DNA from: an uncultured Mycoplasmatota bacterium
GTDB lineage: Bacteria > Bacillota_I > Bacilli_A > RF39 > UBA660
Direction of reading: 5' to 3'
Assembly (NCBI GenBank): GCA_900546245.1
Contig: URBY01000002.1
Coordinates: 1 to 63,528, forward strand
Length of the DNA stretch: 63,528 nucleotides
The position numbers and the translations under genes were made by a program. Shown one piece after another: positions 1 to 63,528 of this stretch. The notes under the pieces were generated by a model, which saw only the letters and a list, made by a program, of their open reading frames with translations, did no database searches and was not told the origin of the DNA. How positions within the stretch are numbered: the stretch's first letter is position 1; every line of letters begins with the position of its first letter.

Positions 1-169
1 ATCAGACTTAATTCCGTTATTTTATTAAAACGGAATTTCAAATAAAAATCCACGTTATAACAAAAAAATCGCTTAAAAGGGTGTAAAAGTTAAAAAATTA
101 TGATATAATTAACTCATCAGCAAAGAGTGAGGCAAAAAACCTCGCTCTTTATATATAATGGAGGTATAT

Positions 170-412
170 ATGCTTGAAAAAATAAAAGAGATGTTAGTTG
201 AACCATTAAAAAAAGAAAATATAGACATTGTAGATGTTTTATATGAAGATGAAGAAGGAGTAAAAAATCTATATATAATTATAGATAAAAAGCCATATGT
301 TGATATAGATACATGTGTGCTTGCAACTAATATAGTTAATCCAATATTAGACAAAGCAGATTTAATAGAAGAAAGTTATGTATTAAATGTATGCTCAAAA
401 GGAGGAGAATAA
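170..412 (+). CDS. rimP: Ribosome maturation factor RimP, N-terminal domain only (short form)
   Basis: Small ORF immediately upstream of nusA, the conserved rimP position. The sequence ends at ...YVLNVCSKGGE, where full-length RimP has the SSPG-type motif followed by a C-terminal domain. A GGAGG RBS favours the ATG at 170 over 158. Confidence 0.6.
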   Translation: MLEKIKEMLVEPLKKENIDIVDVLYEDEEGVKNLYIIIDKKPYVDIDTCVLATNIVNPILDKADLIEESYVLNVCSKGGE

Positions 413-413
413 G

Positions 414-1499
414 ATGAATGGATTAGATTTTATAAGAGCAGTTAAAGCCCTTGCAAAAGAAAGAGGTATTAGTGAAGATGAAATATTTGAATATATGGAA
501 ACAGCACTTCATGCAGCTTTCAAAAAAAATAATAATGCAACAAATAGTAAAGTAAAAATAGATAGAGAAACAGGCGAAATAAAAGTAGTTGCATACAAGG
601 TAGTTGTTGACGAAATAAATATGGAAGATGAAGAAGATGCACAAATCTTACTAGAAGAATTAGGAGATAACCCTAATCATTTAAAAGTAGGAGATGTTAT
701 CGAGGAAGAAGTAACACCAAAAGATTTTGGTAGAGTAGCAGCATCAACTTGTAAACAAGTATTTACACAAAAAGTTCGTGAAGCAGAAAGAGAAAGCATC
801 ATGAAAGAATTCGAAGACAAAGAAGGAGAATTAATGGTAGGTACTTTAGCAAGAGAAGATAAACAAAATTATTATGTAGATCTTGGTAGAGCACACGGAA
901 TTCTTCCAAAATCAGAAATAATTCCTGGTGAAGAATTAGTAATGGGTTCACAAGTTAAAGTATATGTTTCAAAAATAGAACTTGGTCAAAAAGGTGGCCC
1001 AGTTATACTTCTTTCAAGAAGTCATTATGGATTTGTAAAAAGATTATTAGAAAAAGAAATTCCGGAATTAAATGAGGGAATAGTTATTCTTTATAGCGTT
1101 GCAAGAGACCCAGGAAGCAGAAGCAAGATAGCAGTTTATTCAGAAAATGAAAAAGTAGATGCAGTAGGTGCTTGCATTGGTGAAAAAGGAATAAGAATTA
1201 ATAATATCTCTAAGGAACTTAACGGTGAAAAAATTGATGTTGTAGAGTATAGCAAAGATTTAGTTCAATTTATTAAAAATGCTTTATCTCCAGCAAAAGA
1301 TGTTGAAGTATATATATTAGATGATAAGAAAAGTGAAGCATTAGCAGTTGCAGAAGGAGATAATTTATCATTAGCAATTGGTAAAAAAGGACAAAATGTT
1401 AAACTTGCCGCAAGACTTACAAAATGCAAAATTGACGTAAAAACAAGAGAACAAGTTCAAGAAGAAGGAATAAATATTTATAAATATTACGAAGCATAA
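414..1499 (+). CDS. nusA: Transcription termination/antitermination factor NusA
   Basis: MNGLDFIRAVKALAKERGIS... N-terminal domain, then S1 and two KH domains (GACIGEKGIRI, AIGKKGQNVKLA). AAGGAGGAG RBS before the ATG at 414. The track ORF start at 387 overlaps rimP. Confidence 0.95.
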   Translation: MNGLDFIRAVKALAKERGISEDEIFEYMETALHAAFKKNNNATNSKVKIDRETGEIKVVAYKVVVDEINMEDEEDAQILLEELGDNPNHLKVGDVIEEEVTPKDFGRVAASTCKQVFTQKVREAERESIMKEFEDKEGELMVGTLAREDKQNYYVDLGRAHGILPKSEIIPGEELVMGSQVKVYVSKIELGQKGGPVILLSRSHYGFVKRLLEKEIPELNEGIVILYSVARDPGSRSKIAVYSENEKVDAVGACIGEKGIRINNISKELNGEKIDVVEYSKDLVQFIKNALSPAKDVEVYILDDKKSEALAVAEGDNLSLAIGKKGQNVKLAARLTKCKIDVKTREQVQEEGINIYKYYEA

Positions 1500-1510
1500 G
1501 GAGGTTTTTA

Positions 1511-1774
1511 ATGAAAAATAAAAAAATACCACTTAGAACGTGCGTTGTAACAAAAGAAAAATTAGAAAAAAAAGATTTAATTAGGGTTGTCAAAAATAAT
1601 GAAAATGAAGTCTTTGTTGATTTAACAGGTAAAGCAAACGGTAGGGGCGCATACATAAAAAAGGATATAGATGTTTTAAATAAAGCAAGAAAATCAAAGA
1701 TTTTAGATAAACATTTAGAAACTACTATTGATGATAGTGTATATGAAAAACTTGAAGAAGTAATAAATCAATAA
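1511..1774 (+). CDS. ylxR: YlxR/RnpM family (DUF448) RNA-binding protein
   Basis: KKIPLRTCVVTKEK..KDLIRVV motif as in Bacillus YlxR. Conserved position after nusA. Confidence 0.85.
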   Translation: MKNKKIPLRTCVVTKEKLEKKDLIRVVKNNENEVFVDLTGKANGRGAYIKKDIDVLNKARKSKILDKHLETTIDDSVYEKLEEVINQ

Positions 1775-1797
1775 AAACGGTATTAGGGGGTAATATT

Positions 1798-2349
1798 TTG
1801 TCAGATAAAAGAGAAAACTATTTATCTTGGGACGAATATTTTATGATGAATGCACTTTTGATATCTGCAAGAAGTAAGGATCCACATAATAGAGTAGGTG
1901 CATGTATAGTAAATTCTGATAATAAAGTTTTATCAGTTGGTTATAATGGTCTTCCAAAAGGTATGAATGATGATACATTTGACTGGGCATCAAGTGGTGA
2001 AATAACAGGAATAAAAAAAGATGTTAAAGACTATTATGTAGTACATGCTGAAAGAAATGCAATATTAAATTATAGGGGTAGCCTAGATGATTTAAAAGGC
2101 AGTACTCTTTATGTAACTTGGTTTCCTTGTACAGAATGCACAAAAGAAATAATTCAAGTAGGTATTAAAAAAGTTGTTTATTTAAGAATGTATTCAAAAA
2201 AAGAATTAGTAGATATAAGCAAAATAATGCTTAATCATGCTGGTGTAGAAGTAGTTTGTTATGGTATAGATGATATTACAAAAGAAGAAGTAGAAAGTGT
2301 AACAGATGATGTATTATCACTTGCTAAAAAACTAGAAAGAAAAAATTAA
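1798..2349 (+). CDS. comEB: dCMP (deoxycytidylate) deaminase, ComEB-like
   Basis: Zinc-deaminase motifs HAERNA and PCTECTKEI. TTG start behind an AGGGGG RBS. Confidence 0.85.
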   Translation: MSDKRENYLSWDEYFMMNALLISARSKDPHNRVGACIVNSDNKVLSVGYNGLPKGMNDDTFDWASSGEITGIKKDVKDYYVVHAERNAILNYRGSLDDLKGSTLYVTWFPCTECTKEIIQVGIKKVVYLRMYSKKELVDISKIMLNHAGVEVVCYGIDDITKEEVESVTDDVLSLAKKLERKN

Positions 2350-2366
2350 AAGGAGGCGAATAGCTT

Positions 2367-4511
2367 ATGATGAGTGTTAAAGAATATGCTTTAGATATAA
2401 ATGTTACAGTTGAAGCAGTAATTAAAAAAGCACAAGAATTAGGTTATGATATTAAAAATGCAGATGATATGTTAGATGAGGACCAAATAATTGATTTGGA
2501 CAATACTTTAACTATGAATGTGAATGAGGAAGAAGAACCGGAATATATAGATGAAATAACTGAAGAAAAGGATTATGATTTAGATGCAGAACTTGAAGAT
2601 AAGGCTGAAGAACTTGCAAGTGCATCTCATATTAGATTTGATGATACTGTAAAAAAGCAAAAATTAAAGAAAAAGTCTGAAGTTCAAAAAGAAGATATGC
2701 ATGCAAAAAGAAAGCAAATGTATAAGAATAAAGAAAAACTTATGCAAAATGAAGCATCTCATGATGATAATATTATAGTTTATAAAGAAGGAATGACAGT
2801 TAGCGAACTTGCTAAAGAATTAAATGTTAATCCAACTGAAGTAATAAAAAAACTAATGAATTTAGGTATAATGGCTAGTTTAAATAATTCACTTAGTTAT
2901 GATGATGTTGAGATGATTGTAATTGATTATGATAAGACATTAAAGAGCTTCGAATCACAAGATAAGACTAATTTTGAAAAATTTGAAGTTAATGATGATC
3001 CAGCATCTTTAGTAGATAGACCAGCAGTTGTAACTATAATGGGACATGTTGATCATGGTAAAACAAGTTTACTTGACTACATTAGAAATAGTCATATTAC
3101 AACTGGTGAATTTGGTGGAATTACACAACATATTGGTGCATATCAAATAGAAAAAAATGGTAAAAAGATAACATTTATAGATACTCCAGGACACGAAGCA
3201 TTTACTGAAATGCGTGCAAGAGGTGCTGCTGTAACAGATATAGTTATTATAATTGTCGCAGCAGACGATGGTGTAATGCCTCAAACGGAAGAAGCAATAG
3301 ATCATGCTAAAGCTGCAGGTGTACCAATAATAGTTGCTATAAATAAAATGGATAAACCAGGTGCAAATCCAGAAAAAATTATGACTGAAATGGCAGCTCG
3401 TGGTCTTACTCCAGAAGAATGGGGTGGAGATGTAATATATCAAAAAATATCTGCATTAACAGGTGAAGGTGTTAGTGATTTATTAGACAGTATTCAACTT
3501 GTTTCAGAAATGAGTGAATTAAAAGCAAATCCAAATAGATATGCCCTAGGTACAGTAATTGAATCAAAACTTGATAAAAATGTTGGTTCAACAGTAACAT
3601 TACTTGTTCAAAATGGAACACTTAGATTAGGTGACCCAATTGTTGTTGGAACAACTTATGGAAAAGTTAGAACTTTAAAAGATGACTTAGGAAGAGAAGT
3701 GGTTGAAGCACTTCCATCTACACCAGTTGAAATAACAGGTTTAAGTGAAGTTCCATCATCTGGAGACAGATTTATGGCTTTTGAAACAGAAAAAGAAGCT
3801 AAAACTATTGCGGAAAATAGAAAAGAACAAGCAAAACTTAAAAATAGTAAAAATAATAAAGCAATTTCCCTAGATGATTTATTTGATAAAATTAAATCAG
3901 GTGTAAAAGAAATAAATGTAATACTTAAAACTGATGTTAAAGGAACAGAAGAAGCAGTTAAAAATTCTTTATCTAAGATAGAAGTTGAAGGTGTTAGAGT
4001 TAATGTAATTAGAAGTGGTGTTGGAACAATTACTGAAAGTGATATAGTACTTGCAAATGCATCTGATGCTATTATAATTGGGTTTAATGTAAGACCAAAT
4101 GCAAAAACTTTAGAAGTTGCAAAAGAATATAATGTAGATATAAGACTTCATAATATTATCTATAAATTAGTTGAAGAAATGGAAAGTGCAATGAAAGGTA
4201 TGCTTGATCCAGAATATGAAGAAAAAGTAATTGGTTCAGCAGAAGTTAGAAAATTATTTAAATTCTCTAAAGTAGGTACTATCGCAGGATGTATGGTAAC
4301 AGACGGAGTAGTAAGATCAAATGCTAAAGCAAGATTAATAAGAGATGGTGTTGTTGTTTATGATGGCGCAATTAATACAATTCAAAAAGAAAAAGATCAA
4401 GCTAAAGAAGTTAAAAAAGGATTTGAATGTGGTATTACTCTTGAAAATTATAATGATATAAAAGAAAAAGATGTAATTGAAGCATATGAAATGGTTGAAA
4501 TAAAAAGGTAG
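2367..4511 (+). CDS. infB: Translation initiation factor IF-2
   Basis: GTPase motifs [17 protein letters not shown] and NKMD. Full-length C-terminal IF-2 domains. Operon position after nusA-ylxR. Confidence 0.97.
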
Positions 4512-4539
4512 CAAAGAAACTAGAATAAGAGGTGTTAAA

Positions 4540-4884
4540 ATGAGTATTAAAACAGAAAGACTTGCAAATTTACTTATTAAAGAAATCAGTTCAATTTTAA
4601 TGACTGAAATAAAAGATGAAGATATTAAATTTGTAACAATAACACATTTAGATTTATCTAGCGATTTATCTTATGCAAAAGTTTATTGTACAGTTTTAAA
4701 TGATGAGAACAGAGATAAATGCATTCATGATTTAAATGGAGCAAAAGGATTTATTAGAAGTGAACTTATGAAAAGAAAATTAGAAATGAGAAAAATACCA
4801 GAACTTCATTTTGTATTTGATGAATCAATAGATTATGGAAATAAAATAGAAAAGATAATAAAAGAAATACATGAAAATGATTAG
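4540..4884 (+). CDS. rbfA: Ribosome-binding factor A
   Basis: 114 aa with typical RbfA sequence (RLANLLIKEIS...VTITHLDLSSDLSYAKVY). Follows infB. Confidence 0.9.
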   Translation: MSIKTERLANLLIKEISSILMTEIKDEDIKFVTITHLDLSSDLSYAKVYCTVLNDENRDKCIHDLNGAKGFIRSELMKRKLEMRKIPELHFVFDESIDYGNKIEKIIKEIHEND

Positions 4885-4886
4885 TA

Positions 4887-4915
4887 TTGACTAAATGCTA
4901 TCTTTATAATAAAAT
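4887..4915 (+). promoter_or_regulatory. Sigma-A type promoter for the tyrS leader (TTGACT-17 nt-TAAAAT)
   Basis: TTGACT at 4887-4892, a 17-nt spacer, and TAAAAT at 4910-4915. Confidence 0.55.
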
Positions 4916-4939
4916 ATAATTGTAATTTGATTGTGATTA

Positions 4940-5131
4940 ATATATAAGTAGTTATTATTTATGAAAAAAGAGACTTAGTGGTTTGCTGAAAACTAAGCAT
5001 AATAATAATGAAATTACAATATTATGAATTAAAGCGTAAATTCATGCGTTAAATGAAAAAAAGAGCATAGAAAAGTCTATGAAGTAAGGTGGTACCGCGA
5101 AAAATTCGTCCTTACATCATAGGCTTTTTTT
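4940..5131 (+). promoter_or_regulatory. T-box riboswitch leader (tyrosyl specificity expected)
   Basis: AGAGA motif at 4969-4973. Candidate UAC specifier at 5015-5017. Canonical T-box AAGGTGGTACCGCG at 5086-5099. Terminator helix CTATGAAGTAAGG / CCTTACATCATAG followed by a U-run ending at 5131. Sits directly upstream of tyrS. Confidence 0.85.
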
Positions 5132-5151
5132 CAGTATTAGGAGGAAAAATT

Positions 5152-6384
5152 ATGAATTTTTATGATGAATTAAAATGGAGAGGTCTTATAAAAGATGAGG
5201 CTGGAGATGATTTAGAAAAAATAATCAATGAAAAAAAGGCATGTTTCTATTGGGGGACAGATCCTACTGCTGATAGCCTTCATATTGGACATTATTCTAG
5301 TTTAGTAACTGCTAAGAGACTTGCAAAAGCAGGATTTCATCCAATATTATTGGTCGGAGGAGCGACTGGTATGATAGGTGATCCAAGACCGACATCAGAA
5401 AGAGAAATTATCTCAAAAGAAACAGTTTTAAATAATGTAGAATCTATAAAAAAACAAGTTGAAAAGATATTTGATGGTAATGTTGAAGTAGTTAATAATT
5501 ATGATTGGTACAAAGATGTTAATATTCTTGATTTTTTAAGAGATACAGGAAAATATATTAATGTTAATTATATGCTTAATAAAGATATTATTAGTAGAAG
5601 ACTTGAAACGGGTATAACTTTTGCAGAGTTTACTTATACATTATTACAAGGTAATGATTTTGTACATTTATATGAAGAAAAAAATTGTATAATGCAAGCT
5701 GCAGGTTCTGATCAATGGGGTAATATTACAACTGGAATTGAATTAATAAACAAAAAATTAGGTAAAAAAGCATACGCATTTACAATGCCTTTAATATTAG
5801 ATTCAAATGGTAAGAAATTTGGAAAATCAGAAGGAAATGCATTATGGCTTGATATAAATAAAACATCAAGCTATGAAATATATCAATATTTAATAAATAG
5901 TAGTGATGAAAAAGTAGAAGAATATTTGAAAGTATTTACATTCTTAAGTAAAGAAGAAATTGAAAAAGTTATGAGCGAACACAATGAATGTCCAGAAAAA
6001 AGAATTGCCCAAAAAACACTTGCAAAAGAAATTATAACTGATTTACATGGTACAGAAGAATATAATAAAGCATTAAAAATAACAGAAGCATTGTTTAGTG
6101 GCGATATTGCATCACTTTCTGAAAGTGAATTAAAAGATGCATTATCAGGAGTCCAAACAGAAACAATAACAGAAGAAATGAATATTGTTGATATGCTTGT
6201 AAACACTAAGATTTTATCAAGTAAAAGAGAAGCAAGAGAATTTATTAATAATGGTTCAATAAGCATAAATGGAGAAAAAATAAATACTACTGATATGCTT
6301 GTAAATAAAGAGAAAGCGTTATATAATAAATATATAGTAGTAAGAAGGGGAAAGAAAAAATACTACTTAGTTATATTTAATTAG
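5152..6384 (+). CDS. tyrS: Tyrosine--tRNA ligase
   Basis: HIGH-type motif (SLHIGH), KFGKS (KMSKS-type) motif and a C-terminal S4 domain. GGAGG RBS before the ATG at 5152. The track start at 5089 lies inside the T-box terminator. Confidence 0.95.
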   Translation: MNFYDELKWRGLIKDEAGDDLEKIINEKKACFYWGTDPTADSLHIGHYSSLVTAKRLAKAGFHPILLVGGATGMIGDPRPTSEREIISKETVLNNVESIKKQVEKIFDGNVEVVNNYDWYKDVNILDFLRDTGKYINVNYMLNKDIISRRLETGITFAEFTYTLLQGNDFVHLYEEKNCIMQAAGSDQWGNITTGIELINKKLGKKAYAFTMPLILDSNGKKFGKSEGNALWLDINKTSSYEIYQYLINSSDEKVEEYLKVFTFLSKEEIEKVMSEHNECPEKRIAQKTLAKEIITDLHGTEEYNKALKITEALFSGDIASLSESELKDALSGVQTETITEEMNIVDMLVNTKILSSKREAREFINNGSISINGEKINTTDMLVNKEKALYNKYIVVRRGKKKYYLVIFN

Positions 6385-6393
6385 GAGGTAAAA

Positions 6394-6750
6394 ATGGCAA
6401 AATTATTTTCAAAAGAAAAAGATATAGTTTTAAAAGTAATTAACTCAATACTTGTGATATGGCTTATTGCGGCCGTTGTAATTACATTTGGAGTGGGAAT
6501 TAAAATAATAAATAAAAATGAAATGTTATCATATACTGATTATTCAAAGCAAATATGTGATTTAGATAAGATTCCTGCAGAAGAAATAGATCAAGATACA
6601 ATAAAGGATAATTGTTACGCAAGTTATATTTCAGAAAAGAAAGATAATGAATCATATAATAATGCAAATGTTAATAATATATTAATATCCTTATCAAACG
6701 TTGTTATAGTTACACTATTCTTGAGTTTATTAAATAAAAAATATAAATAG
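6394..6750 (+). CDS. Hypothetical membrane protein (two predicted TM segments)
   Basis: ORF with an RBS (AGGAGG) and hydrophobic N- and C-terminal segments. No family recognised. Confidence 0.4.
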   Translation: MAKLFSKEKDIVLKVINSILVIWLIAAVVITFGVGIKIINKNEMLSYTDYSKQICDLDKIPAEEIDQDTIKDNCYASYISEKKDNESYNNANVNNILISLSNVVIVTLFLSLLNKKYK

Positions 6751-6813
6751 TCAATAGACTATTTTTTAAATTTAAAAATTTTTATAACATATATGTATAA
6801 AAGAATAAAATAA

Positions 6814-6839
6814 AAAAACCTAGATATTTCTAGGTTTTT
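6814..6839. terminator. Bidirectional rho-independent terminator
   Basis: AAAAACCTAGA-TATT-TCTAGGTTTTT hairpin flanked by A and T runs, between convergent genes. Confidence 0.75.
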
Positions 6840-6840
6840 A

Positions 6841-7443
6841 TTATCTACTATAGAATTCAACGATTAATGCTTCATTTATATCTGAGCTAAGTTCGCTTCT
6901 TTCTGGTAATCTAACATATGTACCTTCAAGTTTATTCTTATCGAAAGTAACAAATTCAACAGTATTGTTGATAGCTTCTAAAGCTTCTTTAATAGCTTTA
7001 TGATCTTTTGATGATTCTTTAACACTAATTACATCACCAGGTTTAACCATATATGAAGGAATATCAACTTTTTTACCATTTACTAAGATATGTCCATGGT
7101 TAACAATTTGTCTTGCACCTCTTCTTGTTCTAGAAAGTCCCATTCTATAAACTATGTTATCTAATCTACTTTCAAGAAGTCTTAAGAAGTTTTCACCATG
7201 AATACCTTGCATTTTACCAGCTTTATTAAATAATAGTCTGAATTGTTTTTCATTTAAACCATAAGTAAATTTAACTTTTTGTTTTTCGTTTAATTGGATA
7301 GAGTAGTTAGAAGCTTTTGCTTTTCTATCTTGTCCGTGTTGACCAGGTTTATATGGTCTTTTAGCTAAATCTTTACCATTTTCAAGTGTTGAGAAACCAA
7401 CTCTACGACTTTTCTTATTAGCAGGTCCTGTGTATCTTGACAT
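6841..7443 (-). CDS. rpsD: 30S ribosomal protein S4
   Basis: [17 protein letters not shown]... and an S4 RNA-binding domain. Full length, 200 aa. Confidence 0.97.
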
Positions 7444-7640
7444 TTTCCTTTTCCTCCTTTACTAGATTTCAAACTTTAAGTATTATACTTGCCAATATAT
7501 AGGGTGTTATATTTTAATATGTTCCATCGTGCGTAGCTTTTAAAAGGGCACGGTACTAATAATACTGTTACGTATATAACGCATTACATATTTCAAGTAA
7601 CTGCTACAAAATGTTTGCACACATATTATAACATAAAATA
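7444..7640 (-). promoter_or_regulatory. Possible rpsD 5' leader (S4 autoregulatory region)
   Basis: Long untranslated region upstream of rpsD that is locally more GC-rich (CCGTGCCC...GCACGATGG). S4 autoregulates via its leader in Bacillus. No structure was verified here. Confidence 0.3.
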
Positions 7641-7733
7641 ATAAATAGTCAAACATAATATTAATAAATTAACAGCAAAAATAGTAGAAAAATACAATAT
7701 TTTGTGATAAAATGTAAATAATAGAGGTGAATT

Positions 7734-9446
7734 ATGAATAATGTTCTTTTTATATTTACAATTTACATAGTAACTATCATTATTTTAATAGTAATTTTTG
7801 CACTTAGAAATTCTAAGCAAAATAAAAAATTAAAAGAATCTATTAGTGAACTTGAAAAAGAAAAAAATTTGATAATTAATGCACCTATTTTAAATGAGTT
7901 ATCAAAGGTTGAAGCATTAGTTAAAGATGATAAGTTAAAATATAAATATGATAATTGGCAACATAAATTTGATGATATAAGAAATATTTATATTCCTAAG
8001 GTAACAGATATGCTTCTTGATGCTGATGATTTAGTTGCAAGAAAAAAGTATAAAGAACTTAAAACCTTACTCGCTGATATAGAATTAAAAATTTATAGAC
8101 TTAGAGAAAAGACAAATACATTATTATCAGAAATAAAAGAAATAACATTAAGTGAAGAAAAAAATAGAAATCAAATTGTAAAACTAAAAAACAAATATAG
8201 AGGAATAAAACAAGATTACGAAAAAAATAAGGCTGATTATAAACCAGTAAATAATCAAATAGAACTTCAATTTGAAAACATTGAAAAAAGATTTCAAGAG
8301 TTTGAAATTGTAATGGAAAAGAAAGATTATGACGAGATAAATTATTTAGTAAAAGGTATTACTGAAATGATTGATCATATTGAATATGTCGTAAAAGAAG
8401 TTCCAGCAATTTTAATTATGTGTAATGAATTAATACCAGGAAAGATTGAGGATATTTCAAGTTTATATATAAAAATGACAAGAGAATTGTATCAACTTGA
8501 TTATTTAAATGTTGAATATAATATTAAAGAAACTGAAAAAAAAGTAAAAGATGTTTTAGATAGAGTTAAAGTTTTAAATTTAGAAGATGTTGTATTTGAA
8601 CTTAAAACAATAGTTAATTATTATGATTCTTTATATAGTGATTTTGAATATGAAAAAATATGCAAAAAAACATTTGAATCTAATGTAAAATCATTTAAAA
8701 CAAAGTTAATAAGAACAAATAAAATTATAAGCAATTTAATGGGTCAAATAGATTCTTTATCAGAAACATATGATTTAAAAGAAGAAGATGTAAAGAGATT
8801 AAATATAATCAATGATGAGACTAGAAAAATTAAAGATAGCTATAATAATTTAATGGATTGTAGTAAAAATCATACATTTCCATATTCTAAACTTGTAAAA
8901 GAACTTGACGTGTTAATGATTAAAGTATCAAAACTTGAAGAATCTCTTAATTATGATTTAAAAACTATAGGTAGTATGAAAGATGATGAGATAAGAGCAA
9001 GAGAACAACTTGATAATATTAAAAATTTGCTTAAAAAAGCAAAGAATAGAATTAGACTTTATAATATTCCAGTTATTCCAGATAATTACTTTGTAGAACT
9101 TCAAGATGCATCTGATGCAATTAAAGAAATACAAAAAGAGTTAAACAAAAAACCTATAAATATAGAAACACTTAATATAAGAGTTGATACAGCAAGAGAT
9201 CTTGTTTTCAAAGTATTTAATACAACAAATAGTTTACTTAAAACAATAGTGATGTTCGAAGAAACTTTTGTTTACGGAAATAGATACAGAAGTTATAAAG
9301 AAAAAGTTAATGAAGGTTTAAATTTTGCTGAAAAATTATTCTTTAAAGGTGAATATAAAAAGGCTTTAGAAGTAACTATGAATGCAATAGATTATGTTGA
9401 ACCAGGAATACACAATAAAATAATGAAAGCATATAACGAAAATTAG
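7734..9446 (+). CDS. ezrA: Septation ring formation regulator EzrA
   Basis: 570 aa with a single N-terminal TM helix and then a long coiled-coil-like K/E-rich sequence. Size, architecture and the neighbourhood (rpsD, tyrS) match Bacillus ezrA. Confidence 0.75.
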   Translation: MNNVLFIFTIYIVTIIILIVIFALRNSKQNKKLKESISELEKEKNLIINAPILNELSKVEALVKDDKLKYKYDNWQHKFDDIRNIYIPKVTDMLLDADDLVARKKYKELKTLLADIELKIYRLREKTNTLLSEIKEITLSEEKNRNQIVKLKNKYRGIKQDYEKNKADYKPVNNQIELQFENIEKRFQEFEIVMEKKDYDEINYLVKGITEMIDHIEYVVKEVPAILIMCNELIPGKIEDISSLYIKMTRELYQLDYLNVEYNIKETEKKVKDVLDRVKVLNLEDVVFELKTIVNYYDSLYSDFEYEKICKKTFESNVKSFKTKLIRTNKIISNLMGQIDSLSETYDLKEEDVKRLNIINDETRKIKDSYNNLMDCSKNHTFPYSKLVKELDVLMIKVSKLEESLNYDLKTIGSMKDDEIRAREQLDNIKNLLKKAKNRIRLYNIPVIPDNYFVELQDASDAIKEIQKELNKKPINIETLNIRVDTARDLVFKVFNTTNSLLKTIVMFEETFVYGNRYRSYKEKVNEGLNFAEKLFFKGEYKKALEVTMNAIDYVEPGIHNKIMKAYNEN

Positions 9447-9455
9447 GAGGAAAAG

Positions 9456-10253
9456 ATGGATAGAGTACAGGAAGAACTAGAAAATAAAAGATTAAATGCT
9501 AAAAATAAAGTTTATGATGTAGATAAAATTAATGAAGAATCACTTAGTAAGAAATATGATTTTGAAGATGAATATCTATCAGATAACGCTAAAAAAGAAA
9601 AAAAACAAGAAATATTAAAAAAACAAAATAAGAGAACTACTAAAAAAAGAAAATTTATACCATTTATAATTGGTAGTTTAGCAGTTGCACTTGTTGGTAC
9701 AGGAGCATATAATTTAGGTAAACAAAAGGGAACAAAAGAACAAGAAGAAAAGATATTTGAAACAATTGCTAGAACTTGTAATATTTCAAATGCACAACCT
9801 CAAATATTAAATGCGTGGGCAAATGATTCTATTGGAAAATTAGAAAAATATGTTGAAAATACTGGTATAAGAAATGGTAATGAAGTTTTAGAAAATATAA
9901 AAAGTGAATATCTTTCTAAAGTTGTTTTGGATTATGAAAATTTCATTGATTCAAATGGTAATATCGATGAATATAATAAGCTTATTGATGATTCTAAAAA
10001 ACTAGAAAATAGACTTAATGATACTGGATATAATATAGATTTTTCATTTAGTAATTCTGATTATGCGTATATGGTATTGGTTGATCCAAATAATCATATT
10101 GTAAATAATTTAACTACAGATCAAAATTTATCAATGTATGTTGCTGATGAATTTTATAATGGTGAATCATTTAGTGCTGATTCAATACTTTCTAATGATG
10201 GTATAGTTTATTCACCATATGAAAAAGAAGAAAATGTAAAAACATTAAATTAG
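9456..10253 (+). CDS. Hypothetical single-pass membrane protein
   Basis: Basic N-terminal region, one TM (FIPFIIGSLAVALVGTGAY) and an extracytoplasmic domain. No family recognised. Confidence 0.4.
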   Translation: MDRVQEELENKRLNAKNKVYDVDKINEESLSKKYDFEDEYLSDNAKKEKKQEILKKQNKRTTKKRKFIPFIIGSLAVALVGTGAYNLGKQKGTKEQEEKIFETIARTCNISNAQPQILNAWANDSIGKLEKYVENTGIRNGNEVLENIKSEYLSKVVLDYENFIDSNGNIDEYNKLIDDSKKLENRLNDTGYNIDFSFSNSDYAYMVLVDPNNHIVNNLTTDQNLSMYVADEFYNGESFSADSILSNDGIVYSPYEKEENVKTLN

Positions 10254-10306
10254 AAAATGAGTAATCATTTCTTTTTTTATTTCATAAAATTTATTAGGTG
10301 ATTAAT

Positions 10307-11149
10307 ATGCTAAAGAAAATATTAAAGGTAACTGCAGTCTTATTATTAGTAGGATTTAGTTTCTTTTATACTGAAAAAGTAACAATTATCGCTAGGAATT
10401 CCGATCCTATAATGAGAGCCATTAAAGAAGAAGAAAAAGATAAAAAAATATCAAATGTAAATCCAATCGTAAATAAAGATGAATACAAAACTGGTATAAA
10501 TGGCTGCGAGATAGATGTAGATGAAAGTTATAGCAAAATGAGAAGTGTTGGTGAGTTTAAAGAAGAATTAATTGTTATGAAAGAGGTTTCTAATAATAAA
10601 GATTTAACAAATAAATATGTAATTGGTGGAAATAACAAAGATAAAAAAGTTTCATTAATATTTTTTGTTAACAAAGATATAAATAATGATTTAACTAATT
10701 ATATAAATGAAAAAGATATAAAAGTAAATTATTTTATAGATGGTAAATATTTAGAAGAAAATCTAATTACAGTAAAATTTTTATCAGAAAATAATAATAT
10801 ATATTATTTAGGAATGGACGATAAATATAGTGATGAATATATGCTTTATCATAATAATTTAATAGGCATGAATGGTACTAATGAATCAAAATACTGTTTT
10901 ACAAATGATAAAAATGATGAAACTTTAAAAATATGTAATGATTATAATATGATTACAATTAAATCAGATGTTATTAAGGATAATGTTTATAAAACTATTA
11001 AAGATAAACTAAATAATGGTGTAATATTTGCAGTTGATTCAGATAATATAGATGAAATTAAAGTATCAATTAATTATATACTATCAAAAGGATATAATAT
11101 TGTATCATTAGAAGATTTATTATCAGAAAAAAATGGTTGTAATATGTAG
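10307..11149 (+). CDS. Membrane-anchored NodB/polysaccharide-deacetylase-like protein, catalytic motifs not evident
   Basis: N-terminal TM. The central KKVSLIFFVN...IKVNYFIDGKYLEEN pattern resembles the deacetylase core, but no TFDDG or His motifs are present. AGGTGA RBS before the ATG at 10307. Confidence 0.3.
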   Translation: MLKKILKVTAVLLLVGFSFFYTEKVTIIARNSDPIMRAIKEEEKDKKISNVNPIVNKDEYKTGINGCEIDVDESYSKMRSVGEFKEELIVMKEVSNNKDLTNKYVIGGNNKDKKVSLIFFVNKDINNDLTNYINEKDIKVNYFIDGKYLEENLITVKFLSENNNIYYLGMDDKYSDEYMLYHNNLIGMNGTNESKYCFTNDKNDETLKICNDYNMITIKSDVIKDNVYKTIKDKLNNGVIFAVDSDNIDEIKVSINYILSKGYNIVSLEDLLSEKNGCNM

Positions 11150-11199
11150 AATCTTTTTAGATTCTTTTTTTTGTGGTATACTTTTCTTGGTGATTACTT

Positions 11200-13431
11200 A
11201 TGAAAAAAACAGAATTATTGTCTCCTGCAGGTAACTTAGAAACATTAAAAGTAGCAGTTCAAAATGGTGCGGATGCTATTTATATGGCAGGTAAAAAATT
11301 TGGTGCAAGAGCATTTTCAGAAAATTTTAATGATGATGAAATAATAGAGGCAATTAATTATTGCCATTTATATGGTGTTAAAATTTATATAACTATTAAT
11401 ACAATTGTTTATGATTATGAAGTAGAAGACTTTATTAACTATGTAGATTTTATATATAAAAATGGAGTAGATGCTGTTATAATTCAAGACTTAGGTATGG
11501 CAGATTTAATACATAAAACATTTCCAAATTTAGAAATGCATGCTTCAACACAGATGAATGTTCATAATATTAATGGGCTTAAATTCCTAAAAGAACTTGG
11601 ATTTAAAAGGGTAGTACTTGCTAGAGAAGTCCCTATAGAAACTATTAAAAAAATGAAAGAAGAAGTTGATATAGAACTTGAAGTATTTGTCCATGGTGCT
11701 TTATGTATATCTTGTTCTGGAGAATGTTACTTTAGTTATTTTGAATGTAATAGAAGTGGTAATAGAGGTAAATGTGCACAGGTTTGCAGACAGCCATATA
11801 CATTATTAAATGGTGATAAAAAGGTAGAATTAGAAGATAAATATTTACTTAGTCCAAAAGATTTATGTACTATAAATAATTTAGATGATTTAATTAAAAT
11901 AGGTGTAGATAGTTTCAAAATAGAAGGAAGAATGAAAAGTAAAGAATATGTTGGGCTAGTTACTAGATGTTATAGAAATAAAATAGATTATGATAAAGTA
12001 AGTGATAAAGATATTACTAATATGAAAAAGGTATTTAATAGAGGATTTACTTTAGGTAATCTATATAGTAAAAGAGCAAAAGAATTTATTAATGGATTTA
12101 GACCTAATCATTTAGGTGTATTGATTGGTGAAGTAATTGATTATAAAAAAGGAAAAGTAAAAATAAAACTATCTGATTATATAAATCAAGGTGATGCAGT
12201 TAGATTTATTCAAAATAATGAAATAGGATTTTATTTAAATAGAATATATAAAAATGACTTACTTGTTAATGGTGCTAAAAAAGGTGAAATTGTAGAATTT
12301 GATTCAAAAGAAGAAATAAAAAAAGAAACTAAGGTTTATAAAACAATAGATATAAAATTAAATAATTATATAAATGAAACAAGTATTAATTTAAGAAAAG
12401 TATTAATAGATGGAGAATTTAAAGTACAAAATAATAAAATTATATTTACTGTTACAGATAAAGAAAATACAGAAAAAATTATTCTTAATGATTCTGTTTT
12501 TAAAGCAAAAAACAAACCTACTTTAGAAAGTGATATAAAAGAAAAATTAAACAAACTTGGTAATGATATTTATGTATTTGATAATTTAAAAATAGATATT
12601 CCTTCTGATATATTTATACCAATGACTACTATTAATAATCTTAGAAGAGATATTTTAAAAAAAATAACAGATGATAGAATTAGAGTAAAAAATAATTATC
12701 AAAAGAATAATGTAATATTAAATAAATCAGGAATAAAAATTACAAATGATATATTTTTTGAAGTACAAAATAAAGAACAACTAGAATATATTTTAGAAAA
12801 TACAGATTATAAGTGTTATGTAAATAATGTAGTACTATACTCACAATATAAAAATAATGATAGAGTAATATTTAAAATGCCTAGAATTAATAATTCAAAT
12901 ATTAAAAATGAAAATACTTTAATTTCAGAAATAGGTGAAATCACAAAAAATACTATTACTGATACATATTTTAATGTTGTTAATTCATATTATGTAAATT
13001 TTCTTTATAATAAAGGTGTAAAAAAGGTAACACTTTCATATGAACTTACAATAGAAAATATTGAAAATCTTATCAAAAATTATAAGAATAAATATGATGA
13101 AGAACCTAATTTAGAAGCTGTTATTTATGGAAAACCAGAACTTATGATAAGTAAGTATTGTCTTTTAAATACATATGTAAATAAAGAAAAAATATGTAAT
13201 GAGTGCGCTAAAGATTATTATCTAGTAGATAAATATAATAAAAAATTTCCTATTAGAAGTGAAAATTGTTATATGAAAATACTTAATTATAAAGATATTA
13301 ATTATTTAGATAAAATAGATAAGTTACAAAGTATTGGAGTTACTAATTATAAGATAATACTTGATAGAGAAAACATAGAAGAAATAAAATTAATTATAAG
13401 TGCTTTAAAAATAAAAGAAAATATATTATAA
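11200..13431 (+). CDS. Peptidase U32 family protein (long form with C-terminal extension)
   Basis: N-terminus ELLSPAGNLETLKVAVQNGADAIY..., the E..VHGALC.S.SG.C motif and a cysteine cluster are typical of U32. Confidence 0.85.
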   Translation: MKKTELLSPAGNLETLKVAVQNGADAIYMAGKKFGARAFSENFNDDEIIEAINYCHLYGVKIYITINTIVYDYEVEDFINYVDFIYKNGVDAVIIQDLGMADLIHKTFPNLEMHASTQMNVHNINGLKFLKELGFKRVVLAREVPIETIKKMKEEVDIELEVFVHGALCISCSGECYFSYFECNRSGNRGKCAQVCRQPYTLLNGDKKVELEDKYLLSPKDLCTINNLDDLIKIGVDSFKIEGRMKSKEYVGLVTRCYRNKIDYDKVSDKDITNMKKVFNRGFTLGNLYSKRAKEFINGFRPNHLGVLIGEVIDYKKGKVKIKLSDYINQGDAVRFIQNNEIGFYLNRIYKNDLLVNGAKKGEIVEFDSKEEIKKETKVYKTIDIKLNNYINETSINLRKVLIDGEFKVQNNKIIFTVTDKENTEKIILNDSVFKAKNKPTLESDIKEKLNKLGNDIYVFDNLKIDIPSDIFIPMTTINNLRRDILKKITDDRIRVKNNYQKNNVILNKSGIKITNDIFFEVQNKEQLEYILENTDYKCYVNNVVLYSQYKNNDRVIFKMPRINNSNIKNENTLISEIGEITKNTITDTYFNVVNSYYVNFLYNKGVKKVTLSYELTIENIENLIKNYKNKYDEEPNLEAVIYGKPELMISKYCLLNTYVNKEKICNECAKDYYLVDKYNKKFPIRSENCYMKILNYKDINYLDKIDKLQSIGVTNYKIILDRENIEEIKLIISALKIKENIL

Positions 13432-13451
13432 TCATAATAGAGGTAGATAAT

Positions 13452-13895
13452 ATGAAAATGAAAGAAAAGGGTTTTACAATAGTAGAATTATTAACAGTTT
13501 TTGCAATACTTTCAATAATTCTTGGAATGGTAGTAGTAAATGTTAATAATTATTCAAGTAAACAAAGAGAAAAAGATTATGAAAATTTAGTTAAAATAAT
13601 AGAAGAAAATGCAAAAGTACTTGTTAATAAAAATGAAGATTTATTTGTTGGTGTAACAAATAACGCCTCAAGTAAAGTTATTGATGTAAATGGTAATACA
13701 TTAAATGGTTGTAAATTTTCTTATGATTTATTAGTAGATAATAAATTGATGGATGAAGATACAGTAAATCCAGTGGACAATAAAGCATTTTATAATAATA
13801 ATTATTCAATAATCACAACATTATCTGATAAAGGAACATATAATTATGAACTAAAACAAAATGCAAATAATAGTTATACTAAATGTATAAATTAA
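13452..13895 (+). CDS. Type IV pilin / pseudopilin-like protein (prepilin N-terminal cleavage-methylation motif)
   Basis: KGFTIVELLTVFAILSIILG: a G/F cleavage site with Glu at +5 and a hydrophobic helix. Confidence 0.75.
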   Translation: MKMKEKGFTIVELLTVFAILSIILGMVVVNVNNYSSKQREKDYENLVKIIEENAKVLVNKNEDLFVGVTNNASSKVIDVNGNTLNGCKFSYDLLVDNKLMDEDTVNPVDNKAFYNNNYSIITTLSDKGTYNYELKQNANNSYTKCIN

Positions 13896-13982
13896 AAATA
13901 TATTTTTAATTTATAAAATATGTTATTTTATTTAAGCGTTTAAGTTATCTTTTCATATATTAAAATGAAGAGGTAACTTTTT

Positions 13983-14560
13983 ATGTCTTGTCAAAATTTT
14001 GAAGAAATAAAGAAAAATTTAGAATTAAGTAAAAATTTGAGAAAACTTGGAATTTGTTTAGTAGTTATTGGACCTACTGGACCAACGGGTATGACAGGTA
14101 CTCAGGTAGAAATTGTGCCTATAGGACCAACAGGTGCTCAAGGTATTCAAGGTGAAACAGGACCAACAGGTCCTAGTGGAACAGTGCCACTTTCATCAAA
14201 TGAGGGAATAGTTCATGCAAGTTTTCTTGAAAATGAAGATACTGGTGTTATGCGTTTTGATAATACCTGGTTTGTACCTAATCCATCAGAATATTTTAAA
14301 TTATTAGATAATTCACATATAGAAGTTGAACCAGGTATTTACAAAATATCATTTTCTTGCTATATAACAGGTGTTGATGCTGATCATGGTATAGAAGTTT
14401 ATTTGATGGATGATACAGGAGCTGCTATTCAAGAGTAATACTATTCAGATTTGAAAAAATAGCTGTATTAAGTGTATCAGTGGTATTAATCGGTGATAAA
14501 GGTACATCTAATGTAAAAGTCTCAGATACAAATTTAGTTTTAGAAAAAATACATGAATAA
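13983..14560 (+). pseudogene. Collagen-like triple-helix repeat protein with BclA-type C-terminal domain, frameshifted near 14414-14438
   Basis: GPTGPTGMTGT...GPTGAQGIQGETGPTGPSGT G-X-Y repeats. The ORF stops at 14438. The +2 frame continues open from 14414 to the TAA at 14558-14560 (VILFRFEKIAVLSVSVVLIGDKGTSNVKVSDTNLVLEKIHE), and a terminator follows directly. Confidence 0.65.
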
Positions 14561-14567
14561 AAAATTA

Positions 14568-14599
14568 AAGACAAATGCTTTTAAAATTTGTCTTTTTTT
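14568..14599 (+). terminator. Rho-independent terminator
   Basis: AAAGACAAAT...ATTTGTCTTT hairpin plus a T-run. Confidence 0.7.
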
Positions 14600-14650
14600 G
14601 TTATAATATTAATGCTTATTTCTTTAGTAAAAAAATGAAAGGAGAAAATA

Positions 14651-16297
14651 ATGAGTAAAATTAAAATTTTTAGTTTAGGCGGACTTAATGAAAGCGGAAA
14701 AAATATGTATGTTGTTGATGTTGATAATGACTTATTTATTTTTGATGCAGGACTTAAGTATGCTGATGATAAAATGCTTGGTGTTGATTATATAATACCT
14801 GATTTAAAGTTTTTGAAAGATAATTTAAAAAGAATAAAAGGTATATTTATAACACATGCACATGAAAAATATATGGGTGCAGTAAGTGATATTGTTAAAA
14901 ATATTCCTAGTATAAAAGTTTATGCAACTAAATTTACTGTGGATATTCTAAAAAAAGAGTTTGAAGATAACAATATTAAATATAATAATTTACATTTAAT
15001 AAGCGCTCATAAAAATATTAAATTTGGTAAAAATAGTATTTTTCCGGTTAGTTTAACACATTCAGTACCAGATACTGTTGGATATGTTTTAAATACATCT
15101 GATGGCGCTATTTGTTATACTGGTAATTTTGTATTTGATTCTAGTATGACTGGTTCATATAAAACAGATATTGGTAAACTTGCTTATATTGGTAAACAAG
15201 GAGTATTATGTCTTTTAAGTGAATCAGAATATGCTGATAGGCCAGGATATACAACACCAAATAATAGAATTGCAAATGATGTAAGAGATGCACTTTTACA
15301 TAACGAAGGTAGAATAATATTTACTGTATTTACAAATCATATATCAAGACTTCAAGAATTATTTAATGAAGTAGCTAAAACTCATAGAAAAGTAGTAGTT
15401 ATGGGAAAAAGAATGCAAACATTAATTAATTATGTAATTGATGAAGGATATGTAAATTTTGATAAAGAACAAATTGGTAATTTAAATAATCTAAATGATA
15501 GAGATGCAATTATATTAATATCTAATGAAAACGAAAAACCATATGTAAATTTAGATAGAATTGTAAACGGATATGATAAATATGTTAAAATAAATCCTAG
15601 TGATACAATCTTTTTCTTAGAGCCTGTTCAAGTAGGTATGGAGAAAAAGGCTGCTAAAATAACAGATGAAATAAGCAAATTAGGAGCAAATGTTATAACA
15701 TTATCAAGTAAGAATCATTTATTAAATCATGCATCACAAGAAGATTTAATGTTAATGCTTAACTTAATGAATCCAAAATATTATTTTCCAGTAATTGGTG
15801 AATATCGCCATCAAGTAGAAAATGCTAATATAGCATCTAGTATAGGTATGGATAAAAATAATATAATACTTAAACTTAATGGTGAGGTTGCTACATTTGT
15901 AGATGGAAAATTAACAGAAGATAAAGAAATCGTTAAGATTGATGAATTATTAATAGATGGTAACTCAACTCAAGATATTGGTGAACTTGTACTTAAAGAT
16001 AGAGAACTTTTAAGTGATAATGGGATAGTTATAATATGTGCTACATTAAATAGAAAGACTAAAGAAATAGAAGCTGGACCAGAAATATTAACAAGAGGAT
16101 TTATTTATGTAAAAGAAAATAATGAAATAATTGAAAAAATGAAAGAAATTTCTCTTGAAGTTATTAATTCAAATATTAGTGATAACTATGTTGAATTTAA
16201 TAAAATCAAAAATGGTATTCGTGAAGAATTAGGTAAATATTTATTTAGTGAAACAGAATGTAAACCAATGATAATTACAGTAATAACAGAGATATAG
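14651..16297 (+). CDS. RNase J family protein with degenerate metallo-beta-lactamase active site (RNase J2-like)
   Basis: Full-length RNase J architecture (beta-lactamase, beta-CASP, C-terminal domain). However, HxHxDH reads HAHEKY (FITHAHEKYMGA), the DSTN-type motif reads SESEYA, and the late HGE motif reads IGEYRH. Confidence 0.8.
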   Translation: MSKIKIFSLGGLNESGKNMYVVDVDNDLFIFDAGLKYADDKMLGVDYIIPDLKFLKDNLKRIKGIFITHAHEKYMGAVSDIVKNIPSIKVYATKFTVDILKKEFEDNNIKYNNLHLISAHKNIKFGKNSIFPVSLTHSVPDTVGYVLNTSDGAICYTGNFVFDSSMTGSYKTDIGKLAYIGKQGVLCLLSESEYADRPGYTTPNNRIANDVRDALLHNEGRIIFTVFTNHISRLQELFNEVAKTHRKVVVMGKRMQTLINYVIDEGYVNFDKEQIGNLNNLNDRDAIILISNENEKPYVNLDRIVNGYDKYVKINPSDTIFFLEPVQVGMEKKAAKITDEISKLGANVITLSSKNHLLNHASQEDLMLMLNLMNPKYYFPVIGEYRHQVENANIASSIGMDKNNIILKLNGEVATFVDGKLTEDKEIVKIDELLIDGNSTQDIGELVLKDRELLSDNGIVIICATLNRKTKEIEAGPEILTRGFIYVKENNEIIEKMKEISLEVINSNISDNYVEFNKIKNGIREELGKYLFSETECKPMIITVITEI

Positions 16298-16365
16298 AAA
16301 AGTAATAAATGCTTTTCTATTTTTCTTTTCTATGATATAATTTTATTAGAGAGTAGGCGTGTAAC

Positions 16366-18636
16366 ATGGCAAAAAAGAAACAAAAGAAAAAAGAAAATAA
16401 TTCTGGCTTTAAATATCCAATAGAGATAAAGGGTATTGTTTTTATCGTTATTGCAATTATTGGCTTTTTAGGATTTAAAGCAAATATTCTTGGAACGATT
16501 ATCAAAGGATTTGCAATGTTTTTAATGGGATCATTTGATTTTATAGTATTATTAATAATGCTTATTTCAGGTTTTTATATGCTTGTTAAAAGAGAAAATC
16601 CTAAATATTTTTCATCTAGAATGATAGGAATATATATTTTTTTAGTGGGTTTATTATCACTTGCTCATTTAAACTATTTAGATGTAAATAGTACTTTCTT
16701 TGATACAATGAAAAATACAATAGATGAAGTAATAAAATGTATTAATACTAAGGTAAGTTTTGCTGGTGGTGGAGTAATAGGTGCATTCTTTATATCAATA
16801 TTTTATTACTTACTTGGTAAGATGGGAAGTATAATAGTTATTAGTGTACTTATGTTAATTGGTGTTATTTTAGTATCAGATTTATCTATTAGTGATGCAA
16901 TTAGTAAAATAAGAGAAAAATTAAAGAGAAAGAAAGAAACATCTAATGAAGAAGATGATGAATATGAAAATGAAGAAGATGAAGAAGACTATGATGAAGA
17001 AACTGGTGAAGTAATAGATAAAAAAGCAAAAAGAAAAGCAGAAAAAGAAAAAATTAAACTAGCTAAAGCAAAAAAACTTTCTTATATAGAAGAAGATGAT
17101 GAAGAAGAGGAAGAAGTCATTCCTAAAAAACAAGAAGAAAAAAAGGAAGAAACTCCTGCTTCTAATAAGTATTTAAATTATGTACTTCCAGATCTTAGTA
17201 TACTAGATGCTGGTGATAATAATTCTAAGAAAAAAGGTCAAGCAAAAAATGAAGCTATGATTTTAGATAATGCTAAAAGACTAGATGGTGTACTTAGAGA
17301 CTTTGGTATAACAGCAAAAGTAAAAACTGCCCACGTTGGACCATCAATCACACAGTATGAATTAGAAGTTAAATCAGGAACAAAAATTAGTAAAATTAAA
17401 GCATTAAGTAGTGAAATTGCTCTTGCACTAGCAGCAACAGATGTAAGAATACAAGCACCTATTCCAGGCAAAAGTACTGTTGGTGTTGAATTACCTAATA
17501 AAATATCTACAGGTGTATCATTCTATGAAATGATGCAAGAACTTTTAAAAGAAAATTCTGATAATAAACTTCGTGTTGCACTTGGTAAAGATATAATGGG
17601 ACAACCTATATTTATGGATATTAATAAAACACCACACCTTTTAATCGCAGGATCAACTGGTTCAGGTAAATCAGTATGTGTTAACTGTATTATAAGTTCA
17701 ATACTTATGAGAGCAAAGCCAGATGAAGTTAAATTAATAATGGTTGACCCTAAAAAGGTTGAACTTACTATGTATAACTGTATTCCGCATTTATTAATGC
17801 CAGTTATAACAGATCCTAAGAAAGCATCAGCAGCACTTCAAAAAGTTGTTGATGAAATGGAAAAAAGATATGAATTATTTAGTGATTCAAAAACTAAAAA
17901 TATAGAAGGTTATAATGCTAAATTAAGAGCACAAAATGAATTATTACCAGTAGAATCGCAAAAACCATTATTACCTTATATTGTAGTATTAATTGATGAA
18001 CTTGCTGATTTAATGTTAGTTGCATCAAAAGAAGTAGAACAATCAATAATGAGAATTACACAAATGGCTAGAGCTGCAGGTATACATTTAATAGTAGCAA
18101 CTCAAAGACCGTCAACAGATGTAATTACAGGTGTTGTAAAAGCAAATATACCATCTCGTATATCATTTGCGGTATCATCTCAAATAGATTCAAGAACAAT
18201 ACTAGATCATCCTGGTGCTGAAAAATTACTAGGTAAAGGTGATATGCTTTATGCACCAATGGGAGCAACTTCTCCAACAAGAATACAAGGTGCATTTATT
18301 TCAGAAGAAGATGTTGAAAAGATTGCAAATAAAACAATTGAACAACAAAAAGCAGTATATGATGAAAATTTTATGAAACTTGATGAAGTTGGAAGTAAAA
18401 CAAGTATTGATAAAGATGATGTTGATAATGATGACCCATTATATAATGATATAGTTGAGTTTGTTATATCAACTAGAAAGGCAAGTGCATCATTACTTCA
18501 AAGAAGATTTAAACTTGGGTATAACAGAGCAGCAAGAATAATTGATTTACTTGAAGAAAGAGGTATTATTGGACCTGCTAATGGATCAAAACCAAGAGAA
18601 GTATTAGTAGATAATGACGAAGAAGATGAAGAATGA
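16366..18636 (+). CDS. ftsK: DNA translocase FtsK/SpoIIIE
   Basis: N-terminal TM segments, an acidic linker, Walker A GSTGSGKS, and a gamma wHTH domain (LLQRRFKLGYNRAARIIDLLEERGIIG). Confidence 0.95.
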   Translation: MAKKKQKKKENNSGFKYPIEIKGIVFIVIAIIGFLGFKANILGTIIKGFAMFLMGSFDFIVLLIMLISGFYMLVKRENPKYFSSRMIGIYIFLVGLLSLAHLNYLDVNSTFFDTMKNTIDEVIKCINTKVSFAGGGVIGAFFISIFYYLLGKMGSIIVISVLMLIGVILVSDLSISDAISKIREKLKRKKETSNEEDDEYENEEDEEDYDEETGEVIDKKAKRKAEKEKIKLAKAKKLSYIEEDDEEEEEVIPKKQEEKKEETPASNKYLNYVLPDLSILDAGDNNSKKKGQAKNEAMILDNAKRLDGVLRDFGITAKVKTAHVGPSITQYELEVKSGTKISKIKALSSEIALALAATDVRIQAPIPGKSTVGVELPNKISTGVSFYEMMQELLKENSDNKLRVALGKDIMGQPIFMDINKTPHLLIAGSTGSGKSVCVNCIISSILMRAKPDEVKLIMVDPKKVELTMYNCIPHLLMPVITDPKKASAALQKVVDEMEKRYELFSDSKTKNIEGYNAKLRAQNELLPVESQKPLLPYIVVLIDELADLMLVASKEVEQSIMRITQMARAAGIHLIVATQRPSTDVITGVVKANIPSRISFAVSSQIDSRTILDHPGAEKLLGKGDMLYAPMGATSPTRIQGAFISEEDVEKIANKTIEQQKAVYDENFMKLDEVGSKTSIDKDDVDNDDPLYNDIVEFVISTRKASASLLQRRFKLGYNRAARIIDLLEERGIIGPANGSKPREVLVDNDEEDEE

Positions 18637-18709
18637 TTCATCTTTTTTTGTTTATAGGAATATTTTGATAATTTACCTTTTTTCTTTTACCAACAGGAAT
18701 AAAAATCTC

Positions 18710-18740
18710 TTGACAAAACACTTCTGGGGGGGGGTATACT
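18710..18740 (+). promoter_or_regulatory. Promoter (TTGACA ... TATACT) with a G9 homopolymer in a 19-nt spacer
   Basis: TTGACA at 18710-18715, G9 at 18726-18734, and TATACT at 18735-18740. Lies 35 nt upstream of the pilin-like gene start. Confidence 0.6.
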
Positions 18741-18774
18741 TAATATAGTAAGTAGAAAGTAGAGGGAGTAATAA

Positions 18775-19905
18775 ATGAATAAAAATAAGGGATTTACATT
18801 AATAGAGTTATTAGCTGTAATAGTCTTGCTTGCAATTCTTATGGTAATAGCAGTACCAAAAATATTAAATGTAATAGAAAATTCTAGGAAAAGTGCAACA
18901 GAAAGCAGTATTAAACTAGTAAAAGATGCGATAAAAACGCAAGTAACATCTGGAAGTATAATGGGAACAAATTTTACAAGTGATGAAAGTGGATGTTATA
19001 CATTTAACTTTGATGATCAAACAAGTGGCAACGCAAAGGAGTTACAATTAAAAAATAAAGAAAATATAACAGGAACAATAAAATATTGTAATGGAAATTT
19101 TACGAATAATACACTTTCCTTTGATGGACAAGATATGAGTAGTATAGTATGTAAAAGAGCAACCACATTACATACAGAAAATTGTACACAAACAGATAAT
19201 ACATATTATTGTTCAGGAGCAGGTTTCGCAGGAAAAACTATAACATATGGAACAGTACCAGGTAAAGAATTAAAATCAGGAGATGCATTTGATTGTGATG
19301 TAAATGGCGATGGAACATATGATGAAAATACAGAAAGATTTTATTATGTAACAGATATGAATGATAGTACAGCAGTATTAATATACTATAATAATGTATC
19401 AAAAGGAAAACCAAGTGATAGCACAACATATGCATATGATAAAAGTGGAAAAAATAATAATGGGCCTGTGACAGCAATAGAACAACTACCAAGTATAAGC
19501 AATTGGGAAAATATTAGTTTAATAAATAGTGAGAGATCATTAATGACTGAAACAGGAATGACTAGTACTGCAGCAGGTCCTTTACCAAATAATTTTAATT
19601 ATGCAGAAAAGGCAGCAAGATTACTTACTGTTCAAGAATTAAATAAAGCATGTAATATAACTGTAGAAAATATGACAAGAGGAGAACTAGATAAATGCAA
19701 TTTCTTACTTGAAAATACAAAATATTCAAAAGCTGATAAAGGAAATTGGGGATATTGGTTAGAAAATCCTCGTACTGAATATTCTGATCCAGTATGGGCT
19801 GTATATGGTTGTAGTCGCAATGTTAATAATTTTTCAGTTGATAATTATAATGATATTGGAGTTCGTCCAGTTATTGAAGTTCTAAAATCTAACATAAAAT
19901 ATTAA
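18775..19905 (+). CDS. Large type IV pilin-like protein with Cys-rich C-terminal domain
   Basis: KGFTLIELLAVIVLLAILMVIAVP prepilin motif. The 376-aa protein ends in a ...WGYWLENPRTEY...IGVRPVIEV motif, reminiscent of a surface-protein domain common in Firmicutes (recalled as DUF6273-like). Confidence 0.7.
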   Translation: MNKNKGFTLIELLAVIVLLAILMVIAVPKILNVIENSRKSATESSIKLVKDAIKTQVTSGSIMGTNFTSDESGCYTFNFDDQTSGNAKELQLKNKENITGTIKYCNGNFTNNTLSFDGQDMSSIVCKRATTLHTENCTQTDNTYYCSGAGFAGKTITYGTVPGKELKSGDAFDCDVNGDGTYDENTERFYYVTDMNDSTAVLIYYNNVSKGKPSDSTTYAYDKSGKNNNGPVTAIEQLPSISNWENISLINSERSLMTETGMTSTAAGPLPNNFNYAEKAARLLTVQELNKACNITVENMTRGELDKCNFLLENTKYSKADKGNWGYWLENPRTEYSDPVWAVYGCSRNVNNFSVDNYNDIGVRPVIEVLKSNIKY

Positions 19906-20046
19906 ATTTTAAAAAATAGTTAAAATTCGAAAAATTATATAAAAATACAAAATTTTAAAAAAGGTATAATATAATTTTTTGTTTTTTATTTACAATTTAA
20001 TTTATTAATGTTAAAATGTATTTAGAATAAAAGGGAGAGAAGAAAA

Positions 20047-20901
20047 ATGAATGATGTTTTTAATAATGTTATGACATTTATTAATAAAAATACATATTTA
20101 TTAATAGGAATATGTGTATTTTTAATACTTGTTTTAATTGGTTATCTTATTGATAATAGCGTAAAATCAAAAAGAGTAAGAAAAGATATAAAAAATAAGG
20201 ATCAGGTTCCTGAAAATATAAAAGAAGATATAATTAAAGAGGCAAATGAAAAGAAAGAAAAAGAATTAAATGTACAAATAGAAGAACCAAAGAAAGAAGA
20301 TATAATTAACCAAAATAATCAAAATATGGAAGTTAATGAAGATGAGGCTCCACTTAATTTAGATGCATCTTTAAGTATAGATAAACCTTTAAATTTGGAA
20401 AAAGATCCTTCACTTGATGATGTTAATAGTCCACTTAATATTGATAATAATATAAATGAACCTTTAAGTTTAGATACAAATTCATTATTTGATGAAGAAA
20501 ATAAACCAAGTGTAGCATTAGGTAATGATATTTTAGAAGATAATCTATCTTTGGATAATTCTGAAAAACCTATAGTAGAGTCTTCTATTAGTTCAGATCA
20601 AGATCCAGATGCTAATATAATGTTATCTAATAGTAAAGATGGGCTATATAGTAATGATAAAACGTTATTAGAAATATTATCAGAAGTTGATAGTTCTAAA
20701 TTGAATAATAGTGTTGATAATAAAACAATATTTGATAATAAACCTAGTATTGAAATAAATACTAATGTTGAAAAAGAAAAAGTTGAAATTGAACCAAAAA
20801 ATTCCACTGACTCTAGTGATAACGAACTAGATAACATAATGAAAAAGTTATCTTCAATGAATAACTCTGATGATGAAGATAATTATACGAATATATTTTA
20901 A
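20047..20901 (+). CDS. Membrane-anchored acidic low-complexity protein with PL(N/S)(L/I)D repeats
   Basis: One N-terminal TM. The rest is D/E/N/S-rich with repeated PLNLD, PLNLE, PLNID and PLSLD. Confidence 0.45.
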   Translation: MNDVFNNVMTFINKNTYLLIGICVFLILVLIGYLIDNSVKSKRVRKDIKNKDQVPENIKEDIIKEANEKKEKELNVQIEEPKKEDIINQNNQNMEVNEDEAPLNLDASLSIDKPLNLEKDPSLDDVNSPLNIDNNINEPLSLDTNSLFDEENKPSVALGNDILEDNLSLDNSEKPIVESSISSDQDPDANIMLSNSKDGLYSNDKTLLEILSEVDSSKLNNSVDNKTIFDNKPSIEINTNVEKEKVEIEPKNSTDSSDNELDNIMKKLSSMNNSDDEDNYTNIF

Positions 20902-20988
20902 AAAGGGTAAAACCTTTTTATTTTGTACGAATGTATTTAATGTGATATAATTTTGTTGTATAGAAAAAATTATAAATTGGAGCGAATT

Positions 20989-21687
20989 ATGAAAAAAATA
21001 AAAGTATTTATGTTTCTCTTCTCAATTTTATTACTTTCTGGTTGTTCAGTAGAATATGATCTTACATTAAATGATGATTTAACTGTTAATGAAAAAGTAG
21101 TTGCAACAGAAAAAACTAAAAGAATGGAGTCATATACAAGGCAGAAGGACAAACAAGCTGTAAATTACTTGTTTGATATGTATAAAAGACCAAATGAGGA
21201 TATTTCTATAACATCAAGAGAAAATAATAGTGATACTATTGCGGTTGCTTTAACACAACATGATTCTATTGAAGATTATGCATCTAAATTTAAAAGTGAT
21301 ATCTTTGATGAAATTAAAATTACTAAAGACAATGATGTTATTACATTTAAAGCGGTTCAAAGTAATTTATTATCATCAGATGGTACATCAAACCTTTTAT
21401 ATGATGATGTTAAAGTAAATATAACTATTCCGTTTGAGGTAGTAAAAAATAATGCAGATAGTGTTAGTAAAAATACTTATACATGGAATATAAATAAATC
21501 AAGTGAATATAAAACTATTGAATTTTCTTATAAAGAAAATATAAAGAAAGATAAAATTAATGTTAGTGTAAATAATAAAGTTTATAATATAAATTATGGA
21601 GTTGTTATAGCAGTCAGTATTGTTATAATAATTGGTGCGATTGTATTATTTGTATACATAAAAAACAAGAAAAATAATGTGGTTTAG
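20989..21687 (+). CDS. Lipoprotein with C-terminal TM anchor
   Basis: Lipobox LLLSGC after a signal peptide, plus a C-terminal hydrophobic helix and basic tail. GGAG RBS before the ATG at 20989. Confidence 0.55.
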   Translation: MKKIKVFMFLFSILLLSGCSVEYDLTLNDDLTVNEKVVATEKTKRMESYTRQKDKQAVNYLFDMYKRPNEDISITSRENNSDTIAVALTQHDSIEDYASKFKSDIFDEIKITKDNDVITFKAVQSNLLSSDGTSNLLYDDVKVNITIPFEVVKNNADSVSKNTYTWNINKSSEYKTIEFSYKENIKKDKINVSVNNKVYNINYGVVIAVSIVIIIGAIVLFVYIKNKKNNVV

Positions 21688-21695
21688 GAGGATTT

Positions 21696-22517
21696 ATGAG
21701 TTTTGAGAATTTTTTGACAATATTTAAAAAGATAGTTGATATATGTTTAGTATGGATTGTATTTTACTATGTACTAAAAAATGTAAGAAAAAATGTAAAA
21801 TTTTCACTTTTGTTTAAAGGGATACTTGCAATTATAATTATTAAAATAATAAGTGATTATTTTGGTCTTACAACAATAGGATTATTGTTTGAATATGTTA
21901 TTTCATGGGGACCAATTGCAATTATAGTAATATTTCAACCTGAAATTAGAAGTGTTTTAGAGCAATTAGGTAGAACACATTTACTTGGTAGACATAAAAC
22001 ATTAACTGTTTCAGAAAGAGAAAAACTAGTTTCTGAAATAGGCTTATCCGTAGATTATTTAAGAAAAAATAGAATAGGTGCTTTAATAGTTATAGAAAGA
22101 GATACTTCGTTATCAGAATATATTGAAAGAAGCAAAAAAATATATGCGGAAATATCAAATGAATTATTAGATGCAATATTCTTCCCAGATAATCCACTTC
22201 ATGATGGTGGTGTAATAATACAAGGTGATAAAATATCTTGTGCAGGAGCAGTATTCCCAACAACAGTTGATATGAAATTTAGTAAAAGACTAGGTACTCG
22301 TCATAGAGCTGCTATAGGTATATCAGAGGAATCTGATTGTCTTGCAATAATTGTTTCTGAAGAAACAGGTAGAGTATCACTTGCTGTAGGTGGTAAATTA
22401 AATTACAACTTATCAGTAGATGAATTAAAATTAATGATTTTAGATGAATTAATGCCAAAATCTGAAACATTTGTAGTAGAAAGTGATGAGGAGGATGACA
22501 TAGATGAAATTAATTAA
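21696..22517 (+). CDS. cdaA: Diadenylate cyclase CdaA
   Basis: Three N-terminal TM segments and a DAC domain with the DGGVII and RHRAAIGISEESD motifs. Confidence 0.93.
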   Translation: MSFENFLTIFKKIVDICLVWIVFYYVLKNVRKNVKFSLLFKGILAIIIIKIISDYFGLTTIGLLFEYVISWGPIAIIVIFQPEIRSVLEQLGRTHLLGRHKTLTVSEREKLVSEIGLSVDYLRKNRIGALIVIERDTSLSEYIERSKKIYAEISNELLDAIFFPDNPLHDGGVIIQGDKISCAGAVFPTTVDMKFSKRLGTRHRAAIGISEESDCLAIIVSEETGRVSLAVGGKLNYNLSVDELKLMILDELMPKSETFVVESDEEDDIDEIN

Positions 22518-23835
22518 GAGATTTTTTAGATTTATAGATAAAAAAATAATAATTCCAATAACAAAGTTTTTTGTATCAATTGGAGAAAAATTAAAAGTAA
22601 CAGATAAGCCTTTAGAAAAGGCCTTATCTAAAAAAAGTAGTATTATAATTTTATCATTAGTGCTTGCAATTATTGTTTTCTTTATAATTGATAGAGAAAA
22701 TACAACATTACTTGAAACAAATGCAGAAGTATTATATGATATACCTCTTTCTGCAACTTATAATGATGAAGAATATGTAGTTGAAGGTCTTCCTGAAACC
22801 GTAGATATAACATTAATTGGTACAAAGGCAAATCTTTATTTAGCAAAACAACTTCCAACACAAGATGTTACTGTTGATTTGAGTGATTTAAAGCCTGGTG
22901 TTCATAAAGTAAACTTAAAATATAAACAATCAATAACCTCAGTTGAATATAAACTTGATCCATCAGTAGTAACTGTAGTTGTTAGTTCAAAAAAATCAGA
23001 AACAAGAAGTATTGAATCTGATATTGTTAATCTAAAAAAATTAGATTCTAAATTAGCAATTAATAGTACAAAATTAGATACCGATGAAGTAATAATAAAA
23101 GGAACAGAAGATAGTTTAGCAAAAGTATCAACAATTAAAGCATTAGTTAATGTAAGTAATATGGTTGATCCAAAAGCAGGAACTAACACTTTAAGAGATA
23201 TTCCATTAATTGCGTATGATGAAAATGGAGAAAAAGTAGATGTAGAAATGGTTCCATCAAAAGTAACTGCAACTATTCAAATAGAATCACCAAGTAAATC
23301 AGTGCCACTTGAAGTAGAACCAGTTGGTAATGTAATTTTTGGTAAAGCAATCAAAAATATGACTACAAATGTTCAGAAAGTAACAATTTATGGTAGTTCA
23401 AAAGTATTAGATAATACAAATAGTATTAAAGTTAAAGTAGATGTAAATAATTTAAAATCTAATAAAGACTATACTGTTACAATAAAGAAACCAACAGGTA
23501 TTAGAGAAATATCAGAAAAAGTTGTAACTGTAAAAATTGAATTAGATGATGAAGTTACAACAGAACTTTCTGGTGTAAAATTAGGCGTTGTAAACTTAGG
23601 ATCTAATTATACTGCACAGGCAACAAGTGAAAATGCGACAGAAGTAACAGTTATATTAAAAGGTGTTGAATCAATTATCAAGAATATAACAACAACTGAT
23701 GTTGAGGCATATGTTGATCTTGAAGGATTAGGTGCAGGAGATCATGAAGTAGAAATTAAAGTAAAAGGAAATGATCCAAAAGTTAATTATTCATCAAAAG
23801 TAACTAAAACAATAATAAGAATCGCTGAAAAATAG
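22504..23835 (+). CDS. cdaR: CdaA regulatory protein CdaR (YbbR-domain repeats)
   Basis: Overlaps the cdaA stop. N-terminal TM followed by repeated YbbR-like beta-rich modules. Conserved partner position. Confidence 0.85.
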   Translation: MKLIKRFFRFIDKKIIIPITKFFVSIGEKLKVTDKPLEKALSKKSSIIILSLVLAIIVFFIIDRENTTLLETNAEVLYDIPLSATYNDEEYVVEGLPETVDITLIGTKANLYLAKQLPTQDVTVDLSDLKPGVHKVNLKYKQSITSVEYKLDPSVVTVVVSSKKSETRSIESDIVNLKKLDSKLAINSTKLDTDEVIIKGTEDSLAKVSTIKALVNVSNMVDPKAGTNTLRDIPLIAYDENGEKVDVEMVPSKVTATIQIESPSKSVPLEVEPVGNVIFGKAIKNMTTNVQKVTIYGSSKVLDNTNSIKVKVDVNNLKSNKDYTVTIKKPTGIREISEKVVTVKIELDDEVTTELSGVKLGVVNLGSNYTAQATSENATEVTVILKGVESIIKNITTTDVEAYVDLEGLGAGDHEVEIKVKGNDPKVNYSSKVTKTIIRIAEK

Positions 23836-23847
23836 CGATTTTTTTCT
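23821..23847 (+). terminator. Rho-independent terminator
   Basis: ATCGCT-GAAAAAT-AGCGAT hairpin plus a T7 run, overlapping the cdaR stop. Confidence 0.7.
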
Positions 23848-23855
23848 TATATTTA

Positions 23856-23961
23856 TTGACATTATAAACAAATTTTAGTAAAATTTTAATTGGTACATTT
23901 ATAAAACCCCACATATAGATTGACTGTGGGAGGTTAATCTATGAGAGAAAGGGAAGAATTT
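23856..23961 (+). promoter_or_regulatory. rplM promoter (TTGACA-17-TAAAAT) and structured leader (possible L13 leader)
   Basis: TTGACA at 23856-23861 and TAAAAT at 23879-23884. The leader contains a CCCACA...TGTGGG hairpin. An L13 leader motif is known upstream of rplM in low-GC Gram-positives; its identity was not verified here. Confidence 0.5.
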
Positions 23962-24393
23962 ATGAAAACATTTATGGCAAAACCAGCCGAAATTAAACGT
24001 GATTGGTATGTTATTGATGCAACTGGTATCAGTTTAGGTAGAGTTGCTACAAAAGCTGCTAATGTATTACGTGGAAAACACAAAGCAATATATACACCTA
24101 ATGTTGATTGTGGAGATTATGTAATAGTAATCAATGCTGATAAGGTTAAACTTACAGGAAATAAACTTGAACAAAAAATGTATTATAATCACAGTGGATA
24201 CACTGGTGGATTAAGAGAAAGAACAGCTAAAGTAATGCTTGAACAATATCCTGAAGAAATGATGGAAAGAGCTATTAAGGGAATGCTTCCTCATAATAGA
24301 CTTGGTCGTAAAATGGGTAAAAAATTATTTGTTTATAGAGGAAACGAACATAAACATATTGCTCAACAACCAAAAGAAATGAAAGTAGACTAG
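23962..24393 (+). CDS. rplM: 50S ribosomal protein L13
   Basis: [20 protein letters not shown]... typical L13. The ATG at 23962 has an RBS. The track start at 23941 adds 7 atypical residues. Confidence 0.95.
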
Positions 24394-24404
24394 GGAGGAA
24401 AATT

Positions 24405-24821
24405 ATGGCAAATAAAATTTATTATGGTACAGGTCATCGTAAATCTTCAATAGCAAAGGTTAGAATGACTTCTGGTAAAGGAAATATCACTATTAATGGT
24501 AGAGATGTTAATGAATATTTACCATTTCCAACATTAGTTATGGATTTAAAACAACCACTTGAAGCAACTAATACATTAGATAAATTTGATATCGATGTAA
24601 CAGTTTCTGGTGGAGGATTCTCAGGACAAACAGGAGCAATCCGTTTAGGAATTACAAGAGCATTATTAGAATATGATAAAAATACAGATCCATCAAGCGA
24701 AACTTCATTTAGAAGAATATTAAAAGCTAAAGGATTTATTACAAGAGATTCAAGAATTAAAGAACGTAAGAAACCAGGTCTTAAGAAAGCACGTAAGGCA
24801 CCACAATTCAGTAAACGTTAA
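24405..24821 (+). CDS. rpsI: 30S ribosomal protein S9
   Basis: ...[19 protein letters not shown]...[12 protein letters not shown], a typical S9 C-terminus. Confidence 0.96.
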
Positions 24822-24831
24822 TATTGCAAAG

Positions 24832-24860
24832 AAAAAAGAAAGCTCATGCTTTCTTTTTTT
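24832..24860. terminator. Bidirectional terminator between rpsI and the convergent gene
   Basis: AAAAAAGAAAGC-TCAT-GCTTTCTTTTTTT. Confidence 0.7.
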
Positions 24861-25119
24861 AGTTTATTAAATTGTTTTTTGTAATATACCCAATTACAAT
24901 ACCATTAGACACAAAATATAGTTTATCATTAAAGGATAGATTGTGTGAAAATAAGAAGTTTTTACATTCATCAATAATTTTCTTTTCTTTTTTTTGTTTA
25001 GTATTTATATCACTCGCAAATTCATAGTTATTGTTTAAGAACAAATAAATATAATTACTATTTAAAATTCTAAAACCATTAAACATATTATCACCATTAA
25101 TATGCTTAACATTAATCAT
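24859..25119 (-). CDS. Hypothetical protein
   Basis: 86-aa ORF downstream of, and co-directional with, the phospholipase C-like gene. No family recognised. Confidence 0.3.
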   Translation of the reverse strand: MINVKHINGDNMFNGFRILNSNYIYLFLNNNYEFASDINTKQKKEKKIIDECKNFLFSHNLSFNDKLYFVSNGIVIGYITKNNLIN

Positions 25120-25131
25120 AAAAAATATACA

Positions 25132-26109
25132 TTAAAATTCAAAATATTTATTTTTAGCTTTATCATTACATTCTTTTCCACTTGAAAATGATAAATTTAA
25201 GAAAACTTCATCTAAAATATTTATATTTTCGTTATTAAATAAAACCATATTAACTTTATTAATCATATTTAAAGCATTATTAATGGCATCATTATATAAA
25301 TCTATAAATGATTCTGTGTGAGTTTCTTCATTATATCTTGGATGACACCACTTTTTATGATTTAAATTTAAATAATAATCATTATTATTAAGTTTATATG
25401 AATAAGATACAGGATAAAAATCTTTTATACTTCTTGGGTGTAATTTATCAAAAAGCTTATAAATAAATGCTTTTATACCAAAATGATCATATCTAAGTAG
25501 TCTATATGAATGTTTCATATTAAATAACCCTTGCTTAAAATAAAATGATAATTTATTAAATCCGTAAGTGTTACTAAATGAATAATCAATCATATTAGAT
25601 AAATCCTTTGATATTTTATTATAGTTGAAACAAAATTTTTGAATTTTAAATTTTCTTGGATTAATATTTTCATTTTTATTAATCATATATGCATCAATAT
25701 AACTTTCAATATCACTATGTTTTGAATTATATTTATATGTATCTTTTTTCTTTTTATCAAATATGCCACCTTTATATATAACATATGGATGTACCTTAGT
25801 ATCAAGGGCATAATGCATAATATATCCATATAAAAATGATATAAGTTCATCATTATTTTCTAAGTGATTATTTTTAATATATGAAACCATATTAATAAAT
25901 AAATTTTTAGTATTATGTTTATGTACATAGTTGCCTATTTTATTTACTTTCTTATGATTAAAAAGATTAGTTGAAAAAAATAAAATATCAGGTCCCTGTG
26001 CATATGTTTTTAAGTTTTCTTTATAGTTTTTAAATCTATTATGTAAATTTTCATCAAATTTATTATATACATCTATTGCAAAATAAGCATGTGTAATTGT
26101 TCCTGCCAT
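25132..26109 (-). CDS. Zinc-dependent phospholipase C family-like protein
   Basis: The N-terminus MAGTITHAYFAIDVY and His-rich motifs (HKH, MHYALD) resemble the clostridial 'zinc dependent phospholipase C family protein' group. From memory only. Confidence 0.45.
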   Translation of the reverse strand: MAGTITHAYFAIDVYNKFDENLHNRFKNYKENLKTYAQGPDILFFSTNLFNHKKVNKIGNYVHKHNTKNLFINMVSYIKNNHLENNDELISFLYGYIMHYALDTKVHPYVIYKGGIFDKKKKDTYKYNSKHSDIESYIDAYMINKNENINPRKFKIQKFCFNYNKISKDLSNMIDYSFSNTYGFNKLSFYFKQGLFNMKHSYRLLRYDHFGIKAFIYKLFDKLHPRSIKDFYPVSYSYKLNNNDYYLNLNHKKWCHPRYNEETHTESFIDLYNDAINNALNMINKVNMVLFNNENINILDEVFLNLSFSSGKECNDKAKNKYFEF

Positions 26110-26302
26110 TTAACTTCACCCTAATATGATTATAACATATTGCCTAGAAGATTAATAATTTTTTATTGTACTTATTGGTCAAAAATTAATTGTAAATATA
26201 AAGATTCTAAATAAATTATGAATTTTGTTCTCTAGATATTTAAAAATTTGTTATTTTCTGCTAAAATAGAATAAGTGATAAATAATTAAGGATGTGTTTT
26301 AG

Positions 26303-27085
26303 ATGGGAAAGATTATATCATTAGTAAATCAAAAAGGTGGCGTAGGTAAAACAACTACAAGTATAAATTTAGCTGCATCTTTAGGAATATTAGGTAAAAA
26401 GACTTTATTAGTTGATTTAGATCCACAGGGTAATACAACAACTGGTGTGGGTGTTGAAAAAGGTGGGTTAAAGATAACTCTTTATGAAGCATTAATGAAT
26501 GAAGTTGAACCTAGTAAATCTGTTAAGAAAACTAAATTTAAAAATCTAGATTTAATTCCATCTTCAATGAAACTTGCTGGTATAGAAATTGATTTTATAG
26601 ATAAGCAACACGTTGATCCTAGTTTTCAAAAGGGATCACAATTAAAAAGAGTATTATATGAAATCAGAGATAATTATGATTATATATTAATTGATTGTCC
26701 ACCATCACTTGGAATACTAACAATCAATGCTTTAACAGCATCAGATTCAGTATTAATTCCAGTGCAATGTGAGTATTTTGCACTAGAAGGAATAATGCAA
26801 CTTTTAAATACAATAACACAGGCAAGAAAAAGTCTAAATCCAAATCTTGAAATAGAAGGTGTTGTTTTAACAATGCTTGATTCAAGAACAAACTTAGGAC
26901 TTGAGGTTGTTGAAAATGTAAGAGGATTCTTTAGAGAAAGAGTTTATGACACAATAATACCAAGACTTATAAGATTAACAGAGGCACCAAGTCATGGTAA
27001 ACCAATCGCAAATTATGATCCTACAAGTAGAGGAACAGAAGCATATATAAATTTGGCAAAGGAGGTTATTGCTAGAAATGAATGA
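26303..27085 (+). CDS. parA: Chromosome partitioning ATPase ParA/Soj
   Basis: Deviant Walker A: NQKGGVGKTTT. Followed by parB. Confidence 0.93.
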   Translation: MGKIISLVNQKGGVGKTTTSINLAASLGILGKKTLLVDLDPQGNTTTGVGVEKGGLKITLYEALMNEVEPSKSVKKTKFKNLDLIPSSMKLAGIEIDFIDKQHVDPSFQKGSQLKRVLYEIRDNYDYILIDCPPSLGILTINALTASDSVLIPVQCEYFALEGIMQLLNTITQARKSLNPNLEIEGVVLTMLDSRTNLGLEVVENVRGFFRERVYDTIIPRLIRLTEAPSHGKPIANYDPTSRGTEAYINLAKEVIARNE

Positions 27086-27956
27086 TAAGAGAAAAGCCTT
27101 AGGAAGAGGTTTAGAACAATTATTTAATGATGAAGGTTTAAACTTTGATACAATAGAAAATTCAATTATAGAAGAAGCAAAAACAAATGATCAAATAGTA
27201 GAAATTAATTTAAGTGAGTTAAGAGCTAACCCATATCAACCTAGAAAAAACTTTGATGAAGAAGCATTAAATGAACTAGCATCATCAATTAAAGAACATG
27301 GTGTATTTCAACCTATTATCGTAAAAAAGAGTATAAAAGGTTATGAAATAATAGCAGGTGAAAGAAGATTTAGAGCATCTAAATTAGCTGGAATGCAAAC
27401 TATACCTGCGATAGTAAAAGATTTTTCAGATGAAGAAATGATGCAGATTGCATTACTTGAAAACTTACAAAGAGAAAATTTAACTTCAATAGAAGAAGCA
27501 AAAGCATATAAATCAATAATTGAATCTATGAATATTACTCAAGATGAACTTGCTAAAAAGGTTGGAAAAAGTAGAAGTCACATAACAAATATACTTGGTT
27601 TATTAAAACTTCCAGCTTCAGTACAAGATATGGTTTTATATAATAAATTATCAATGGGACATGCTAGAGTACTTAGTAAATTAGATGATCCAAAAATAGC
27701 AGAAGATTTAGCACAAAGAGTAATTACTGAAGACTTAAGCGTTAGAAAATTAGAAAGTATAGTATATGATAATGAAGAAAAAGAAGTAAAGACTAAAAAA
27801 AGTTCAAATAATGAATACAAATATATGGAAAATTTCTTAAAAGAAAAACTTGGAACAAATGTAAAAATAAATAATAATAAAATATCAATTAAATTTTCAA
27901 ATGTACAAGATTTAAATAGAATTTTAGAAATAATGAATATTGATATTAATGAATAA
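27078..27956 (+). CDS. parB: Chromosome partitioning protein ParB/Spo0J
   Basis: KALGRGLEQLF, GERRFRA and an HTH region. The ATG at 27078 overlaps the end of parA. Confidence 0.93.
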   Translation: MNDKRKALGRGLEQLFNDEGLNFDTIENSIIEEAKTNDQIVEINLSELRANPYQPRKNFDEEALNELASSIKEHGVFQPIIVKKSIKGYEIIAGERRFRASKLAGMQTIPAIVKDFSDEEMMQIALLENLQRENLTSIEEAKAYKSIIESMNITQDELAKKVGKSRSHITNILGLLKLPASVQDMVLYNKLSMGHARVLSKLDDPKIAEDLAQRVITEDLSVRKLESIVYDNEEKEVKTKKSSNNEYKYMENFLKEKLGTNVKINNNKISIKFSNVQDLNRILEIMNIDINE

Positions 27957-27968
27957 TAGGAGGCAAAT

Positions 27969-28775
27969 ATGACTATATTTGGAATAGAAATATCTGATAA
28001 GATATATTTACCTATTTTTATTGTATTAGGTGCTTATGTACTTGATATGATTATTAACAAAATATTAAGTTTAAGAATAGTTATTAATAAGAATTTAACT
28101 AAACATGAACAAAGAAGTAGAGAAACAGTACTTATGATGTGTAAAAACATTATTAAAGTATTAATTGCAATTGTTGCTATATTATATATACTTCAGGTAT
28201 ATGGTGTAAATACTAGTGCGTTAGTTGCAGGAGTAGGGGCATTCAGTTTAGTTATTGGTCTTGCTTTTCAAGATGTATTAAAAGACTTACTTGTAGGAGC
28301 AACTATAATACTTGAAAGTCAATTTGCAATAGGTGAAATAGTTGAAATAAATGGTTTTAAAGGTGAAGTTATATCATTAACACTTAAAACAACTAGATTA
28401 AAGTCATATAAAGGTGAAGTAAAAATAATTGCTAATAGAAATATTGGTGAAATAACTAATTATAGTTTAGATAATGTACTTGTTAGAGTAATTGCATCTG
28501 TTTCATATGAATCAGATAATAAAAAGGTAGAAAAAGTATTAAATGAATTAATAGAAAAGTTAAATACAAGCATACCTGAACTTAAAAGTAAGATAACTAT
28601 TGAAGGAATAGATTCATTATCAGATTCATCAGTAGATTATTTGCTTACAACAAAATCATCTGTTAAAAATGAATTTGTTGTAAAAAGAAAGATATTAAAA
28701 GAAATAAAAAATGCATTTGATCAAAATGGTATTGAAATACCATATCCACAATTAGAGGTACACAATGAAAAATGA
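27969..28775 (+). CDS. Mechanosensitive ion channel, MscS family
   Basis: Three TM segments plus the conserved beta-domain sequence (FAIGEIVEINGFKGEVISLTLKTTRLKS). Confidence 0.85.
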   Translation: MTIFGIEISDKIYLPIFIVLGAYVLDMIINKILSLRIVINKNLTKHEQRSRETVLMMCKNIIKVLIAIVAILYILQVYGVNTSALVAGVGAFSLVIGLAFQDVLKDLLVGATIILESQFAIGEIVEINGFKGEVISLTLKTTRLKSYKGEVKIIANRNIGEITNYSLDNVLVRVIASVSYESDNKKVEKVLNELIEKLNTSIPELKSKITIEGIDSLSDSSVDYLLTTKSSVKNEFVVKRKILKEIKNAFDQNGIEIPYPQLEVHNEK

Positions 28776-28950
28776 GTATAATGTAGGAACAAAGGTAATA
28801 ATGAAGAAGGGGCATCCATGTGGAACTAACCTTTGGGAAATTACTAGAGTTGGTGTTGATATAAAATTAAAATGTATAAATTGTGGAAGAATGATAATGA
28901 TGCCTAGATATGAATTTAATAAAAAGATAAAAAAAATAGTGGAGGATTAA
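28765..28950 (+). CDS. DUF951 family protein (YyzM-like)
   Basis: 61 aa with CG...CINCG zinc-ribbon-like motifs. Same position relative to ychF/rpsF as Bacillus yyzM. Confidence 0.7.
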   Translation: MKNEYNVGTKVIMKKGHPCGTNLWEITRVGVDIKLKCINCGRMIMMPRYEFNKKIKKIVED

Positions 28951-28951
28951 T

Positions 28952-30463
28952 ATGGATAGAGAAAAGAAAAAATTTCAAGTACATCCAGTTTGGTTTTTCT
29001 TAGTACTAATTGTTATTACAGTTGTATTAAGTGCTCTTTTGTCTTTATTTAATTTTCAAGGAACTCAAACTGATGTATCATTAGGTTCATCTTCAACATC
29101 TGTCTTAACAGTAAAGTCCTTGCTTAGTTATGAAGGCATAAAGTATATGTTTTCTGAAAGTATAAATAACTTTCTAAAATTTGTACCACTTGGTACATTA
29201 ATAGTAGGATTACTTGGTGTTGGTCTAATGATAAAGACAGGATTATTAAAATCTTTATTTAGTAAATTAAATAAGATAATACCTAGAAAAACTATGTTTT
29301 TTATATTTTCATTATTATGCATTATAATGGGTTTTAGTACAGACTTATCGTTTGTTATAATGATACCTATCGCTGCAATATTATTTACTGAATATAAAAG
29401 AAGTCAGGTAGTTGGTATGACAATGGCATTTGCAAGTGTCGCAGCAGGAGCAAATATAAATATTTTCATTACGTCAATTGATTATAGTTTAATAGAACTT
29501 GCTAAATCATCTGTTAATATGGTTGATCCAAATTATACATATGGTTATTCTGGAAATTTATTTTTTGTTGTTATATCAAGTTTATTATTAGCATTATTAA
29601 TTTCTATTATGACTGAAATAATTGCTAGAAGAAAACCTGTTAGAATTGGTTCAGAAGAAATAGAACTTAATGAAAAATTAGATAAAAGGGCATTTAAAAA
29701 GGCATTAATAGCTTTTATAATAATGTTTGTTTTACTTGTGTATGCAATCATACCTAAATTACCTTTATCAGGAGCATTACTTGATTCATCACAATCAATA
29801 TATGTAAATAAGTTATTTGGAGCAAATTCTCCATTTGTAAATGGTATTTTATATATTACATCATTAATGTTTATTATTTGTTCTATTATATATGGTACAG
29901 TAACAAAACAAATAAAAACTGGGAAAGATATAATTAAGTATTTGTCAAGTAGTTTAAATGGTCTTGGTGAAATGATTTTATTAATATTTGTATCATCACA
30001 ATTTATTTCATTATTTAAATATACTAATATAGGAAATGTAGTTACTGTAAATTTATTTAATATGGTTGCAGGAATAAAGCCTTCATTTGTAATACTTATA
30101 TTACTTTCATTTGTAGTAGTAGCAATTTCCAATATCTTTGTTCCATCACTATCAACAAAGTGGACATTATTTGTACCAAAGATGATACCACTATTTATGA
30201 AATCTAATATTACACCAGAATTTACAGGAGCAATTTTTAGATTAGCATCTTCTGTAACAAATTTAATATCACCAATATATTCATATTTTGTTATATTTTT
30301 AGGTTTTATTGGTTTATACAGTAAATCAGATTTTACAATAGGAAAATGTTACAAAATGATATTCCCATATTTTATTGCAATATTAATTTTATGGTTATTT
30401 ATTATATTTGGTTGGTATGTATTAAAGGCACCTATTGGTCCAAATGTATTTCCAACAATATAA
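28952..30463 (+). CDS. AbgT family transporter (p-aminobenzoyl-glutamate transporter-like)
   Basis: 503-aa polytopic membrane protein. The N-terminus (..VHPVWFF..) and size are consistent with AbgT. From memory only. Confidence 0.55.
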   Translation: MDREKKKFQVHPVWFFLVLIVITVVLSALLSLFNFQGTQTDVSLGSSSTSVLTVKSLLSYEGIKYMFSESINNFLKFVPLGTLIVGLLGVGLMIKTGLLKSLFSKLNKIIPRKTMFFIFSLLCIIMGFSTDLSFVIMIPIAAILFTEYKRSQVVGMTMAFASVAAGANINIFITSIDYSLIELAKSSVNMVDPNYTYGYSGNLFFVVISSLLLALLISIMTEIIARRKPVRIGSEEIELNEKLDKRAFKKALIAFIIMFVLLVYAIIPKLPLSGALLDSSQSIYVNKLFGANSPFVNGILYITSLMFIICSIIYGTVTKQIKTGKDIIKYLSSSLNGLGEMILLIFVSSQFISLFKYTNIGNVVTVNLFNMVAGIKPSFVILILLSFVVVAISNIFVPSLSTKWTLFVPKMIPLFMKSNITPEFTGAIFRLASSVTNLISPIYSYFVIFLGFIGLYSKSDFTIGKCYKMIFPYFIAILILWLFIIFGWYVLKAPIGPNVFPTI

Positions 30464-30533
30464 AATATTTAAGAATTTACTTAAATATTTTTTTTATATA
30501 TGTTATACTATTAAGGAAGAAAGAGGTAATAGT

Positions 30534-31631
30534 ATGAGTTTAAAGGCAGGAATAGTAGGTCTTCCAAATGTAGGAAAGTCTACATTATTTAATGCAATTA
30601 CAAAGAAAAATATATTAGCAGCAAATTATCCATTTGCAACAATTGATCCAAATGTTGGTGTCGTTGTTGTTCCAGATAAAAGATTAGAAGTATTAGAAGA
30701 AATGGTTACACCAGAAAATGTTGTACCAACTTCGTTTGAATTTACTGATATTGCAGGTTTAGTTAAAGGAGCATCAAAAGGTGAAGGTTTAGGTAATAAA
30801 TTTTTATCACACATAAGAGAAGTAGATGCTATATGTGAAGTAGTAAGATGTTTTGATGATGCAAATATCACTCACGTTGAAGGTAGTACTGATCCAATAA
30901 GAGATATCGATATAATAAATCTAGAATTAATATTTGCAGATTTAGAAGTAATTAATTCAAGAATTGGTAGAATAGAAAAAAAGGCTATATCAACAAAAGA
31001 TAAAGATGCATTATTTGAGCTTGTATTAATGAAAAAAATAAAGGATGCCTTAGAAAAAGATATTCCAGCAAGAAGACTAGAATATACTGAAGATGAAGAA
31101 AAAGTTATAAAATCATTTAATTTATTAACTAAAAAACCAGTAATATATGTTGCTAACGTACTTGAAAATGAAATAAATGAAGAAAACGATTATGTAAAAA
31201 AAGTAAGAGAATATGCTTCGAAAGAAGGATCAGAAGTAATTACATTATGTGCTAAAATGGAAAGTGAACTTAGTGAACTTAATTATGAAGATAAATTATT
31301 ATTCTTAGAAGAACTTGGAATAAAAGAAAGTGGTCTTGATAAACTTATAAGAGCAGCATATTCATTATTAGGGCTTGCTACATTCTTTACTGCTGGACCT
31401 AAAGAAGTAAAGGCTTGGACTTTTAAAAAAGGTATGAAAGCACCAGCATGTGCAGGTATAATCCACAGTGATTTTGAAAGAGGATTCATAAAAGCAGAAG
31501 TTATTTCTTTTGAAGATTATAAAACATATGGTGGAGAAAAAGGTGCAAAAGAAAATGGTAAATTAAGACTTGAAGGAAAAGAGTATGTAATGCAAGATGG
31601 AGATATTTGCGTATTTAGATTTAATGTATAA
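30534..31631 (+). CDS. ychF: Redox-regulated ATPase YchF
   Basis: MSLKAGIVGLPNVGKSTLFNAIT, DIAGLVKGAS and a C-terminal TGS-like domain. RBS AAGAGG before the ATG at 30534. The track start at 30435 is an upstream extension. Confidence 0.95.
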   Translation: MSLKAGIVGLPNVGKSTLFNAITKKNILAANYPFATIDPNVGVVVVPDKRLEVLEEMVTPENVVPTSFEFTDIAGLVKGASKGEGLGNKFLSHIREVDAICEVVRCFDDANITHVEGSTDPIRDIDIINLELIFADLEVINSRIGRIEKKAISTKDKDALFELVLMKKIKDALEKDIPARRLEYTEDEEKVIKSFNLLTKKPVIYVANVLENEINEENDYVKKVREYASKEGSEVITLCAKMESELSELNYEDKLLFLEELGIKESGLDKLIRAAYSLLGLATFFTAGPKEVKAWTFKKGMKAPACAGIIHSDFERGFIKAEVISFEDYKTYGGEKGAKENGKLRLEGKEYVMQDGDICVFRFNV

Positions 31632-31650
31632 TAAAAGAGGATTTTTTTAA

Positions 31651-31905
31651 TTAAAATCCTCCTTTTTTCTTAACATATATCCAAGTACCACCTGATATAA
31701 ATAATAAACTAAATATTGATATATAAGCATAAGTGCTACTTCTTTTTATATCATCAATTCTTGTATCTTTATACTCAGGTATGTCAATTCCATCATATTG
31801 ATTATTTGTTTCCATTTCTTTATCTTGAACTAATGAAAGCATAATTGTTATTATAATAGGAATTAAAAGTAAAAAAATTGTATATTTTAAAGCTTTTTTC
31901 TTCAT
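31651..31905 (-). CDS. Small hypothetical membrane protein (2 TM)
   Basis: 84-aa ORF with two hydrophobic helices. A terminator-like hairpin is shared with ychF. Confidence 0.4.
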   Translation of the reverse strand: MKKKALKYTIFLLLIPIIITIMLSLVQDKEMETNNQYDGIDIPEYKDTRIDDIKRSSTYAYISIFSLLFISGGTWIYVKKKGGF

Positions 31906-32075
31906 AATATCATCCTTAACTATCTAAAAGTATATCATTATACTTTATTTTATGCAAGATAATAAAAGAAAAAGCATTTACTTTTTAAAATTTCTTTGTT
32001 ATAATACTTTTGCGAGTAATTATTTACTCTCTGCCTATATTTTATAGGCCATTAGTCCAAAGGGAGGTGTAAGAA

Positions 32076-32360
32076 ATGAAATATGAAATTTTATTCATTG
32101 TTAGACCAGATTTAGAAGAAAACGCTATTAAAGATGTTTTTAAAAAGTTTGAAACAATTTTAGTAGATAATGGAGCTAAAGTATTAAGCTCAAAAGAATT
32201 AGGTCAGAAAGAATTAGCTTATGAAATAAATAAACATAAAACTGGATATTATTTCTTAATTAATGTTGAGTCAGATGCTGAAGCAATTAAAGAATTTGAC
32301 AGATTAGCAACAATTAGTGAAGAATTATTACGTCATATTATTATAAAATTAGATAAATAA
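32076..32360 (+). CDS. rpsF: 30S ribosomal protein S6
   Basis: MKYEILFIVRPDLEE..., typical S6. Part of the rpsF-ssb-rpsR operon. Confidence 0.95.
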   Translation: MKYEILFIVRPDLEENAIKDVFKKFETILVDNGAKVLSSKELGQKELAYEINKHKTGYYFLINVESDAEAIKEFDRLATISEELLRHIIIKLDK

Positions 32361-32378
32361 TTGGGAAGTAGGTGCTTT

Positions 32379-32837
32379 ATGAATAAAGTAGTATTAATAG
32401 GAAGATTAACAAGGGATCCAGAACTTAGATATACAAGTTCAAATATTCCAAGTGCAAGATTTTCGTTAGCTGTAGATAGACCATTTACAAGTCAAAGTGG
32501 TGAAAGAGAAACAGATTTTATTAACATAGTTGTTTGGAGAAAACAAGCAGAAAATGTTAAAAAATATATTACAAAAGGAAGCTTAGTTGCAGTTGAAGGA
32601 AGAATTCAAACTGGTAGTTATGAAAAAGATGGTCAAAGAGTATATACAACAGATGTTGTTGCTGATAACGTTCAATTCTTAGAATCAAAAGCACAATCAC
32701 AAAATAGACCTGTTGAAGACTCTGTAACACCAGCAGATTTTGCAAATGATAGTGTAAAACCTACTGACATGAATGAAGAAGTATTTGCTGATTTTGGTGA
32801 TTCAATCGAAATTAGTGACGACGATATAGCATTTTAA
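32379..32837 (+). CDS. ssb: Single-stranded DNA-binding protein
   Basis: [18 protein letters not shown]... OB fold and an acidic tip DDDIAF. The ATG at 32379 is preferred over the TTG at 32361. Confidence 0.95.
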
Positions 32838-32860
32838 TAAAAGAAAAGGAGGTATAAGCC

Positions 32861-33076
32861 TTGGCTGAATTTAGAAGAAAAAGAAGAAAAGTATGTCAAT
32901 TATGCGCTGGTAAAGAATTAGATTACAAAAACGCAGATGACTTACGTAAATATATTAATGAAAAAGGTAAAATTTTACCAAGAAGAGTTACTGGAACATG
33001 TGCTAAACACCAAAGAATAGTAGCAACTCAAATTAAAAGAGCAAGAATGATGGCAATATTACCATTTACTAAATAG
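32861..33076 (+). CDS. rpsR: 30S ribosomal protein S18
   Basis: [11 protein letters not shown]...[14 protein letters not shown], typical S18. TTG start with a GGAGG RBS. Confidence 0.93.
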
Positions 33077-33183
33077 TTTTGATTATTCAAGACTATTTTT
33101 TTATTACTATTTGTACTGACATAATGTTCAAAATGTTGTATAATATAATTACTTATGTGTTGTTTAGAAAGAAGGTTATATTT

Positions 33184-33627
33184 ATGAAAGTTATATTTTT
33201 AAAAGATGTAAAGGGACAAGGAAAAAAAGATGAGGTTAAAGAAGTTAAAGATGGTTATGCAGAAAACTTTTTAATAAAGAATGGATATGCAATTAAATAT
33301 AGCTCAAGAAGTAGTGAAATACTTGATAGACAATTAACAGATAGAAAAAATAAAGAAAATGAACTTATAAAAGAATGCGAAAAAATAAAGACATCTTTAG
33401 AAAAGATGGAATTAGAATTTAAAGTAAAAACAGGTAAACAAGATAAAGTATTTGGATCTATTTCATCAAAACAAATTTCAGATGAATTATCTAAAAAAGG
33501 TTATAATGTTGATAAGAAAAAAATAGTTATTAATGAAAATATTAATACACTTGGTACATATGTTGTAACAATTAATTTACATGCAAAAGTAGTAGCAACT
33601 TTAAAAATCAAATTAATTAAGGAGTAA
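33184..33627 (+). CDS. rplI: 50S ribosomal protein L9
   Basis: [36 protein letters not shown], typical L9. The track start at 33079 is an upstream extension. Confidence 0.95.
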
Positions 33628-33631
33628 GAAA

Positions 33632-34972
33632 ATGGATAAAAGAAATATGCCATATAGTTTAGAAGCAGAACAATCTGTTCTGGGTGCAGCTTTCATTTCA
33701 AAATATGCACTTCAAAAGATATGTGATGAACTAGAATCAGATGATTTTTATCTTGATTCACATAGTAAGATTTTTGATGCTTTATCAGAACTAAATGCAG
33801 AAGGTAAGCCAATAGATATTACAATTGTAACAAATAAACTTGAAACAAATAAAACATTATCTAGTGTTGGTAATATTGAATATTTAGTTGAAATAATTAA
33901 TTCAGTACCAAGTGCATCTAATGTTGATTATTATATTAATATTGTTCATGAAAAAGCAATTTTAAGAAGATTAATTAATGTTTCAAATGATATTGCAAAT
34001 GAATCAATGATTGAAAATGGAAATGTTAATGATATATTAGATGGCGCTGAAATGAAGATTTTAAATGTTGTTAAAACAAGAAAATCGTCAGAGTTTCATA
34101 AGATTCAAGATGTAGTATTTAAAGCACAAGAAAACTTAGAAAAATTAAGTAACCAAAGAGGAGAAATAACAGGACTTCCAACAGGTTTTTATGAAATAGA
34201 TAAATTAACAAGTGGATTACATGAAAATGAACTTATTATAATTGCGGCTCGTCCTGCTATGGGTAAAACTGCATTTGCTTTAAATGTTGCGACAAATATT
34301 GCTAAAACAACAGATAAGGCAGTCGCATTATTCAACCTAGAAATGAATGCGGAACAATTAGTAAACCGTATGTTTGCATCAGTTGCGCAAATAGAAGGTT
34401 CTAAGCTTAGAACAGGAAAACTTGATAATAATGACTGGAGAAAATTAAGTGAAGGAATTAGTCAACTTGCTGATACTCATATTTATATAGATGATACTCC
34501 TGGTATAACTATTGGTGAAATAAGAAGTAAATGTAGAAGACTTGCAGCATCAAAAGAAGGTCTTGGAATAGTTATCATAGACTACTTACAACTTATTTCA
34601 GGTAGTAGTAAATATGCTGGAAATAGACAACAAGAAGTATCGGAAATATCAAGAAGTTTAAAAACAATGGCACTAGAACTTGGTGTACCAGTAATTGCAC
34701 TTGCACAGTTATCACGTGCTGTTGAAGGAAGAGATGATAAACGTCCAATAATGAGTGACTTAAGAGAATCAGGTTCTATAGAACAAGATGCAGATATAGT
34801 TGCATTCCTATATAGAGATGATTATTATAATAAAGAAGCTAGAATGGATGGTAATATAAGTATTAGTGAATTTATTGTGGCTAAACACCGTAATGGTCCA
34901 ACTGCTACAATAGAATTATTGTTTAAGAAAAATACTAGTACTTTTTCAAATTATAGTAAAGAAGAAGAGTAG
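33632..34972 (+). CDS. dnaB: Replicative DNA helicase (DnaB family; DnaC in Bacillus nomenclature)
   Basis: PYSLEAEQSVLGA, Walker A ARPAMGKTAF, and DYLQLI... Confidence 0.96.
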   Translation: MDKRNMPYSLEAEQSVLGAAFISKYALQKICDELESDDFYLDSHSKIFDALSELNAEGKPIDITIVTNKLETNKTLSSVGNIEYLVEIINSVPSASNVDYYINIVHEKAILRRLINVSNDIANESMIENGNVNDILDGAEMKILNVVKTRKSSEFHKIQDVVFKAQENLEKLSNQRGEITGLPTGFYEIDKLTSGLHENELIIIAARPAMGKTAFALNVATNIAKTTDKAVALFNLEMNAEQLVNRMFASVAQIEGSKLRTGKLDNNDWRKLSEGISQLADTHIYIDDTPGITIGEIRSKCRRLAASKEGLGIVIIDYLQLISGSSKYAGNRQQEVSEISRSLKTMALELGVPVIALAQLSRAVEGRDDKRPIMSDLRESGSIEQDADIVAFLYRDDYYNKEARMDGNISISEFIVAKHRNGPTATIELLFKKNTSTFSNYSKEEE

Positions 34973-34984
34973 GAGGAAAGTGTG

Positions 34985-36487
34985 ATGAGTAAATTTAAAA
35001 AAAGTTTACCCGTTATTTTATCAATACTAATTTCACTTATTATTATTGTAGTAACAAGTTTTTCAGGGGAAGAAAATGAAAGCATAAAAGAAGTTTATAA
35101 TGTATATCTTGATGGAAAATTAGTTGGTGCAGTAAATTCAAAAAGTTCTCTTGAAAAATATATTGATAAAGAACAACAAGAACTAAAAGATGAATTTAAT
35201 GTTGATAAAGTATATATACCAAATGGAATTGATATAGAAAAATGTGTTACACACAATGCAAAAATTTTATCAGAAAAAGAAATTTATGAAAAAATAAAGG
35301 AAAGCAAAAGTTTTACAATTAAAGGTTATGTTGTAAGTATTAAATCAGATGATGATAAAGAGATAAAAGTAAATGTACTTAAAAAAAATATGTTTGATAA
35401 AGCCGTTAATAAAGTTTTGAAGGCATTTGTAAGTAGTAAAGAAATTAGTGATTATAAAAATGATACTCAGAAGGCAATTGAAACAACAGGTAGTTTAATA
35501 GAAAATATTGAAATAGAAGAAAAAATAACAATAACGGAAGCATATTTATCAACAGATGAGGTTATATTTACTGATGTAGATACACTTACTAAATATTTAT
35601 TATTTGGTTCGCTTGATAAAGATGAAGAATATACTGTTAAGCCCGGAGATACAATTGAAACAGTTGCATTTAATAATAAACTTGGTGTAGAGGAATTTTT
35701 AATAGTTAATCCTGAATTTACAAGTAGTAATAATCTTTTAAGTGTTGGTCAAAAGGTTAGTATTGCACTTATAGATCCAATATTTAGTATTGTTGTTGAA
35801 AAACACATTGTAGAAGATATGGATAAACCATTTAATACTGTGGAAAAAGAAGATTCTAGTATATATTCTGGTCAAACTAAAGTACAAACAGAAGGTGTTG
35901 TTGGAACTCAAAGAGTTACAGAAAAAATTAAATATGTGAATGGTGAAGCACAACCCGCTGTCATAACAAATGTAACGACAATAAAAGAACCTATAGACAA
36001 AGTTGTATTAAAAGGTACAAAGAGTTATGGCTCAAATTATACTGGAGGAGGAACTCCTGCGGTTACAACAGGAAGCTGGGGATGGCCAACAATTTCTCCT
36101 TACATAATAACGAGTTATTATGGATTTAGATGGGGACGTTTACATGCAGGTATAGATATATCTGGTTGTGGATTTGGTTCTCCAATATATTCAATAGGTG
36201 AAGGAACAGTTTCTGCAGTTACTAATAATTGTGCTGATAGAGGTTATTATGGTAGCAAATGTGGTGGTGGATATGGTAATGCTGTTAGAGTAAAATATTC
36301 TAATGGTATGGAAGTTATATATTCACATATTATGGGAAGTAATATAAGAGTTTCAGTAGGACAACATGTTTCAAAAGGTCAAATAGTAGGATATATGGGT
36401 AATAGTGGTAGTTCAACAGGTACTCATTTACATTTTCAAGTCAATATGCCTAGTGGATCAGTAAACCCTATGACACTTTATAGATAA
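34985..36487 (+). CDS. M23 family metallopeptidase with LysM and G5-like domains
   Basis: N-terminal TM. LysM (YTVKPGDTIETVAFNNKLGVEEF). G5-like segment (TKVQTEGVVGTQRVTEKIKYVNGE). M23 motifs HAGIDIS and GTHLHFQV. Confidence 0.85.
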   Translation: MSKFKKSLPVILSILISLIIIVVTSFSGEENESIKEVYNVYLDGKLVGAVNSKSSLEKYIDKEQQELKDEFNVDKVYIPNGIDIEKCVTHNAKILSEKEIYEKIKESKSFTIKGYVVSIKSDDDKEIKVNVLKKNMFDKAVNKVLKAFVSSKEISDYKNDTQKAIETTGSLIENIEIEEKITITEAYLSTDEVIFTDVDTLTKYLLFGSLDKDEEYTVKPGDTIETVAFNNKLGVEEFLIVNPEFTSSNNLLSVGQKVSIALIDPIFSIVVEKHIVEDMDKPFNTVEKEDSSIYSGQTKVQTEGVVGTQRVTEKIKYVNGEAQPAVITNVTTIKEPIDKVVLKGTKSYGSNYTGGGTPAVTTGSWGWPTISPYIITSYYGFRWGRLHAGIDISGCGFGSPIYSIGEGTVSAVTNNCADRGYYGSKCGGGYGNAVRVKYSNGMEVIYSHIMGSNIRVSVGQHVSKGQIVGYMGNSGSSTGTHLHFQVNMPSGSVNPMTLYR

Positions 36488-37254
36488 TGAAAGTATGTGT
36501 ATTATCATCTGGAAGCAAGGGTAATAGTACCCTTGTTATCACAGATAAAGTAAAAATATTAATTGACCTTGGAACAACTACTTCATATGTAGAAGCAGCA
36601 TTAAATAATTTAAATGTAGATGTTAAAGAAATATCACATATTCTAATAACACACAGCCACGTAGATCATATAAAAGGATTAAAAGTATTTATAAAAAGAT
36701 ATAATCCAGTTATTTTAGTTACAGATGACATGAAAAATGTTTTAGAAAAAGAACTTGGAAATTTTAGATATGAATATTATGAGGATAAAAAAGCTATAAT
36801 TGATGATTTAACTGTAAATGTAATTAAAACATCACATGATGCGGAAGAATCAATAGGATTTGTACTTACAAATAATAATTCATCAATGGTTTATATAACA
36901 GATACTGGATATATTAATCAAAAATATTTTAAAATTTTATCAAATAATAACTTATATGTACTTGAAAGTAATCATGATATAAAAATGCTTATGGATGGAC
37001 CTTATCCATATTATTTAAAGCAAAGAGTACAAGGAGATAAAGGACATTTATCAAATAAACAATCAAGTGATTACTTATGTAAATTTATTGGTGATAATAC
37101 TAGAAAAATCGTATTTGCGCATATTAGTGAACACAATAATTCATATGAAAAAGTAATTGAAACATTTAATGAAGAATTATCTAAAAATGATATGAAATTT
37201 GATGATGTATTAATTGCTAAACAAAATGAAACAACGGAAGTTATAGAAGTATGA
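36487..37254 (+). CDS. MBL-fold metallo-hydrolase (YycJ/WalJ-like)
   Basis: HSHVDHIKG motif. Position before rlmH as in the Bacillus yyc region. Confidence 0.8.
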   Translation: MKVCVLSSGSKGNSTLVITDKVKILIDLGTTTSYVEAALNNLNVDVKEISHILITHSHVDHIKGLKVFIKRYNPVILVTDDMKNVLEKELGNFRYEYYEDKKAIIDDLTVNVIKTSHDAEESIGFVLTNNNSSMVYITDTGYINQKYFKILSNNNLYVLESNHDIKMLMDGPYPYYLKQRVQGDKGHLSNKQSSDYLCKFIGDNTRKIVFAHISEHNNSYEKVIETFNEELSKNDMKFDDVLIAKQNETTEVIEV

Positions 37255-37703
37255 TAAAAATAATAACTGTAGGAAAAATAAAAGAAAAATATTTAACAGA
37301 TGCGATAAATGAATATTTAAAAAGACTTAGTAAATACACTAAAATAAATTTAATAGAAGTTCCTGATGAAAATTTTGATATAACTAAAACGCTTGAAGCA
37401 GAAAAGAAAAGTATATTAAAGTATGTAAGTAAAAAAGATTATATTATTACAATGGAAATAGAGGGAAAGGAACTTTCAAGTATAGAGTTTGCAAAAAAAA
37501 TAGATGAAATTCAAATAAATAATAGTAATATATGTTTTATAATAGGTGGATCATATGGTCTATCAGATGAAATAAAGAAGATGAGTAATTTTAAATTATC
37601 ATTTTCAAAAATGACTTTTCCTCATCAATTATTTAGATTAATTCTTTTAGAACAAATTTATAGAGCATATAAAATAAACAATAATGAATCATATCATAAA
37701 TAA
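37251..37703 (+). CDS. rlmH: 23S rRNA (pseudouridine1915-N3)-methyltransferase RlmH
   Basis: SPOUT fold and 150 aa (MIKIITVGKIKEKYL...IGGSYGLSDE...). ATGA overlap with the upstream gene. Confidence 0.9.
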   Translation: MIKIITVGKIKEKYLTDAINEYLKRLSKYTKINLIEVPDENFDITKTLEAEKKSILKYVSKKDYIITMEIEGKELSSIEFAKKIDEIQINNSNICFIIGGSYGLSDEIKKMSNFKLSFSKMTFPHQLFRLILLEQIYRAYKINNNESYHK

Positions 37704-37709
37704 AAGAAG

Positions 37710-38327
37710 TTACATTTGTGTAGCTTCTTTTCTCTTTAATATAAGCATGTTGTTAGCTATAATGTTATCCACAGTACAACACTTTATAACATTATTAACT
37801 TCTTTATTAATATTATTTATTATATTTAAATGAATAGTATTTAAATTTCTATTATTTATAATATAATTAAGTATTGAAATAGTTTCTCTTAAGTACTTAT
37901 CTATAAAAGCCTTATTCGTATCATAAAGGCTAGATACATTATCAAGTCTATCACATAATTTAATAATTAATGCATCTTCACTCATACTTGTCATTTTCAT
38001 AGATAAATATTTAGTTTTACCTATTTCTTTTTTTAATACATCATTATTTGTAAGTTCTTTTACTAGATTAGATATTATATTTCCAAAATTACATGTAAGT
38101 TCTTTATAAGTAGTATTTGTATCTTCTAAAGTATCATGTAAATATGCCGATGAAACTAAGTCATCAATATTTTTTGCATTATTCGCATATTTTTTTACTA
38201 AATTCGCAACATTTATAGGATGAGTAATATATTCAACAGGAGTATTATTTTTTCTCATTTGACCTTTATGTTTTTCTCTAGCAAACTCTAAAGCATTATT
38301 AGTAATTAATTCATTCTTATCCATCAT
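37710..38327 (-). CDS. Stand-alone HD-domain protein of the RelA/SpoT hydrolase type (possible small alarmone hydrolase)
   Basis: A..KHKGQMRK....YITHPINVA...AYLHDTLEDT, typical of the (p)ppGpp hydrolase HD domain. No synthetase domain. Confidence 0.65.
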   Translation of the reverse strand: MMDKNELITNNALEFAREKHKGQMRKNNTPVEYITHPINVANLVKKYANNAKNIDDLVSSAYLHDTLEDTNTTYKELTCNFGNIISNLVKELTNNDVLKKEIGKTKYLSMKMTSMSEDALIIKLCDRLDNVSSLYDTNKAFIDKYLRETISILNYIINNRNLNTIHLNIINNINKEVNNVIKCCTVDNIIANNMLILKRKEATQM

Positions 38328-38467
38328 TTAAAACCACCTATAATATTATTATATACTATAAATTTAACATTTTATATATTTTTTTATAAATAACAATATT
38401 TTCTTGACATTGTTTATAAAAAGTATATAATTAATTCTGCAACCAAAAAAGGGAAAGAGGTATTTTT

Positions 38468-38887
38468 ATGAGAATGAAAGAATATGAAGAATATAAAAGA
38501 AGAGAAGCAAAAGCACTTTTAGAAGTAGAAAAATATAATACAACTGAAAAAATAATTAATTATTTAAATGAAAATGGATTTGACATTAATGATAAGAAGA
38601 TTTTTTATATTGTAAGAATAATTAAAAAAGTTATATTTAATTATAGAATGTTTGGTAAAGAATTTTCAGATAATATTTTAAAAAATAATCCATTATATGT
38701 ATTTAATGTATTTGAAAATAACTCATCACAAGATATAAAAAAAGATGTATATGCTTTATTAAAAAATAATAATGTTACTATTGATTTAGTTGATTTTGTA
38801 GATAATGTTGCTGATAATATAAATTTACTTATTAATGAAGAAATAAAATTAAATGAGCAAAACAAGAAATTAGCTTATAATGCGTAA
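38468..38887 (+). CDS. Hypothetical protein
   Basis: 139-aa ORF behind a near-consensus promoter (TTGACA at 38404-38409, TATAAT-like -10). No family recognised. Confidence 0.4.
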   Translation: MRMKEYEEYKRREAKALLEVEKYNTTEKIINYLNENGFDINDKKIFYIVRIIKKVIFNYRMFGKEFSDNILKNNPLYVFNVFENNSSQDIKKDVYALLKNNNVTIDLVDFVDNVADNINLLINEEIKLNEQNKKLAYNA

Positions 38888-38948
38888 GTAATGAAGAATT
38901 ATTTCTTCATTTTTTTAATCTTATGATATAATTATAAAGGTGATAGTA

Positions 38949-39602
38949 ATGCTTTTTAATAATGACTGGGATGATATCCTAAAAGATGAAATACATAAAG
39001 AATATTTTATGACAATTTTATATGAACTTAGAGAACTATATAAAACAAAGGATATTTTTCCACCACAAAAACAAATATTTAATGCTTTTCATCTTCCATA
39101 TAAAGATGTAAAAGTAGTTATATTAGGACAAGATCCATATCATGGAGTAGGAGAAGCACATGGTTTTGCATTTTCAACATTATCAAGTAAACTTCCTCCA
39201 TCGCTAAAGAACATATATAAAGAATTATATGATGATTTAGGTATAGAAAAAGACTATAATAATGGTGATTTAACTCCATGGGTAAAACAAGGTGTTATGC
39301 TTTTAAACACAGGTTTAACTGTGGAAAAAGATAAACCTAATTCACATAAAAATTTAGGATGGCATGAATTTACAGATGTTGTAATACAAAAATTAAATGA
39401 AAAAAATGAACCAGTTGTGTTTATATTATGGGGTAATAATGCAAGAGAAAAAAAGAAATTTATTACAAATCCAAAACATTTAATAATAGAATCTGCTCAT
39501 CCATCTCCATTTTCTGCATATAATGGATTCTTTGGTTCAAAACCATTTTCAAGAACTAATGAATTTTTAAAGAAAAATAATATGGAAGAAATAAAATGGT
39601 AA
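38949..39602 (+). CDS. ung: Uracil-DNA glycosylase
   Basis: GQDPYHG and HPSP motifs. The ATG at 38949 is preferred over the GTG at 38940. Confidence 0.93.
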   Translation: MLFNNDWDDILKDEIHKEYFMTILYELRELYKTKDIFPPQKQIFNAFHLPYKDVKVVILGQDPYHGVGEAHGFAFSTLSSKLPPSLKNIYKELYDDLGIEKDYNNGDLTPWVKQGVMLLNTGLTVEKDKPNSHKNLGWHEFTDVVIQKLNEKNEPVVFILWGNNAREKKKFITNPKHLIIESAHPSPFSAYNGFFGSKPFSRTNEFLKKNNMEEIKW

Positions 39603-39633
39603 AATAAAATGCAAGAACATATCTTGCATCTTT

Positions 39634-40179
39634 TTATAGTTTAAAATCTTTTATATCATCATCATTCATATCTTTGCCATCAAAGAATGTTTTTTCTTTA
39701 TATTTAAGTATTTTTCCCATTATATTATAAGGAAACTTTCTAATTAGTTTGTTATAAAATACAATAGTTTCATTATAGAATTTTTTAAAAGCTCTAAGTG
39801 ATTCATCAATATCTTCAATATCATAAGTTAATTTAATAACATCTTCATCAGTTTCAAGTTCAGTATATTGACCCTTAACAAAGTTAATTTTATTAAGTGC
39901 CTCAACTAATTTTCTATCAATTTCAAAACTACTTATCTTTTTATCTTTTAACTTAGAAATATCATCAACTAATACTTTCTTAGTTTTTATTTTTTCCTTT
40001 ATAATATTGTTTAATTTAATAATAATATCAAACTTTTCTCTAATTGCTTCATCAATTTTTCCTTCAACTTCATTAATTCTTATAATGTAATCTTGAAATT
40101 TATTATATATAATGCTAAAAGCAATAAATAGTAAAAAAATAACTACAATTATAATTAAAATAATGACACTTGCTTTCAT
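39634..40179 (-). CDS. lemA: LemA family protein
   Basis: N-terminal TM followed by YNKF...I.....E..I.. helical-domain architecture typical of LemA. Moderate similarity, from memory. Confidence 0.5.
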   Translation of the reverse strand: MKASVIILIIIVVIFLLFIAFSIIYNKFQDYIIRINEVEGKIDEAIREKFDIIIKLNNIIKEKIKTKKVLVDDISKLKDKKISSFEIDRKLVEALNKINFVKGQYTELETDEDVIKLTYDIEDIDESLRAFKKFYNETIVFYNKLIRKFPYNIMGKILKYKEKTFFDGKDMNDDDIKDFKL

Positions 40180-40226
40180 ATATTCACCTTCTACTATAAA
40201 AAAATTATAGCAAAATAAAAAGAATA

Positions 40227-40601
40227 TTACAATCCTTTTAAAGTAAAATCAGGACTATAATTAATATTCTCTTCAAACTCTACATAATTTAAATAAATCA
40301 TTAATATAAGATACCATTTTCCAGTAGATGGATCACTTATTATTAAATGATCTCTTCCTGCTTGTTCAACAACACCTGTAAATATTTTATCTTTCCATTC
40401 AACTGAATCTGGGAATGATACATAAAATTTACCATATTTTCCTTTATTTAATCTTAAAATATTTTCAACATAAGATTGTTCCATAGGAAATTCTGTCATG
40501 CCAACTGTTGGAGCATATTGCTGATTAGGATAACCAGAACTAGTTCCTATATTTGTATTTTGATAACCAGTATAATATCCATTATTATTCATAAAATTCA
40601 T
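40227..40601 (-). CDS. gerQ: Spore coat protein GerQ-like
   Basis: SYVENILRLNKGK...F.GVVEQAGRDHLIISDP.TGKWYLILMIYLNYVEF closely parallels the Bacillus GerQ/YwdL core. G/Y/N/Q-rich N-terminus. Confidence 0.6.
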   Translation of the reverse strand: MNFMNNNGYYTGYQNTNIGTSSGYPNQQYAPTVGMTEFPMEQSYVENILRLNKGKYGKFYVSFPDSVEWKDKIFTGVVEQAGRDHLIISDPSTGKWYLILMIYLNYVEFEENINYSPDFTLKGL

Positions 40602-40669
40602 CCTTTCTACAAAATTATATTATTTGAAAAAGTAAAATATTCATATATAATTATATTAGGAGGACATAT

Positions 40670-41227
40670 ATGAAAGTAAAAGTTGGTGTATCAAATAGAC
40701 ATATACACTTAAGTATGGAAGATAAAAATATTTTATTTGGTGACGATTATATTTTAAGAGAAAAAAGAAGATTATCACAAGATAATAATTATGCATGCTA
40801 TGAAACAGTTAATTTAATAAATGGTGATAAAAAAATAGAAAATGTAAGAGTAATTGGACCAGAAAGAACATATACACAAGTAGAAATATCAAAAGAAGAT
40901 GCAAGTGTTTTAGGTATTAATCCTCCATATAGAAATTCAGGTAATTTAAATGGTGCCATAGAAGTAATTATAGAAGGACCAAAAGGAAGTATAAAAAGAA
41001 AATGTGTAATATTATCAAATAGACATATACATATGACAAAAAAAATTGCTAAAAAAGAAGGTTATAAAAATGATGATATTGTTAGTGTTAAACTAAGTGA
41101 TAATACTATTATTGATAATGTACATATAAAAATAAGTATAGGTGATTATCCAGAACTTCATATTGATACAGTAGATTCAAAAGAATATAAATTATTTACA
41201 GGAGATAATGTAGAAATTTTAAGATAA
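40670..41227 (+). CDS. pduL: Phosphate propanoyltransferase / phosphotransacylase PduL
   Basis: Duplicated SNRHIHL / SNRHIHM motifs and a PduL-typical size of 185 aa. Confidence 0.85.
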   Translation: MKVKVGVSNRHIHLSMEDKNILFGDDYILREKRRLSQDNNYACYETVNLINGDKKIENVRVIGPERTYTQVEISKEDASVLGINPPYRNSGNLNGAIEVIIEGPKGSIKRKCVILSNRHIHMTKKIAKKEGYKNDDIVSVKLSDNTIIDNVHIKISIGDYPELHIDTVDSKEYKLFTGDNVEILR

Positions 41228-41285
41228 ATATCTAGAAAAAAATATAAAAATATTGTATAATTATTTGTGAAAGAGAGGGAAAATT

Positions 41286-41825
41286 ATGGAATTAAAAGGT
41301 AGTAAAACAGAAGCAAATTTACTTGCAGCTTTCGCAGGAGAAAGTCAGGCAAGAAATAAATACACATACTATGCTTCAAAAGCAAAAAAAGAAGGATATG
41401 AACAAATAGCAGCAATATTTGAAGAGACAGCAGGTAATGAAAAGGAACATGCTAAAATATGGTTTAAAGAATTACATAATGGAAGTGTTCCAAGTACAAT
41501 AGAAAATTTAAAAGATGCCGCAGCAGGTGAAAACTATGAATGGACAGATATGTATGCTACATTCGCAAAAGAAGCAAAAGAAGAAGGTTTTGATAGAATT
41601 GCAAAACTATTTGAAGAAGTTGGAAAAATAGAAAAAAGACATGAAGAAAGATATATGAAATTAATTGGTAATATAGAAGATGATTTAGTATTTAAAAAGG
41701 GAGAAGAAACAGTTTGGATTTGTCGTAACTGCGGATATGTTTATGTAGGAGATGAAGCTCCAAAAGTTTGCCCAGTATGTGCTCATCCACAAAGTTATTT
41801 CGAAGAATTAAAAGAAAATTACTAA
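41286..41825 (+). CDS. rbr: Rubrerythrin
   Basis: Di-iron four-helix-bundle motifs (E..H pairs) plus a C-terminal rubredoxin-like CRNCG...CPVC. Confidence 0.93.
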
Positions 41826-41826
41826 T

Positions 41827-42333
41827 ATGAATAATATAGTTTTATTTGAGCCAGAAATACCTGGTAATACAGGAAATATAATGAGAACATGTGTCGCAAC
41901 TAATACTAAATTACATTTGATTAAACCATTAGGTTTTTCTTTAGATGAAAGTCATTTAAAAAGAAGTGCCGTAAATTATATAGAAAATTTAAACTATGAA
42001 GTATATGAAAATTTTGAAGATTTTAAATCAAAAAACAAAGGAACATATTACTATTTTACAAGATATGGTAAAAAGCCTCATACTTCATTTGATTACTCTA
42101 ATACTAAAGAAGATATATACTTAATATTTGGAAAAGAAAGTACAGGTATCCCAAAAGAAATATTAAGAGAAGATTTAGATAGATGTATGAGAATACCAAT
42201 GACAGATAAAGTAAGAGCGCTTAATTTATCAAATTGTGCAGCAATAGTTATATATGAAGTATTAAGACAACAAAATTATGAAGGTTTATTATTTAAAGAA
42301 CCTCATAAAAGTGAAGACTTTATAATTGAATAG
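41827..42333 (+). CDS. trmL: tRNA (cytidine/uridine-2'-O-)-methyltransferase TrmL (SpoU family)
   Basis: IVLFEPEIPGNTGNIMRTC...LIFGKES.G...N.SN, typical TrmL/CspR. Confidence 0.85.
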   Translation: MNNIVLFEPEIPGNTGNIMRTCVATNTKLHLIKPLGFSLDESHLKRSAVNYIENLNYEVYENFEDFKSKNKGTYYYFTRYGKKPHTSFDYSNTKEDIYLIFGKESTGIPKEILREDLDRCMRIPMTDKVRALNLSNCAAIVIYEVLRQQNYEGLLFKEPHKSEDFIIE

Positions 42334-42342
42334 GAGAATAAA

Positions 42343-42777
42343 ATGAAAAATAGTAAAAAAATATTATTTGTTATTTTATTATTAATTTTATTAATAGTAG
42401 TTGGATTATTAATATGGTTCTTTACTAAGGACTTAAGACTTTCAAAAGAAGAAAAAATAGTAAATGATTTAACAAATATGGGTAATGAAATATATATGAG
42501 TTATTATTATCCATCAGTTTCAAGTGGTAAAAACTTAGATGAAACAAAGAAATTTTTACAAAAATATGAAACAATTGGTTTAAAATTTAATTTAACAGAA
42601 CTTGAAAAATATAGTGAAGATTTTTCTAATAAGATAAAGAATTTTAAAAATGGAGATAAGTCTTGTGATAAAACAAATACTATGGTAATAATTTATCCAA
42701 CTAGTCCATATGGTAAAAATAATTATAATGTACAAGTAAGTTTAGATTGTGGGTTTAAAAAGGCTGAAGAAAAATAA
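42343..42777 (+). CDS. Hypothetical membrane-anchored protein
   Basis: N-terminal TM and a 144-aa ORF with an RBS. No family recognised. Confidence 0.4.
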   Translation: MKNSKKILFVILLLILLIVVGLLIWFFTKDLRLSKEEKIVNDLTNMGNEIYMSYYYPSVSSGKNLDETKKFLQKYETIGLKFNLTELEKYSEDFSNKIKNFKNGDKSCDKTNTMVIIYPTSPYGKNNYNVQVSLDCGFKKAEEK

Positions 42778-42851
42778 CTAGAAATAGTTGTTTTTTTGCT
42801 ATTGATAGGCATATGTGTAATAATAAGATAATGATGTTGAAGGTAATAAAA

Positions 42852-43490
42852 ATGAAAAAAATAGAATCAATTACAATAGAGGATAATGAAGAATATTTAA
42901 GACAAATATCAAAAGAAGTTGATATTAAAAATGATAAAGAATTAATGAACGATATAAGTGTATTAGATGAGTATTGTAAAGAAAATGCAGTAATGGCAAT
43001 GGCTGCTGTTCAACTTGGTATACCTAAAAGGATGATATATTTAAAAAATACTAATTTGGATATTATAAATAAGATGCAAGCTAATACTGTAAGTGAAGAA
43101 GAAAAAAATTATAATGAAGTAAAAGTATTAATAAATCCTGTTATAACAAATAGTGAAGGATTAACCGATTATTGGGAAGCATGTGCTAGTTGTCTAGATA
43201 ATTTTGGAAGAGTTTTAAGACCTTACAAAATAGAATTAGAATATTATGATGTTGAAGGTAATAAAAAACAAGAAACTTTTGAAGGATTTGAATCAACTGT
43301 ATTATCACATGAAATTGATCATTTAGATGGTATATTACATATTGATATAGCAGAAGAAGTGTATCAAATGCCTGCCGAAGAAAGAAAAGCATGGAGAATA
43401 AATCATGGATATAAAGTTTATAGTAAAACAGGTGATTATGAAGTATTAAGAAAAGAAAATAGTAAGAAAAAAGTACTAAAAAAATCTTAA
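42852..43490 (+). CDS. def: Peptide deformylase
   Basis: Motifs AAVQLG, EACAS (EGCLS-type, Cys retained) and HEIDHLDG. The ATG at 42852 is preferred. Confidence 0.85.
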   Translation: MKKIESITIEDNEEYLRQISKEVDIKNDKELMNDISVLDEYCKENAVMAMAAVQLGIPKRMIYLKNTNLDIINKMQANTVSEEEKNYNEVKVLINPVITNSEGLTDYWEACASCLDNFGRVLRPYKIELEYYDVEGNKKQETFEGFESTVLSHEIDHLDGILHIDIAEEVYQMPAEERKAWRINHGYKVYSKTGDYEVLRKENSKKKVLKKS

Positions 43491-43612
43491 TATGATATGG
43501 TATAATTATATGTAATAAGCAGTAGTTTTTTTTGATAATGTAAATTATAAAAAATTAAATAGAAGTATTAATATATATCTATATTTTACGGACTTACTGC
43601 TGATTTAATATT

Positions 43613-44746
43613 TTGATTGCTATAAATACATTGTTTTTAACAACTGTTAAAAATTTATCAGCATCTCAAATTAATTCAATCGATGCAATAAGTACAATTG
43701 TTGGAATAATTTTCCAACTTATTTTAGTAAAAATGGTAAGAAAAATAGGCAATTTAAATTTTGTAAACCTTGGTGTAACGTTATTATTTGTATCTGTATT
43801 ATTAAACACAATTTCTAAAAATTATATTGGTTTTTTGATTGCAGAATTATGTTATGTTATTGGTTTTGTATTTAAACATATGGATAATGTAATTTTAATA
43901 AAAAATCTGAAATATTTAAACAGATCAGAAGAATACATTAATTATCAAACTAAAGGAAGTACAATATATTCATTAATAACTTTATTTATTTCAATAATAT
44001 CAGGTTTTATGTTTAATATTAATCCATATATTCCAATGATAATTTGTTTATTGGTATGTTTTATAAATATTATTTTAACTAATTTTATTTATGAAGTACC
44101 CATTAGTTTTGATGAGTCCAAAGTTATTGAAACAAATTATACTAAAAATAACTTTTCTAAAAAAATAATTTTGATGATAGTTTTATATGGATTATTTTAT
44201 GCTATGATTTGTTGCGGACAAAAAAATAGTAAATTATTTATTCAATTTGATTTACAAAATTTACTTAAAATAGATAAAGTTGCAATATATATGAGTGCAT
44301 TTATATTTATTTCTAGAATTTCAAGATTATTATCTAATTTACTATTCTTAAAAATATATAATAGATATAAAGAAAAAATGCTATATATTTTCGAGTTTGG
44401 ACTTGTTTTAGCATTTATATCGTTGTTGGTTGGTCATTTTATAAGAAGTATTTATGGAGTATATATAATGGCTTTAGGATTTTTTATGTTTTTATTTATT
44501 AGAGATCTATTTGATAATTTTATGAGGAAAATGTTATTTGAAAATAGTAGTGAAAAAGTACATGATAAAATTGTCAATTATATTAACTTGACAAGAAAAA
44601 TATTTATTTTAATATATAGTACTATAGTTGCCAGTATGCTTATAAAATTAAATTATGTTTATGTTATGTCACTACTTTTAATTCTATCAATTTCTTTTAT
44701 TGTTATAATTTATAAAGTATATAGGTTAGTAAGGGAGAAAAAATAA
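43613..44746 (+). CDS. MFS-like polytopic membrane protein, N-terminus apparently disrupted
   Basis: About 10 TM segments and a VRKIG loop at the position of the MFS D-R-x-G-R-K motif. Only a TTG start and no RBS. A different frame just upstream encodes ...KKLNRSINIYLYFTDLLLI*, which looks like the missing TM1. Confidence 0.45.
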   Translation: MIAINTLFLTTVKNLSASQINSIDAISTIVGIIFQLILVKMVRKIGNLNFVNLGVTLLFVSVLLNTISKNYIGFLIAELCYVIGFVFKHMDNVILIKNLKYLNRSEEYINYQTKGSTIYSLITLFISIISGFMFNINPYIPMIICLLVCFINIILTNFIYEVPISFDESKVIETNYTKNNFSKKIILMIVLYGLFYAMICCGQKNSKLFIQFDLQNLLKIDKVAIYMSAFIFISRISRLLSNLLFLKIYNRYKEKMLYIFEFGLVLAFISLLVGHFIRSIYGVYIMALGFFMFLFIRDLFDNFMRKMLFENSSEKVHDKIVNYINLTRKIFILIYSTIVASMLIKLNYVYVMSLLLILSISFIVIIYKVYRLVREKK

Positions 44747-44747
44747 G

Positions 44748-45238
44748 ATGTATAATATTGAAAAAGCTAAAGAAGATGATTTAGAGGAGTATCACGAAAT
44801 AATTCTTTCAAGATGTAAATGGTTTGAAGATAATAAAATAAATCAATGGAAAATTCATTCGTATCCAGTAAGATTTGATGTATCATATTTTAAAAAACAA
44901 ATGAAAGAAAATAAATTATTTATAGCAAAAAAAGATGGTGTTGTTGTAGGTGGTTTTTTGCTTAAAGAAAAGGATTACGATTATTGGTCTGATTGTGATA
45001 ATGTAAAAGCATATTATATTCATCATTTTGTAGCGAAAATAGGTGAAAATGGTCTAGGAAAAATAATGATTGATTTTGCGCAAAAAGAAGCTAAAAAAAT
45101 AAAAAAGAGTACTTAAGATTAGATTGTGTTTCTGATAATAAAAAATTAAATAATTATTATCAAAAATTGAATTTTGAAAATGTTGGAAGTATTCAAATAA
45201 AAAATTGGAGTGAAGATTTATGGCAAATAAAGTTATAA
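44748..45238 (+). pseudogene. GNAT family N-acetyltransferase interrupted by a frameshift in an A-run
   Basis: The ORF stops at 45116. A shifted frame, open from 45095, reads YLRLDCVSDNKKLNNYYQKLNFENVGSIQIKNWSEDLWQIKL* (to 45238), a typical GNAT C-terminal half. The shift falls within A7/A6 runs at 45093-45106. Confidence 0.7.
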
Positions 45239-45912
45239 TTGGTATAGTTGGGAAACATTACATATCAGATAAAAAAAGAACAGATTATTATATAAGAGAT
45301 GAAATTAAACAGGCAATATTTGATAATGATGCAATTGCCATAGGAATATTATCTCCAAATGAAGAATTATTTTATTGTGGAAATAATTGGATGCAATTTG
45401 AAGATAAATTATTAAAAAGTGACATAATTGGTCAAATTAAATTATGTGATGGAATTATCTTACAAGGTGGTATAACTAATGAAGCATATGAGTCATTTAT
45501 TGCAAAATATTGTTATGATAATAACATTTCATGCTTAGGAATATGTGCTGGTCAAAATTGTATTGCTTATGCACTTAATGGAACAATTAAATCTGTAGAT
45601 AATCCGGAAAATCATAATAAACCAAATGAAGAATATGTACATTATATAAATATTGAATATCCATCTAAGTTTTACAATATAGTAAAAGAAAATAGAATAA
45701 AAGTTAACTCAAGACATAAAAATATCTTAGAAAAGTATCCATTATTACAAGTTTCAGCAACTGATGAAGATGGTTATCCTGATGTTGTAGAAAGTGAAAA
45801 TAAAAAATTTTATATTGGTGTTAGATTTCATCCGGAAAGCATATACAAAATTGATACTAATATGAATAATATATTTAGGTATTTTATAGATCAGTGTAAA
45901 AAAAATAAATAA
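45220..45912 (+). CDS. Class I glutamine amidotransferase-like / peptidase C26 (gamma-glutamyl hydrolase type) protein
   Basis: Nucleophile elbow LGICAGQN, NSRHKN and RFHPE motifs in C26-typical order. Confidence 0.65.
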   Translation: MANKVIIGIVGKHYISDKKRTDYYIRDEIKQAIFDNDAIAIGILSPNEELFYCGNNWMQFEDKLLKSDIIGQIKLCDGIILQGGITNEAYESFIAKYCYDNNISCLGICAGQNCIAYALNGTIKSVDNPENHNKPNEEYVHYINIEYPSKFYNIVKENRIKVNSRHKNILEKYPLLQVSATDEDGYPDVVESENKKFYIGVRFHPESIYKIDTNMNNIFRYFIDQCKKNK

Positions 45913-46087
45913 AATAGTTTTTGGTGTATTGAAATATCAAAATAATAATTGTGATCAACTTTAATAGTTGATTTTTTAAAAACAAATATGATACACAAAC
46001 AGAGTTGTAATAAAGTGCCTTGAATAATAATATATTAATTAGCTTAATTCATTTTATATTATACTTTAAAAGTTCATTTTCACTTTT

Positions 46088-46924
46088 TTAATTATTAAAA
46101 TATTTTTCGATTTTTATTTCATTGTTTATGTTATATAATATTCCTATTTTAAAACTATTATTTTCTAAAATAGGTGATAATTCATATATCAAATTATTTT
46201 TAAGTTCATTAATTACAAATTCTTTAATCAAAAAACCATTTGCATATCCATTTGATATTAATGGATATAAGTTATCATAATCATCAACTTTAATAATTCC
46301 ATTTTGTGTAAGATTATAATCTTTAATATAATTATTACATATTTCATTAAATTTACTATTATTTAATATTGCTAAAGGTTTTGTATTTATTTTTTCATTA
46401 TTTGAGTTAGAAACAAAAACTAAATGTAATTTATCTAATACTTTAAATTTTATATTATTATCAAACTTAAAATTTAAAGGTTCTGAAATAAGTGCAAAAT
46501 CAATTAAATTATTTGATAATTGATTGTTTAGTAAATTGAAGTTATTAGTATTTAAAAAAGTGATGTCATGGTTATCTTTTAATAAAAAATCAAACTTTTT
46601 ATTATCAATTAAATAGTTTAGGTAAGTTTTATTAGTTGCAATTTTTAAAGCTTCATCATTTATAATTTTTGAAAAATTATTTTCTGCTTTAATTATATTT
46701 TCAATTTCATCACCAATAAGCCTATATAATTCTTGACCTTCTTGAGTAAGAATAACACCTTTTGTTTTTCTTATAAATAATTTAGTATTCATTTGTTCTT
46801 CCATAGTTTTTAACATTCTACTAATAGATGGCTGAGTTATATTAAGTTCATTAGCAGCCTTTGTTATATTTCTATTTTTAGCAATAATATAAAACACTTT
46901 ATAATATTCAAAATTTATATTCAT
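46088..46924 (-). CDS. LysR family transcriptional regulator
   Basis: N-terminal HTH (FYIIAKNRNITKAANELNITQPSISRMLKTMEEQ) plus a substrate-binding-domain length of 278 aa. Confidence 0.85.
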   Translation of the reverse strand: MNINFEYYKVFYIIAKNRNITKAANELNITQPSISRMLKTMEEQMNTKLFIRKTKGVILTQEGQELYRLIGDEIENIIKAENNFSKIINDEALKIATNKTYLNYLIDNKKFDFLLKDNHDITFLNTNNFNLLNNQLSNNLIDFALISEPLNFKFDNNIKFKVLDKLHLVFVSNSNNEKINTKPLAILNNSKFNEICNNYIKDYNLTQNGIIKVDDYDNLYPLISNGYANGFLIKEFVINELKNNLIYELSPILENNSFKIGILYNINNEIKIEKYFNN

Positions 46925-47040
46925 AAGTGATCACCTCATTAATATTATACCATAACAAAATGTTATAACAAATATAAAATATAAGTATTTTACAAATAAT
47001 AAAAAAATTATTATAATTGAGGTAAAGAGGGGGAGTTAAT

Positions 47041-47340
47041 ATGGAATATAATAATGAAAAATTGTTAAATATAAAAAAAGAAAAGATTATATTATATTTA
47101 ACAAAGGTAGTTGCTGAATTAAATCATTCTTGTAATAATATAATAACAAAAGAAAAATTTCAAAGGGCAGTTATAATGTTTACAAATCTTAATGAAGATT
47201 ATGAAACAATAAAAAAAATTATAGATTGGCATGTTGAAAACGAAAAAAAGCAATATGCTGAACGTTTAAATAGAAAAAGAGAATTTATGAAAATAAGAAA
47301 TGTAAAAACAAAATCATTACAAATGAAACATGTTGCTTAG
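47041..47340 (+). CDS. Small hypothetical protein, paralog of 47419-47763
   Basis: Shares NI(I/L)(T/S).(E/D)K..RA..MF.N..ED...IK..ID with the next ORF. GGGGGAG RBS. Confidence 0.5.
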   Translation: MEYNNEKLLNIKKEKIILYLTKVVAELNHSCNNIITKEKFQRAVIMFTNLNEDYETIKKIIDWHVENEKKQYAERLNRKREFMKIRNVKTKSLQMKHVA

Positions 47341-47418
47341 TTAAATAGCAAAATCATAATAAGAGATGTTTTATATGGTTGATAATAATATAATTAGAAT
47401 TGTTGATAATTTAAATAT

Positions 47419-47763
47419 ATGAAAGGTGGATTGTGTATGGAAGAAAAAAATAACGAAGTAAACAAATACATAGATAATATATCTAGATACTTAAATTTGA
47501 AATACCCAAATATATTAAGTGATGATAAAATATCTAGAGCTAAGAGTATGTTCAATAATTCTGATGAAGATATTGATTTAATTAAAAGAAAAATTGATAT
47601 TTTAGCAAAACAAACAATAGAAGAATATGTTACTCGTAAAGAAAAACAGAAAGTGTTTATTGATGTAATTAAAAAAAGGGTTGGGAATATCGAAGATAAT
47701 TATGGTATTGAATTTGATAGCAGCAAGATTACAAAAAATAACAGGAAAAATAGTAAAGGCTAA
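47419..47763 (+). CDS. Small hypothetical protein, paralog of 47041-47340
   Basis: See the paralog. The C-terminal ~25 codons overlap the possible upstream extension of the next gene. Confidence 0.45.
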   Translation: MKGGLCMEEKNNEVNKYIDNISRYLNLKYPNILSDDKISRAKSMFNNSDEDIDLIKRKIDILAKQTIEEYVTRKEKQKVFIDVIKKRVGNIEDNYGIEFDSSKITKNNRKNSKG

Positions 47764-47764
47764 T

Positions 47765-48145
47765 ATGGATAAAGATGGAAATATTATAATTAAAGAAAGT
47801 GATATTACAGATAAAGTTGTTTATATTAGTTATGAATATGAAGGAGTAACTATCGGATTACTTGCGGTTAAGGATTCAAATGGAAATGTAAAAGTGGTTA
47901 TAAATACATGTCAATCATGTGGTGGTTCTCCATATGCATATTTTGTACAAGTTGGAAATAAAATTCAATGTCAAAATTGCGGTAATATGTTTGCTATTGA
48001 TGAACTTGATAATCTTGTAGAAGATGGTTGTAACCCAATAGCGGTAGAAGATAAACAAATTAAAGATGGAATTATAACTATAGGTACAAAACAGTTAAAA
48101 GAATTAAAAGGTAAATTTGAAGACTGGAAGGGACCAAAAGCATAA
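47765..48145 (+). CDS. CxxC...CxxC...GCNP protein (DUF2318-like soluble domain); start uncertain (47681 or 47765)
   Basis: CQSCGGSPYAYF...CQNCGNMF...DGCNP resembles the Cys motif of DUF2318-type proteins. The usual N-terminal membrane segment is not clearly present. Confidence 0.5.
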   Translation: MDKDGNIIIKESDITDKVVYISYEYEGVTIGLLAVKDSNGNVKVVINTCQSCGGSPYAYFVQVGNKIQCQNCGNMFAIDELDNLVEDGCNPIAVEDKQIKDGIITIGTKQLKELKGKFEDWKGPKA

Positions 48146-48190
48146 AATAATAAAAAAAATAACTTTAAATCATAAAGTTATCTTAATAAG

Positions 48191-48532
48191 TTAAATTAAT
48201 TCTATTCTTATTCCAAGAACTCCATATTGTTCTTGTTTTTCTTTTGTATAAAATTGTTCTAAAACATTTATCAATTGTTCTTTTGTCATTGATTTATCTG
48301 ATAAGATTTCTATATCGAAATCTTTAAACATATCTTCGAATGAATTATATCTTAATAAACCAGTTACTTTTGCAGAAAAACTTTCATTCAAATCAGGTTC
48401 TTTTAGAAATTTTATTTTATCTCCAATCTTAATTTGTTGTCTTTTTTCATCGTTTAATCTTATTTCGATTCTTTTTGTACCATTAAGTATAAAATTAAAA
48501 TACTCAGGTTGCAATTTCATTTCATGTTCCAT
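48191..48532 (-). CDS. ASCH domain protein
   Basis: 113 aa. MKLQPEYFNFILNGTKRIEIRLNDEKRQQIKIGDKI is typical of the ASCH (PUA-like) beta-barrel. Confidence 0.7.
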   Translation of the reverse strand: MEHEMKLQPEYFNFILNGTKRIEIRLNDEKRQQIKIGDKIKFLKEPDLNESFSAKVTGLLRYNSFEDMFKDFDIEILSDKSMTKEQLINVLEQFYTKEKQEQYGVLGIRIELI

Positions 48533-48533
48533 A

Positions 48534-49073
48534 TTATCTTCTACCTTTCATCATAGCGTTATTTAAAATTAATTCTTTTGTTTGAGCAGGGTTTTTACAT
48601 AAGTTACCATCTAAGCTAAATGATTTATCCCATTCTGTAATAACATCATAAAGAGGATCATTTTCATAAATAAATTTTATATATTGTGGCATATCAGCAT
48701 TTTTTGATATTTTTCTCATTTCTTTAAGAGTTAAATACTCATCAAATTCAGTTATATCATATAAATGTAAAGCAAAACAATTTGGATTATTCTTTCCAAA
48801 ATAATCAACTATTTCATGTCCATCTTTTCTCTTATCATAACCTGTTGCTCTTAATATTTCATTTGTATTTCCATTTAAAATATCACTAACTTTAAAATAT
48901 CCAATAATTGCTTTATCTTCTTTTGCCGAATATACATATATTTTTTTGTCAAGCAAATCTTTTTTTAAAGGTGATTTTCTAAATTCGTACAATTTTGTTT
49001 CGTCAAATATTTGTTTAGCGTAGTAGGTCATTATAGAAATAATCGCTATTCTTTTTCTTTGATTTTTTTCCAT
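48534..49073 (-). CDS. ASCH/PUA-like domain protein (longer form)
   Basis: ..YAKQIF.ETKLYEFRKSP....KIYVYS...KAIIGYF.V, an ASCH-like N-terminal half. Stop and start are separated by 1 nt from the downstream ASCH gene. Confidence 0.5.
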   Translation of the reverse strand: MEKNQRKRIAIISIMTYYAKQIFDETKLYEFRKSPLKKDLLDKKIYVYSAKEDKAIIGYFKVSDILNGNTNEILRATGYDKRKDGHEIVDYFGKNNPNCFALHLYDITEFDEYLTLKEMRKISKNADMPQYIKFIYENDPLYDVITEWDKSFSLDGNLCKNPAQTKELILNNAMMKGRR

Positions 49074-49171
49074 TCTATCTCCCTCTCGAAGGGTATTATA
49101 GCATATAATTGACTTTTTTTCAAAAAAATGCTAATATACTAAACGATTTTGAAAAGGGGGATAATAATTAT

Positions 49172-49738
49172 ATGATTAAAATAGAATCTTTAAAGGATTA
49201 TTTATATTTAAATAATGAAGAATTTATAAATTTAGCAACTAAAATTTATATGATAACTGATTTTATATGTGAAGATTATCCAAAACATAAAGAATGGTAT
49301 TTTACAAAACAATTACCTGCAATTACGGGTGATGAACGAAATGTTTTATTTGTAAGAAACCCAGAAAATCAAAATGAAATAATATCAATGGCTTGTTTGA
49401 AAAAGGATGAAGAAGAGAATAAAATATGTACTTTATATGTTTCTGATAAATGTAGGGGCCTAGGAATCGGAACTTCAATAGTTGAAGAATCAATGAAATG
49501 GCTAGAAACTACAAAACCTCTTGTAACACTAGCAGATTATAAATTAGAAATGTTTAGACCACTAATTTCAAAATACGGTTGGGAATTAACAGAAATTGTT
49601 TCGGGTTTATATAATAATAGGTCTGAAGAACTTTGTTTTAATGGTACTTTGACTAAATCAAATGATACTTCTGTTCAAAAACAATTACAAAAAAGATTTA
49701 TTAGAGCTTTAAATAAGAGAATTGATGATATAAAATAG
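49172..49738 (+). CDS. GNAT family N-acetyltransferase
   Basis: Acetyl-CoA binding motif LYVSDKCRGLGIGTSIVEE. GGGGGA RBS before the ATG at 49172. Confidence 0.7.
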   Translation: MIKIESLKDYLYLNNEEFINLATKIYMITDFICEDYPKHKEWYFTKQLPAITGDERNVLFVRNPENQNEIISMACLKKDEEENKICTLYVSDKCRGLGIGTSIVEESMKWLETTKPLVTLADYKLEMFRPLISKYGWELTEIVSGLYNNRSEELCFNGTLTKSNDTSVQKQLQKRFIRALNKRIDDIK

Positions 49739-49926
49739 AGAAAAAACTATAAATCTAATATTGAGAAAAAATATAATAATAGTAGTCAGCATTTATAGAA
49801 TAAATTATTAATAGTTTACGGTAGTAGATTATTAATAATTTTTTTCTTTAGTATATTAGTGTATATAATGATTAAAAAATAAATGGTATAATTATATAGA
49901 TAGTAATTTATAAAGAAGAGATTTTA

Positions 49927-50457
49927 GTGGGTAAAAATATATTAATTATATCTTCATCAATGAGTGGAACAAGAAATACAAAAAAGTTATGTGAACAGTT
50001 TGAAAAAGGAACAAGAGATTCTTTAAATAATGTTGAATTATTAGAATTAAAGGGTAAAAAAATCAACTATTGTTTAGGATGTAATACCTGTCAAAAAAAT
50101 GGAGGTACACGTGTGTATAAAGATGATGTACCGGAAATATTAGAAAAGATGATTAAGTCAGATATCATTGTTTTATCAAGTCCAATATATTTTTATACTA
50201 TTACAGGTCAAATGAAAACTTTAATTGATAGAAGTTATGCAAAGTTTAATTTGTTAAGTAATAAAGAGTTTTATTTTATATTGTCTTGTGCTGCTCCTTA
50301 TGAAGAACCATATAAAGATGATTTAGATATTGCTATTAATTCTTTTAGGGGATTTATTAAGTGTTTACCAAATGCCATAGAAAAGAATGTTATTATAGGT
50401 GATAATATGGCAAGTATGGAAATAGAAAAAAACAAAGGCATATTAAGATGCTTATAA
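49927..50457 (+). CDS. NADPH-dependent FMN reductase / iron-sulfur-flavoprotein-like protein (Cys motif incomplete)
   Basis: ILIISSS...G.T..L..., then CLGCNTC...G-TRV-YKDD, where relatives have a fourth Cys. GTG start. Confidence 0.6.
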   Translation: MGKNILIISSSMSGTRNTKKLCEQFEKGTRDSLNNVELLELKGKKINYCLGCNTCQKNGGTRVYKDDVPEILEKMIKSDIIVLSSPIYFYTITGQMKTLIDRSYAKFNLLSNKEFYFILSCAAPYEEPYKDDLDIAINSFRGFIKCLPNAIEKNVIIGDNMASMEIEKNKGILRCL

Positions 50458-50586
50458 TCTAGGTAAAAATATAAATTAGACAAATAAAATTTGTTAAAAT
50501 GTTAAATATCTTTGCGATTGTTATAAATATCTTTGGTAGAGATGCAAATACTATTTATATTACAATTTTTGTGGGAGGAGAAAATT

Positions 50587-51033
50587 ATGGAACTAAATAA
50601 AAATATTTATAACTTAAGAAAAGAAAAAGGTTTTTCACAAGAATATATGGCAGAAAAAATAAATGTATCAAGACAAACAATATCAAACTGGGAACTAGGT
50701 GAAACATCTCCTAATCCAGAACAATTATTATTACTTTCAAAAATTCTTGAAACAAGCGTTGATAATCTATTGGGTAATAATATGATTTTTAAAGATAGCA
50801 ATGAAAAAATAAATTATATTTCTTCTGGTTCAATGATTGTTTGTGGAACTATTGCAGGAATATGGGCTTTTACTGCAAATAGATTTAATTTACATGAAAT
50901 TATTTTAATTATAATTGGTGGTATAGCAATTGGATATGGAATCAATTTAGTTATTAATGGTGTATTAAAAAAGCTAGAATGCAAAAATACTATAATAGAA
51001 GAAGATAATACTAAATCTAAAAAAACTAAATAG
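50587..51033 (+). CDS. XRE-family HTH regulator with C-terminal transmembrane segments
   Basis: NIYNLRKEKGFSQEYMAEKINVSRQTISNWELGETSP followed by two hydrophobic helices. GGGAGGAG RBS before the ATG at 50587. Confidence 0.8.
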   Translation: MELNKNIYNLRKEKGFSQEYMAEKINVSRQTISNWELGETSPNPEQLLLLSKILETSVDNLLGNNMIFKDSNEKINYISSGSMIVCGTIAGIWAFTANRFNLHEIILIIIGGIAIGYGINLVINGVLKKLECKNTIIEEDNTKSKKTK

Positions 51034-51099
51034 CAAATTGTAAGTATATAAATCATATGTTATAATTGTTTCAAGTAGTTTTTTTAGGAGGAAAAATTT

Positions 51100-51702
51100 A
51101 TGAAAAAAAAGATTCTATCAATTTTAATAGTAGGAATTTTAGTGATAGGTTTAACTGGTTGTGGTAACAATAAAACAACTAATAATCAAGATAGTAACAA
51201 AACTACAAATGAAATAACTCAAAAATCTAAAGGAAATTGTGATGTTTTTGAATGTATAAAAAAATTAAAAGTAGAAACAACATATGAAGAAATTAATGAA
51301 ATAATTGGTTTTGAGGGAGATTTAGCCTCTGAAAGCAAAGAAGGCGCAGTTATGGCTTATAAGAAATATGAATGGAAATTAACTGATGACACTTCTATTA
51401 TTGTAAGATTAGATGAATTTAAAGGAAAAACAACTGCTCAAATTTCTGCAGAGTTTCCAGATAAAATGATAAAAAACGATAAAGTTGATTTTTCTAAAGT
51501 AGAGGAGTTAAAAACAAAAATTAATTCTACTGAAGGATTATATTATGATGAGTTTGTAAAACTTGTGGGAGGAGTTGAAGGTACTTTAGATAGTGTAACA
51601 ACATTCTCTCATAAATATCTTTGGGTTAATTCTAATGGTGGAACTTTACATGCTACTTTCGATGAGAATGGAAAATGTACAATTTTTAATGGAGTATTTT
51701 AA
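51100..51702 (+). CDS. Lipoprotein with two BLIP/DUF3862-like repeats
   Basis: Lipobox LTGCG. Two repeats of the ..YEEI..I.G.EG......(Y.W)....F.. pattern. Confidence 0.5.
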   Translation: MKKKILSILIVGILVIGLTGCGNNKTTNNQDSNKTTNEITQKSKGNCDVFECIKKLKVETTYEEINEIIGFEGDLASESKEGAVMAYKKYEWKLTDDTSIIVRLDEFKGKTTAQISAEFPDKMIKNDKVDFSKVEELKTKINSTEGLYYDEFVKLVGGVEGTLDSVTTFSHKYLWVNSNGGTLHATFDENGKCTIFNGVF

Positions 51703-51856
51703 TTGTTAAATATATCATACATAAAAAGAGTATCAAGCAGATTTAAATAAGTCTGCTTCTTTTTTTCGTCTTTTATAACATTTCCATCACAATCATTAAG
51801 TATATACTAAAAAAATATTTTTTTTGTTGTATAATTATATATAGTGGTGATGTATA

Positions 51857-53611
51857 GTGAAAAAGCAAAATTTTCTAAAAATAAGTCTAAAGGGTACTTT
51901 TGTTTATATAATACTTGTAATTGTATTAAGTATTATTTATTCTAAATTAGTTGTAATTATACCAAAATTTGTAGAATATGCTCTTGATGGTGTAATATAT
52001 AAAAATGAAAGTGTAATTCCTAGCTATATATCTTGTTTTTTCTATAATGATTCGTGGCAATCAAAAATATTAGTATTAACAATTTTTTTAATTTTAATTA
52101 ATGCATGTATTTTTTTTGTTTCATATATAAAAGGTAAAACAGGAACAATATTTAATTTAAAGATAAATGAAAATATTAAGCAATCAGTTTTAAACCATAT
52201 TCCAAATATTGAATATTTAAATTACAGTAAAATAAAAAAATCAGATATTACTCAAAGAGTTAATAATGATGCTGAAGTTTATTCAGATTTTTTTAATTCT
52301 ATAATTAGTCTATTTTTAGATACACTTTTTATAATTGGATTTTCAATTAATGAAATATTAAAACTAAGTTCTTTAATTGGAGTATTTATATTTGTAATAT
52401 GCTTATTAATTATATTATTATCATTATGGTATTTTAAAATTTCTAAACCATTAGTCGAAGACATTGTTGATAAAAATGAAATTGTAATAAAAAAAACAAC
52501 TAATTCAATTATAAATTCTAAAATGTTAAAAGCTTTTAATAGACAAGATGATGAGAAATTAGAATTTAAAAAGGATAATGATCAATATAAGATGAATGAT
52601 ATAAAATTAGCAAAAATTAATGTAATATATGGTATTACTACACATACATTAAGAAATTTTAAAGAACCATTTATTTTACTTGTTGGTGGGATTCTAGTAG
52701 TTAAAGGAGATTTAACATTAGTTGGTGTTATGTTATTGATTACTTATTCAACGCAAATAACTACTTATATTTATAATTCAGTAGTAAAATTGCAAAATTT
52801 AAATAATTTTTTGGTAGCTTATAAAAAATTAAATAGCTTGATGAATGTTATTGAAGAAGATAATAGTAAAAAATTAAAAATACTAGATGGAAATATTATT
52901 TTTAAAGATGTTTCAATTATTATTAATAACAAAATTTATCTTAAAAATTTAAATTTTGAATTAAAGAAAAACGAGAATATTGCAATTATAGGGGATAATG
53001 GTAGTGGAAAAACTTTGATTGCTAAAACTTTATTAGGTTTTTATAATTATACTGGAAATATTTATATCGGTAATACAAATATTAAAGAAGTTAATCAAAA
53101 GTCTATTAGAAAATATGTAGGAATTGTATTACAAGATACTTATATCTTTAATGATTCAATAAAAAATAATATTAATGTAACAAATAAAAATTTGACAGAT
53201 GATGATATTACTAGATTGTGTAAAATATCTTGTTTAGGAAAAGATATTGAAGAATTTGATGATAAATATAATCATATTCTTGAAAATAATGGAAGTAATA
53301 TTTCAGGAGGTCAAAAACAAAGAATTGCCATAGCTCGTACATTAGCAATGGATACTGAATATATTATTTTTGATGATTCTTTATCAAAATTGGATAACGC
53401 TACTAAATTAGAAATATTAAACAATTTAATTGAAATGAATAAAGGAACAATTATTATTTCACATGATAGAAATGTAGTAGAAAAATGTAGCCATGTATTA
53501 TTTATTGATAATAACAATGTTATTTATGATACTCATTCAAATTTACTTAAAAATCCAAATTATAGTAAGCTTATTGATGTAGATGATAACGTTATATTAG
53601 AGGAGGATTAA
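51857..53611 (+). CDS. ABC exporter half-transporter (TMD-NBD), degenerate Walker B partner
   Basis: Six TM segments plus an NBD. Walker A GDNGSGKT, signature ISGGQKQR, and Walker B IIFDD (Asp replaces the catalytic Glu). GTG start. Confidence 0.9.
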   Translation: MKKQNFLKISLKGTFVYIILVIVLSIIYSKLVVIIPKFVEYALDGVIYKNESVIPSYISCFFYNDSWQSKILVLTIFLILINACIFFVSYIKGKTGTIFNLKINENIKQSVLNHIPNIEYLNYSKIKKSDITQRVNNDAEVYSDFFNSIISLFLDTLFIIGFSINEILKLSSLIGVFIFVICLLIILLSLWYFKISKPLVEDIVDKNEIVIKKTTNSIINSKMLKAFNRQDDEKLEFKKDNDQYKMNDIKLAKINVIYGITTHTLRNFKEPFILLVGGILVVKGDLTLVGVMLLITYSTQITTYIYNSVVKLQNLNNFLVAYKKLNSLMNVIEEDNSKKLKILDGNIIFKDVSIIINNKIYLKNLNFELKKNENIAIIGDNGSGKTLIAKTLLGFYNYTGNIYIGNTNIKEVNQKSIRKYVGIVLQDTYIFNDSIKNNINVTNKNLTDDDITRLCKISCLGKDIEEFDDKYNHILENNGSNISGGQKQRIAIARTLAMDTEYIIFDDSLSKLDNATKLEILNNLIEMNKGTIIISHDRNVVEKCSHVLFIDNNNVIYDTHSNLLKNPNYSKLIDVDDNVILEED

Positions 53612-53612
53612 T

Positions 53613-55316
53613 ATGTTAAAAAGTATTTATAATAATTACAAAAAGCAAGCAAGAAATACTGCTATTGGATGGTTCCTAACTAGTATAATGGTGGTTATTT
53701 TTATAAGTTTTACTATTGTAATGGTTGAATATGCAATTCCAAGTAAAAATATAAAGCTAATAATAATATTATCTATTATATATTTTTGTGTAAATATTTT
53801 CAGGGCGATTACTACTTTTTTTGAAGATATAAATAGTGAATCTTTTATAAAGGAATTGGAAGCAGATTATAGAGAAAAAATATATTTTAAAATCCAAGAT
53901 TTAAAAGAGAGTGAACTTGATCAAATTAAAACAGGAGAAGTTTTGGAAAATATATTAAATGATACAAAAGAAATGGCAAGATTTTATAGTAATGGAGTAG
54001 TACGCTCTTACTGTGGTGGTATTGTAAGACTTTTAGGAACAATTTTTATATTAATGTATTTAAATGTTCCGATAATGATTGTAGCACTTTTTATTTATAT
54101 TTTAGGTTTTATAATTACATATGTATTTAATAAAAAATCTATTGAATATATAAAATTAAAAAGAAAAATTAATGCTAAAATCTTGAATTGGTCTAATGAT
54201 CAAATATATGGATTTTCAACTATAAAGACTTTATTAATTGAAAGCCAAAGAATGAAAGAATTGTCTGAATTAATTAAAGAATATAATGATGTTACAAATA
54301 AATTAGAAAAAAATATTAGAACTTATACATATTTATATGAATTTATTATTTCATTTATTATTGTATTTAATGTATGCTATGGTAGTATTGGAGTAGTAAA
54401 TGGTTTAATTTCTTATGGGGCACTTACAGTTTTAGTAAGATATATTTCAAGCCCAGAAACATATGCTAAATGGGTTATAGAAGGATTTCAGATTAGAAAT
54501 TTGGGTAGAATATCCTATAACAAAATAATGGATTTGTTAAACAGAGAAGAAGAAAATATTAAAATAGGAGAAGAAATAGATGCTATAAAAAAAATAAAGT
54601 TTAATAATGTTGACTTTAGTTATGACAATAAAAATAAGATTTTAACAAAAATTAATATTGAAGCTAATAAAGGAGACAAGATTGCATTAATAGGAAAAAC
54701 TGGGTGTGGTAAAACAAGTCTAGTAAATTTAATATGTAGGTTTTATGATTTAAGTAGTGGAGAGATTCTAATTAATGAAAAGAATTATAAAAACTATAGT
54801 TTAGAAAGTTTAAGATCTAAAATAGGGTACATAATGCAAAATGTTGTTATTTTTGATGGAACAATATTAGATAACATAAATTATGTTAATAATGATGTAA
54901 GTAGAGAAGAAATAATTAATATTTGTAAGAAACTGAAAATACATGACAAAATAATAAATCTAGAAAATGGATATGATACATTTATTACTTCTGATACTGA
55001 TTTGTTATCAACAGGAGAAAAGCAATTATTAAATTTTGCTAGAGTAATGGTAGAAGATCCCGAAATAATAATTTTGGATGAAGCAACGGCATCGTTAAGT
55101 TATAAATCTGAAATGTTAATTAGAAATGCTATAGATGAAATAACTAAAAATAAAATTTCATTTATAATTGCACATAGATTATCCACAATTAAAGAATGTT
55201 CTCAAATTTTATATCTTGATAAGGGTAAAATTGTTGAGCAAGGAACCCATAAAGAATTAATTAATGAGAAAGGTAGTTATTTCAAACTTTTAACAGAGGA
55301 TAGTAAAGTTAAATAG
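53613..55316 (+). CDS. ABC exporter half-transporter (TMD-NBD), canonical Walker B / degenerate signature partner
   Basis: Walker A GKTGCGKT, signature LSTGEKQ (degenerate), Walker B IIILDEAT, and H-loop AHRLS. Confidence 0.9.
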   Translation: MLKSIYNNYKKQARNTAIGWFLTSIMVVIFISFTIVMVEYAIPSKNIKLIIILSIIYFCVNIFRAITTFFEDINSESFIKELEADYREKIYFKIQDLKESELDQIKTGEVLENILNDTKEMARFYSNGVVRSYCGGIVRLLGTIFILMYLNVPIMIVALFIYILGFIITYVFNKKSIEYIKLKRKINAKILNWSNDQIYGFSTIKTLLIESQRMKELSELIKEYNDVTNKLEKNIRTYTYLYEFIISFIIVFNVCYGSIGVVNGLISYGALTVLVRYISSPETYAKWVIEGFQIRNLGRISYNKIMDLLNREEENIKIGEEIDAIKKIKFNNVDFSYDNKNKILTKINIEANKGDKIALIGKTGCGKTSLVNLICRFYDLSSGEILINEKNYKNYSLESLRSKIGYIMQNVVIFDGTILDNINYVNNDVSREEIINICKKLKIHDKIINLENGYDTFITSDTDLLSTGEKQLLNFARVMVEDPEIIILDEATASLSYKSEMLIRNAIDEITKNKISFIIAHRLSTIKECSQILYLDKGKIVEQGTHKELINEKGSYFKLLTEDSKVK

Positions 55317-55509
55317 ATAATTAATGAGTTAGAAAACCGAAAAAATTCATTAAAATTAAAGACAATTAAATATGTTTTTAATATTATAGATTTTGGTATG
55401 AGTTATTATATATTATTGTAATAGTTTATCTATCTAAAAAATTTATATTTAAGTTAAAAACAATAACACATTTGGGTATTTATCATAAAATAATTTGAGG
55501 AGAGATTTT

Positions 55510-55560
55510 ATGAATAATAATGTGAAGATTGTTGTAGATGCAGGACATGGAGGATACTGA
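55510..55560 (+). pseudogene. 5' stub of an N-acetylmuramoyl-L-alanine amidase (Amidase_3-type) gene
   Basis: Strong RBS (GAGGAG) and MNNNVKIVVDAGHGGY, then a stop. KIV.DAGHGG is the canonical Amidase_3 N-terminus. No continuation is recognisable in any frame. Confidence 0.55.
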
Positions 55561-55704
55561 AAAATCCAAAAATTATGAAATGACTATAAATGTTAGTAAA
55601 TACAAGGATTTAAGGTACTTTGTTAAAGAAAGTATCTTTTTATTATATATTGATTTAAAAAATAAAAAAATTATAGTATAATGTTATTATTGTGAGGTGA
55701 GCAG

Positions 55705-56403
55705 ATGAAAGAAATATATTGTGATGAAAGTAGACAGGATTTATTTTTTAATGAAAATTCAATAACTGATAATAATAAATATATCTTTATTGGTGGTATT
55801 ATGATAAACAAGGATAATCGTAACAAAATTAAAAAAGAAATCAATGATTTAAAAGAAAAGTATAGCTTAAATAAAAAGACAGAATTGAAATGGAATAGAG
55901 TGACTACTAAATATATTAACTTATACAAAGAAATTATAGATGTTTATATTAACAATGATATTAATTTTAGAACTATAAGTATTGATTCTAGTAAGTTGAA
56001 TTTAAAGAAATATCACAAAGATAATCCCGAACTTGGTTTTTATAAATTTTATTATCAATTGTTGAATCATTGGTTAAATAACAAAGATAAATTTATGATA
56101 TATACAGATATAAAAACTTATAGTGATCCTAATGTGTTGAATGATTTAAAAAGATGTTTGAATAACAGAGAGCATCTTAATAGTGTTGAAAAAATATATG
56201 CTATTGAATCACATGAATCTGTATTTTTGCAACTAGAAGATATATTAATGGGAGCAACTGCTTACAAAAAAAATTATGGATATGATGGCAAGTCAAATGC
56301 TAAAGTAGAACTTGTGAAATATTTGGAAGAAAAATTAGGACATCCTTTATTACCAACACCTAAAAATGCATCAAAGTATAATTGGTTTGAAATTTGGCTA
56401 TAA
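55705..56403 (+). CDS. DUF3800-like protein
   Basis: N-terminal IYCDES acidic motif and C-terminal SHESVFLQLEDILMGA, matching my recollection of the DUF3800 (PF12686) D-E and QLAD motifs. Own TATAAT promoter and GAGGTGA RBS. Confidence 0.6.
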   Translation: MKEIYCDESRQDLFFNENSITDNNKYIFIGGIMINKDNRNKIKKEINDLKEKYSLNKKTELKWNRVTTKYINLYKEIIDVYINNDINFRTISIDSSKLNLKKYHKDNPELGFYKFYYQLLNHWLNNKDKFMIYTDIKTYSDPNVLNDLKRCLNNREHLNSVEKIYAIESHESVFLQLEDILMGATAYKKNYGYDGKSNAKVELVKYLEEKLGHPLLPTPKNASKYNWFEIWL

Positions 56404-56834
56404 TGAGTAAAATTCCTGAATTAGTACATTTATCAACGATAGATGAATATAAAAGACATTTTGTTGATAAGTATTGTAAAAAAGAATTAAAAACATTTGA
56501 TGGCATTAGTGTTAAATTTTATGAAGACCAATTTGAACATGCATTTTATGAATCTTCAAATAAAAAGAAAAGAAATAAAGATGTTTTTTCAATAGATAGA
56601 GCAACTAGAATAGATTGGATAGAATATGTATTAAAAAATCCTAAAGCAGAATTGCATTTAGGTTGGGATAGAGATAAGAAAGTATATAATAAGGACAGAC
56701 GAGTTGCAATAATTAGTCCAGAAGATTATGTAGTAATAATAAGATTAAATGGTAATAATAAAGCAAAATTTATAACTGCATATTATGCTGATAATTCAGC
56801 GTGTGAAATAAGAAAAATGCCGTTATGGCAATAA
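56403..56834 (+). CDS. Uncharacterised 143-aa protein, translationally coupled to the DUF3800-like gene
   Basis: TAATG stop/start overlap at 56401-56405. No family confidently recognised. Followed at once by a terminator. Confidence 0.55.
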   Translation: MSKIPELVHLSTIDEYKRHFVDKYCKKELKTFDGISVKFYEDQFEHAFYESSNKKKRNKDVFSIDRATRIDWIEYVLKNPKAELHLGWDRDKKVYNKDRRVAIISPEDYVVIIRLNGNNKAKFITAYYADNSACEIRKMPLWQ

Positions 56835-56858
56835 CCTTAATTTTTGTTAAGGTTTTTA
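56833..56858 (+). terminator. Rho-independent terminator
   Basis: AACCTTAA-TTTTTG-TTAAGGTT hairpin plus a T-run. Confidence 0.7.
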
Positions 56859-57117
56859 TTTGCATAAAAAAACCATTGCTTACTGGCGCAACGGTTAAAG
56901 CCTCTATAAGTCCCAGACTATAAGTAAAGGACTAATAATGATGAATATAATACATCAACAAAAACTATTTGTCAAGATTTATTCATCAATATATATTATT
57001 CTTATCTTCAATAAAAATATACCATATTATTAAAAAAAATTCAATAAAAGTGAAAAAAATTGCAAAAAAAGTGAAAAATTTTACATTTTTCATAATTTTA
57101 GAAAGAGAGGATGATAT

Positions 57118-58410
57118 ATGAATTTAAATTATGCAATATTTAGAAGTGAACCAATTATGACTATTCCTGATTTAGCACAAATAGGTTCACATAATAAAAG
57201 GGAAAAGAAAGCATATAATTCTAACCATGATATAAAACAAGAATTAAGTAAAAATAATATTGAATTAGTACCCTTAACAGAAAAATATGTTAAGGGTTTT
57301 TATAACCTTACAAATGAATATAGAAAGCAACATGAAGAAAAACAAAAAATAGAAAGAAGTGATAGAAAAAAGACTTTTAATCAAATGCTTAATAAATCTA
57401 GAAATGTAGTTGCTGATGAATTATTATTTACTGCAACTTCAGAGTTTTTTAAAGAAATGACAATTGATGATATTAAAGATTGGGCAAATACATGTATGGA
57501 ATTTGTTTATAATGATTTAGGATATACCAAAGAGCAAGTTCTTCATAGTGTAGTTCATTTAGATGAAAAAACACCACATATTCATTGTGTTGTTGTTCCA
57601 TTAGTTAAGAAGTTTGATAATAGAACTAATACCGAAAGATACACTATAACTAAAAAAGAATATATAAAAGATAAAATACACTTATCACAATTACAAGATA
57701 TGTACCACAAAAGATTAGTGGATAAAGGTTATGATTTAGAAAGAGGTATTAAGGGTAGTGATAATCAAAATATTAATATCAAACAATATAAACAAATGAC
57801 TAAAAAAATAAATCATAGTTTGAATGTAAGAAATGAAAAATTTGATAGTGCTATGAATGAATTAGAAGAAAATATGAAATCAAATAAGAATACTATTTTT
57901 GATAAAGAATATGTAAAAGTAAAAAGAGAAACTTTTGAGAGTATGAATAAAGTTATTGATGAATCAAAAAAGGTAAGAGAAATCCAACCTAAATTACAGA
58001 CTATTTTTAATGAAGTTGAAAATTATGATAATAGTTATAAATCATTAGAAAAAGAAAATAAAAAATATGCTAAAGAGGTAAATATATTAGAAAAAGAAAA
58101 TAAAGAATTAAGACAAGAAAATAATAGTTTAATTTATAGATTAAATTATCTATTTGAATTATTAAAGAAATTTTTAAGAAAATTATTACAAAGAGGAAAT
58201 GATTATACTAGAGACGAAACAGCTAAAATTGTTCAAGAATGTTATGATGAAAAAGAATTTGATATGAATGATGTTGTTAGTATTTCTAGAGGGACAACTA
58301 AACAAGATGAATTGTTTGAGTATATAGAAGCACCTGATTATTTAAAATCTAGAATTAAAGATTATGATAAATCCGAAAAAGCTAAAGATGATTATGAAAT
58401 AAGTTTATAG
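57118..58410 (+). CDS. mob: MobV-family relaxase / plasmid recombination enzyme (Mob/Pre)
   Basis: N-terminal MNLNYAIFRSEPI...HN.R motif and the signature HLDEKTPHIHCVVVP (HxDE...PHxH). Coiled-coil C-terminal half. Confidence 0.85.
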   Translation: MNLNYAIFRSEPIMTIPDLAQIGSHNKREKKAYNSNHDIKQELSKNNIELVPLTEKYVKGFYNLTNEYRKQHEEKQKIERSDRKKTFNQMLNKSRNVVADELLFTATSEFFKEMTIDDIKDWANTCMEFVYNDLGYTKEQVLHSVVHLDEKTPHIHCVVVPLVKKFDNRTNTERYTITKKEYIKDKIHLSQLQDMYHKRLVDKGYDLERGIKGSDNQNINIKQYKQMTKKINHSLNVRNEKFDSAMNELEENMKSNKNTIFDKEYVKVKRETFESMNKVIDESKKVREIQPKLQTIFNEVENYDNSYKSLEKENKKYAKEVNILEKENKELRQENNSLIYRLNYLFELLKKFLRKLLQRGNDYTRDETAKIVQECYDEKEFDMNDVVSISRGTTKQDELFEYIEAPDYLKSRIKDYDKSEKAKDDYEISL

Positions 58411-58483
58411 CAGACATCTACCGAAATATAGAAAAATTTGATATAATATATTAAAGAATTAATATGCTTTAGGAAGTGATTGT

Positions 58484-60247
58484 GTGAAGTCATTTAGATT
58501 GATTATAAAAAGTTTTAAAAATACAAAATTTAGAATTGTCTTATATGTTCTATTTAGTTTAATTATTGCATATTTAACAACTCTTATACCTGTAATAATT
58601 CAATATTTTTTAGATGTGTTGTTAAATCAAAGTGTTTCTAATGTTATAATTGAAAAAATTATTAGTATTTTTAGTAATAAATTATCATTTATACCTGCAA
58701 TGTGTTTATTACTTTTATTAGTTAAATTTATTCTTACATTTATAACTTATTTAAGAACAATAATTAAAAATAAAATAATCCAAGAGTTTCAATTTAATAT
58801 TAAACAAACATTGTTTTATCACATTCAAAACTTAACGTATCAAGATTTTTATAAAAAGTCATTAGCAGATTTAGTACAAAATATGGCAGATGATGTAAAA
58901 GATATTGTAACATTTATTGATAAACAATTAACTTATATCTTAGATATTATATTAATATTGGTATTTGCTATTATACAATTATCTGGATTAGATATTCGAT
59001 TATCATCAATTATGATAGTATCTGCTATAATTATGATTTTATTATCTATCTGGTTATTTAGAAAATCAAGGCCGATTGTTAAAGAAAGAATAGAGGCAAG
59101 AAGAAATTTGTATGATAAGATAGATGATAATTATTCAAATATTAAATTTATTAAAGTTAATAATCTACAAGAAGAAGAGATAAAAAGATTTGAAGAAGTT
59201 AATGAAAATAATTTTCTTACAAATAAGAAAAAGGTTGTTACTGATTCGATTTATAATATGACAGTAGCAAATATAACTAAAATACAAAATCCATTTATAT
59301 TTATTTTAGGAACATATTTATATATTAAAGGTATTATATCTGTGGGTAGTATTTATGTTACAATTAGTTATTCAAATAAAATTGGTAGAGGGTTTCAATC
59401 ATTTGGTGAAATGTTTGAATATATAAATACATTTGCAATCGCTTATACAAGGTTAAATGAATTATTAAACTTAACATTAGAAGAGAAAGAAAACAATATA
59501 AAAATAACTAATTCAAAAATAGTATTTAAAGATGCAAGTATTATTGTAAATGATAAAAAAATACTTACTAATTTGAATTTTAGTATTGAGCCAAATGAAA
59601 AAATTATGATAGTTGGTGCAACTGGTAGTGGGAAGTCAATTTTAGCAAAAACACTTGTTGGTTTTTATGATTATGAAGGTAGTATTACTATTGGTGGTTA
59701 TGAAGTAAAAAATCTAAATAAGAAAAATATAAGGGATACCATTTGTTTATTACTACAAGATTCTTATCTATTTTCTAAAACTATTGCGGAAAATATAAAA
59801 ATATTGATGCCTTATATGTCGGATGAAGAAATGATAACTCTATCAAAAGAATTTGCTTTTCATGATGATGTGGAGAAATTTAATAAAAAATATGAAAGTA
59901 TGCTTGGTAAAAATGGTTTAACTCTATCCAAAGGTCAACGACAAAGATTAGTTTTAATAAGAGCTTTTACGAAGTTAAAACCAATAATGATATTTGATGA
60001 TTCTTTTAGTGCTATTGACAGGATAAATAAAAAGACTATTATCGATAATTTAATGAGCAGTAATAATGATAATTGTACAAAAATTTTTATTACACATAAT
60101 GTAAGTTTGGCTCCACAATTTAAAAAAATATTATTCATAGATGATGGGAAAGCATATTTTACTACTCATGAAGAATTATTAAATAATAATAATTATAAAA
60201 AATTATATGAATTAAGTTTAAATAATATAGGTGATGATTATGCTTAA
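58484..60247 (+). CDS. ABC exporter half-transporter, degenerate Walker B partner (paralog of 51857-53611)
   Basis: Walker A GATGSGKS, signature LSKGQRQR, and Walker B MIFDD. GTG start with an RBS. Confidence 0.88.
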   Translation: MKSFRLIIKSFKNTKFRIVLYVLFSLIIAYLTTLIPVIIQYFLDVLLNQSVSNVIIEKIISIFSNKLSFIPAMCLLLLLVKFILTFITYLRTIIKNKIIQEFQFNIKQTLFYHIQNLTYQDFYKKSLADLVQNMADDVKDIVTFIDKQLTYILDIILILVFAIIQLSGLDIRLSSIMIVSAIIMILLSIWLFRKSRPIVKERIEARRNLYDKIDDNYSNIKFIKVNNLQEEEIKRFEEVNENNFLTNKKKVVTDSIYNMTVANITKIQNPFIFILGTYLYIKGIISVGSIYVTISYSNKIGRGFQSFGEMFEYINTFAIAYTRLNELLNLTLEEKENNIKITNSKIVFKDASIIVNDKKILTNLNFSIEPNEKIMIVGATGSGKSILAKTLVGFYDYEGSITIGGYEVKNLNKKNIRDTICLLLQDSYLFSKTIAENIKILMPYMSDEEMITLSKEFAFHDDVEKFNKKYESMLGKNGLTLSKGQRQRLVLIRAFTKLKPIMIFDDSFSAIDRINKKTIIDNLMSSNNDNCTKIFITHNVSLAPQFKKILFIDDGKAYFTTHEELLNNNNYKKLYELSLNNIGDDYA

Positions 60248-61955
60248 CAAGAAATCTTTAAAAGAAATGTTCAATTTCACTACTAATAAGAATAAAACTA
60301 TTAAAATTTCTAGTATCCTATTTTTTCAATCGCTTCCATACTTATTGTTTTATCAAGAAATATTATCTTTGGTAGTAGATAAACATATGCCAAATCAAAA
60401 TCTGAAAATGGTATGTATCTTATCAGGAATTTTATTAGTAATTATAGCAATTAGATTCGCATTTGATTATTACTCAGAAACTAGAAGAAAAAATTGTTAT
60501 TATGATAATGATAGACAAATCAAAAATAAAATATTTAGTGCTATACAATATGCCAATATTAGTGAATTAGATAAAACGCAAACAGGTAACTTATTTGAAT
60601 TAACTACAAATCAAAGTTTTAATGCTAGCCAACTATTTGTATGGAATTTTGCTGGAATATTTTCTGTAAGATTTCGAAGTATATTAATGATTTCAATAAT
60701 AATGCTATTTATAAATTATAAAATATCTTTAATTATAATAGGAATATTTATATTGTCTTACATTATATTGTTACCATTTTATAATACTAATATGAAAAAT
60801 TATCAAATGACATTAAAATCAATACTAAATCTTCAAGGAAAAATTAATGAATATATAGAAAGCTATTCAACTACAAAAACTTTAAGACTTGAAGAAATTA
60901 ATATGGATGAAATAAATTCCATTTTAGAAAAAAGTAAAGAAAAATATTTAAAAACTAATAAAATTTTAGCATTACATACTTCACTTTTTGCATTAATAAC
61001 TTTTTCGGCAGTAATAATAACATTAATCATTGGTGGTAATGAAATAATAATGGGTATAGGTGTTGCATCAACAGTTATGTTATTAGTTGATTACATAAGT
61101 GATATAAATGATCATATGCAAAGTTTATTAAATCATGCTCATGGCATACTTAGTAAGTATAATGCTTTTTTGCGAATACTTAAAATATCTTCAATTGCTA
61201 AAGAAGAAGATAATGGAATAAAAAATATCGATAAAATTAAAAGTATAGAATTTAAAAGCGTCAAAATGAGTTATGATAATGAAAATATAATACTTGAAGA
61301 TATTAATTTAAAAATAGATAAGCCTATGACAATTGCTATTGTAGGAAAGAGTGGAAGTGGAAAGACAACATTCGTAAATTTAATACCTAGATTTTATGAA
61401 TTAATGGATGGGAAAATATTGATAAACGATGTTGATTATAAAGAATATAAACTTAGTGAGCTTAGAAAAAATATATCATATGTTTTTCAAGAGCCAGTTA
61501 TATTAAATATGTCTATAAAAGATAATCTAATATATGGATTAGGAGATATTGAATTTGAAGAAGTTAAAAATATTTGTATTAAACTTGGATTAGACGAAAA
61601 AATAATGTCTTTACCTAATAGTTATGATACAATCATAAATGCAAAAACAGATTTATTATCATTTGGCGAAAAACAATTATTAAGTTATGCAAGAGCAATA
61701 CTTAAAAGTGGAGATATTGTAATACTGGATGAAGTAACATCTAATCTTGATTTAGAATTTGAACAAAATATTATCAATGCTAATAAAACATTACTTAAAG
61801 GGAAAATTGCATTTATAATTGCTCATAGATTAAATACAATTAAGGAAGCAGATTTAATTATATATATTGAAGATAAACATATTGAGGAAATGGGAACACA
61901 CGAAGAATTATTAAAATTAAATGAAAAGTATTCTAAATTATTTATGAGTAAATAA
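60240..61955 (+). CDS. ABC exporter half-transporter, canonical Walker B / degenerate signature partner (paralog of 53613-55316)
   Basis: Walker A GKSGSGKT, signature LSFGEKQ, Walker B VILDEVT, and H-loop AHRLN. The start is 60231-60240, overlapping the upstream stop. Confidence 0.88.
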   Translation: MLNKKSLKEMFNFTTNKNKTIKISSILFFQSLPYLLFYQEILSLVVDKHMPNQNLKMVCILSGILLVIIAIRFAFDYYSETRRKNCYYDNDRQIKNKIFSAIQYANISELDKTQTGNLFELTTNQSFNASQLFVWNFAGIFSVRFRSILMISIIMLFINYKISLIIIGIFILSYIILLPFYNTNMKNYQMTLKSILNLQGKINEYIESYSTTKTLRLEEINMDEINSILEKSKEKYLKTNKILALHTSLFALITFSAVIITLIIGGNEIIMGIGVASTVMLLVDYISDINDHMQSLLNHAHGILSKYNAFLRILKISSIAKEEDNGIKNIDKIKSIEFKSVKMSYDNENIILEDINLKIDKPMTIAIVGKSGSGKTTFVNLIPRFYELMDGKILINDVDYKEYKLSELRKNISYVFQEPVILNMSIKDNLIYGLGDIEFEEVKNICIKLGLDEKIMSLPNSYDTIINAKTDLLSFGEKQLLSYARAILKSGDIVILDEVTSNLDLEFEQNIINANKTLLKGKIAFIIAHRLNTIKEADLIIYIEDKHIEEMGTHEELLKLNEKYSKLFMSK

Positions 61956-62013
61956 TATATTATTTTGCAGAAATTCAAAAGAAACTTTGTGACTAATGGA
62001 TTTTTGCTTTTAA

Positions 62014-62148
62014 CTATCTTTAAGACAAGATAGTAACACACTACGATATTGGCAAAGCCAATAACGGTGTGTGCCAAGGGAAAATCCCTTTGGAATCCCT
62101 AAAGCAACATATTACAAACTATTTGTAAGTAAATATGTTGCCTTTTTT
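62014..62148 (+). other. Hairpin-dense, relatively GC-rich non-coding element ending in a terminator-like hairpin (candidate oriT/sso or small RNA)
   Basis: Four hairpins: 62014-62033 (CTATCTT/AAGATAG); 62037-62071 (about 14 bp, CACAC...GGC/GCC...GTGTG); 62074-62093 (CCAAGGGA/TCCCTTTGG); and 62104-62141 (GCAACATAT/ATATGTTGC) followed by a T-run. Confidence 0.45.
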
Positions 62149-62256
62149 ATTGCATAAAAAAGAAAGAATACTATTACCACTTTCATGAGTGAACTCACAA
62201 AACGTGCCTCGTATTCTTTAATGAAAAATAACCTAATCAAAATGAAAATGAAAAGG

Positions 62257-62772
62257 TTATTTTTCTTTTAAAATACTTTCGTATTTTTTCTCTATTTCAG
62301 ATAAATATCTTTCAATAGAGTCAGCTTTATCTAATAATGATTTATCTATATTATCTTGTTTATTTAAATAGTTATGTATTTCTTTAAAGTATTCACTAGT
62401 ATCCATTGCTATATGTCTTTTTAGATCAATTATATATTCCATATGTTTTATTTCTTCTTTATATTCATTTAGTTTTTTATCATACATTTCATAACTAACA
62501 ATGATTTCATCATCACCATATTTTATTGTTTCGTTAGAATATCCCGCAAGTTTAGCAGTTTTCTTAAATGGAATATCTAAATATTTTTCAAAACCTTTAA
62601 GAACTAGAATAGATGGTTTTACTCTAAATCCACTTTCAATATTATTTATTTCAGTATGACTAACTCCAACTAAAGAGGCTAGTTTTCTTGCCGAAATCTT
62701 TTTTTCTTTTCTAGCAATTTTTACTAATTCTGCAATGGTTTCTTCTTTTTTTAACATACAATCACGCTCCAT
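62257..62772 (-). CDS. XRE-family HTH transcriptional regulator with helical C-terminal domain
   Basis: KISARKLASLVGVSHTEINNIESG HTH. Transcribed divergently from the wHTH gene. Confidence 0.8.
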   Translation of the reverse strand: MERDCMLKKEETIAELVKIARKEKKISARKLASLVGVSHTEINNIESGFRVKPSILVLKGFEKYLDIPFKKTAKLAGYSNETIKYGDDEIIVSYEMYDKKLNEYKEEIKHMEYIIDLKRHIAMDTSEYFKEIHNYLNKQDNIDKSLLDKADSIERYLSEIEKKYESILKEK

Positions 62773-62818
62773 TGATAAGTTAATTATATACTAAATAAAG
62801 TAAAAAGTAAACAAAAAA

Positions 62819-62882
62819 ATGGAAACTTAGTTGACAAAATAGTAATCGCGTTGTAATATGTAGATATGGAAACTTAATTTCC
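62819..62882 (+). promoter_or_regulatory. Promoter (TTGACA-17-TAATAT) flanked by two ATGGAAACTTA repeats (candidate operators)
   Basis: Repeats at 62819-62829 and 62866-62876. TTGACA at 62831-62836 and TAATAT at 62854-62859. The second repeat lies in the palindrome GGAAACTTAATTTCC. Confidence 0.5.
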
Positions 62883-62902
62883 AAAATAGAAAGGAGGATA
62901 AA

Positions 62903-63160
62903 ATGAAAAGAAAATTAGATTTAACAAAACATAAAATTTGGAAAGATAAGAGTATTAAACCTGAAACTAAAGAAATATATGCCTATTTATATTCACAAGG
63001 TTTCAATAAAACAATAACACATGTAAATATTGGGGATATACAACAAATCTTATCAATTACAAATGTTGGATTTAGAAATAACTTAAAAATACTAGAAAAA
63101 TTTAAATATATAGTATTTAAAGAATATAATCCAGGAATGTATGAAATTCATGTTTACTAA
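62903..63160 (+). CDS. Small winged-helix (HTH_36/Rep-N-like) protein
   Basis: 85 aa. The pattern ..K..YAYLYS.......T....I..I..I......NN...LEK.KYI is similar to the next ORF and to plasmid/phage replication-associated wHTH proteins. Confidence 0.45.
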   Translation: MKRKLDLTKHKIWKDKSIKPETKEIYAYLYSQGFNKTITHVNIGDIQQILSITNVGFRNNLKILEKFKYIVFKEYNPGMYEIHVY

Positions 63161-63316
63161 AATGATTAATAATCGTTAGTAAAACAAGGTACAGTAAATG
63201 TTCGGAGATTTATATTAGTACCTTTCTATATTTATTTTAGAAAAACAAATAGGAATTATAGTCCTTATTTATTATTTAAAAAGGTGATATATATTTATTT
63301 AGATTGTGATTTTATT

Positions 63317-63528
63317 ATGATTCCAAGAATATTATTTAATGATAGTTCCTTATCTGAAACAGATAGAATGGTAATGGGACTTATCATATCACTTACCTTA
63401 AAGAATACCTATTGTTATGCAAGTAATGAATATTTAGAGAAGTATATTAATAAATCTCAAAGAACAATAAATTATTCATTGTCAAAACTTAAAAAATTAA
63501 AATATATTAAAGATTTGATTGGAACTTC
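63317..63528 (+). CDS. Winged-helix replication-initiator-like protein, 5' partial (runs off window)
   Basis: MIPRILFNDSSLSETDRMVMGLIISL...YCYASNEYLEKYINKSQRTINYSLSKLKKLKYI, typical of an HTH_36-type N-terminal domain. Confidence 0.45.
   Translation, partial: MIPRILFNDSSLSETDRMVMGLIISLTLKNTYCYASNEYLEKYINKSQRTINYSLSKLKKLKYIKDLIGT

Follow-up and report, generated by a model that had tools for sequence, protein, structure and literature searches.

A G9 tract in the promoter spacer of a pilin-like gene as a probable contingency element in an uncultured gut member of the Bacilli

Why does a genome with 24.7% GC keep nine consecutive G's between the -35 and -10 elements of a promoter, directly in front of a gene for a prepilin-type protein? 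Phase variation through repeats in the promoter spacer is textbook material for pathogens of the genera Neisseria, Haemophilus, Bordetella, Treponema, and Mycoplasma; uncultured commensals of the human gut have, to our knowledge, hardly been looked at in this respect. The locus studied here lies between ftsK and the pilin-like gene in the window (the whole stretch of DNA analysed, 63.5 kb). It had been proposed from the letters of the window alone that slippage in the tract makes expression of the downstream surface protein variable. We analyzed the anatomy of the locus, its copies elsewhere in the genome and in other assemblies, and the genes that it precedes.

All features of the locus are on the forward strand. 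The promoter reads ctc-TTGACA (18710-18715)-AAACACTTCT (18716-18725)-GGGGGGGGG (18726-18734)-TATACT (18735-18740), and the prepilin-type gene starts 34 nt downstream of TATACT. The original prediction had located the two hexamers 19 nt apart with G9 closing the spacer, and the sequence agrees exactly on both counts. The -35 hexamer (18710..18715) is a perfect consensus match and is unchanged in 12 out of 13 copies in the genome (see below). It is followed by the non-G part of the spacer (18716..18725), by the G9 homopolymer (18726..18734) and by the -10 hexamer (18735..18740); the promoter elements are kept in 12 copies. The sequence thus supports the placement of G9 in the spacer of a putative near-consensus sigma-A-type promoter, with a predicted transcription start for the pilin-like gene at approximately 18747. 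A ribosome-binding site, GAGGGAG (18762..18768), is found 6 nt upstream of the ATG of the open reading frame for the 376-aa type IV pilin-like protein (18775..19905). On the upstream side, an A/T-rich block tttttcttttaccaacaggaataaaaatctc (18678..18709) precedes the -35 hexamer; in the aligned copies it is common to cassette copy C67 and L078. Homology breakpoints relative to other strains delimit a portable module of promoter and 5'UTR of ~125 nt (18649..18774). An intrinsic terminator of ftsK (18620..18649), recognized as an inverted repeat (I4) and by RNA folding, overlaps the ftsK stop codon. Its hairpin (18620-18647) consists of AAGAAGATGAA / TTCATCTTTTT and is followed by a T run, and it insulates the G9 promoter from read-through. 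A consensus scan with spacers of 16-18 nt found no second promoter between ftsK and the ATG. A riboswitch or other known RNA element in the region was considered and rejected, as the sole Rfam match in the promoter region is at chance level (E = 0.74). An invertible-promoter switch was rejected as well (there are no flanking inverted repeats), and an intramolecular G-quadruplex was dismissed by reasoning because a single G9 tract is insufficient to form one.

How unusual is such a tract in this organism? In the 63.5-kb window, G9 is the only run of G or C of 6 nt or longer. The remaining G runs reach G5 at most (n = 4), which had been noticed before and agrees with our count, and C runs of 5 or more are absent. 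The genome (1.23 Mb in 69 contigs, estimated 94% complete; the window is contig C2) contains 11 runs of G or C of at least 9 nt, while 0.015 (order 0) to 0.055 (order 1) would be expected genome-wide. The earlier argument that a G9 is improbable by composition holds for the genome too. The run-length histogram shows four runs of 6, one of 7, none of 8, eight of 9, and three of 10, i.e., there is a gap at 8. All 11 runs of 9 or more fall within one promoter cassette design. The cassette, TTGACA-N10-G(6-10)-TATACT, occurs in 12 copies plus one decayed copy, a density of ~1 copy per 100 kb. The 11 long-run copies have the form TTGACA-AAAYRCTYYY-G(9-10)-TATACTTA, the twelfth copy on C54 carries G6, and the thirteenth, decayed copy on C13 has TTGGCA and G5. 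Each copy is located directly 3' of the terminator of an unrelated gene, and the 5'UTR behind it spans ~28-35 nt and contains a strong ribosome-binding site. Many copies are within 100 nt of a contig end, a consequence of the repeats in 5'UTR and 5' coding sequence. We concluded that the window tract is one copy of a portable putative promoter module that serves two predicted surface-protein families.

The genes behind the modules were then compared. The 376-aa window protein begins with a class III signal, MNKNKG|FTLIELL (MNKNKG|FTLIELLAVIVLLAILMVIAVP, with G at -1, F at +1, E at +5, and a hydrophobic helix), followed by a Cys-rich middle part and a DUF6273-like C-terminal domain ending in GVRPVIEVLKSNIKY. 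It matches PF07963 (35 bits) and TIGR02532 (30.8 bits vs. a cut-off of 16.3). Together with the prepilin motif, these matches bear out the earlier description of the downstream gene product as a pilin-like surface protein. At least 10 pilin-like paralogues are present in the genome, with a common C-terminus ending in GVRP(A/V)IEVLKSNIEY. An AlphaFold2 model of the 376-aa protein, built from an input of eight paralogues and orthologues, reached a mean pLDDT of 36.6, too low for use, and a profile search found no meaningful relative of the protein in the PDB. The second family, here called K, comprises proteins of 234-264 aa starting with MKINNKGYASTIIMFSILTLFL..., in which an N-terminal membrane anchor and a coiled-coil-like stretch precede a Gp10_C baseplate/tail-fibre-like domain (PF21939, E = 2.7e-14). 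K-family genes are often arranged in tandem with one cassette per gene; L085, for example, contains three genes and three cassettes. On the pilin-like side, a third type of 5'UTR, cut by contig ends in the own genome, is followed by MNKNKGFTLIELL... in other assemblies. In an exact-protein look-up, matches were found for one K-family protein and for the products of the neighbouring genes, CdaA and FtsK, and no match was found for the window pilin protein or for two K-family proteins. Genes for pilus biogenesis are also encoded: a prepilin peptidase (Peptidase_A24, C45:417-779) and a T2SSE/PilB-type ATPase (C27:13006-14145), the latter adjoining another pilin-like paralogue. The genes under cassette control are therefore predicted to encode surface proteins (pilin-like or membrane-anchored with a Gp10_C domain).

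The portability of the module is evident from its junctions. In L049-L051, FtsK is directly followed by the nucleoside phosphorylase (PNP) gene with no module in between, and homology to the window stops at 18648. Eight strains carry an orthologous pilin gene (90-92% identity) 3' of a reverse transcriptase (RT) gene and without a G tract; in the RT-linked orthologues L040, L041, L043, and L044, homology to the window begins at the ATG (18775). The C67-type upstream flank precedes a pilin gene in the own genome, and in L078 a K-family gene follows it. The window pilin gene is itself a mosaic. It is ~88% identical to the RT-linked orthologues over the first 480 nt and 98-100% identical from approximately nt 600, so that a crossover zone can be placed at 19315..19435, and the RT-linked paralogue C1a of the own genome shows the mirror-image pattern of identity. 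The mosaic could reflect either real reciprocal recombination between the paralogues or a reciprocal switch during assembly; the longest exact run common to the window gene and C1a is 51 nt, which speaks against misassembly. At the ftsK locus, two other assemblies, L052 and L053, confirm the promoter along with the initial 213 nt of the gene, and the finding of G9 is thus independent of the mosaic question.

Next, we asked whether the tract differs in length between copies. This comparison rests on independent assemblies, in which the consensus gives the majority length only. Further contigs were reached through identical neighbouring proteins and by one scan of the metagenome collection with a length-tolerant tract pattern, which added 35 copies on 29 human-gut contigs. 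The resulting set of 51 copies combines the own genome with independent human-gut assemblies of different studies. Among these 51 copies we observed G9 in 38 (75%), G10 in nine, G8 in three, and G6 in one, a narrow and strongly modal distribution in which no G7 (17-nt) allele was found. Outside the tract, the spacer measures 10 nt in 50 out of 51 copies and differs by substitutions only. The homopolymer is the sole element of the cassette that varies in length (G6, G8, G9, and G10 across copies and strains), and judging from the aligned copies no other site of the module is prone to indels. When copies were assigned to orthologous groups by their unique upstream flank (two or more members each), six out of 12 groups were polymorphic in length; for example, L056 has G9 and L058 has G8 with identical flanks, and the C14-type locus occurs with G10, G9, and G8. 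At the window's own locus, G9 is found in three out of three assemblies. L052 (ERZ28634857) and L053 (SRR5056660) are 100% identical to the window over FtsK, the G9 promoter, and the start of the pilin gene. As these two assemblies are independent, G9 is not an artefact of assembly. The expected variation of tract length across strains is thus borne out for the cassette family and not for the window locus itself.

It can be asked what spacer length the promoters of this organism prefer. Outside the cassettes, every TTGACA in the genome was paired with -10-like hexamers across spacers of 13-23 nt. Ordinary promoters showed a sharp peak at 17 nt with 51 matches over a background of ~10-15 (reversed control, 19), while spacers of 18 and 19 nt gave 11 matches each and no excess. 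The peak indicates that the sigma-A promoters of the organism are conventional and that the cassettes, with 19-20 nt, are off-optimal by 2-3 nt; the usual 19-nt state is hence predicted to be low or off. It had been suggested that loss of one or two G's would give an optimal spacer of 17-18 nt. This is upheld for the loss of two G's, which would lead to the 17-nt optimum.

In the proposed mechanism, slipped-strand mispairing at replication would add or remove G's, and the number of G's would set the distance between -35 and -10 (19 nt at G9). Because of the 17-nt optimum in the genome and the precedents of tp0126, porA, and tprL, G9 (19 nt) and G10 (20 nt) are expected to be low or off states, G8 (18 nt) an intermediate state, and G7 (17 nt) the full-on state. 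With two surface-protein families behind 12 modules, such switching would proceed gene by gene and independently, and the surface would vary in a combinatorial manner. We estimate a probability of roughly 0.7 that G9 serves as the hypermutable element in a contingency promoter driving the prepilin-type surface-protein gene. The parts of this reading differ in their basis. Module anatomy, copy number, the 17-nt preference of ordinary promoters, length polymorphism restricted to the G tract, and recurrence across the lineage are seen in the sequences; slippage at a useful rate, control of transcription by tract length, and the assignment of G lengths to on and off states are our inference. Loss of mismatch repair as a source of tract instability was rejected, since MutS and MutL are present with intact open reading frames; slippage rates may accordingly be moderate.

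The distribution of the cassette in other genomes bears on both the design and its default length. In a search of relatives, the exact cassette was found only in its own genome and is species-specific. A looser pattern (TTGACA, 6-13 nt, G of at least 7, 0-5 nt, TAWAMT) has matches in 6 out of 12 species of the genus and in 16 out of 151 genera of the family. A reversed-pattern control gave 0 matches in all genomes searched (exact-cassette, genus, and family searches). Some relatives carry multiple copies with the number of G's as the sole difference: 13 copies in G162 (G8-G13), 10 in G124, four each in G152 and G144, and G11, G12, and G13 in G174. Among 57 copies in relatives, the spacer is 17 nt in eight, 18 nt in 12, 19 nt in 21, and 20 nt in 10. 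Across 21 other species, 19 nt is the modal length although the number of G's and the length of the non-G part differ, and the '+2' default is therefore not peculiar to the window genome. The downstream genes in relatives encode pilin-like proteins in at least five genera, and also other membrane or secreted proteins. In a broad scan of species representatives of all prokaryotes, in which G of at least 9 was required, at least 118 loci were found, compared with an estimate of ~16 chance matches under uniform composition. The matches listed come mainly from uncultured Bacilli and Clostridia of the gut, Saccharibacteria, Treponema, Selenomonadales, and Leptotrichiaceae; the genes behind them mostly encode membrane proteins, lipoproteins, or proteins with a signal peptide, and the spacer mode among them is 18-19 nt.

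The strong mode at G9 and 19 nt, which recurs in other genera, can also be read differently: 19 nt could be a selected functional length rather than an off state. The spacer would then be a designed state that needs a trans-acting factor, such as a MerR-style activator that distorts the DNA or a protein that recognizes the G tract. Spacers of 19-20 nt are a hallmark of MerR-type activated promoters. The G run would serve as a structural or recognition element, and the G8 and G10 variants would be mutational noise with no regulatory meaning. This explanation accounts for G9 being modal at nearly every locus and in every sample, and for the roughly symmetric spread around 19 nt in 21 other species and, among the matches listed, in the broad scan. 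However, the spacer shows neither dyad symmetry nor an inverted repeat across it, its non-G sequence varies between genera while the G run is kept, and the copies within G162, G174, and G124 differ only in the number of G's with spacers of 17-20 nt. In addition, no candidate regulator was identified, and the tested precedents with a G-containing spacer are still optimal at 17 nt. Because of these precedents, the idea that an A-form-like geometry of the G tract makes 19 nt equivalent to 17 nt is retained only within the activator explanation, which we regard as unlikely but deserving of attention.

It is also conceivable that the tract is a neutral passenger of a cassette that spreads by duplication and gene conversion and is kept uniform by recombination. 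Recombination clearly shuffles the cassette, as one flank is joined to different gene families (C67 vs. L078) and homology to the orthologues breaks exactly at the ATG, and the decayed copy on C13 (TTGGCA, G5) would also fit. On the other hand, unselected runs of G9-G10 should erode fast at 25% GC, yet long G runs are present in 12 copies and, always abutting the -10 hexamer, in the differing cassette sequences of 21 other species; no comparable run exists elsewhere in the genome, and the reversed-pattern controls gave 0 matches. We consider a neutral passenger improbable. A sequencing or assembly artefact, such as poly-G read ends from two-colour chemistry or a chimeric contig, might be suspected from the many cassettes close to contig ends (100 nt or less) and from the mosaic structure of the window pilin gene relative to other strains. 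The tract, however, is internal with unique flanks, it is reproduced at 100% in two assemblies at this locus and in 39 further copies in other human-gut assemblies, and contigs break in the repeats of 5'UTR and 5' coding sequence rather than in the tract, which makes an artefact a very remote prospect. A contingency promoter thus remains our preferred reading of the locus.

The pilin-like family appears to be diversified by a further route. A diversity-generating retroelement (DGR) is located at C1:80299-82143, where a 138-aa protein, bAvd, and a reverse transcriptase are encoded. Its template repeat of 107 nt (approximately C1:82323-82429) is rich in AAC codons and identical in L041. The paralogues C1a, C1b, C20, C23, and C40 differ from the template nearly exclusively at template adenines, and judging from this pattern the pilin-like family includes genuine DGR targets. 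In L070, a G9 promoter is found together with a variable region (VR) that has 17 adenine mismatches vs. 2 at other bases; one gene can thus carry both a poly-G promoter and a DGR variable region. In the window gene, comparison with the template reveals a VR homologue at 19767..19873 (forward strand), with 15 mismatches at A vs. 29 at other bases, and it is invariant among seven strains. The lack of adenine specificity and the invariance indicate that the window gene is not a current DGR target.

Taken together, poly-G promoters, retroelement, and recombination might amount to a two-layer diversification of the surface in a genome-reduced, possibly partner-dependent gut bacterium, a picture that we offer tentatively and hold to be doubtful as a whole. 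In the first layer, about a dozen insulated modules, one or two slippage steps from the on state, would stochastically pick which paralogues of two adhesin families are displayed. In the second, the retroelement would rewrite the ligand-binding tips of the pilin-like paralogues. Homologous recombination, both in the conserved cores of the genes and at the ATG that bounds the module, would reshuffle promoters, gene heads, and tails, and selection for a 'poised-off' setting would explain why the 19-nt default recurs across genera.

In a genome of 1.2 Mb, all G/C runs of 9 or more are devoted to one promoter design in front of putative adhesins, some of them retroelement targets. If the tracts switch, the surface of small-genome Bacilli would be stochastically variable towards phages, host immunity (IgA), and partner cells. 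Switching would also account for many contig breaks in metagenome-assembled genomes (MAGs) of small-genome Bacilli, and relevant variation would be hidden by the consensus sequences of MAGs. The signature TTGACA, a short fixed part, G of at least 8, and a -10 hexamer can be used to search metagenomes for candidate phase-variable genes. Among the papers searched, we found none that describes poly-G promoters or pilin-type DGR targets in RF39-like Bacilli, and none in which DGR targets are coupled with poly-G promoters.

Comparison with known systems places the locus among the contingency promoters of pathogens. In Treponema pallidum, transcription of tp0126 is optimal when the poly-G yields a 17-nt spacer, and in tprL, where G9 is the most common length, G8 is active and G10 is close to background (PMC7864442). 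In Neisseria meningitidis, the length of a homopolymer in the promoter region, poly-G for porA and poly-C for opc, sets transcription of the surface protein from high to none; in porA, the tract is situated between -35 and -10 and the optimum is 17 nt (PMC7864442). T. pallidum resembles our case in having a small genome with poly-G tracts of ~7-12 at the promoters of paralogous surface-protein genes (tp0126; tprE, G, J, F, and I; tprL). The tract of tp0126 lies between -35 and -10 as it does here, and the majority state of tprL is low or off, as we predict for the cassette. The differences are also clear. T. pallidum is a spirochaete pathogen and ours is an uncultured commensal of the Bacilli; most tpr tracts are located just 5' of the start site rather than between clear-cut -35 and -10 elements; and T. 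pallidum is without the common portable cassette, the pilin-like genes, and the retroelement link, all present here. Switching and its effect on expression have been measured in T. pallidum and are predicted for the cassette. As for porA and opc, these are single loci in a Gram-negative pathogen, in contrast to a 12-copy cassette family, and the common porA alleles are at or near the 17-nt optimum, whereas the cassette mode is 19 nt.

In Mycoplasma hyorhinis, each vlp gene reportedly has a conserved promoter with a poly-A tract between -35 and -10, and the genes switch on and off independently and in combination. The likeness extends to tandem and dispersed surface-protein genes in a reduced genome of the same broad Bacilli/Mollicutes radiation, and the tandem array of L085, with its three genes and three cassettes, resembles a vlp cluster. 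The vlp tracts are poly-A, however, and the products are lipoproteins with size variation in repeat length and no retroelement, while the cassettes have poly-G and precede genes for pilin-like or tail-fibre-like proteins. The C-stretches in the promoters of the fimbrial paralogues fim2 and fim3 of Bordetella pertussis are said to slip and to switch each gene independently. They share with our cassette a homopolymeric C/G stretch in promoters of paralogous surface genes; in fim2/fim3, though, the stretch spaces an activator (BvgA) site from the -10 element, and for the window cassette no candidate activator was identified.

For the retroelement, a close counterpart is the Mtd type of Bordetella phage BPP-1, in which the C-terminal part of the target is the variable region. 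A preprint describes DGRs of gut Bacteroides that diversify pilus-associated adhesins (bioRxiv 10.1101/2024.11.15.621889). DGRs of the Mtd/Bacteroides kind have in common with ours bAvd, the reverse transcriptase, the template repeat, and adenine-specific changes in paralogues. The Bacteroides pili are of type V, while those predicted here are type IV-like, and the window gene is not a current target. The predicted mechanism is thus a promoter-spacer contingency locus of the porA/tp0126/vlp/fim type, and its multigene layout most closely resembles M. hyorhinis vlp and T. pallidum tpr; it stands out by its copy number, by a module that is portable, by a default poised at 19 nt, and by its coupling to a retroelement.

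The organization of the ftsK-pilin locus, where a TTGACA-N10-G(6-10)-TATACT promoter (the poly-G cassette) precedes the pilin-like gene, varies by strain, as seen when positions 18636-18775 of the window are compared with loci L049-L051 and L039/L046 on other assemblies. In some strains a nucleoside phosphorylase gene, found on contig C22 in the genome under study, directly follows FtsK; in other strains the cdaA cluster is not preceded by any pilin gene, and NrdD and NrdG stand in that place. Downstream of the window pilin gene lie the genes for a 284-aa acidic membrane-anchored protein (20047-20901) and a 244-aa LppM-like lipoprotein (20953-21687), and these two adjoin cdaA in all strains, with or without the pilin gene. 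Since both are kept beside cdaA regardless of the pilin gene, we concluded that neither belongs to the poly-G unit.

When eight other strains are taken as the reference, the window pilin gene (crossover zone at 19315-19435) and C1a, a pilin-like paralogue linked to a reverse transcriptase (C1:80148-79003), are reciprocal 5'/3' mosaics. This pattern has two possible explanations: either a real recombination between the paralogues, which would imply a large rearrangement, or a reciprocal switch in the assembly. Contig C1, outside the window, also carries a complete diversity-generating retroelement (DGR) on the minus strand (C1:79003-82957), arranged in the order pilin-like gene C-terminus, template repeat (107 nt, about C1:82323-82429), 138-aa protein (with a weak match to MutS_I), bAvd, reverse transcriptase, and 381-aa pilin-like gene. 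Adenine-specific differences from the template are present in at least five dispersed paralogues, and therefore this DGR serves multiple targets.

Poly-G cassettes also precede the K family, membrane-anchored proteins of 234-299 aa whose anchor (MKINNKGYASTIIMFSILTLFL) lies at the N-terminus and whose head is tail-fibre-like (Gp10_C); they also contain a coiled-coil-like stretch. The genes are found on contigs C4, C25, C54, C13, C19, C32, and C50 of the same genome and at loci L085, L075, and L064 of other assemblies; tandem arrays are common, with each gene carrying its own cassette. A second homopolymer, A5-A7, follows the ribosome-binding site ahead of the ATG and differs in length among the copies. 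At the right end of C13 (about 33700-33843, minus strand) a K-family gene is preceded by a decayed cassette in which the -35 element is mutated to TTGGCA, the tract is down to G5, and the spacer is 15 nt; the locus may be locked off or dying. A G7 run at C22:998-1004 (C7 on the plus strand) is put to another use than in the promoter cassette: it forms the ribosome-binding region that immediately precedes a small ComGC-like pilin gene (MSKKAFTMVELLA...).

A scan of species representatives for poly-G promoters with at least nine G residues gave at least the loci L095-L212, a set that includes chance matches from high-GC genomes. Among the matches listed, spacers of 17 nt (6), the optimum of ordinary promoters in the genome under study, are rarer than those of 16 nt (16) or 18 nt (28). 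If this rarity among the matches listed is real, the optimum would be avoided by the majority states across many lineages.

Follow-up and report, generated by a model that had tools for sequence, protein, structure and literature searches.

The gene pair in the window (the whole 63,528-nucleotide stretch of contig URBY01000002.1, from an uncultured Mycoplasmatota bacterium, that was analyzed here) is real and already catalogued: its profile matches place the locus in PDC-M04, a candidate system of PADLOC. PDC-M04 belongs to a set of 145 untested "guilt-by-embedding" candidates, its cassette defined as FAM_00014>>FAM_00043, two proteins only (Payne et al., bioRxiv 10.1101/2024.01.29.577857). 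A literature search for PDC-M04 by name found no paper. By our analysis PDC-M04 has three parts, not two: the proteins A and B and a small RNA (sRNA) encoded by a convergent gene of ∼75 nt, which comparative evidence indicates is an overlooked, new part of the system. The first-pass annotation of this DNA is confirmed in what it observed and partly right in how it interpreted it. It had seen a self-contained two-gene cassette and knew of no named defence system with the same composition; PADLOC-DB v2 in fact holds the candidate PDC-M04A/B, and a third component, the convergent sRNA gene, is conserved and always present.

The gene pair and the element that carries it

The features of the locus are listed in the table below. 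Gene coordinates, stop/start overlap, TATAAT box, ribosome-binding site and protein motifs were all found where the first-pass annotation had placed them. The overlap, TAATG, joins the gene A stop codon (TAA, 56401–56403) to the gene B start codon (ATG, 56403–56405), an arrangement expected to couple their translation. The −35 element of the A-B promoter-like site is weak (10/12 matches over the site), and promoter-like sites in this AT-rich region are not above chance (21 found, 19.8 expected). The 150-nt leader before gene A is 100% identical across five independent insertion contexts. A terminator does follow gene B, as had been described, and was missed by our terminator scanner because its hairpin has only 2 G-C pairs; it is not the single one, since an adjoining second hairpin, overlooked earlier, is the sRNA's own terminator and belongs to a separate, oppositely oriented gene.

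Table. Features of the PDC-M04 locus and its surroundings (positions in the window)
Feature	Position	Strand	Description
Amidase_3 5′ stub	55510–55560	+	Interrupted gene; MNNNVKIVVDAGHGGY-stop
Left element junction	∼55555–55558		Five contexts converge at ...GGACATGGAGGATA / CTGAAAAATCC
A-B operon promoter-like site	55654–55682	+	TTTAAA-17-TATAAT; TATAAT at 55677–55682
RBS of A-B operon	55694–55700	+	GAGGTGA
Gene A (gene 1)	55705–56403	+	232 aa, MKEIYCDES...LQLEDILMGA; DUF3800, PDC-M04A
Gene B (gene 2)	56403–56834	+	143 aa; PDC-M04B; ATG at 56403
A-B terminator-like hairpin	56834–56862	+	AACCUUAA/UUAAGGUU and U-run, after gene B stop codon
sRNA gene	56864–56940	-	∼75 nt, convergent, downstream of B; covariance model (CM) match 56866–56940(-), 69.7 bits
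sRNA terminator hairpin P1	56871–56896	-	Followed by U-run
sRNA conserved single-stranded linker	56897–56908	-	UAUAGAGGCUUU
sRNA 5′ hairpin P2	56909–56933	-	
sRNA promoter	56947–56975	-	TTGACA-17-TATTAT; predicted start near 56940
MobV/Pre relaxase	57118–58410	+	Pfam Mob_Pre, 8.7e-27; element backbone

The assignment of gene 1 to DUF3800, previously proposed from motifs, is borne out by Pfam PF12686, which matches residues 4–187 at E 1.3e-12 (49.1 bits, gathering threshold 21) and is present in all listed full-length gene A homologues while absent from 3 short fragments. The PADLOC model PDLC04353 (PDC-M04A) matches nearly the full length of the protein (205.5 bits, E 1.8e-61). Residues C6, D7, E8 and S9 show no variation and Q176 very little, and D135 and D179 are also conserved; both the N-terminal D-E and the C-terminal QxxD motif of DUF3800 (PMC7736814) are present, the latter as QLED at 176–179. 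A Foldseek search of the PDB with an AF2 model of A (pLDDT 91.7) returned archaeal RNase HII as the top 12 matches (E down to 2.3e-5, probability 1.0, TM ∼0.45–0.5). The model thus indicates that A adopts an RNase HII-like (RNase H-like) fold and keeps its D-E...D...QxxD acidic site intact, in agreement with the DUF3800 literature (PMC7736814, PMC10910872). The family, also linked to Cas12a2/a3 loci (PMC10910872, PMC13594972), is widespread in defence settings, which include retrons, those Cas12a2/a3 loci and restriction-modification (R-M) islands.

The gene B protein matches PADLOC PDLC04359 (PDC-M04B) at 182 bits (E 1.9e-54), as well as 10 weaker M04B models. It has no Pfam family, with PBECR2, PBECR3 and DUF4258 unmatched at E≤10, and searches of Pfam, NCBIfam and PHROGs gave nothing significant; a profile of gene 2 had no match to PDB sequences below E 0.18. 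Among 41 relatives, however, 8 match PBECR3, 7 DUF4258 and 4 PBECR2, collinearly and over nearly the whole profile, at scores (15.5–21.8 bits) that all lie under the gathering cut-offs (27.1–30). In the PDB an AF2 model of B (pLDDT 93.8) finds only weak matches of no significance, to BrnT, HigB2 and RelE (E≥0.66, probability≤0.38); in BFVD it matches one uncharacterised phage protein (E 2.7e-6) and parts of 940–1385-aa phage proteins (probability 0.69–0.98). On these sub-threshold matches, B is most likely a divergent candidate RNase of the BECR fold (Barnase/EndoU/colicin E5-D/RelE), which makes the earlier suggestion of a small nuclease plausible. It resembles the PBECR/BECR nucleases (PF18810, PF18812; DUF4258) in its size, in its layout of a helix followed by a four-strand meander, and in conserved His, Glu, Arg and Lys among its conserved residues (H46, E50, R66, R99, R100, K122 and T125), and is unlike them in that the window protein itself matches none of their profiles.

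Co-conservation of the pair, which the first-pass annotation had named as a check, was found across more than 10 phyla: A>>B adjacency on one strand, with stop and start usually overlapping, is seen at 72 of 80 genome loci, and most of the 8 non-adjacent loci were accounted for. Gene B occurs without A at five Clostridia loci. About a quarter of the adjacent pairs lie between hsdS and hsdR inside type I R-M operons, HsdR being the downstream neighbor in 16–20 of 67 cases and HsdS the upstream one in 9 of 64; Shedu and Cas6 are other neighbors in relatives. Such embedding, in BREX, DISARM or type I R-M, is how the PDC-M04 candidate was defined. The window locus agrees with PDC-M04 in its strong matches to both HMMs and in its identical gene order and strand, and is unlike it in lying on a mobilisable element rather than within an R-M operon. 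Mobile or defence-associated carriage, as proposed earlier, therefore holds both here and in the relatives.

The amidase stub and MobV relaxase reported as flanks are both present, and ABC transporters are the other neighbors of the module. Upstream of the left junction, the five insertion contexts differ in their DNA and in the amidase N termini that they carry; intact Amidase_3-LysM genes lie near the locus in relatives. Other contigs with an identical gene B also carry the MobV backbone, together with a large serine recombinase. Segments 55447–58410 and 62008–63512 form a backbone common at 96–98%, with variable cargo between them (58411–62007). The window module travels, as a passenger or as part of the backbone, at the left end of an integrative mobilisable element that has MobV and a serine recombinase and lies within an amidase gene. 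In a BLAST comparison with plasmids the region matched only a mobV gene (65% identity), and no convincing direct or inverted repeats were found on either side of the element. The position of the module, constant backbone inside the left end of an element whose cargo varies in this lineage, is what would be expected if the three parts served addiction, stabilizing the mobile element, or an R-M island, by post-segregational killing. The type I R-M operons in which relatives sit are themselves selfish. We nonetheless judge this explanation unlikely, for reasons that lie in the viral copies of the sRNA described below.

A convergent small-RNA gene downstream of gene B

The sRNA gene reads toward gene B from a promoter that is the best promoter-like site in the region (11/12 matches, near-consensus). 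In other phyla promoters lie at the same distance in lineage-appropriate form, TTGACA...TAtaAT in Firmicutes and Proteobacteria and TAnnTTTG in Bacteroidota. Its terminator, P1 with the U-run, is the sole terminator-like site found by the scanner, on the minus strand. The U-run is weak in alphaproteobacterial loci. As a single sequence the RNA folds at −22.6 kcal/mol (z −3.2). In the seed set, 92.7% of cells are paired compared with 79% after shuffling (0/500 shuffles), and 17 of 19 pairs show compensatory changes; covariation is also strong in an independent viral set. The excess of G-U over A-C (78 versus 6), together with the lineage-specific promoters, fixes the strand.

Every genome locus with downstream DNA has the sRNA downstream of B, always on the opposite strand (79/79, comprising 76 with E below 1e-9 and 3 weaker matches at the same position, outside the seed), as do all 10 B-anchored viral loci. 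In a CM search over 866 kb, nothing beyond sRNA copies scores below E 0.1. There is one copy per locus, with second copies only in loci L036 (a strong match) and L209. The sRNA is kept beside B in the five A-less Clostridia loci and in L039; since it persists with B where A is absent, the RNA is tied to B. Neither the window sRNA nor 42 related loci matched any Rfam 15 family at its gathering score, and a maximally sensitive Rfam search of 56820–57000 (181 nt) gave no DUF3800-*, drum or skipping-rope match at E≤10; DUF3800-I and DUF3800-IX are certainly among the Rfam families. ARAGORN makes no tRNA or tmRNA call for the sRNA.

P1 and its U-run are a terminator, and in some loci the element abuts the 3′ end of B or overlaps it by ≤17 nt. 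These features could suggest that the system works through its proteins only, with the RNA a bidirectional terminator or a type I-like antisense regulator of the A-B mRNA. We consider this very improbable. P2 and the linker are conserved like P1, and the structure covaries; the sRNA is preceded, at a constant spacing, by a strong promoter of its own, and in the window the A-B transcript has a separate terminator ahead of it. Complementarity of the sRNA to the start region of B shows no excess over shuffles (mean z −0.12, 18 loci), and phages carry full-length copies that have no A or B gene near them.

Viral copies of the sRNA and a proposed function

These orphan copies number at least 59 in viral contigs, where their neighbors are ordinary phage genes and no PDC-M04 proteins are encoded; searches of the nearest ORFs with our own HMMs, Pfam and PADLOC turned up no divergent A or B. 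About 16 lie within phage tRNA arrays or next to them, sharing the strand of the tRNAs, and those within arrays are 0–5 nt from tRNAs; they would add a new type of cargo to such arrays. Phage Xp10 carries an orphan at 9418–9498, for which a literature search found nothing, an archaeal virus carries a stand-alone copy, and some orphans adjoin HNH homing endonucleases.

The reading that we favor, tentatively and with somewhat less than even confidence, is an RNA-controlled toxin-antitoxin or abortive-infection module whose phage copies act as decoys. In the mechanism that we infer, the sRNA would be strongly and constitutively expressed and would bind and restrain RNase B, possibly along with A. 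Phage infection would lower or displace the sRNA, whether because host transcription is lost or because the RNase H-like A cleaves it, and the released nuclease would then cut cellular or phage RNA. Phages may counter this with sRNA copies of their own as decoys, often placed inside tRNA arrays. The phage orphans could instead have a phage role unrelated to defence. They are hard to fit with the addiction explanation introduced above, since stabilization of an element would not readily account for sRNAs in lytic phages and phage tRNA arrays, although one module may serve both addiction and abortive infection.

The RNase H-like fold of A with its intact acidic site, the association of DUF3800 with many RNAs (PMC5737381) and with Cas12a2/a3 loci (PMC10910872, PMC13594972), and the HNH homing endonucleases beside some orphans would also be consistent with a nuclease or mobility function that an RNA guides or scaffolds. 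Here A would use the sRNA to cut or recombine (compare Argonaute, IS110 and TnpB), B would be accessory, and the phage copies would be a mobile RNA-plus-homing unit. The sRNA persists, however, in loci that have B but lack A, and its linker is nearly invariant across phyla and so cannot encode variable targets. No terminal repeats and no multi-copy spread were seen, and the sRNA is single in each locus save the two noted above. On balance we regard such a function as improbable.

It is a rather doubtful prospect that PDC-M04 would be the first defence or toxin system with a BECR-type RNase and an RNase H-like partner under a dedicated trans-acting sRNA, with phage copies as anti-defence decoys. 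Were this so, one long-unexplained association of DUF3800 with non-coding RNA would also gain a function. Were the RNA an antitoxin or sensor, protein-only detection tools would miss an essential part of the system, and two-ORF clones lacking the RNA could mislead, through toxicity or null results. With two small proteins and one 75-nt RNA the family is a compact test case, and a host-phage match is at hand: Xanthomonas genome L072 has the system and Xp10 the orphan RNA; Xanthomonas sp. LMG 31884 is a named carrier strain.

Relation to known systems

The sRNA and its phage orphan copies lie outside the two-protein definition of PDC-M04. The closest parallel in logic is with type III toxin-antitoxin systems (ToxIN, CptIN, TenpIN), in which an endoRNase is restrained by a structured, abundant RNA. 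Phage PhiTE escapes such a system via an RNA mimic, pseudo-ToxI. By analogy, our proposal shares with them both an RNA-restrained endoRNase and phage RNA mimics. The components differ: ToxN has a Kid/MazF-like fold, whereas B is at best BECR-like; the type III RNA consists of tandem repeats upstream of the toxin, whereas a single convergent gene lies downstream of B here, and tandem repeats were looked for at the locus and not found; and PDC-M04 has an extra, RNase H-like protein.

PrrC and RloC, the anticodon nucleases found within type I R-M operons, offer another parallel, an RNase-type effector between hsd genes that may back up restriction when the latter is blocked. PDC-M04 lacks an ABC-ATPase domain and is unrelated to them in sequence, and nothing points to its cleaving tRNA.

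Type VII retrons, which comprise a reverse transcriptase (RT), a non-coding RNA and a DUF3800 effector (Mestre et al., 2020, PMC7736814), are another defence-type module that pairs a DUF3800 protein with a non-coding, structured nucleic acid. In contrast, our sRNA is unrelated to msr/msd, and the Q of QxxD, present in the gene A protein (QLED), is missing from the retron DUF3800. A retron reading was dropped because there is no RT in or beside the cassette; the window also matched no RNA family of retrons or RTs.

DUF3800 genes are associated with 11 structured RNAs, a role for which is unexplained (Weinberg et al., 2017, PMC5737381). Like these motifs, DUF3800-I to -XI, the sRNA is structured, ends in a 3′ intrinsic terminator and lies beside a DUF3800 gene, an arrangement found for the motifs in either orientation. 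It differs in that no Rfam 15 model matches it and in that it follows B into loci that lack DUF3800. Genomic linkage between DUF3800 genes and a terminator-bearing structured RNA thus recurs here, and the link of this RNA to B is closer still.

The A-B cassette and its mobile carrier

The cassette formed by the DUF3800 gene A and its partner B is real and is a member of a catalogued candidate family. In PADLOC-DB v2, A matches PDC-M04A (1.8e-61) and B matches PDC-M04B (1.9e-54), so the earlier statement that no named system has this composition was wrong. The PDC systems entered PADLOC as candidates; they are 145 gene cassettes that were found within BREX, DISARM or type I R-M loci. PDC-M04 is cassette CAS_00034 (FAM_00014>>FAM_00043), with a leading figure of 679 in its row, and none of the papers searched gives its name. 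What is added here is that an invariable small RNA (sRNA) accompanies the pair and that phages carry orphan copies of it; we found no literature description of either.

Both same-strand ORFs lie exactly where the first-pass annotation placed them, with the A stop TAA and B start ATG sharing TAATG, and the terminator it proposed corresponds to a weak-stem hairpin with a U-run. Its promoter and ribosome-binding site hold in part: the sequences are in place and the leader is identical across five independent insertion contexts, despite promoter-like matches in this AT-rich region being at chance level (21 found versus 19.8 expected).

The amidase stub and MobV relaxase, previously taken as signs of mobile DNA, mark an integrative mobilisable element (55447 to the window end at 63528) whose left end is the cassette. 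Five contexts with unrelated left flanks meet between ...GGACATGGAGGATA and CTGAAAAATCC. This point falls within the stretch that codes for DAGHGG in different Amidase_3 genes, so the stub represents the target gene that the element interrupted. A Mob_Pre/MobV relaxase (Pfam) lies downstream of the cassette. An identical B protein is encoded on contigs from 44 blocks of the collection, with DUF3800 ahead in all six places shown and Mob_Pre behind in five, the sixth contig ending there; on longer contigs there follow variable cargo, then HTH genes and then a large serine recombinase, which in our case is placed beyond the window end.

Features of the locus (window coordinates) and of related viral loci (L numbers, local coordinates)
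Feature	Position	Strand	Remark
Element backbone	55447-58410, 62008-63512		
Amidase start (stub)	55510-55560	+	16 codons, upstream of A
Left junction of element	about 55555-55558		convergence of five contexts
TATAAT	55677-55682	+	promoter-like site of A-B
RBS GAGGTGA	55694-55700	+	4 nt ahead of the A ATG
Gene A	55705-56403	+	232 aa ORF
TAATG overlap	56401-56405	+	
Gene B	56403-56834	+	ATG at 56403, 143 aa ORF
Weak-stem hairpin and U-run	56834-56862	+	directly 3' of B stop codon
Putative sRNA start	near 56940	-	opposite strand to A-B
sRNA promoter TTGACA-17-TATTAT	56975-56947	-	11/12 matches, best promoter-like site in region
Variable cargo	58411-62007		between mob and HTH gene
Two ABC-transporter genes	58484-61955		cargo in this window
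tRNA-array orphans	L098 1849-2165; L091 1744-1893; L148 758-919; L166 8992-9228; L144 6729-6875; L145 10870-11023; L160 7005-7158		phage sRNA copies

Co-conservation and an sRNA gene behind B

Screening a single genome for each species gave 133 relatives of B. The 80 loci kept span Bacilli, Clostridia, Bacteroidota, Alpha-, Gamma- and Epsilon-proteobacteria, Chloroflexota, Planctomycetota, Nitrospinota, Thermotogota and archaea. The co-occurrence proposed for the two genes extends across these genomes, with an A homologue abutting or overlapping the B start in 72/80; of the other eight, two are contig ends, one has lost A and five are Clostridia loci with B alone. In this Clostridia sub-clade (L015, L017-L020, around 5900-9200), B and the sRNA stand without a DUF3800 gene, and in L017, L018 and L019 they lie immediately upstream of cas6- and cas8b-like genes.

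Defence genes, suggested earlier as neighbours to look for, are present: the nearest downstream gene is a type I HsdR in 16-20 of 67 loci, the nearest upstream gene is HsdS in 9 of 64, and two Shedu SduA and two Cas6 also occur. The HsdR and HsdS neighbours reproduce the embedding used to define PDC-M04. These defence and mobile contexts are established; a rival explanation is that the module serves addiction, on behalf of the element or the R-M system. Type I R-M islands with an embedded module (L042, L046, L050, L069, around 10800-12000) end beside tRNA genes, a position typical of integrated islands. Two loci (L028, 8235-9603; L041, 6706-7440) carry a second, divergent DUF3800 gene after the first module, accompanied in L028 by a weak B-like ORF, and neither has a significant sRNA match behind that gene. 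On a Bacteroides contig, an RT-2 RNA (Rfam RF03077, 63.8 bits; L013 97-293) lies upstream of the module at a distance of about 5 kb, suggesting that the island also contains a reverse-transcriptase element.

In the 70-120 nt 3' of B, DNA conservation exceeds that of the proteins. Window positions 56868-56939 recur at 100% identity in loci where the identity of the B proteins is 63-81%, and between phyla stretches of 50-70 nt keep 78-90% identity. Iterated nhmmer found the element in 76/80 loci, at constant place and strand. A covariance model gave one strong match per locus in 76 loci (E below 1e-9) and weaker matches, in the same place, in three loci outside the seed; L043 ends at B, without downstream DNA. 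Across the 866 kb scanned, this element and a second copy in L036 aside, nothing fell below E 0.1. The cassette is thus not the self-contained gene pair first described, as an sRNA gene follows B in loci with downstream DNA. Two copies follow B in L036 (6706-6777) and L209 (3511-3708). Its retention in loci lacking A indicates that the sRNA goes with B.

The sRNA comprises a 10-bp 5' hairpin (P2), a nearly invariant linker (UAYAGAGGYYUC) and a 9-bp hairpin (P1) with conserved CGCUGARCC...AAUCAGCG, followed by a U-run that forms the sole terminator called by the scanner. In other phyla its promoters are of their own types at the same distance, for example TAnnTTTG in Bacteroidota. Covariation supports the structure, with 92.7% of cells paired versus 79.0% in shuffles (0/500), a fall to 27-46% when partners are slid, and compensatory changes in 17/19 pairs (169 cells); G-U cells (78) versus A-C cells (6) give the strand. 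No Rfam 15 family matched the sRNA, either in the window or across 42 loci; Rfam does include DUF3800-I and -IX (PMC11701678). The three parts, their linkage, and the structure and strand of the sRNA are demonstrated by these data, and our confidence in the anatomy of the locus is high.

Simple antisense control by the sRNA is unlikely, because in the window a separate terminator ends the A-B transcript and complementarity to the B start region is not in excess. A purely regulatory sRNA is a further rival explanation.

Predicted folds of A and B

A matches Pfam DUF3800 at 49.1 bits versus a cut-off of 21, upholding the initial assignment. The top 12 PDB matches of its AlphaFold2 model (46 homologues, pLDDT 91.7) are all archaeal RNase HII (best E 2.3e-5, probability 1.0), in agreement with the RNase H/H2-like fold published for DUF3800 (PMC7736814, PMC10910872), and we consider the predicted RNase HII-like fold firm. 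C6-D7-E8-S9 and D135 are invariant among aligned homologues, and the QxxD motif is there as Q176-L-E-D179. A rival reading gives this RNase H-fold protein a role as an RNA-guided nuclease or in mobility.

B matches no family in Pfam, NCBIfam or PHROGs and belongs to a moderately large family (564 representatives at 50% identity). When family profiles were run against all 41 aligned relatives, PBECR3 (8/41), DUF4258 (7/41) and PBECR2 (4/41) recurred over nearly whole profiles, at 15.5-22 bits, under cut-offs of 27-30. The confident AF2 model (pLDDT 93.8) runs from an N-terminal helix through short helices to a four-strand meander. Its PDB matches are non-significant, with BrnT, HigB and RelE recurrent among them; in BFVD it matches an uncharacterised siphovirus protein (E 2.7e-6) and segments of 940-1385-aa phage proteins. 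The conserved polar residues (H46, E50, K59, R66, R99, R100, K122, T125) would suit an RNase site. Considered together, residues, recurrent profiles and model suggest that B is likely a BECR-type RNase, with a tentative fold assignment.

Phage copies and a possible mechanism

A search of IMG/VR with a degenerate pattern located at least 120 places, and 64 of the 80 fetched contain full-length model matches (39-85 bits). Only 5 of these 64 have A and B beside the copy. The nearest ORFs of the orphans are capsid, small terminase, RecT, integrase and HNH genes, with no PDC-M04 match among them. For about 16 orphans the site is inside or next to a phage tRNA array, on the same strand as the tRNAs; in seven loci a tRNA is 0-5 nt away, as if these copies were co-transcribed and processed with the tRNAs. 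This independent viral set also covaries (91.3% paired versus 69.8% in shuffles, 232 compensatory cells). The existence of the phage orphans is established. A B-anchored viral search gave only 10 loci, with the sRNA in its canonical place in 10/10.

Cultured carriers of a copy are Xanthomonas phage Xp10, Sphingobium phage Lacusarx and Methanosarcina virus MetMV. The full-length Xp10 homologue (NC_004902.1 9418-9498, equal to L207 2468-2548; 78 bits) lies in a stretch without annotation, flanked by tail gene 16R and the free-standing HNH endonuclease 17R. In P1 and linker it shares 95% identity with the RNAs of proteobacterial systems, and P2 differs by compensatory changes.

We infer a mechanism in which the sRNA would hold back an RNase activity of B, and A would act as a co-effector or as an enzyme removing the sRNA upon infection; we propose it tentatively, as somewhat doubtful. 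The phage copies might then serve as decoys, by analogy with phage PhiTE, whose pseudo-ToxI RNA neutralises ToxN.
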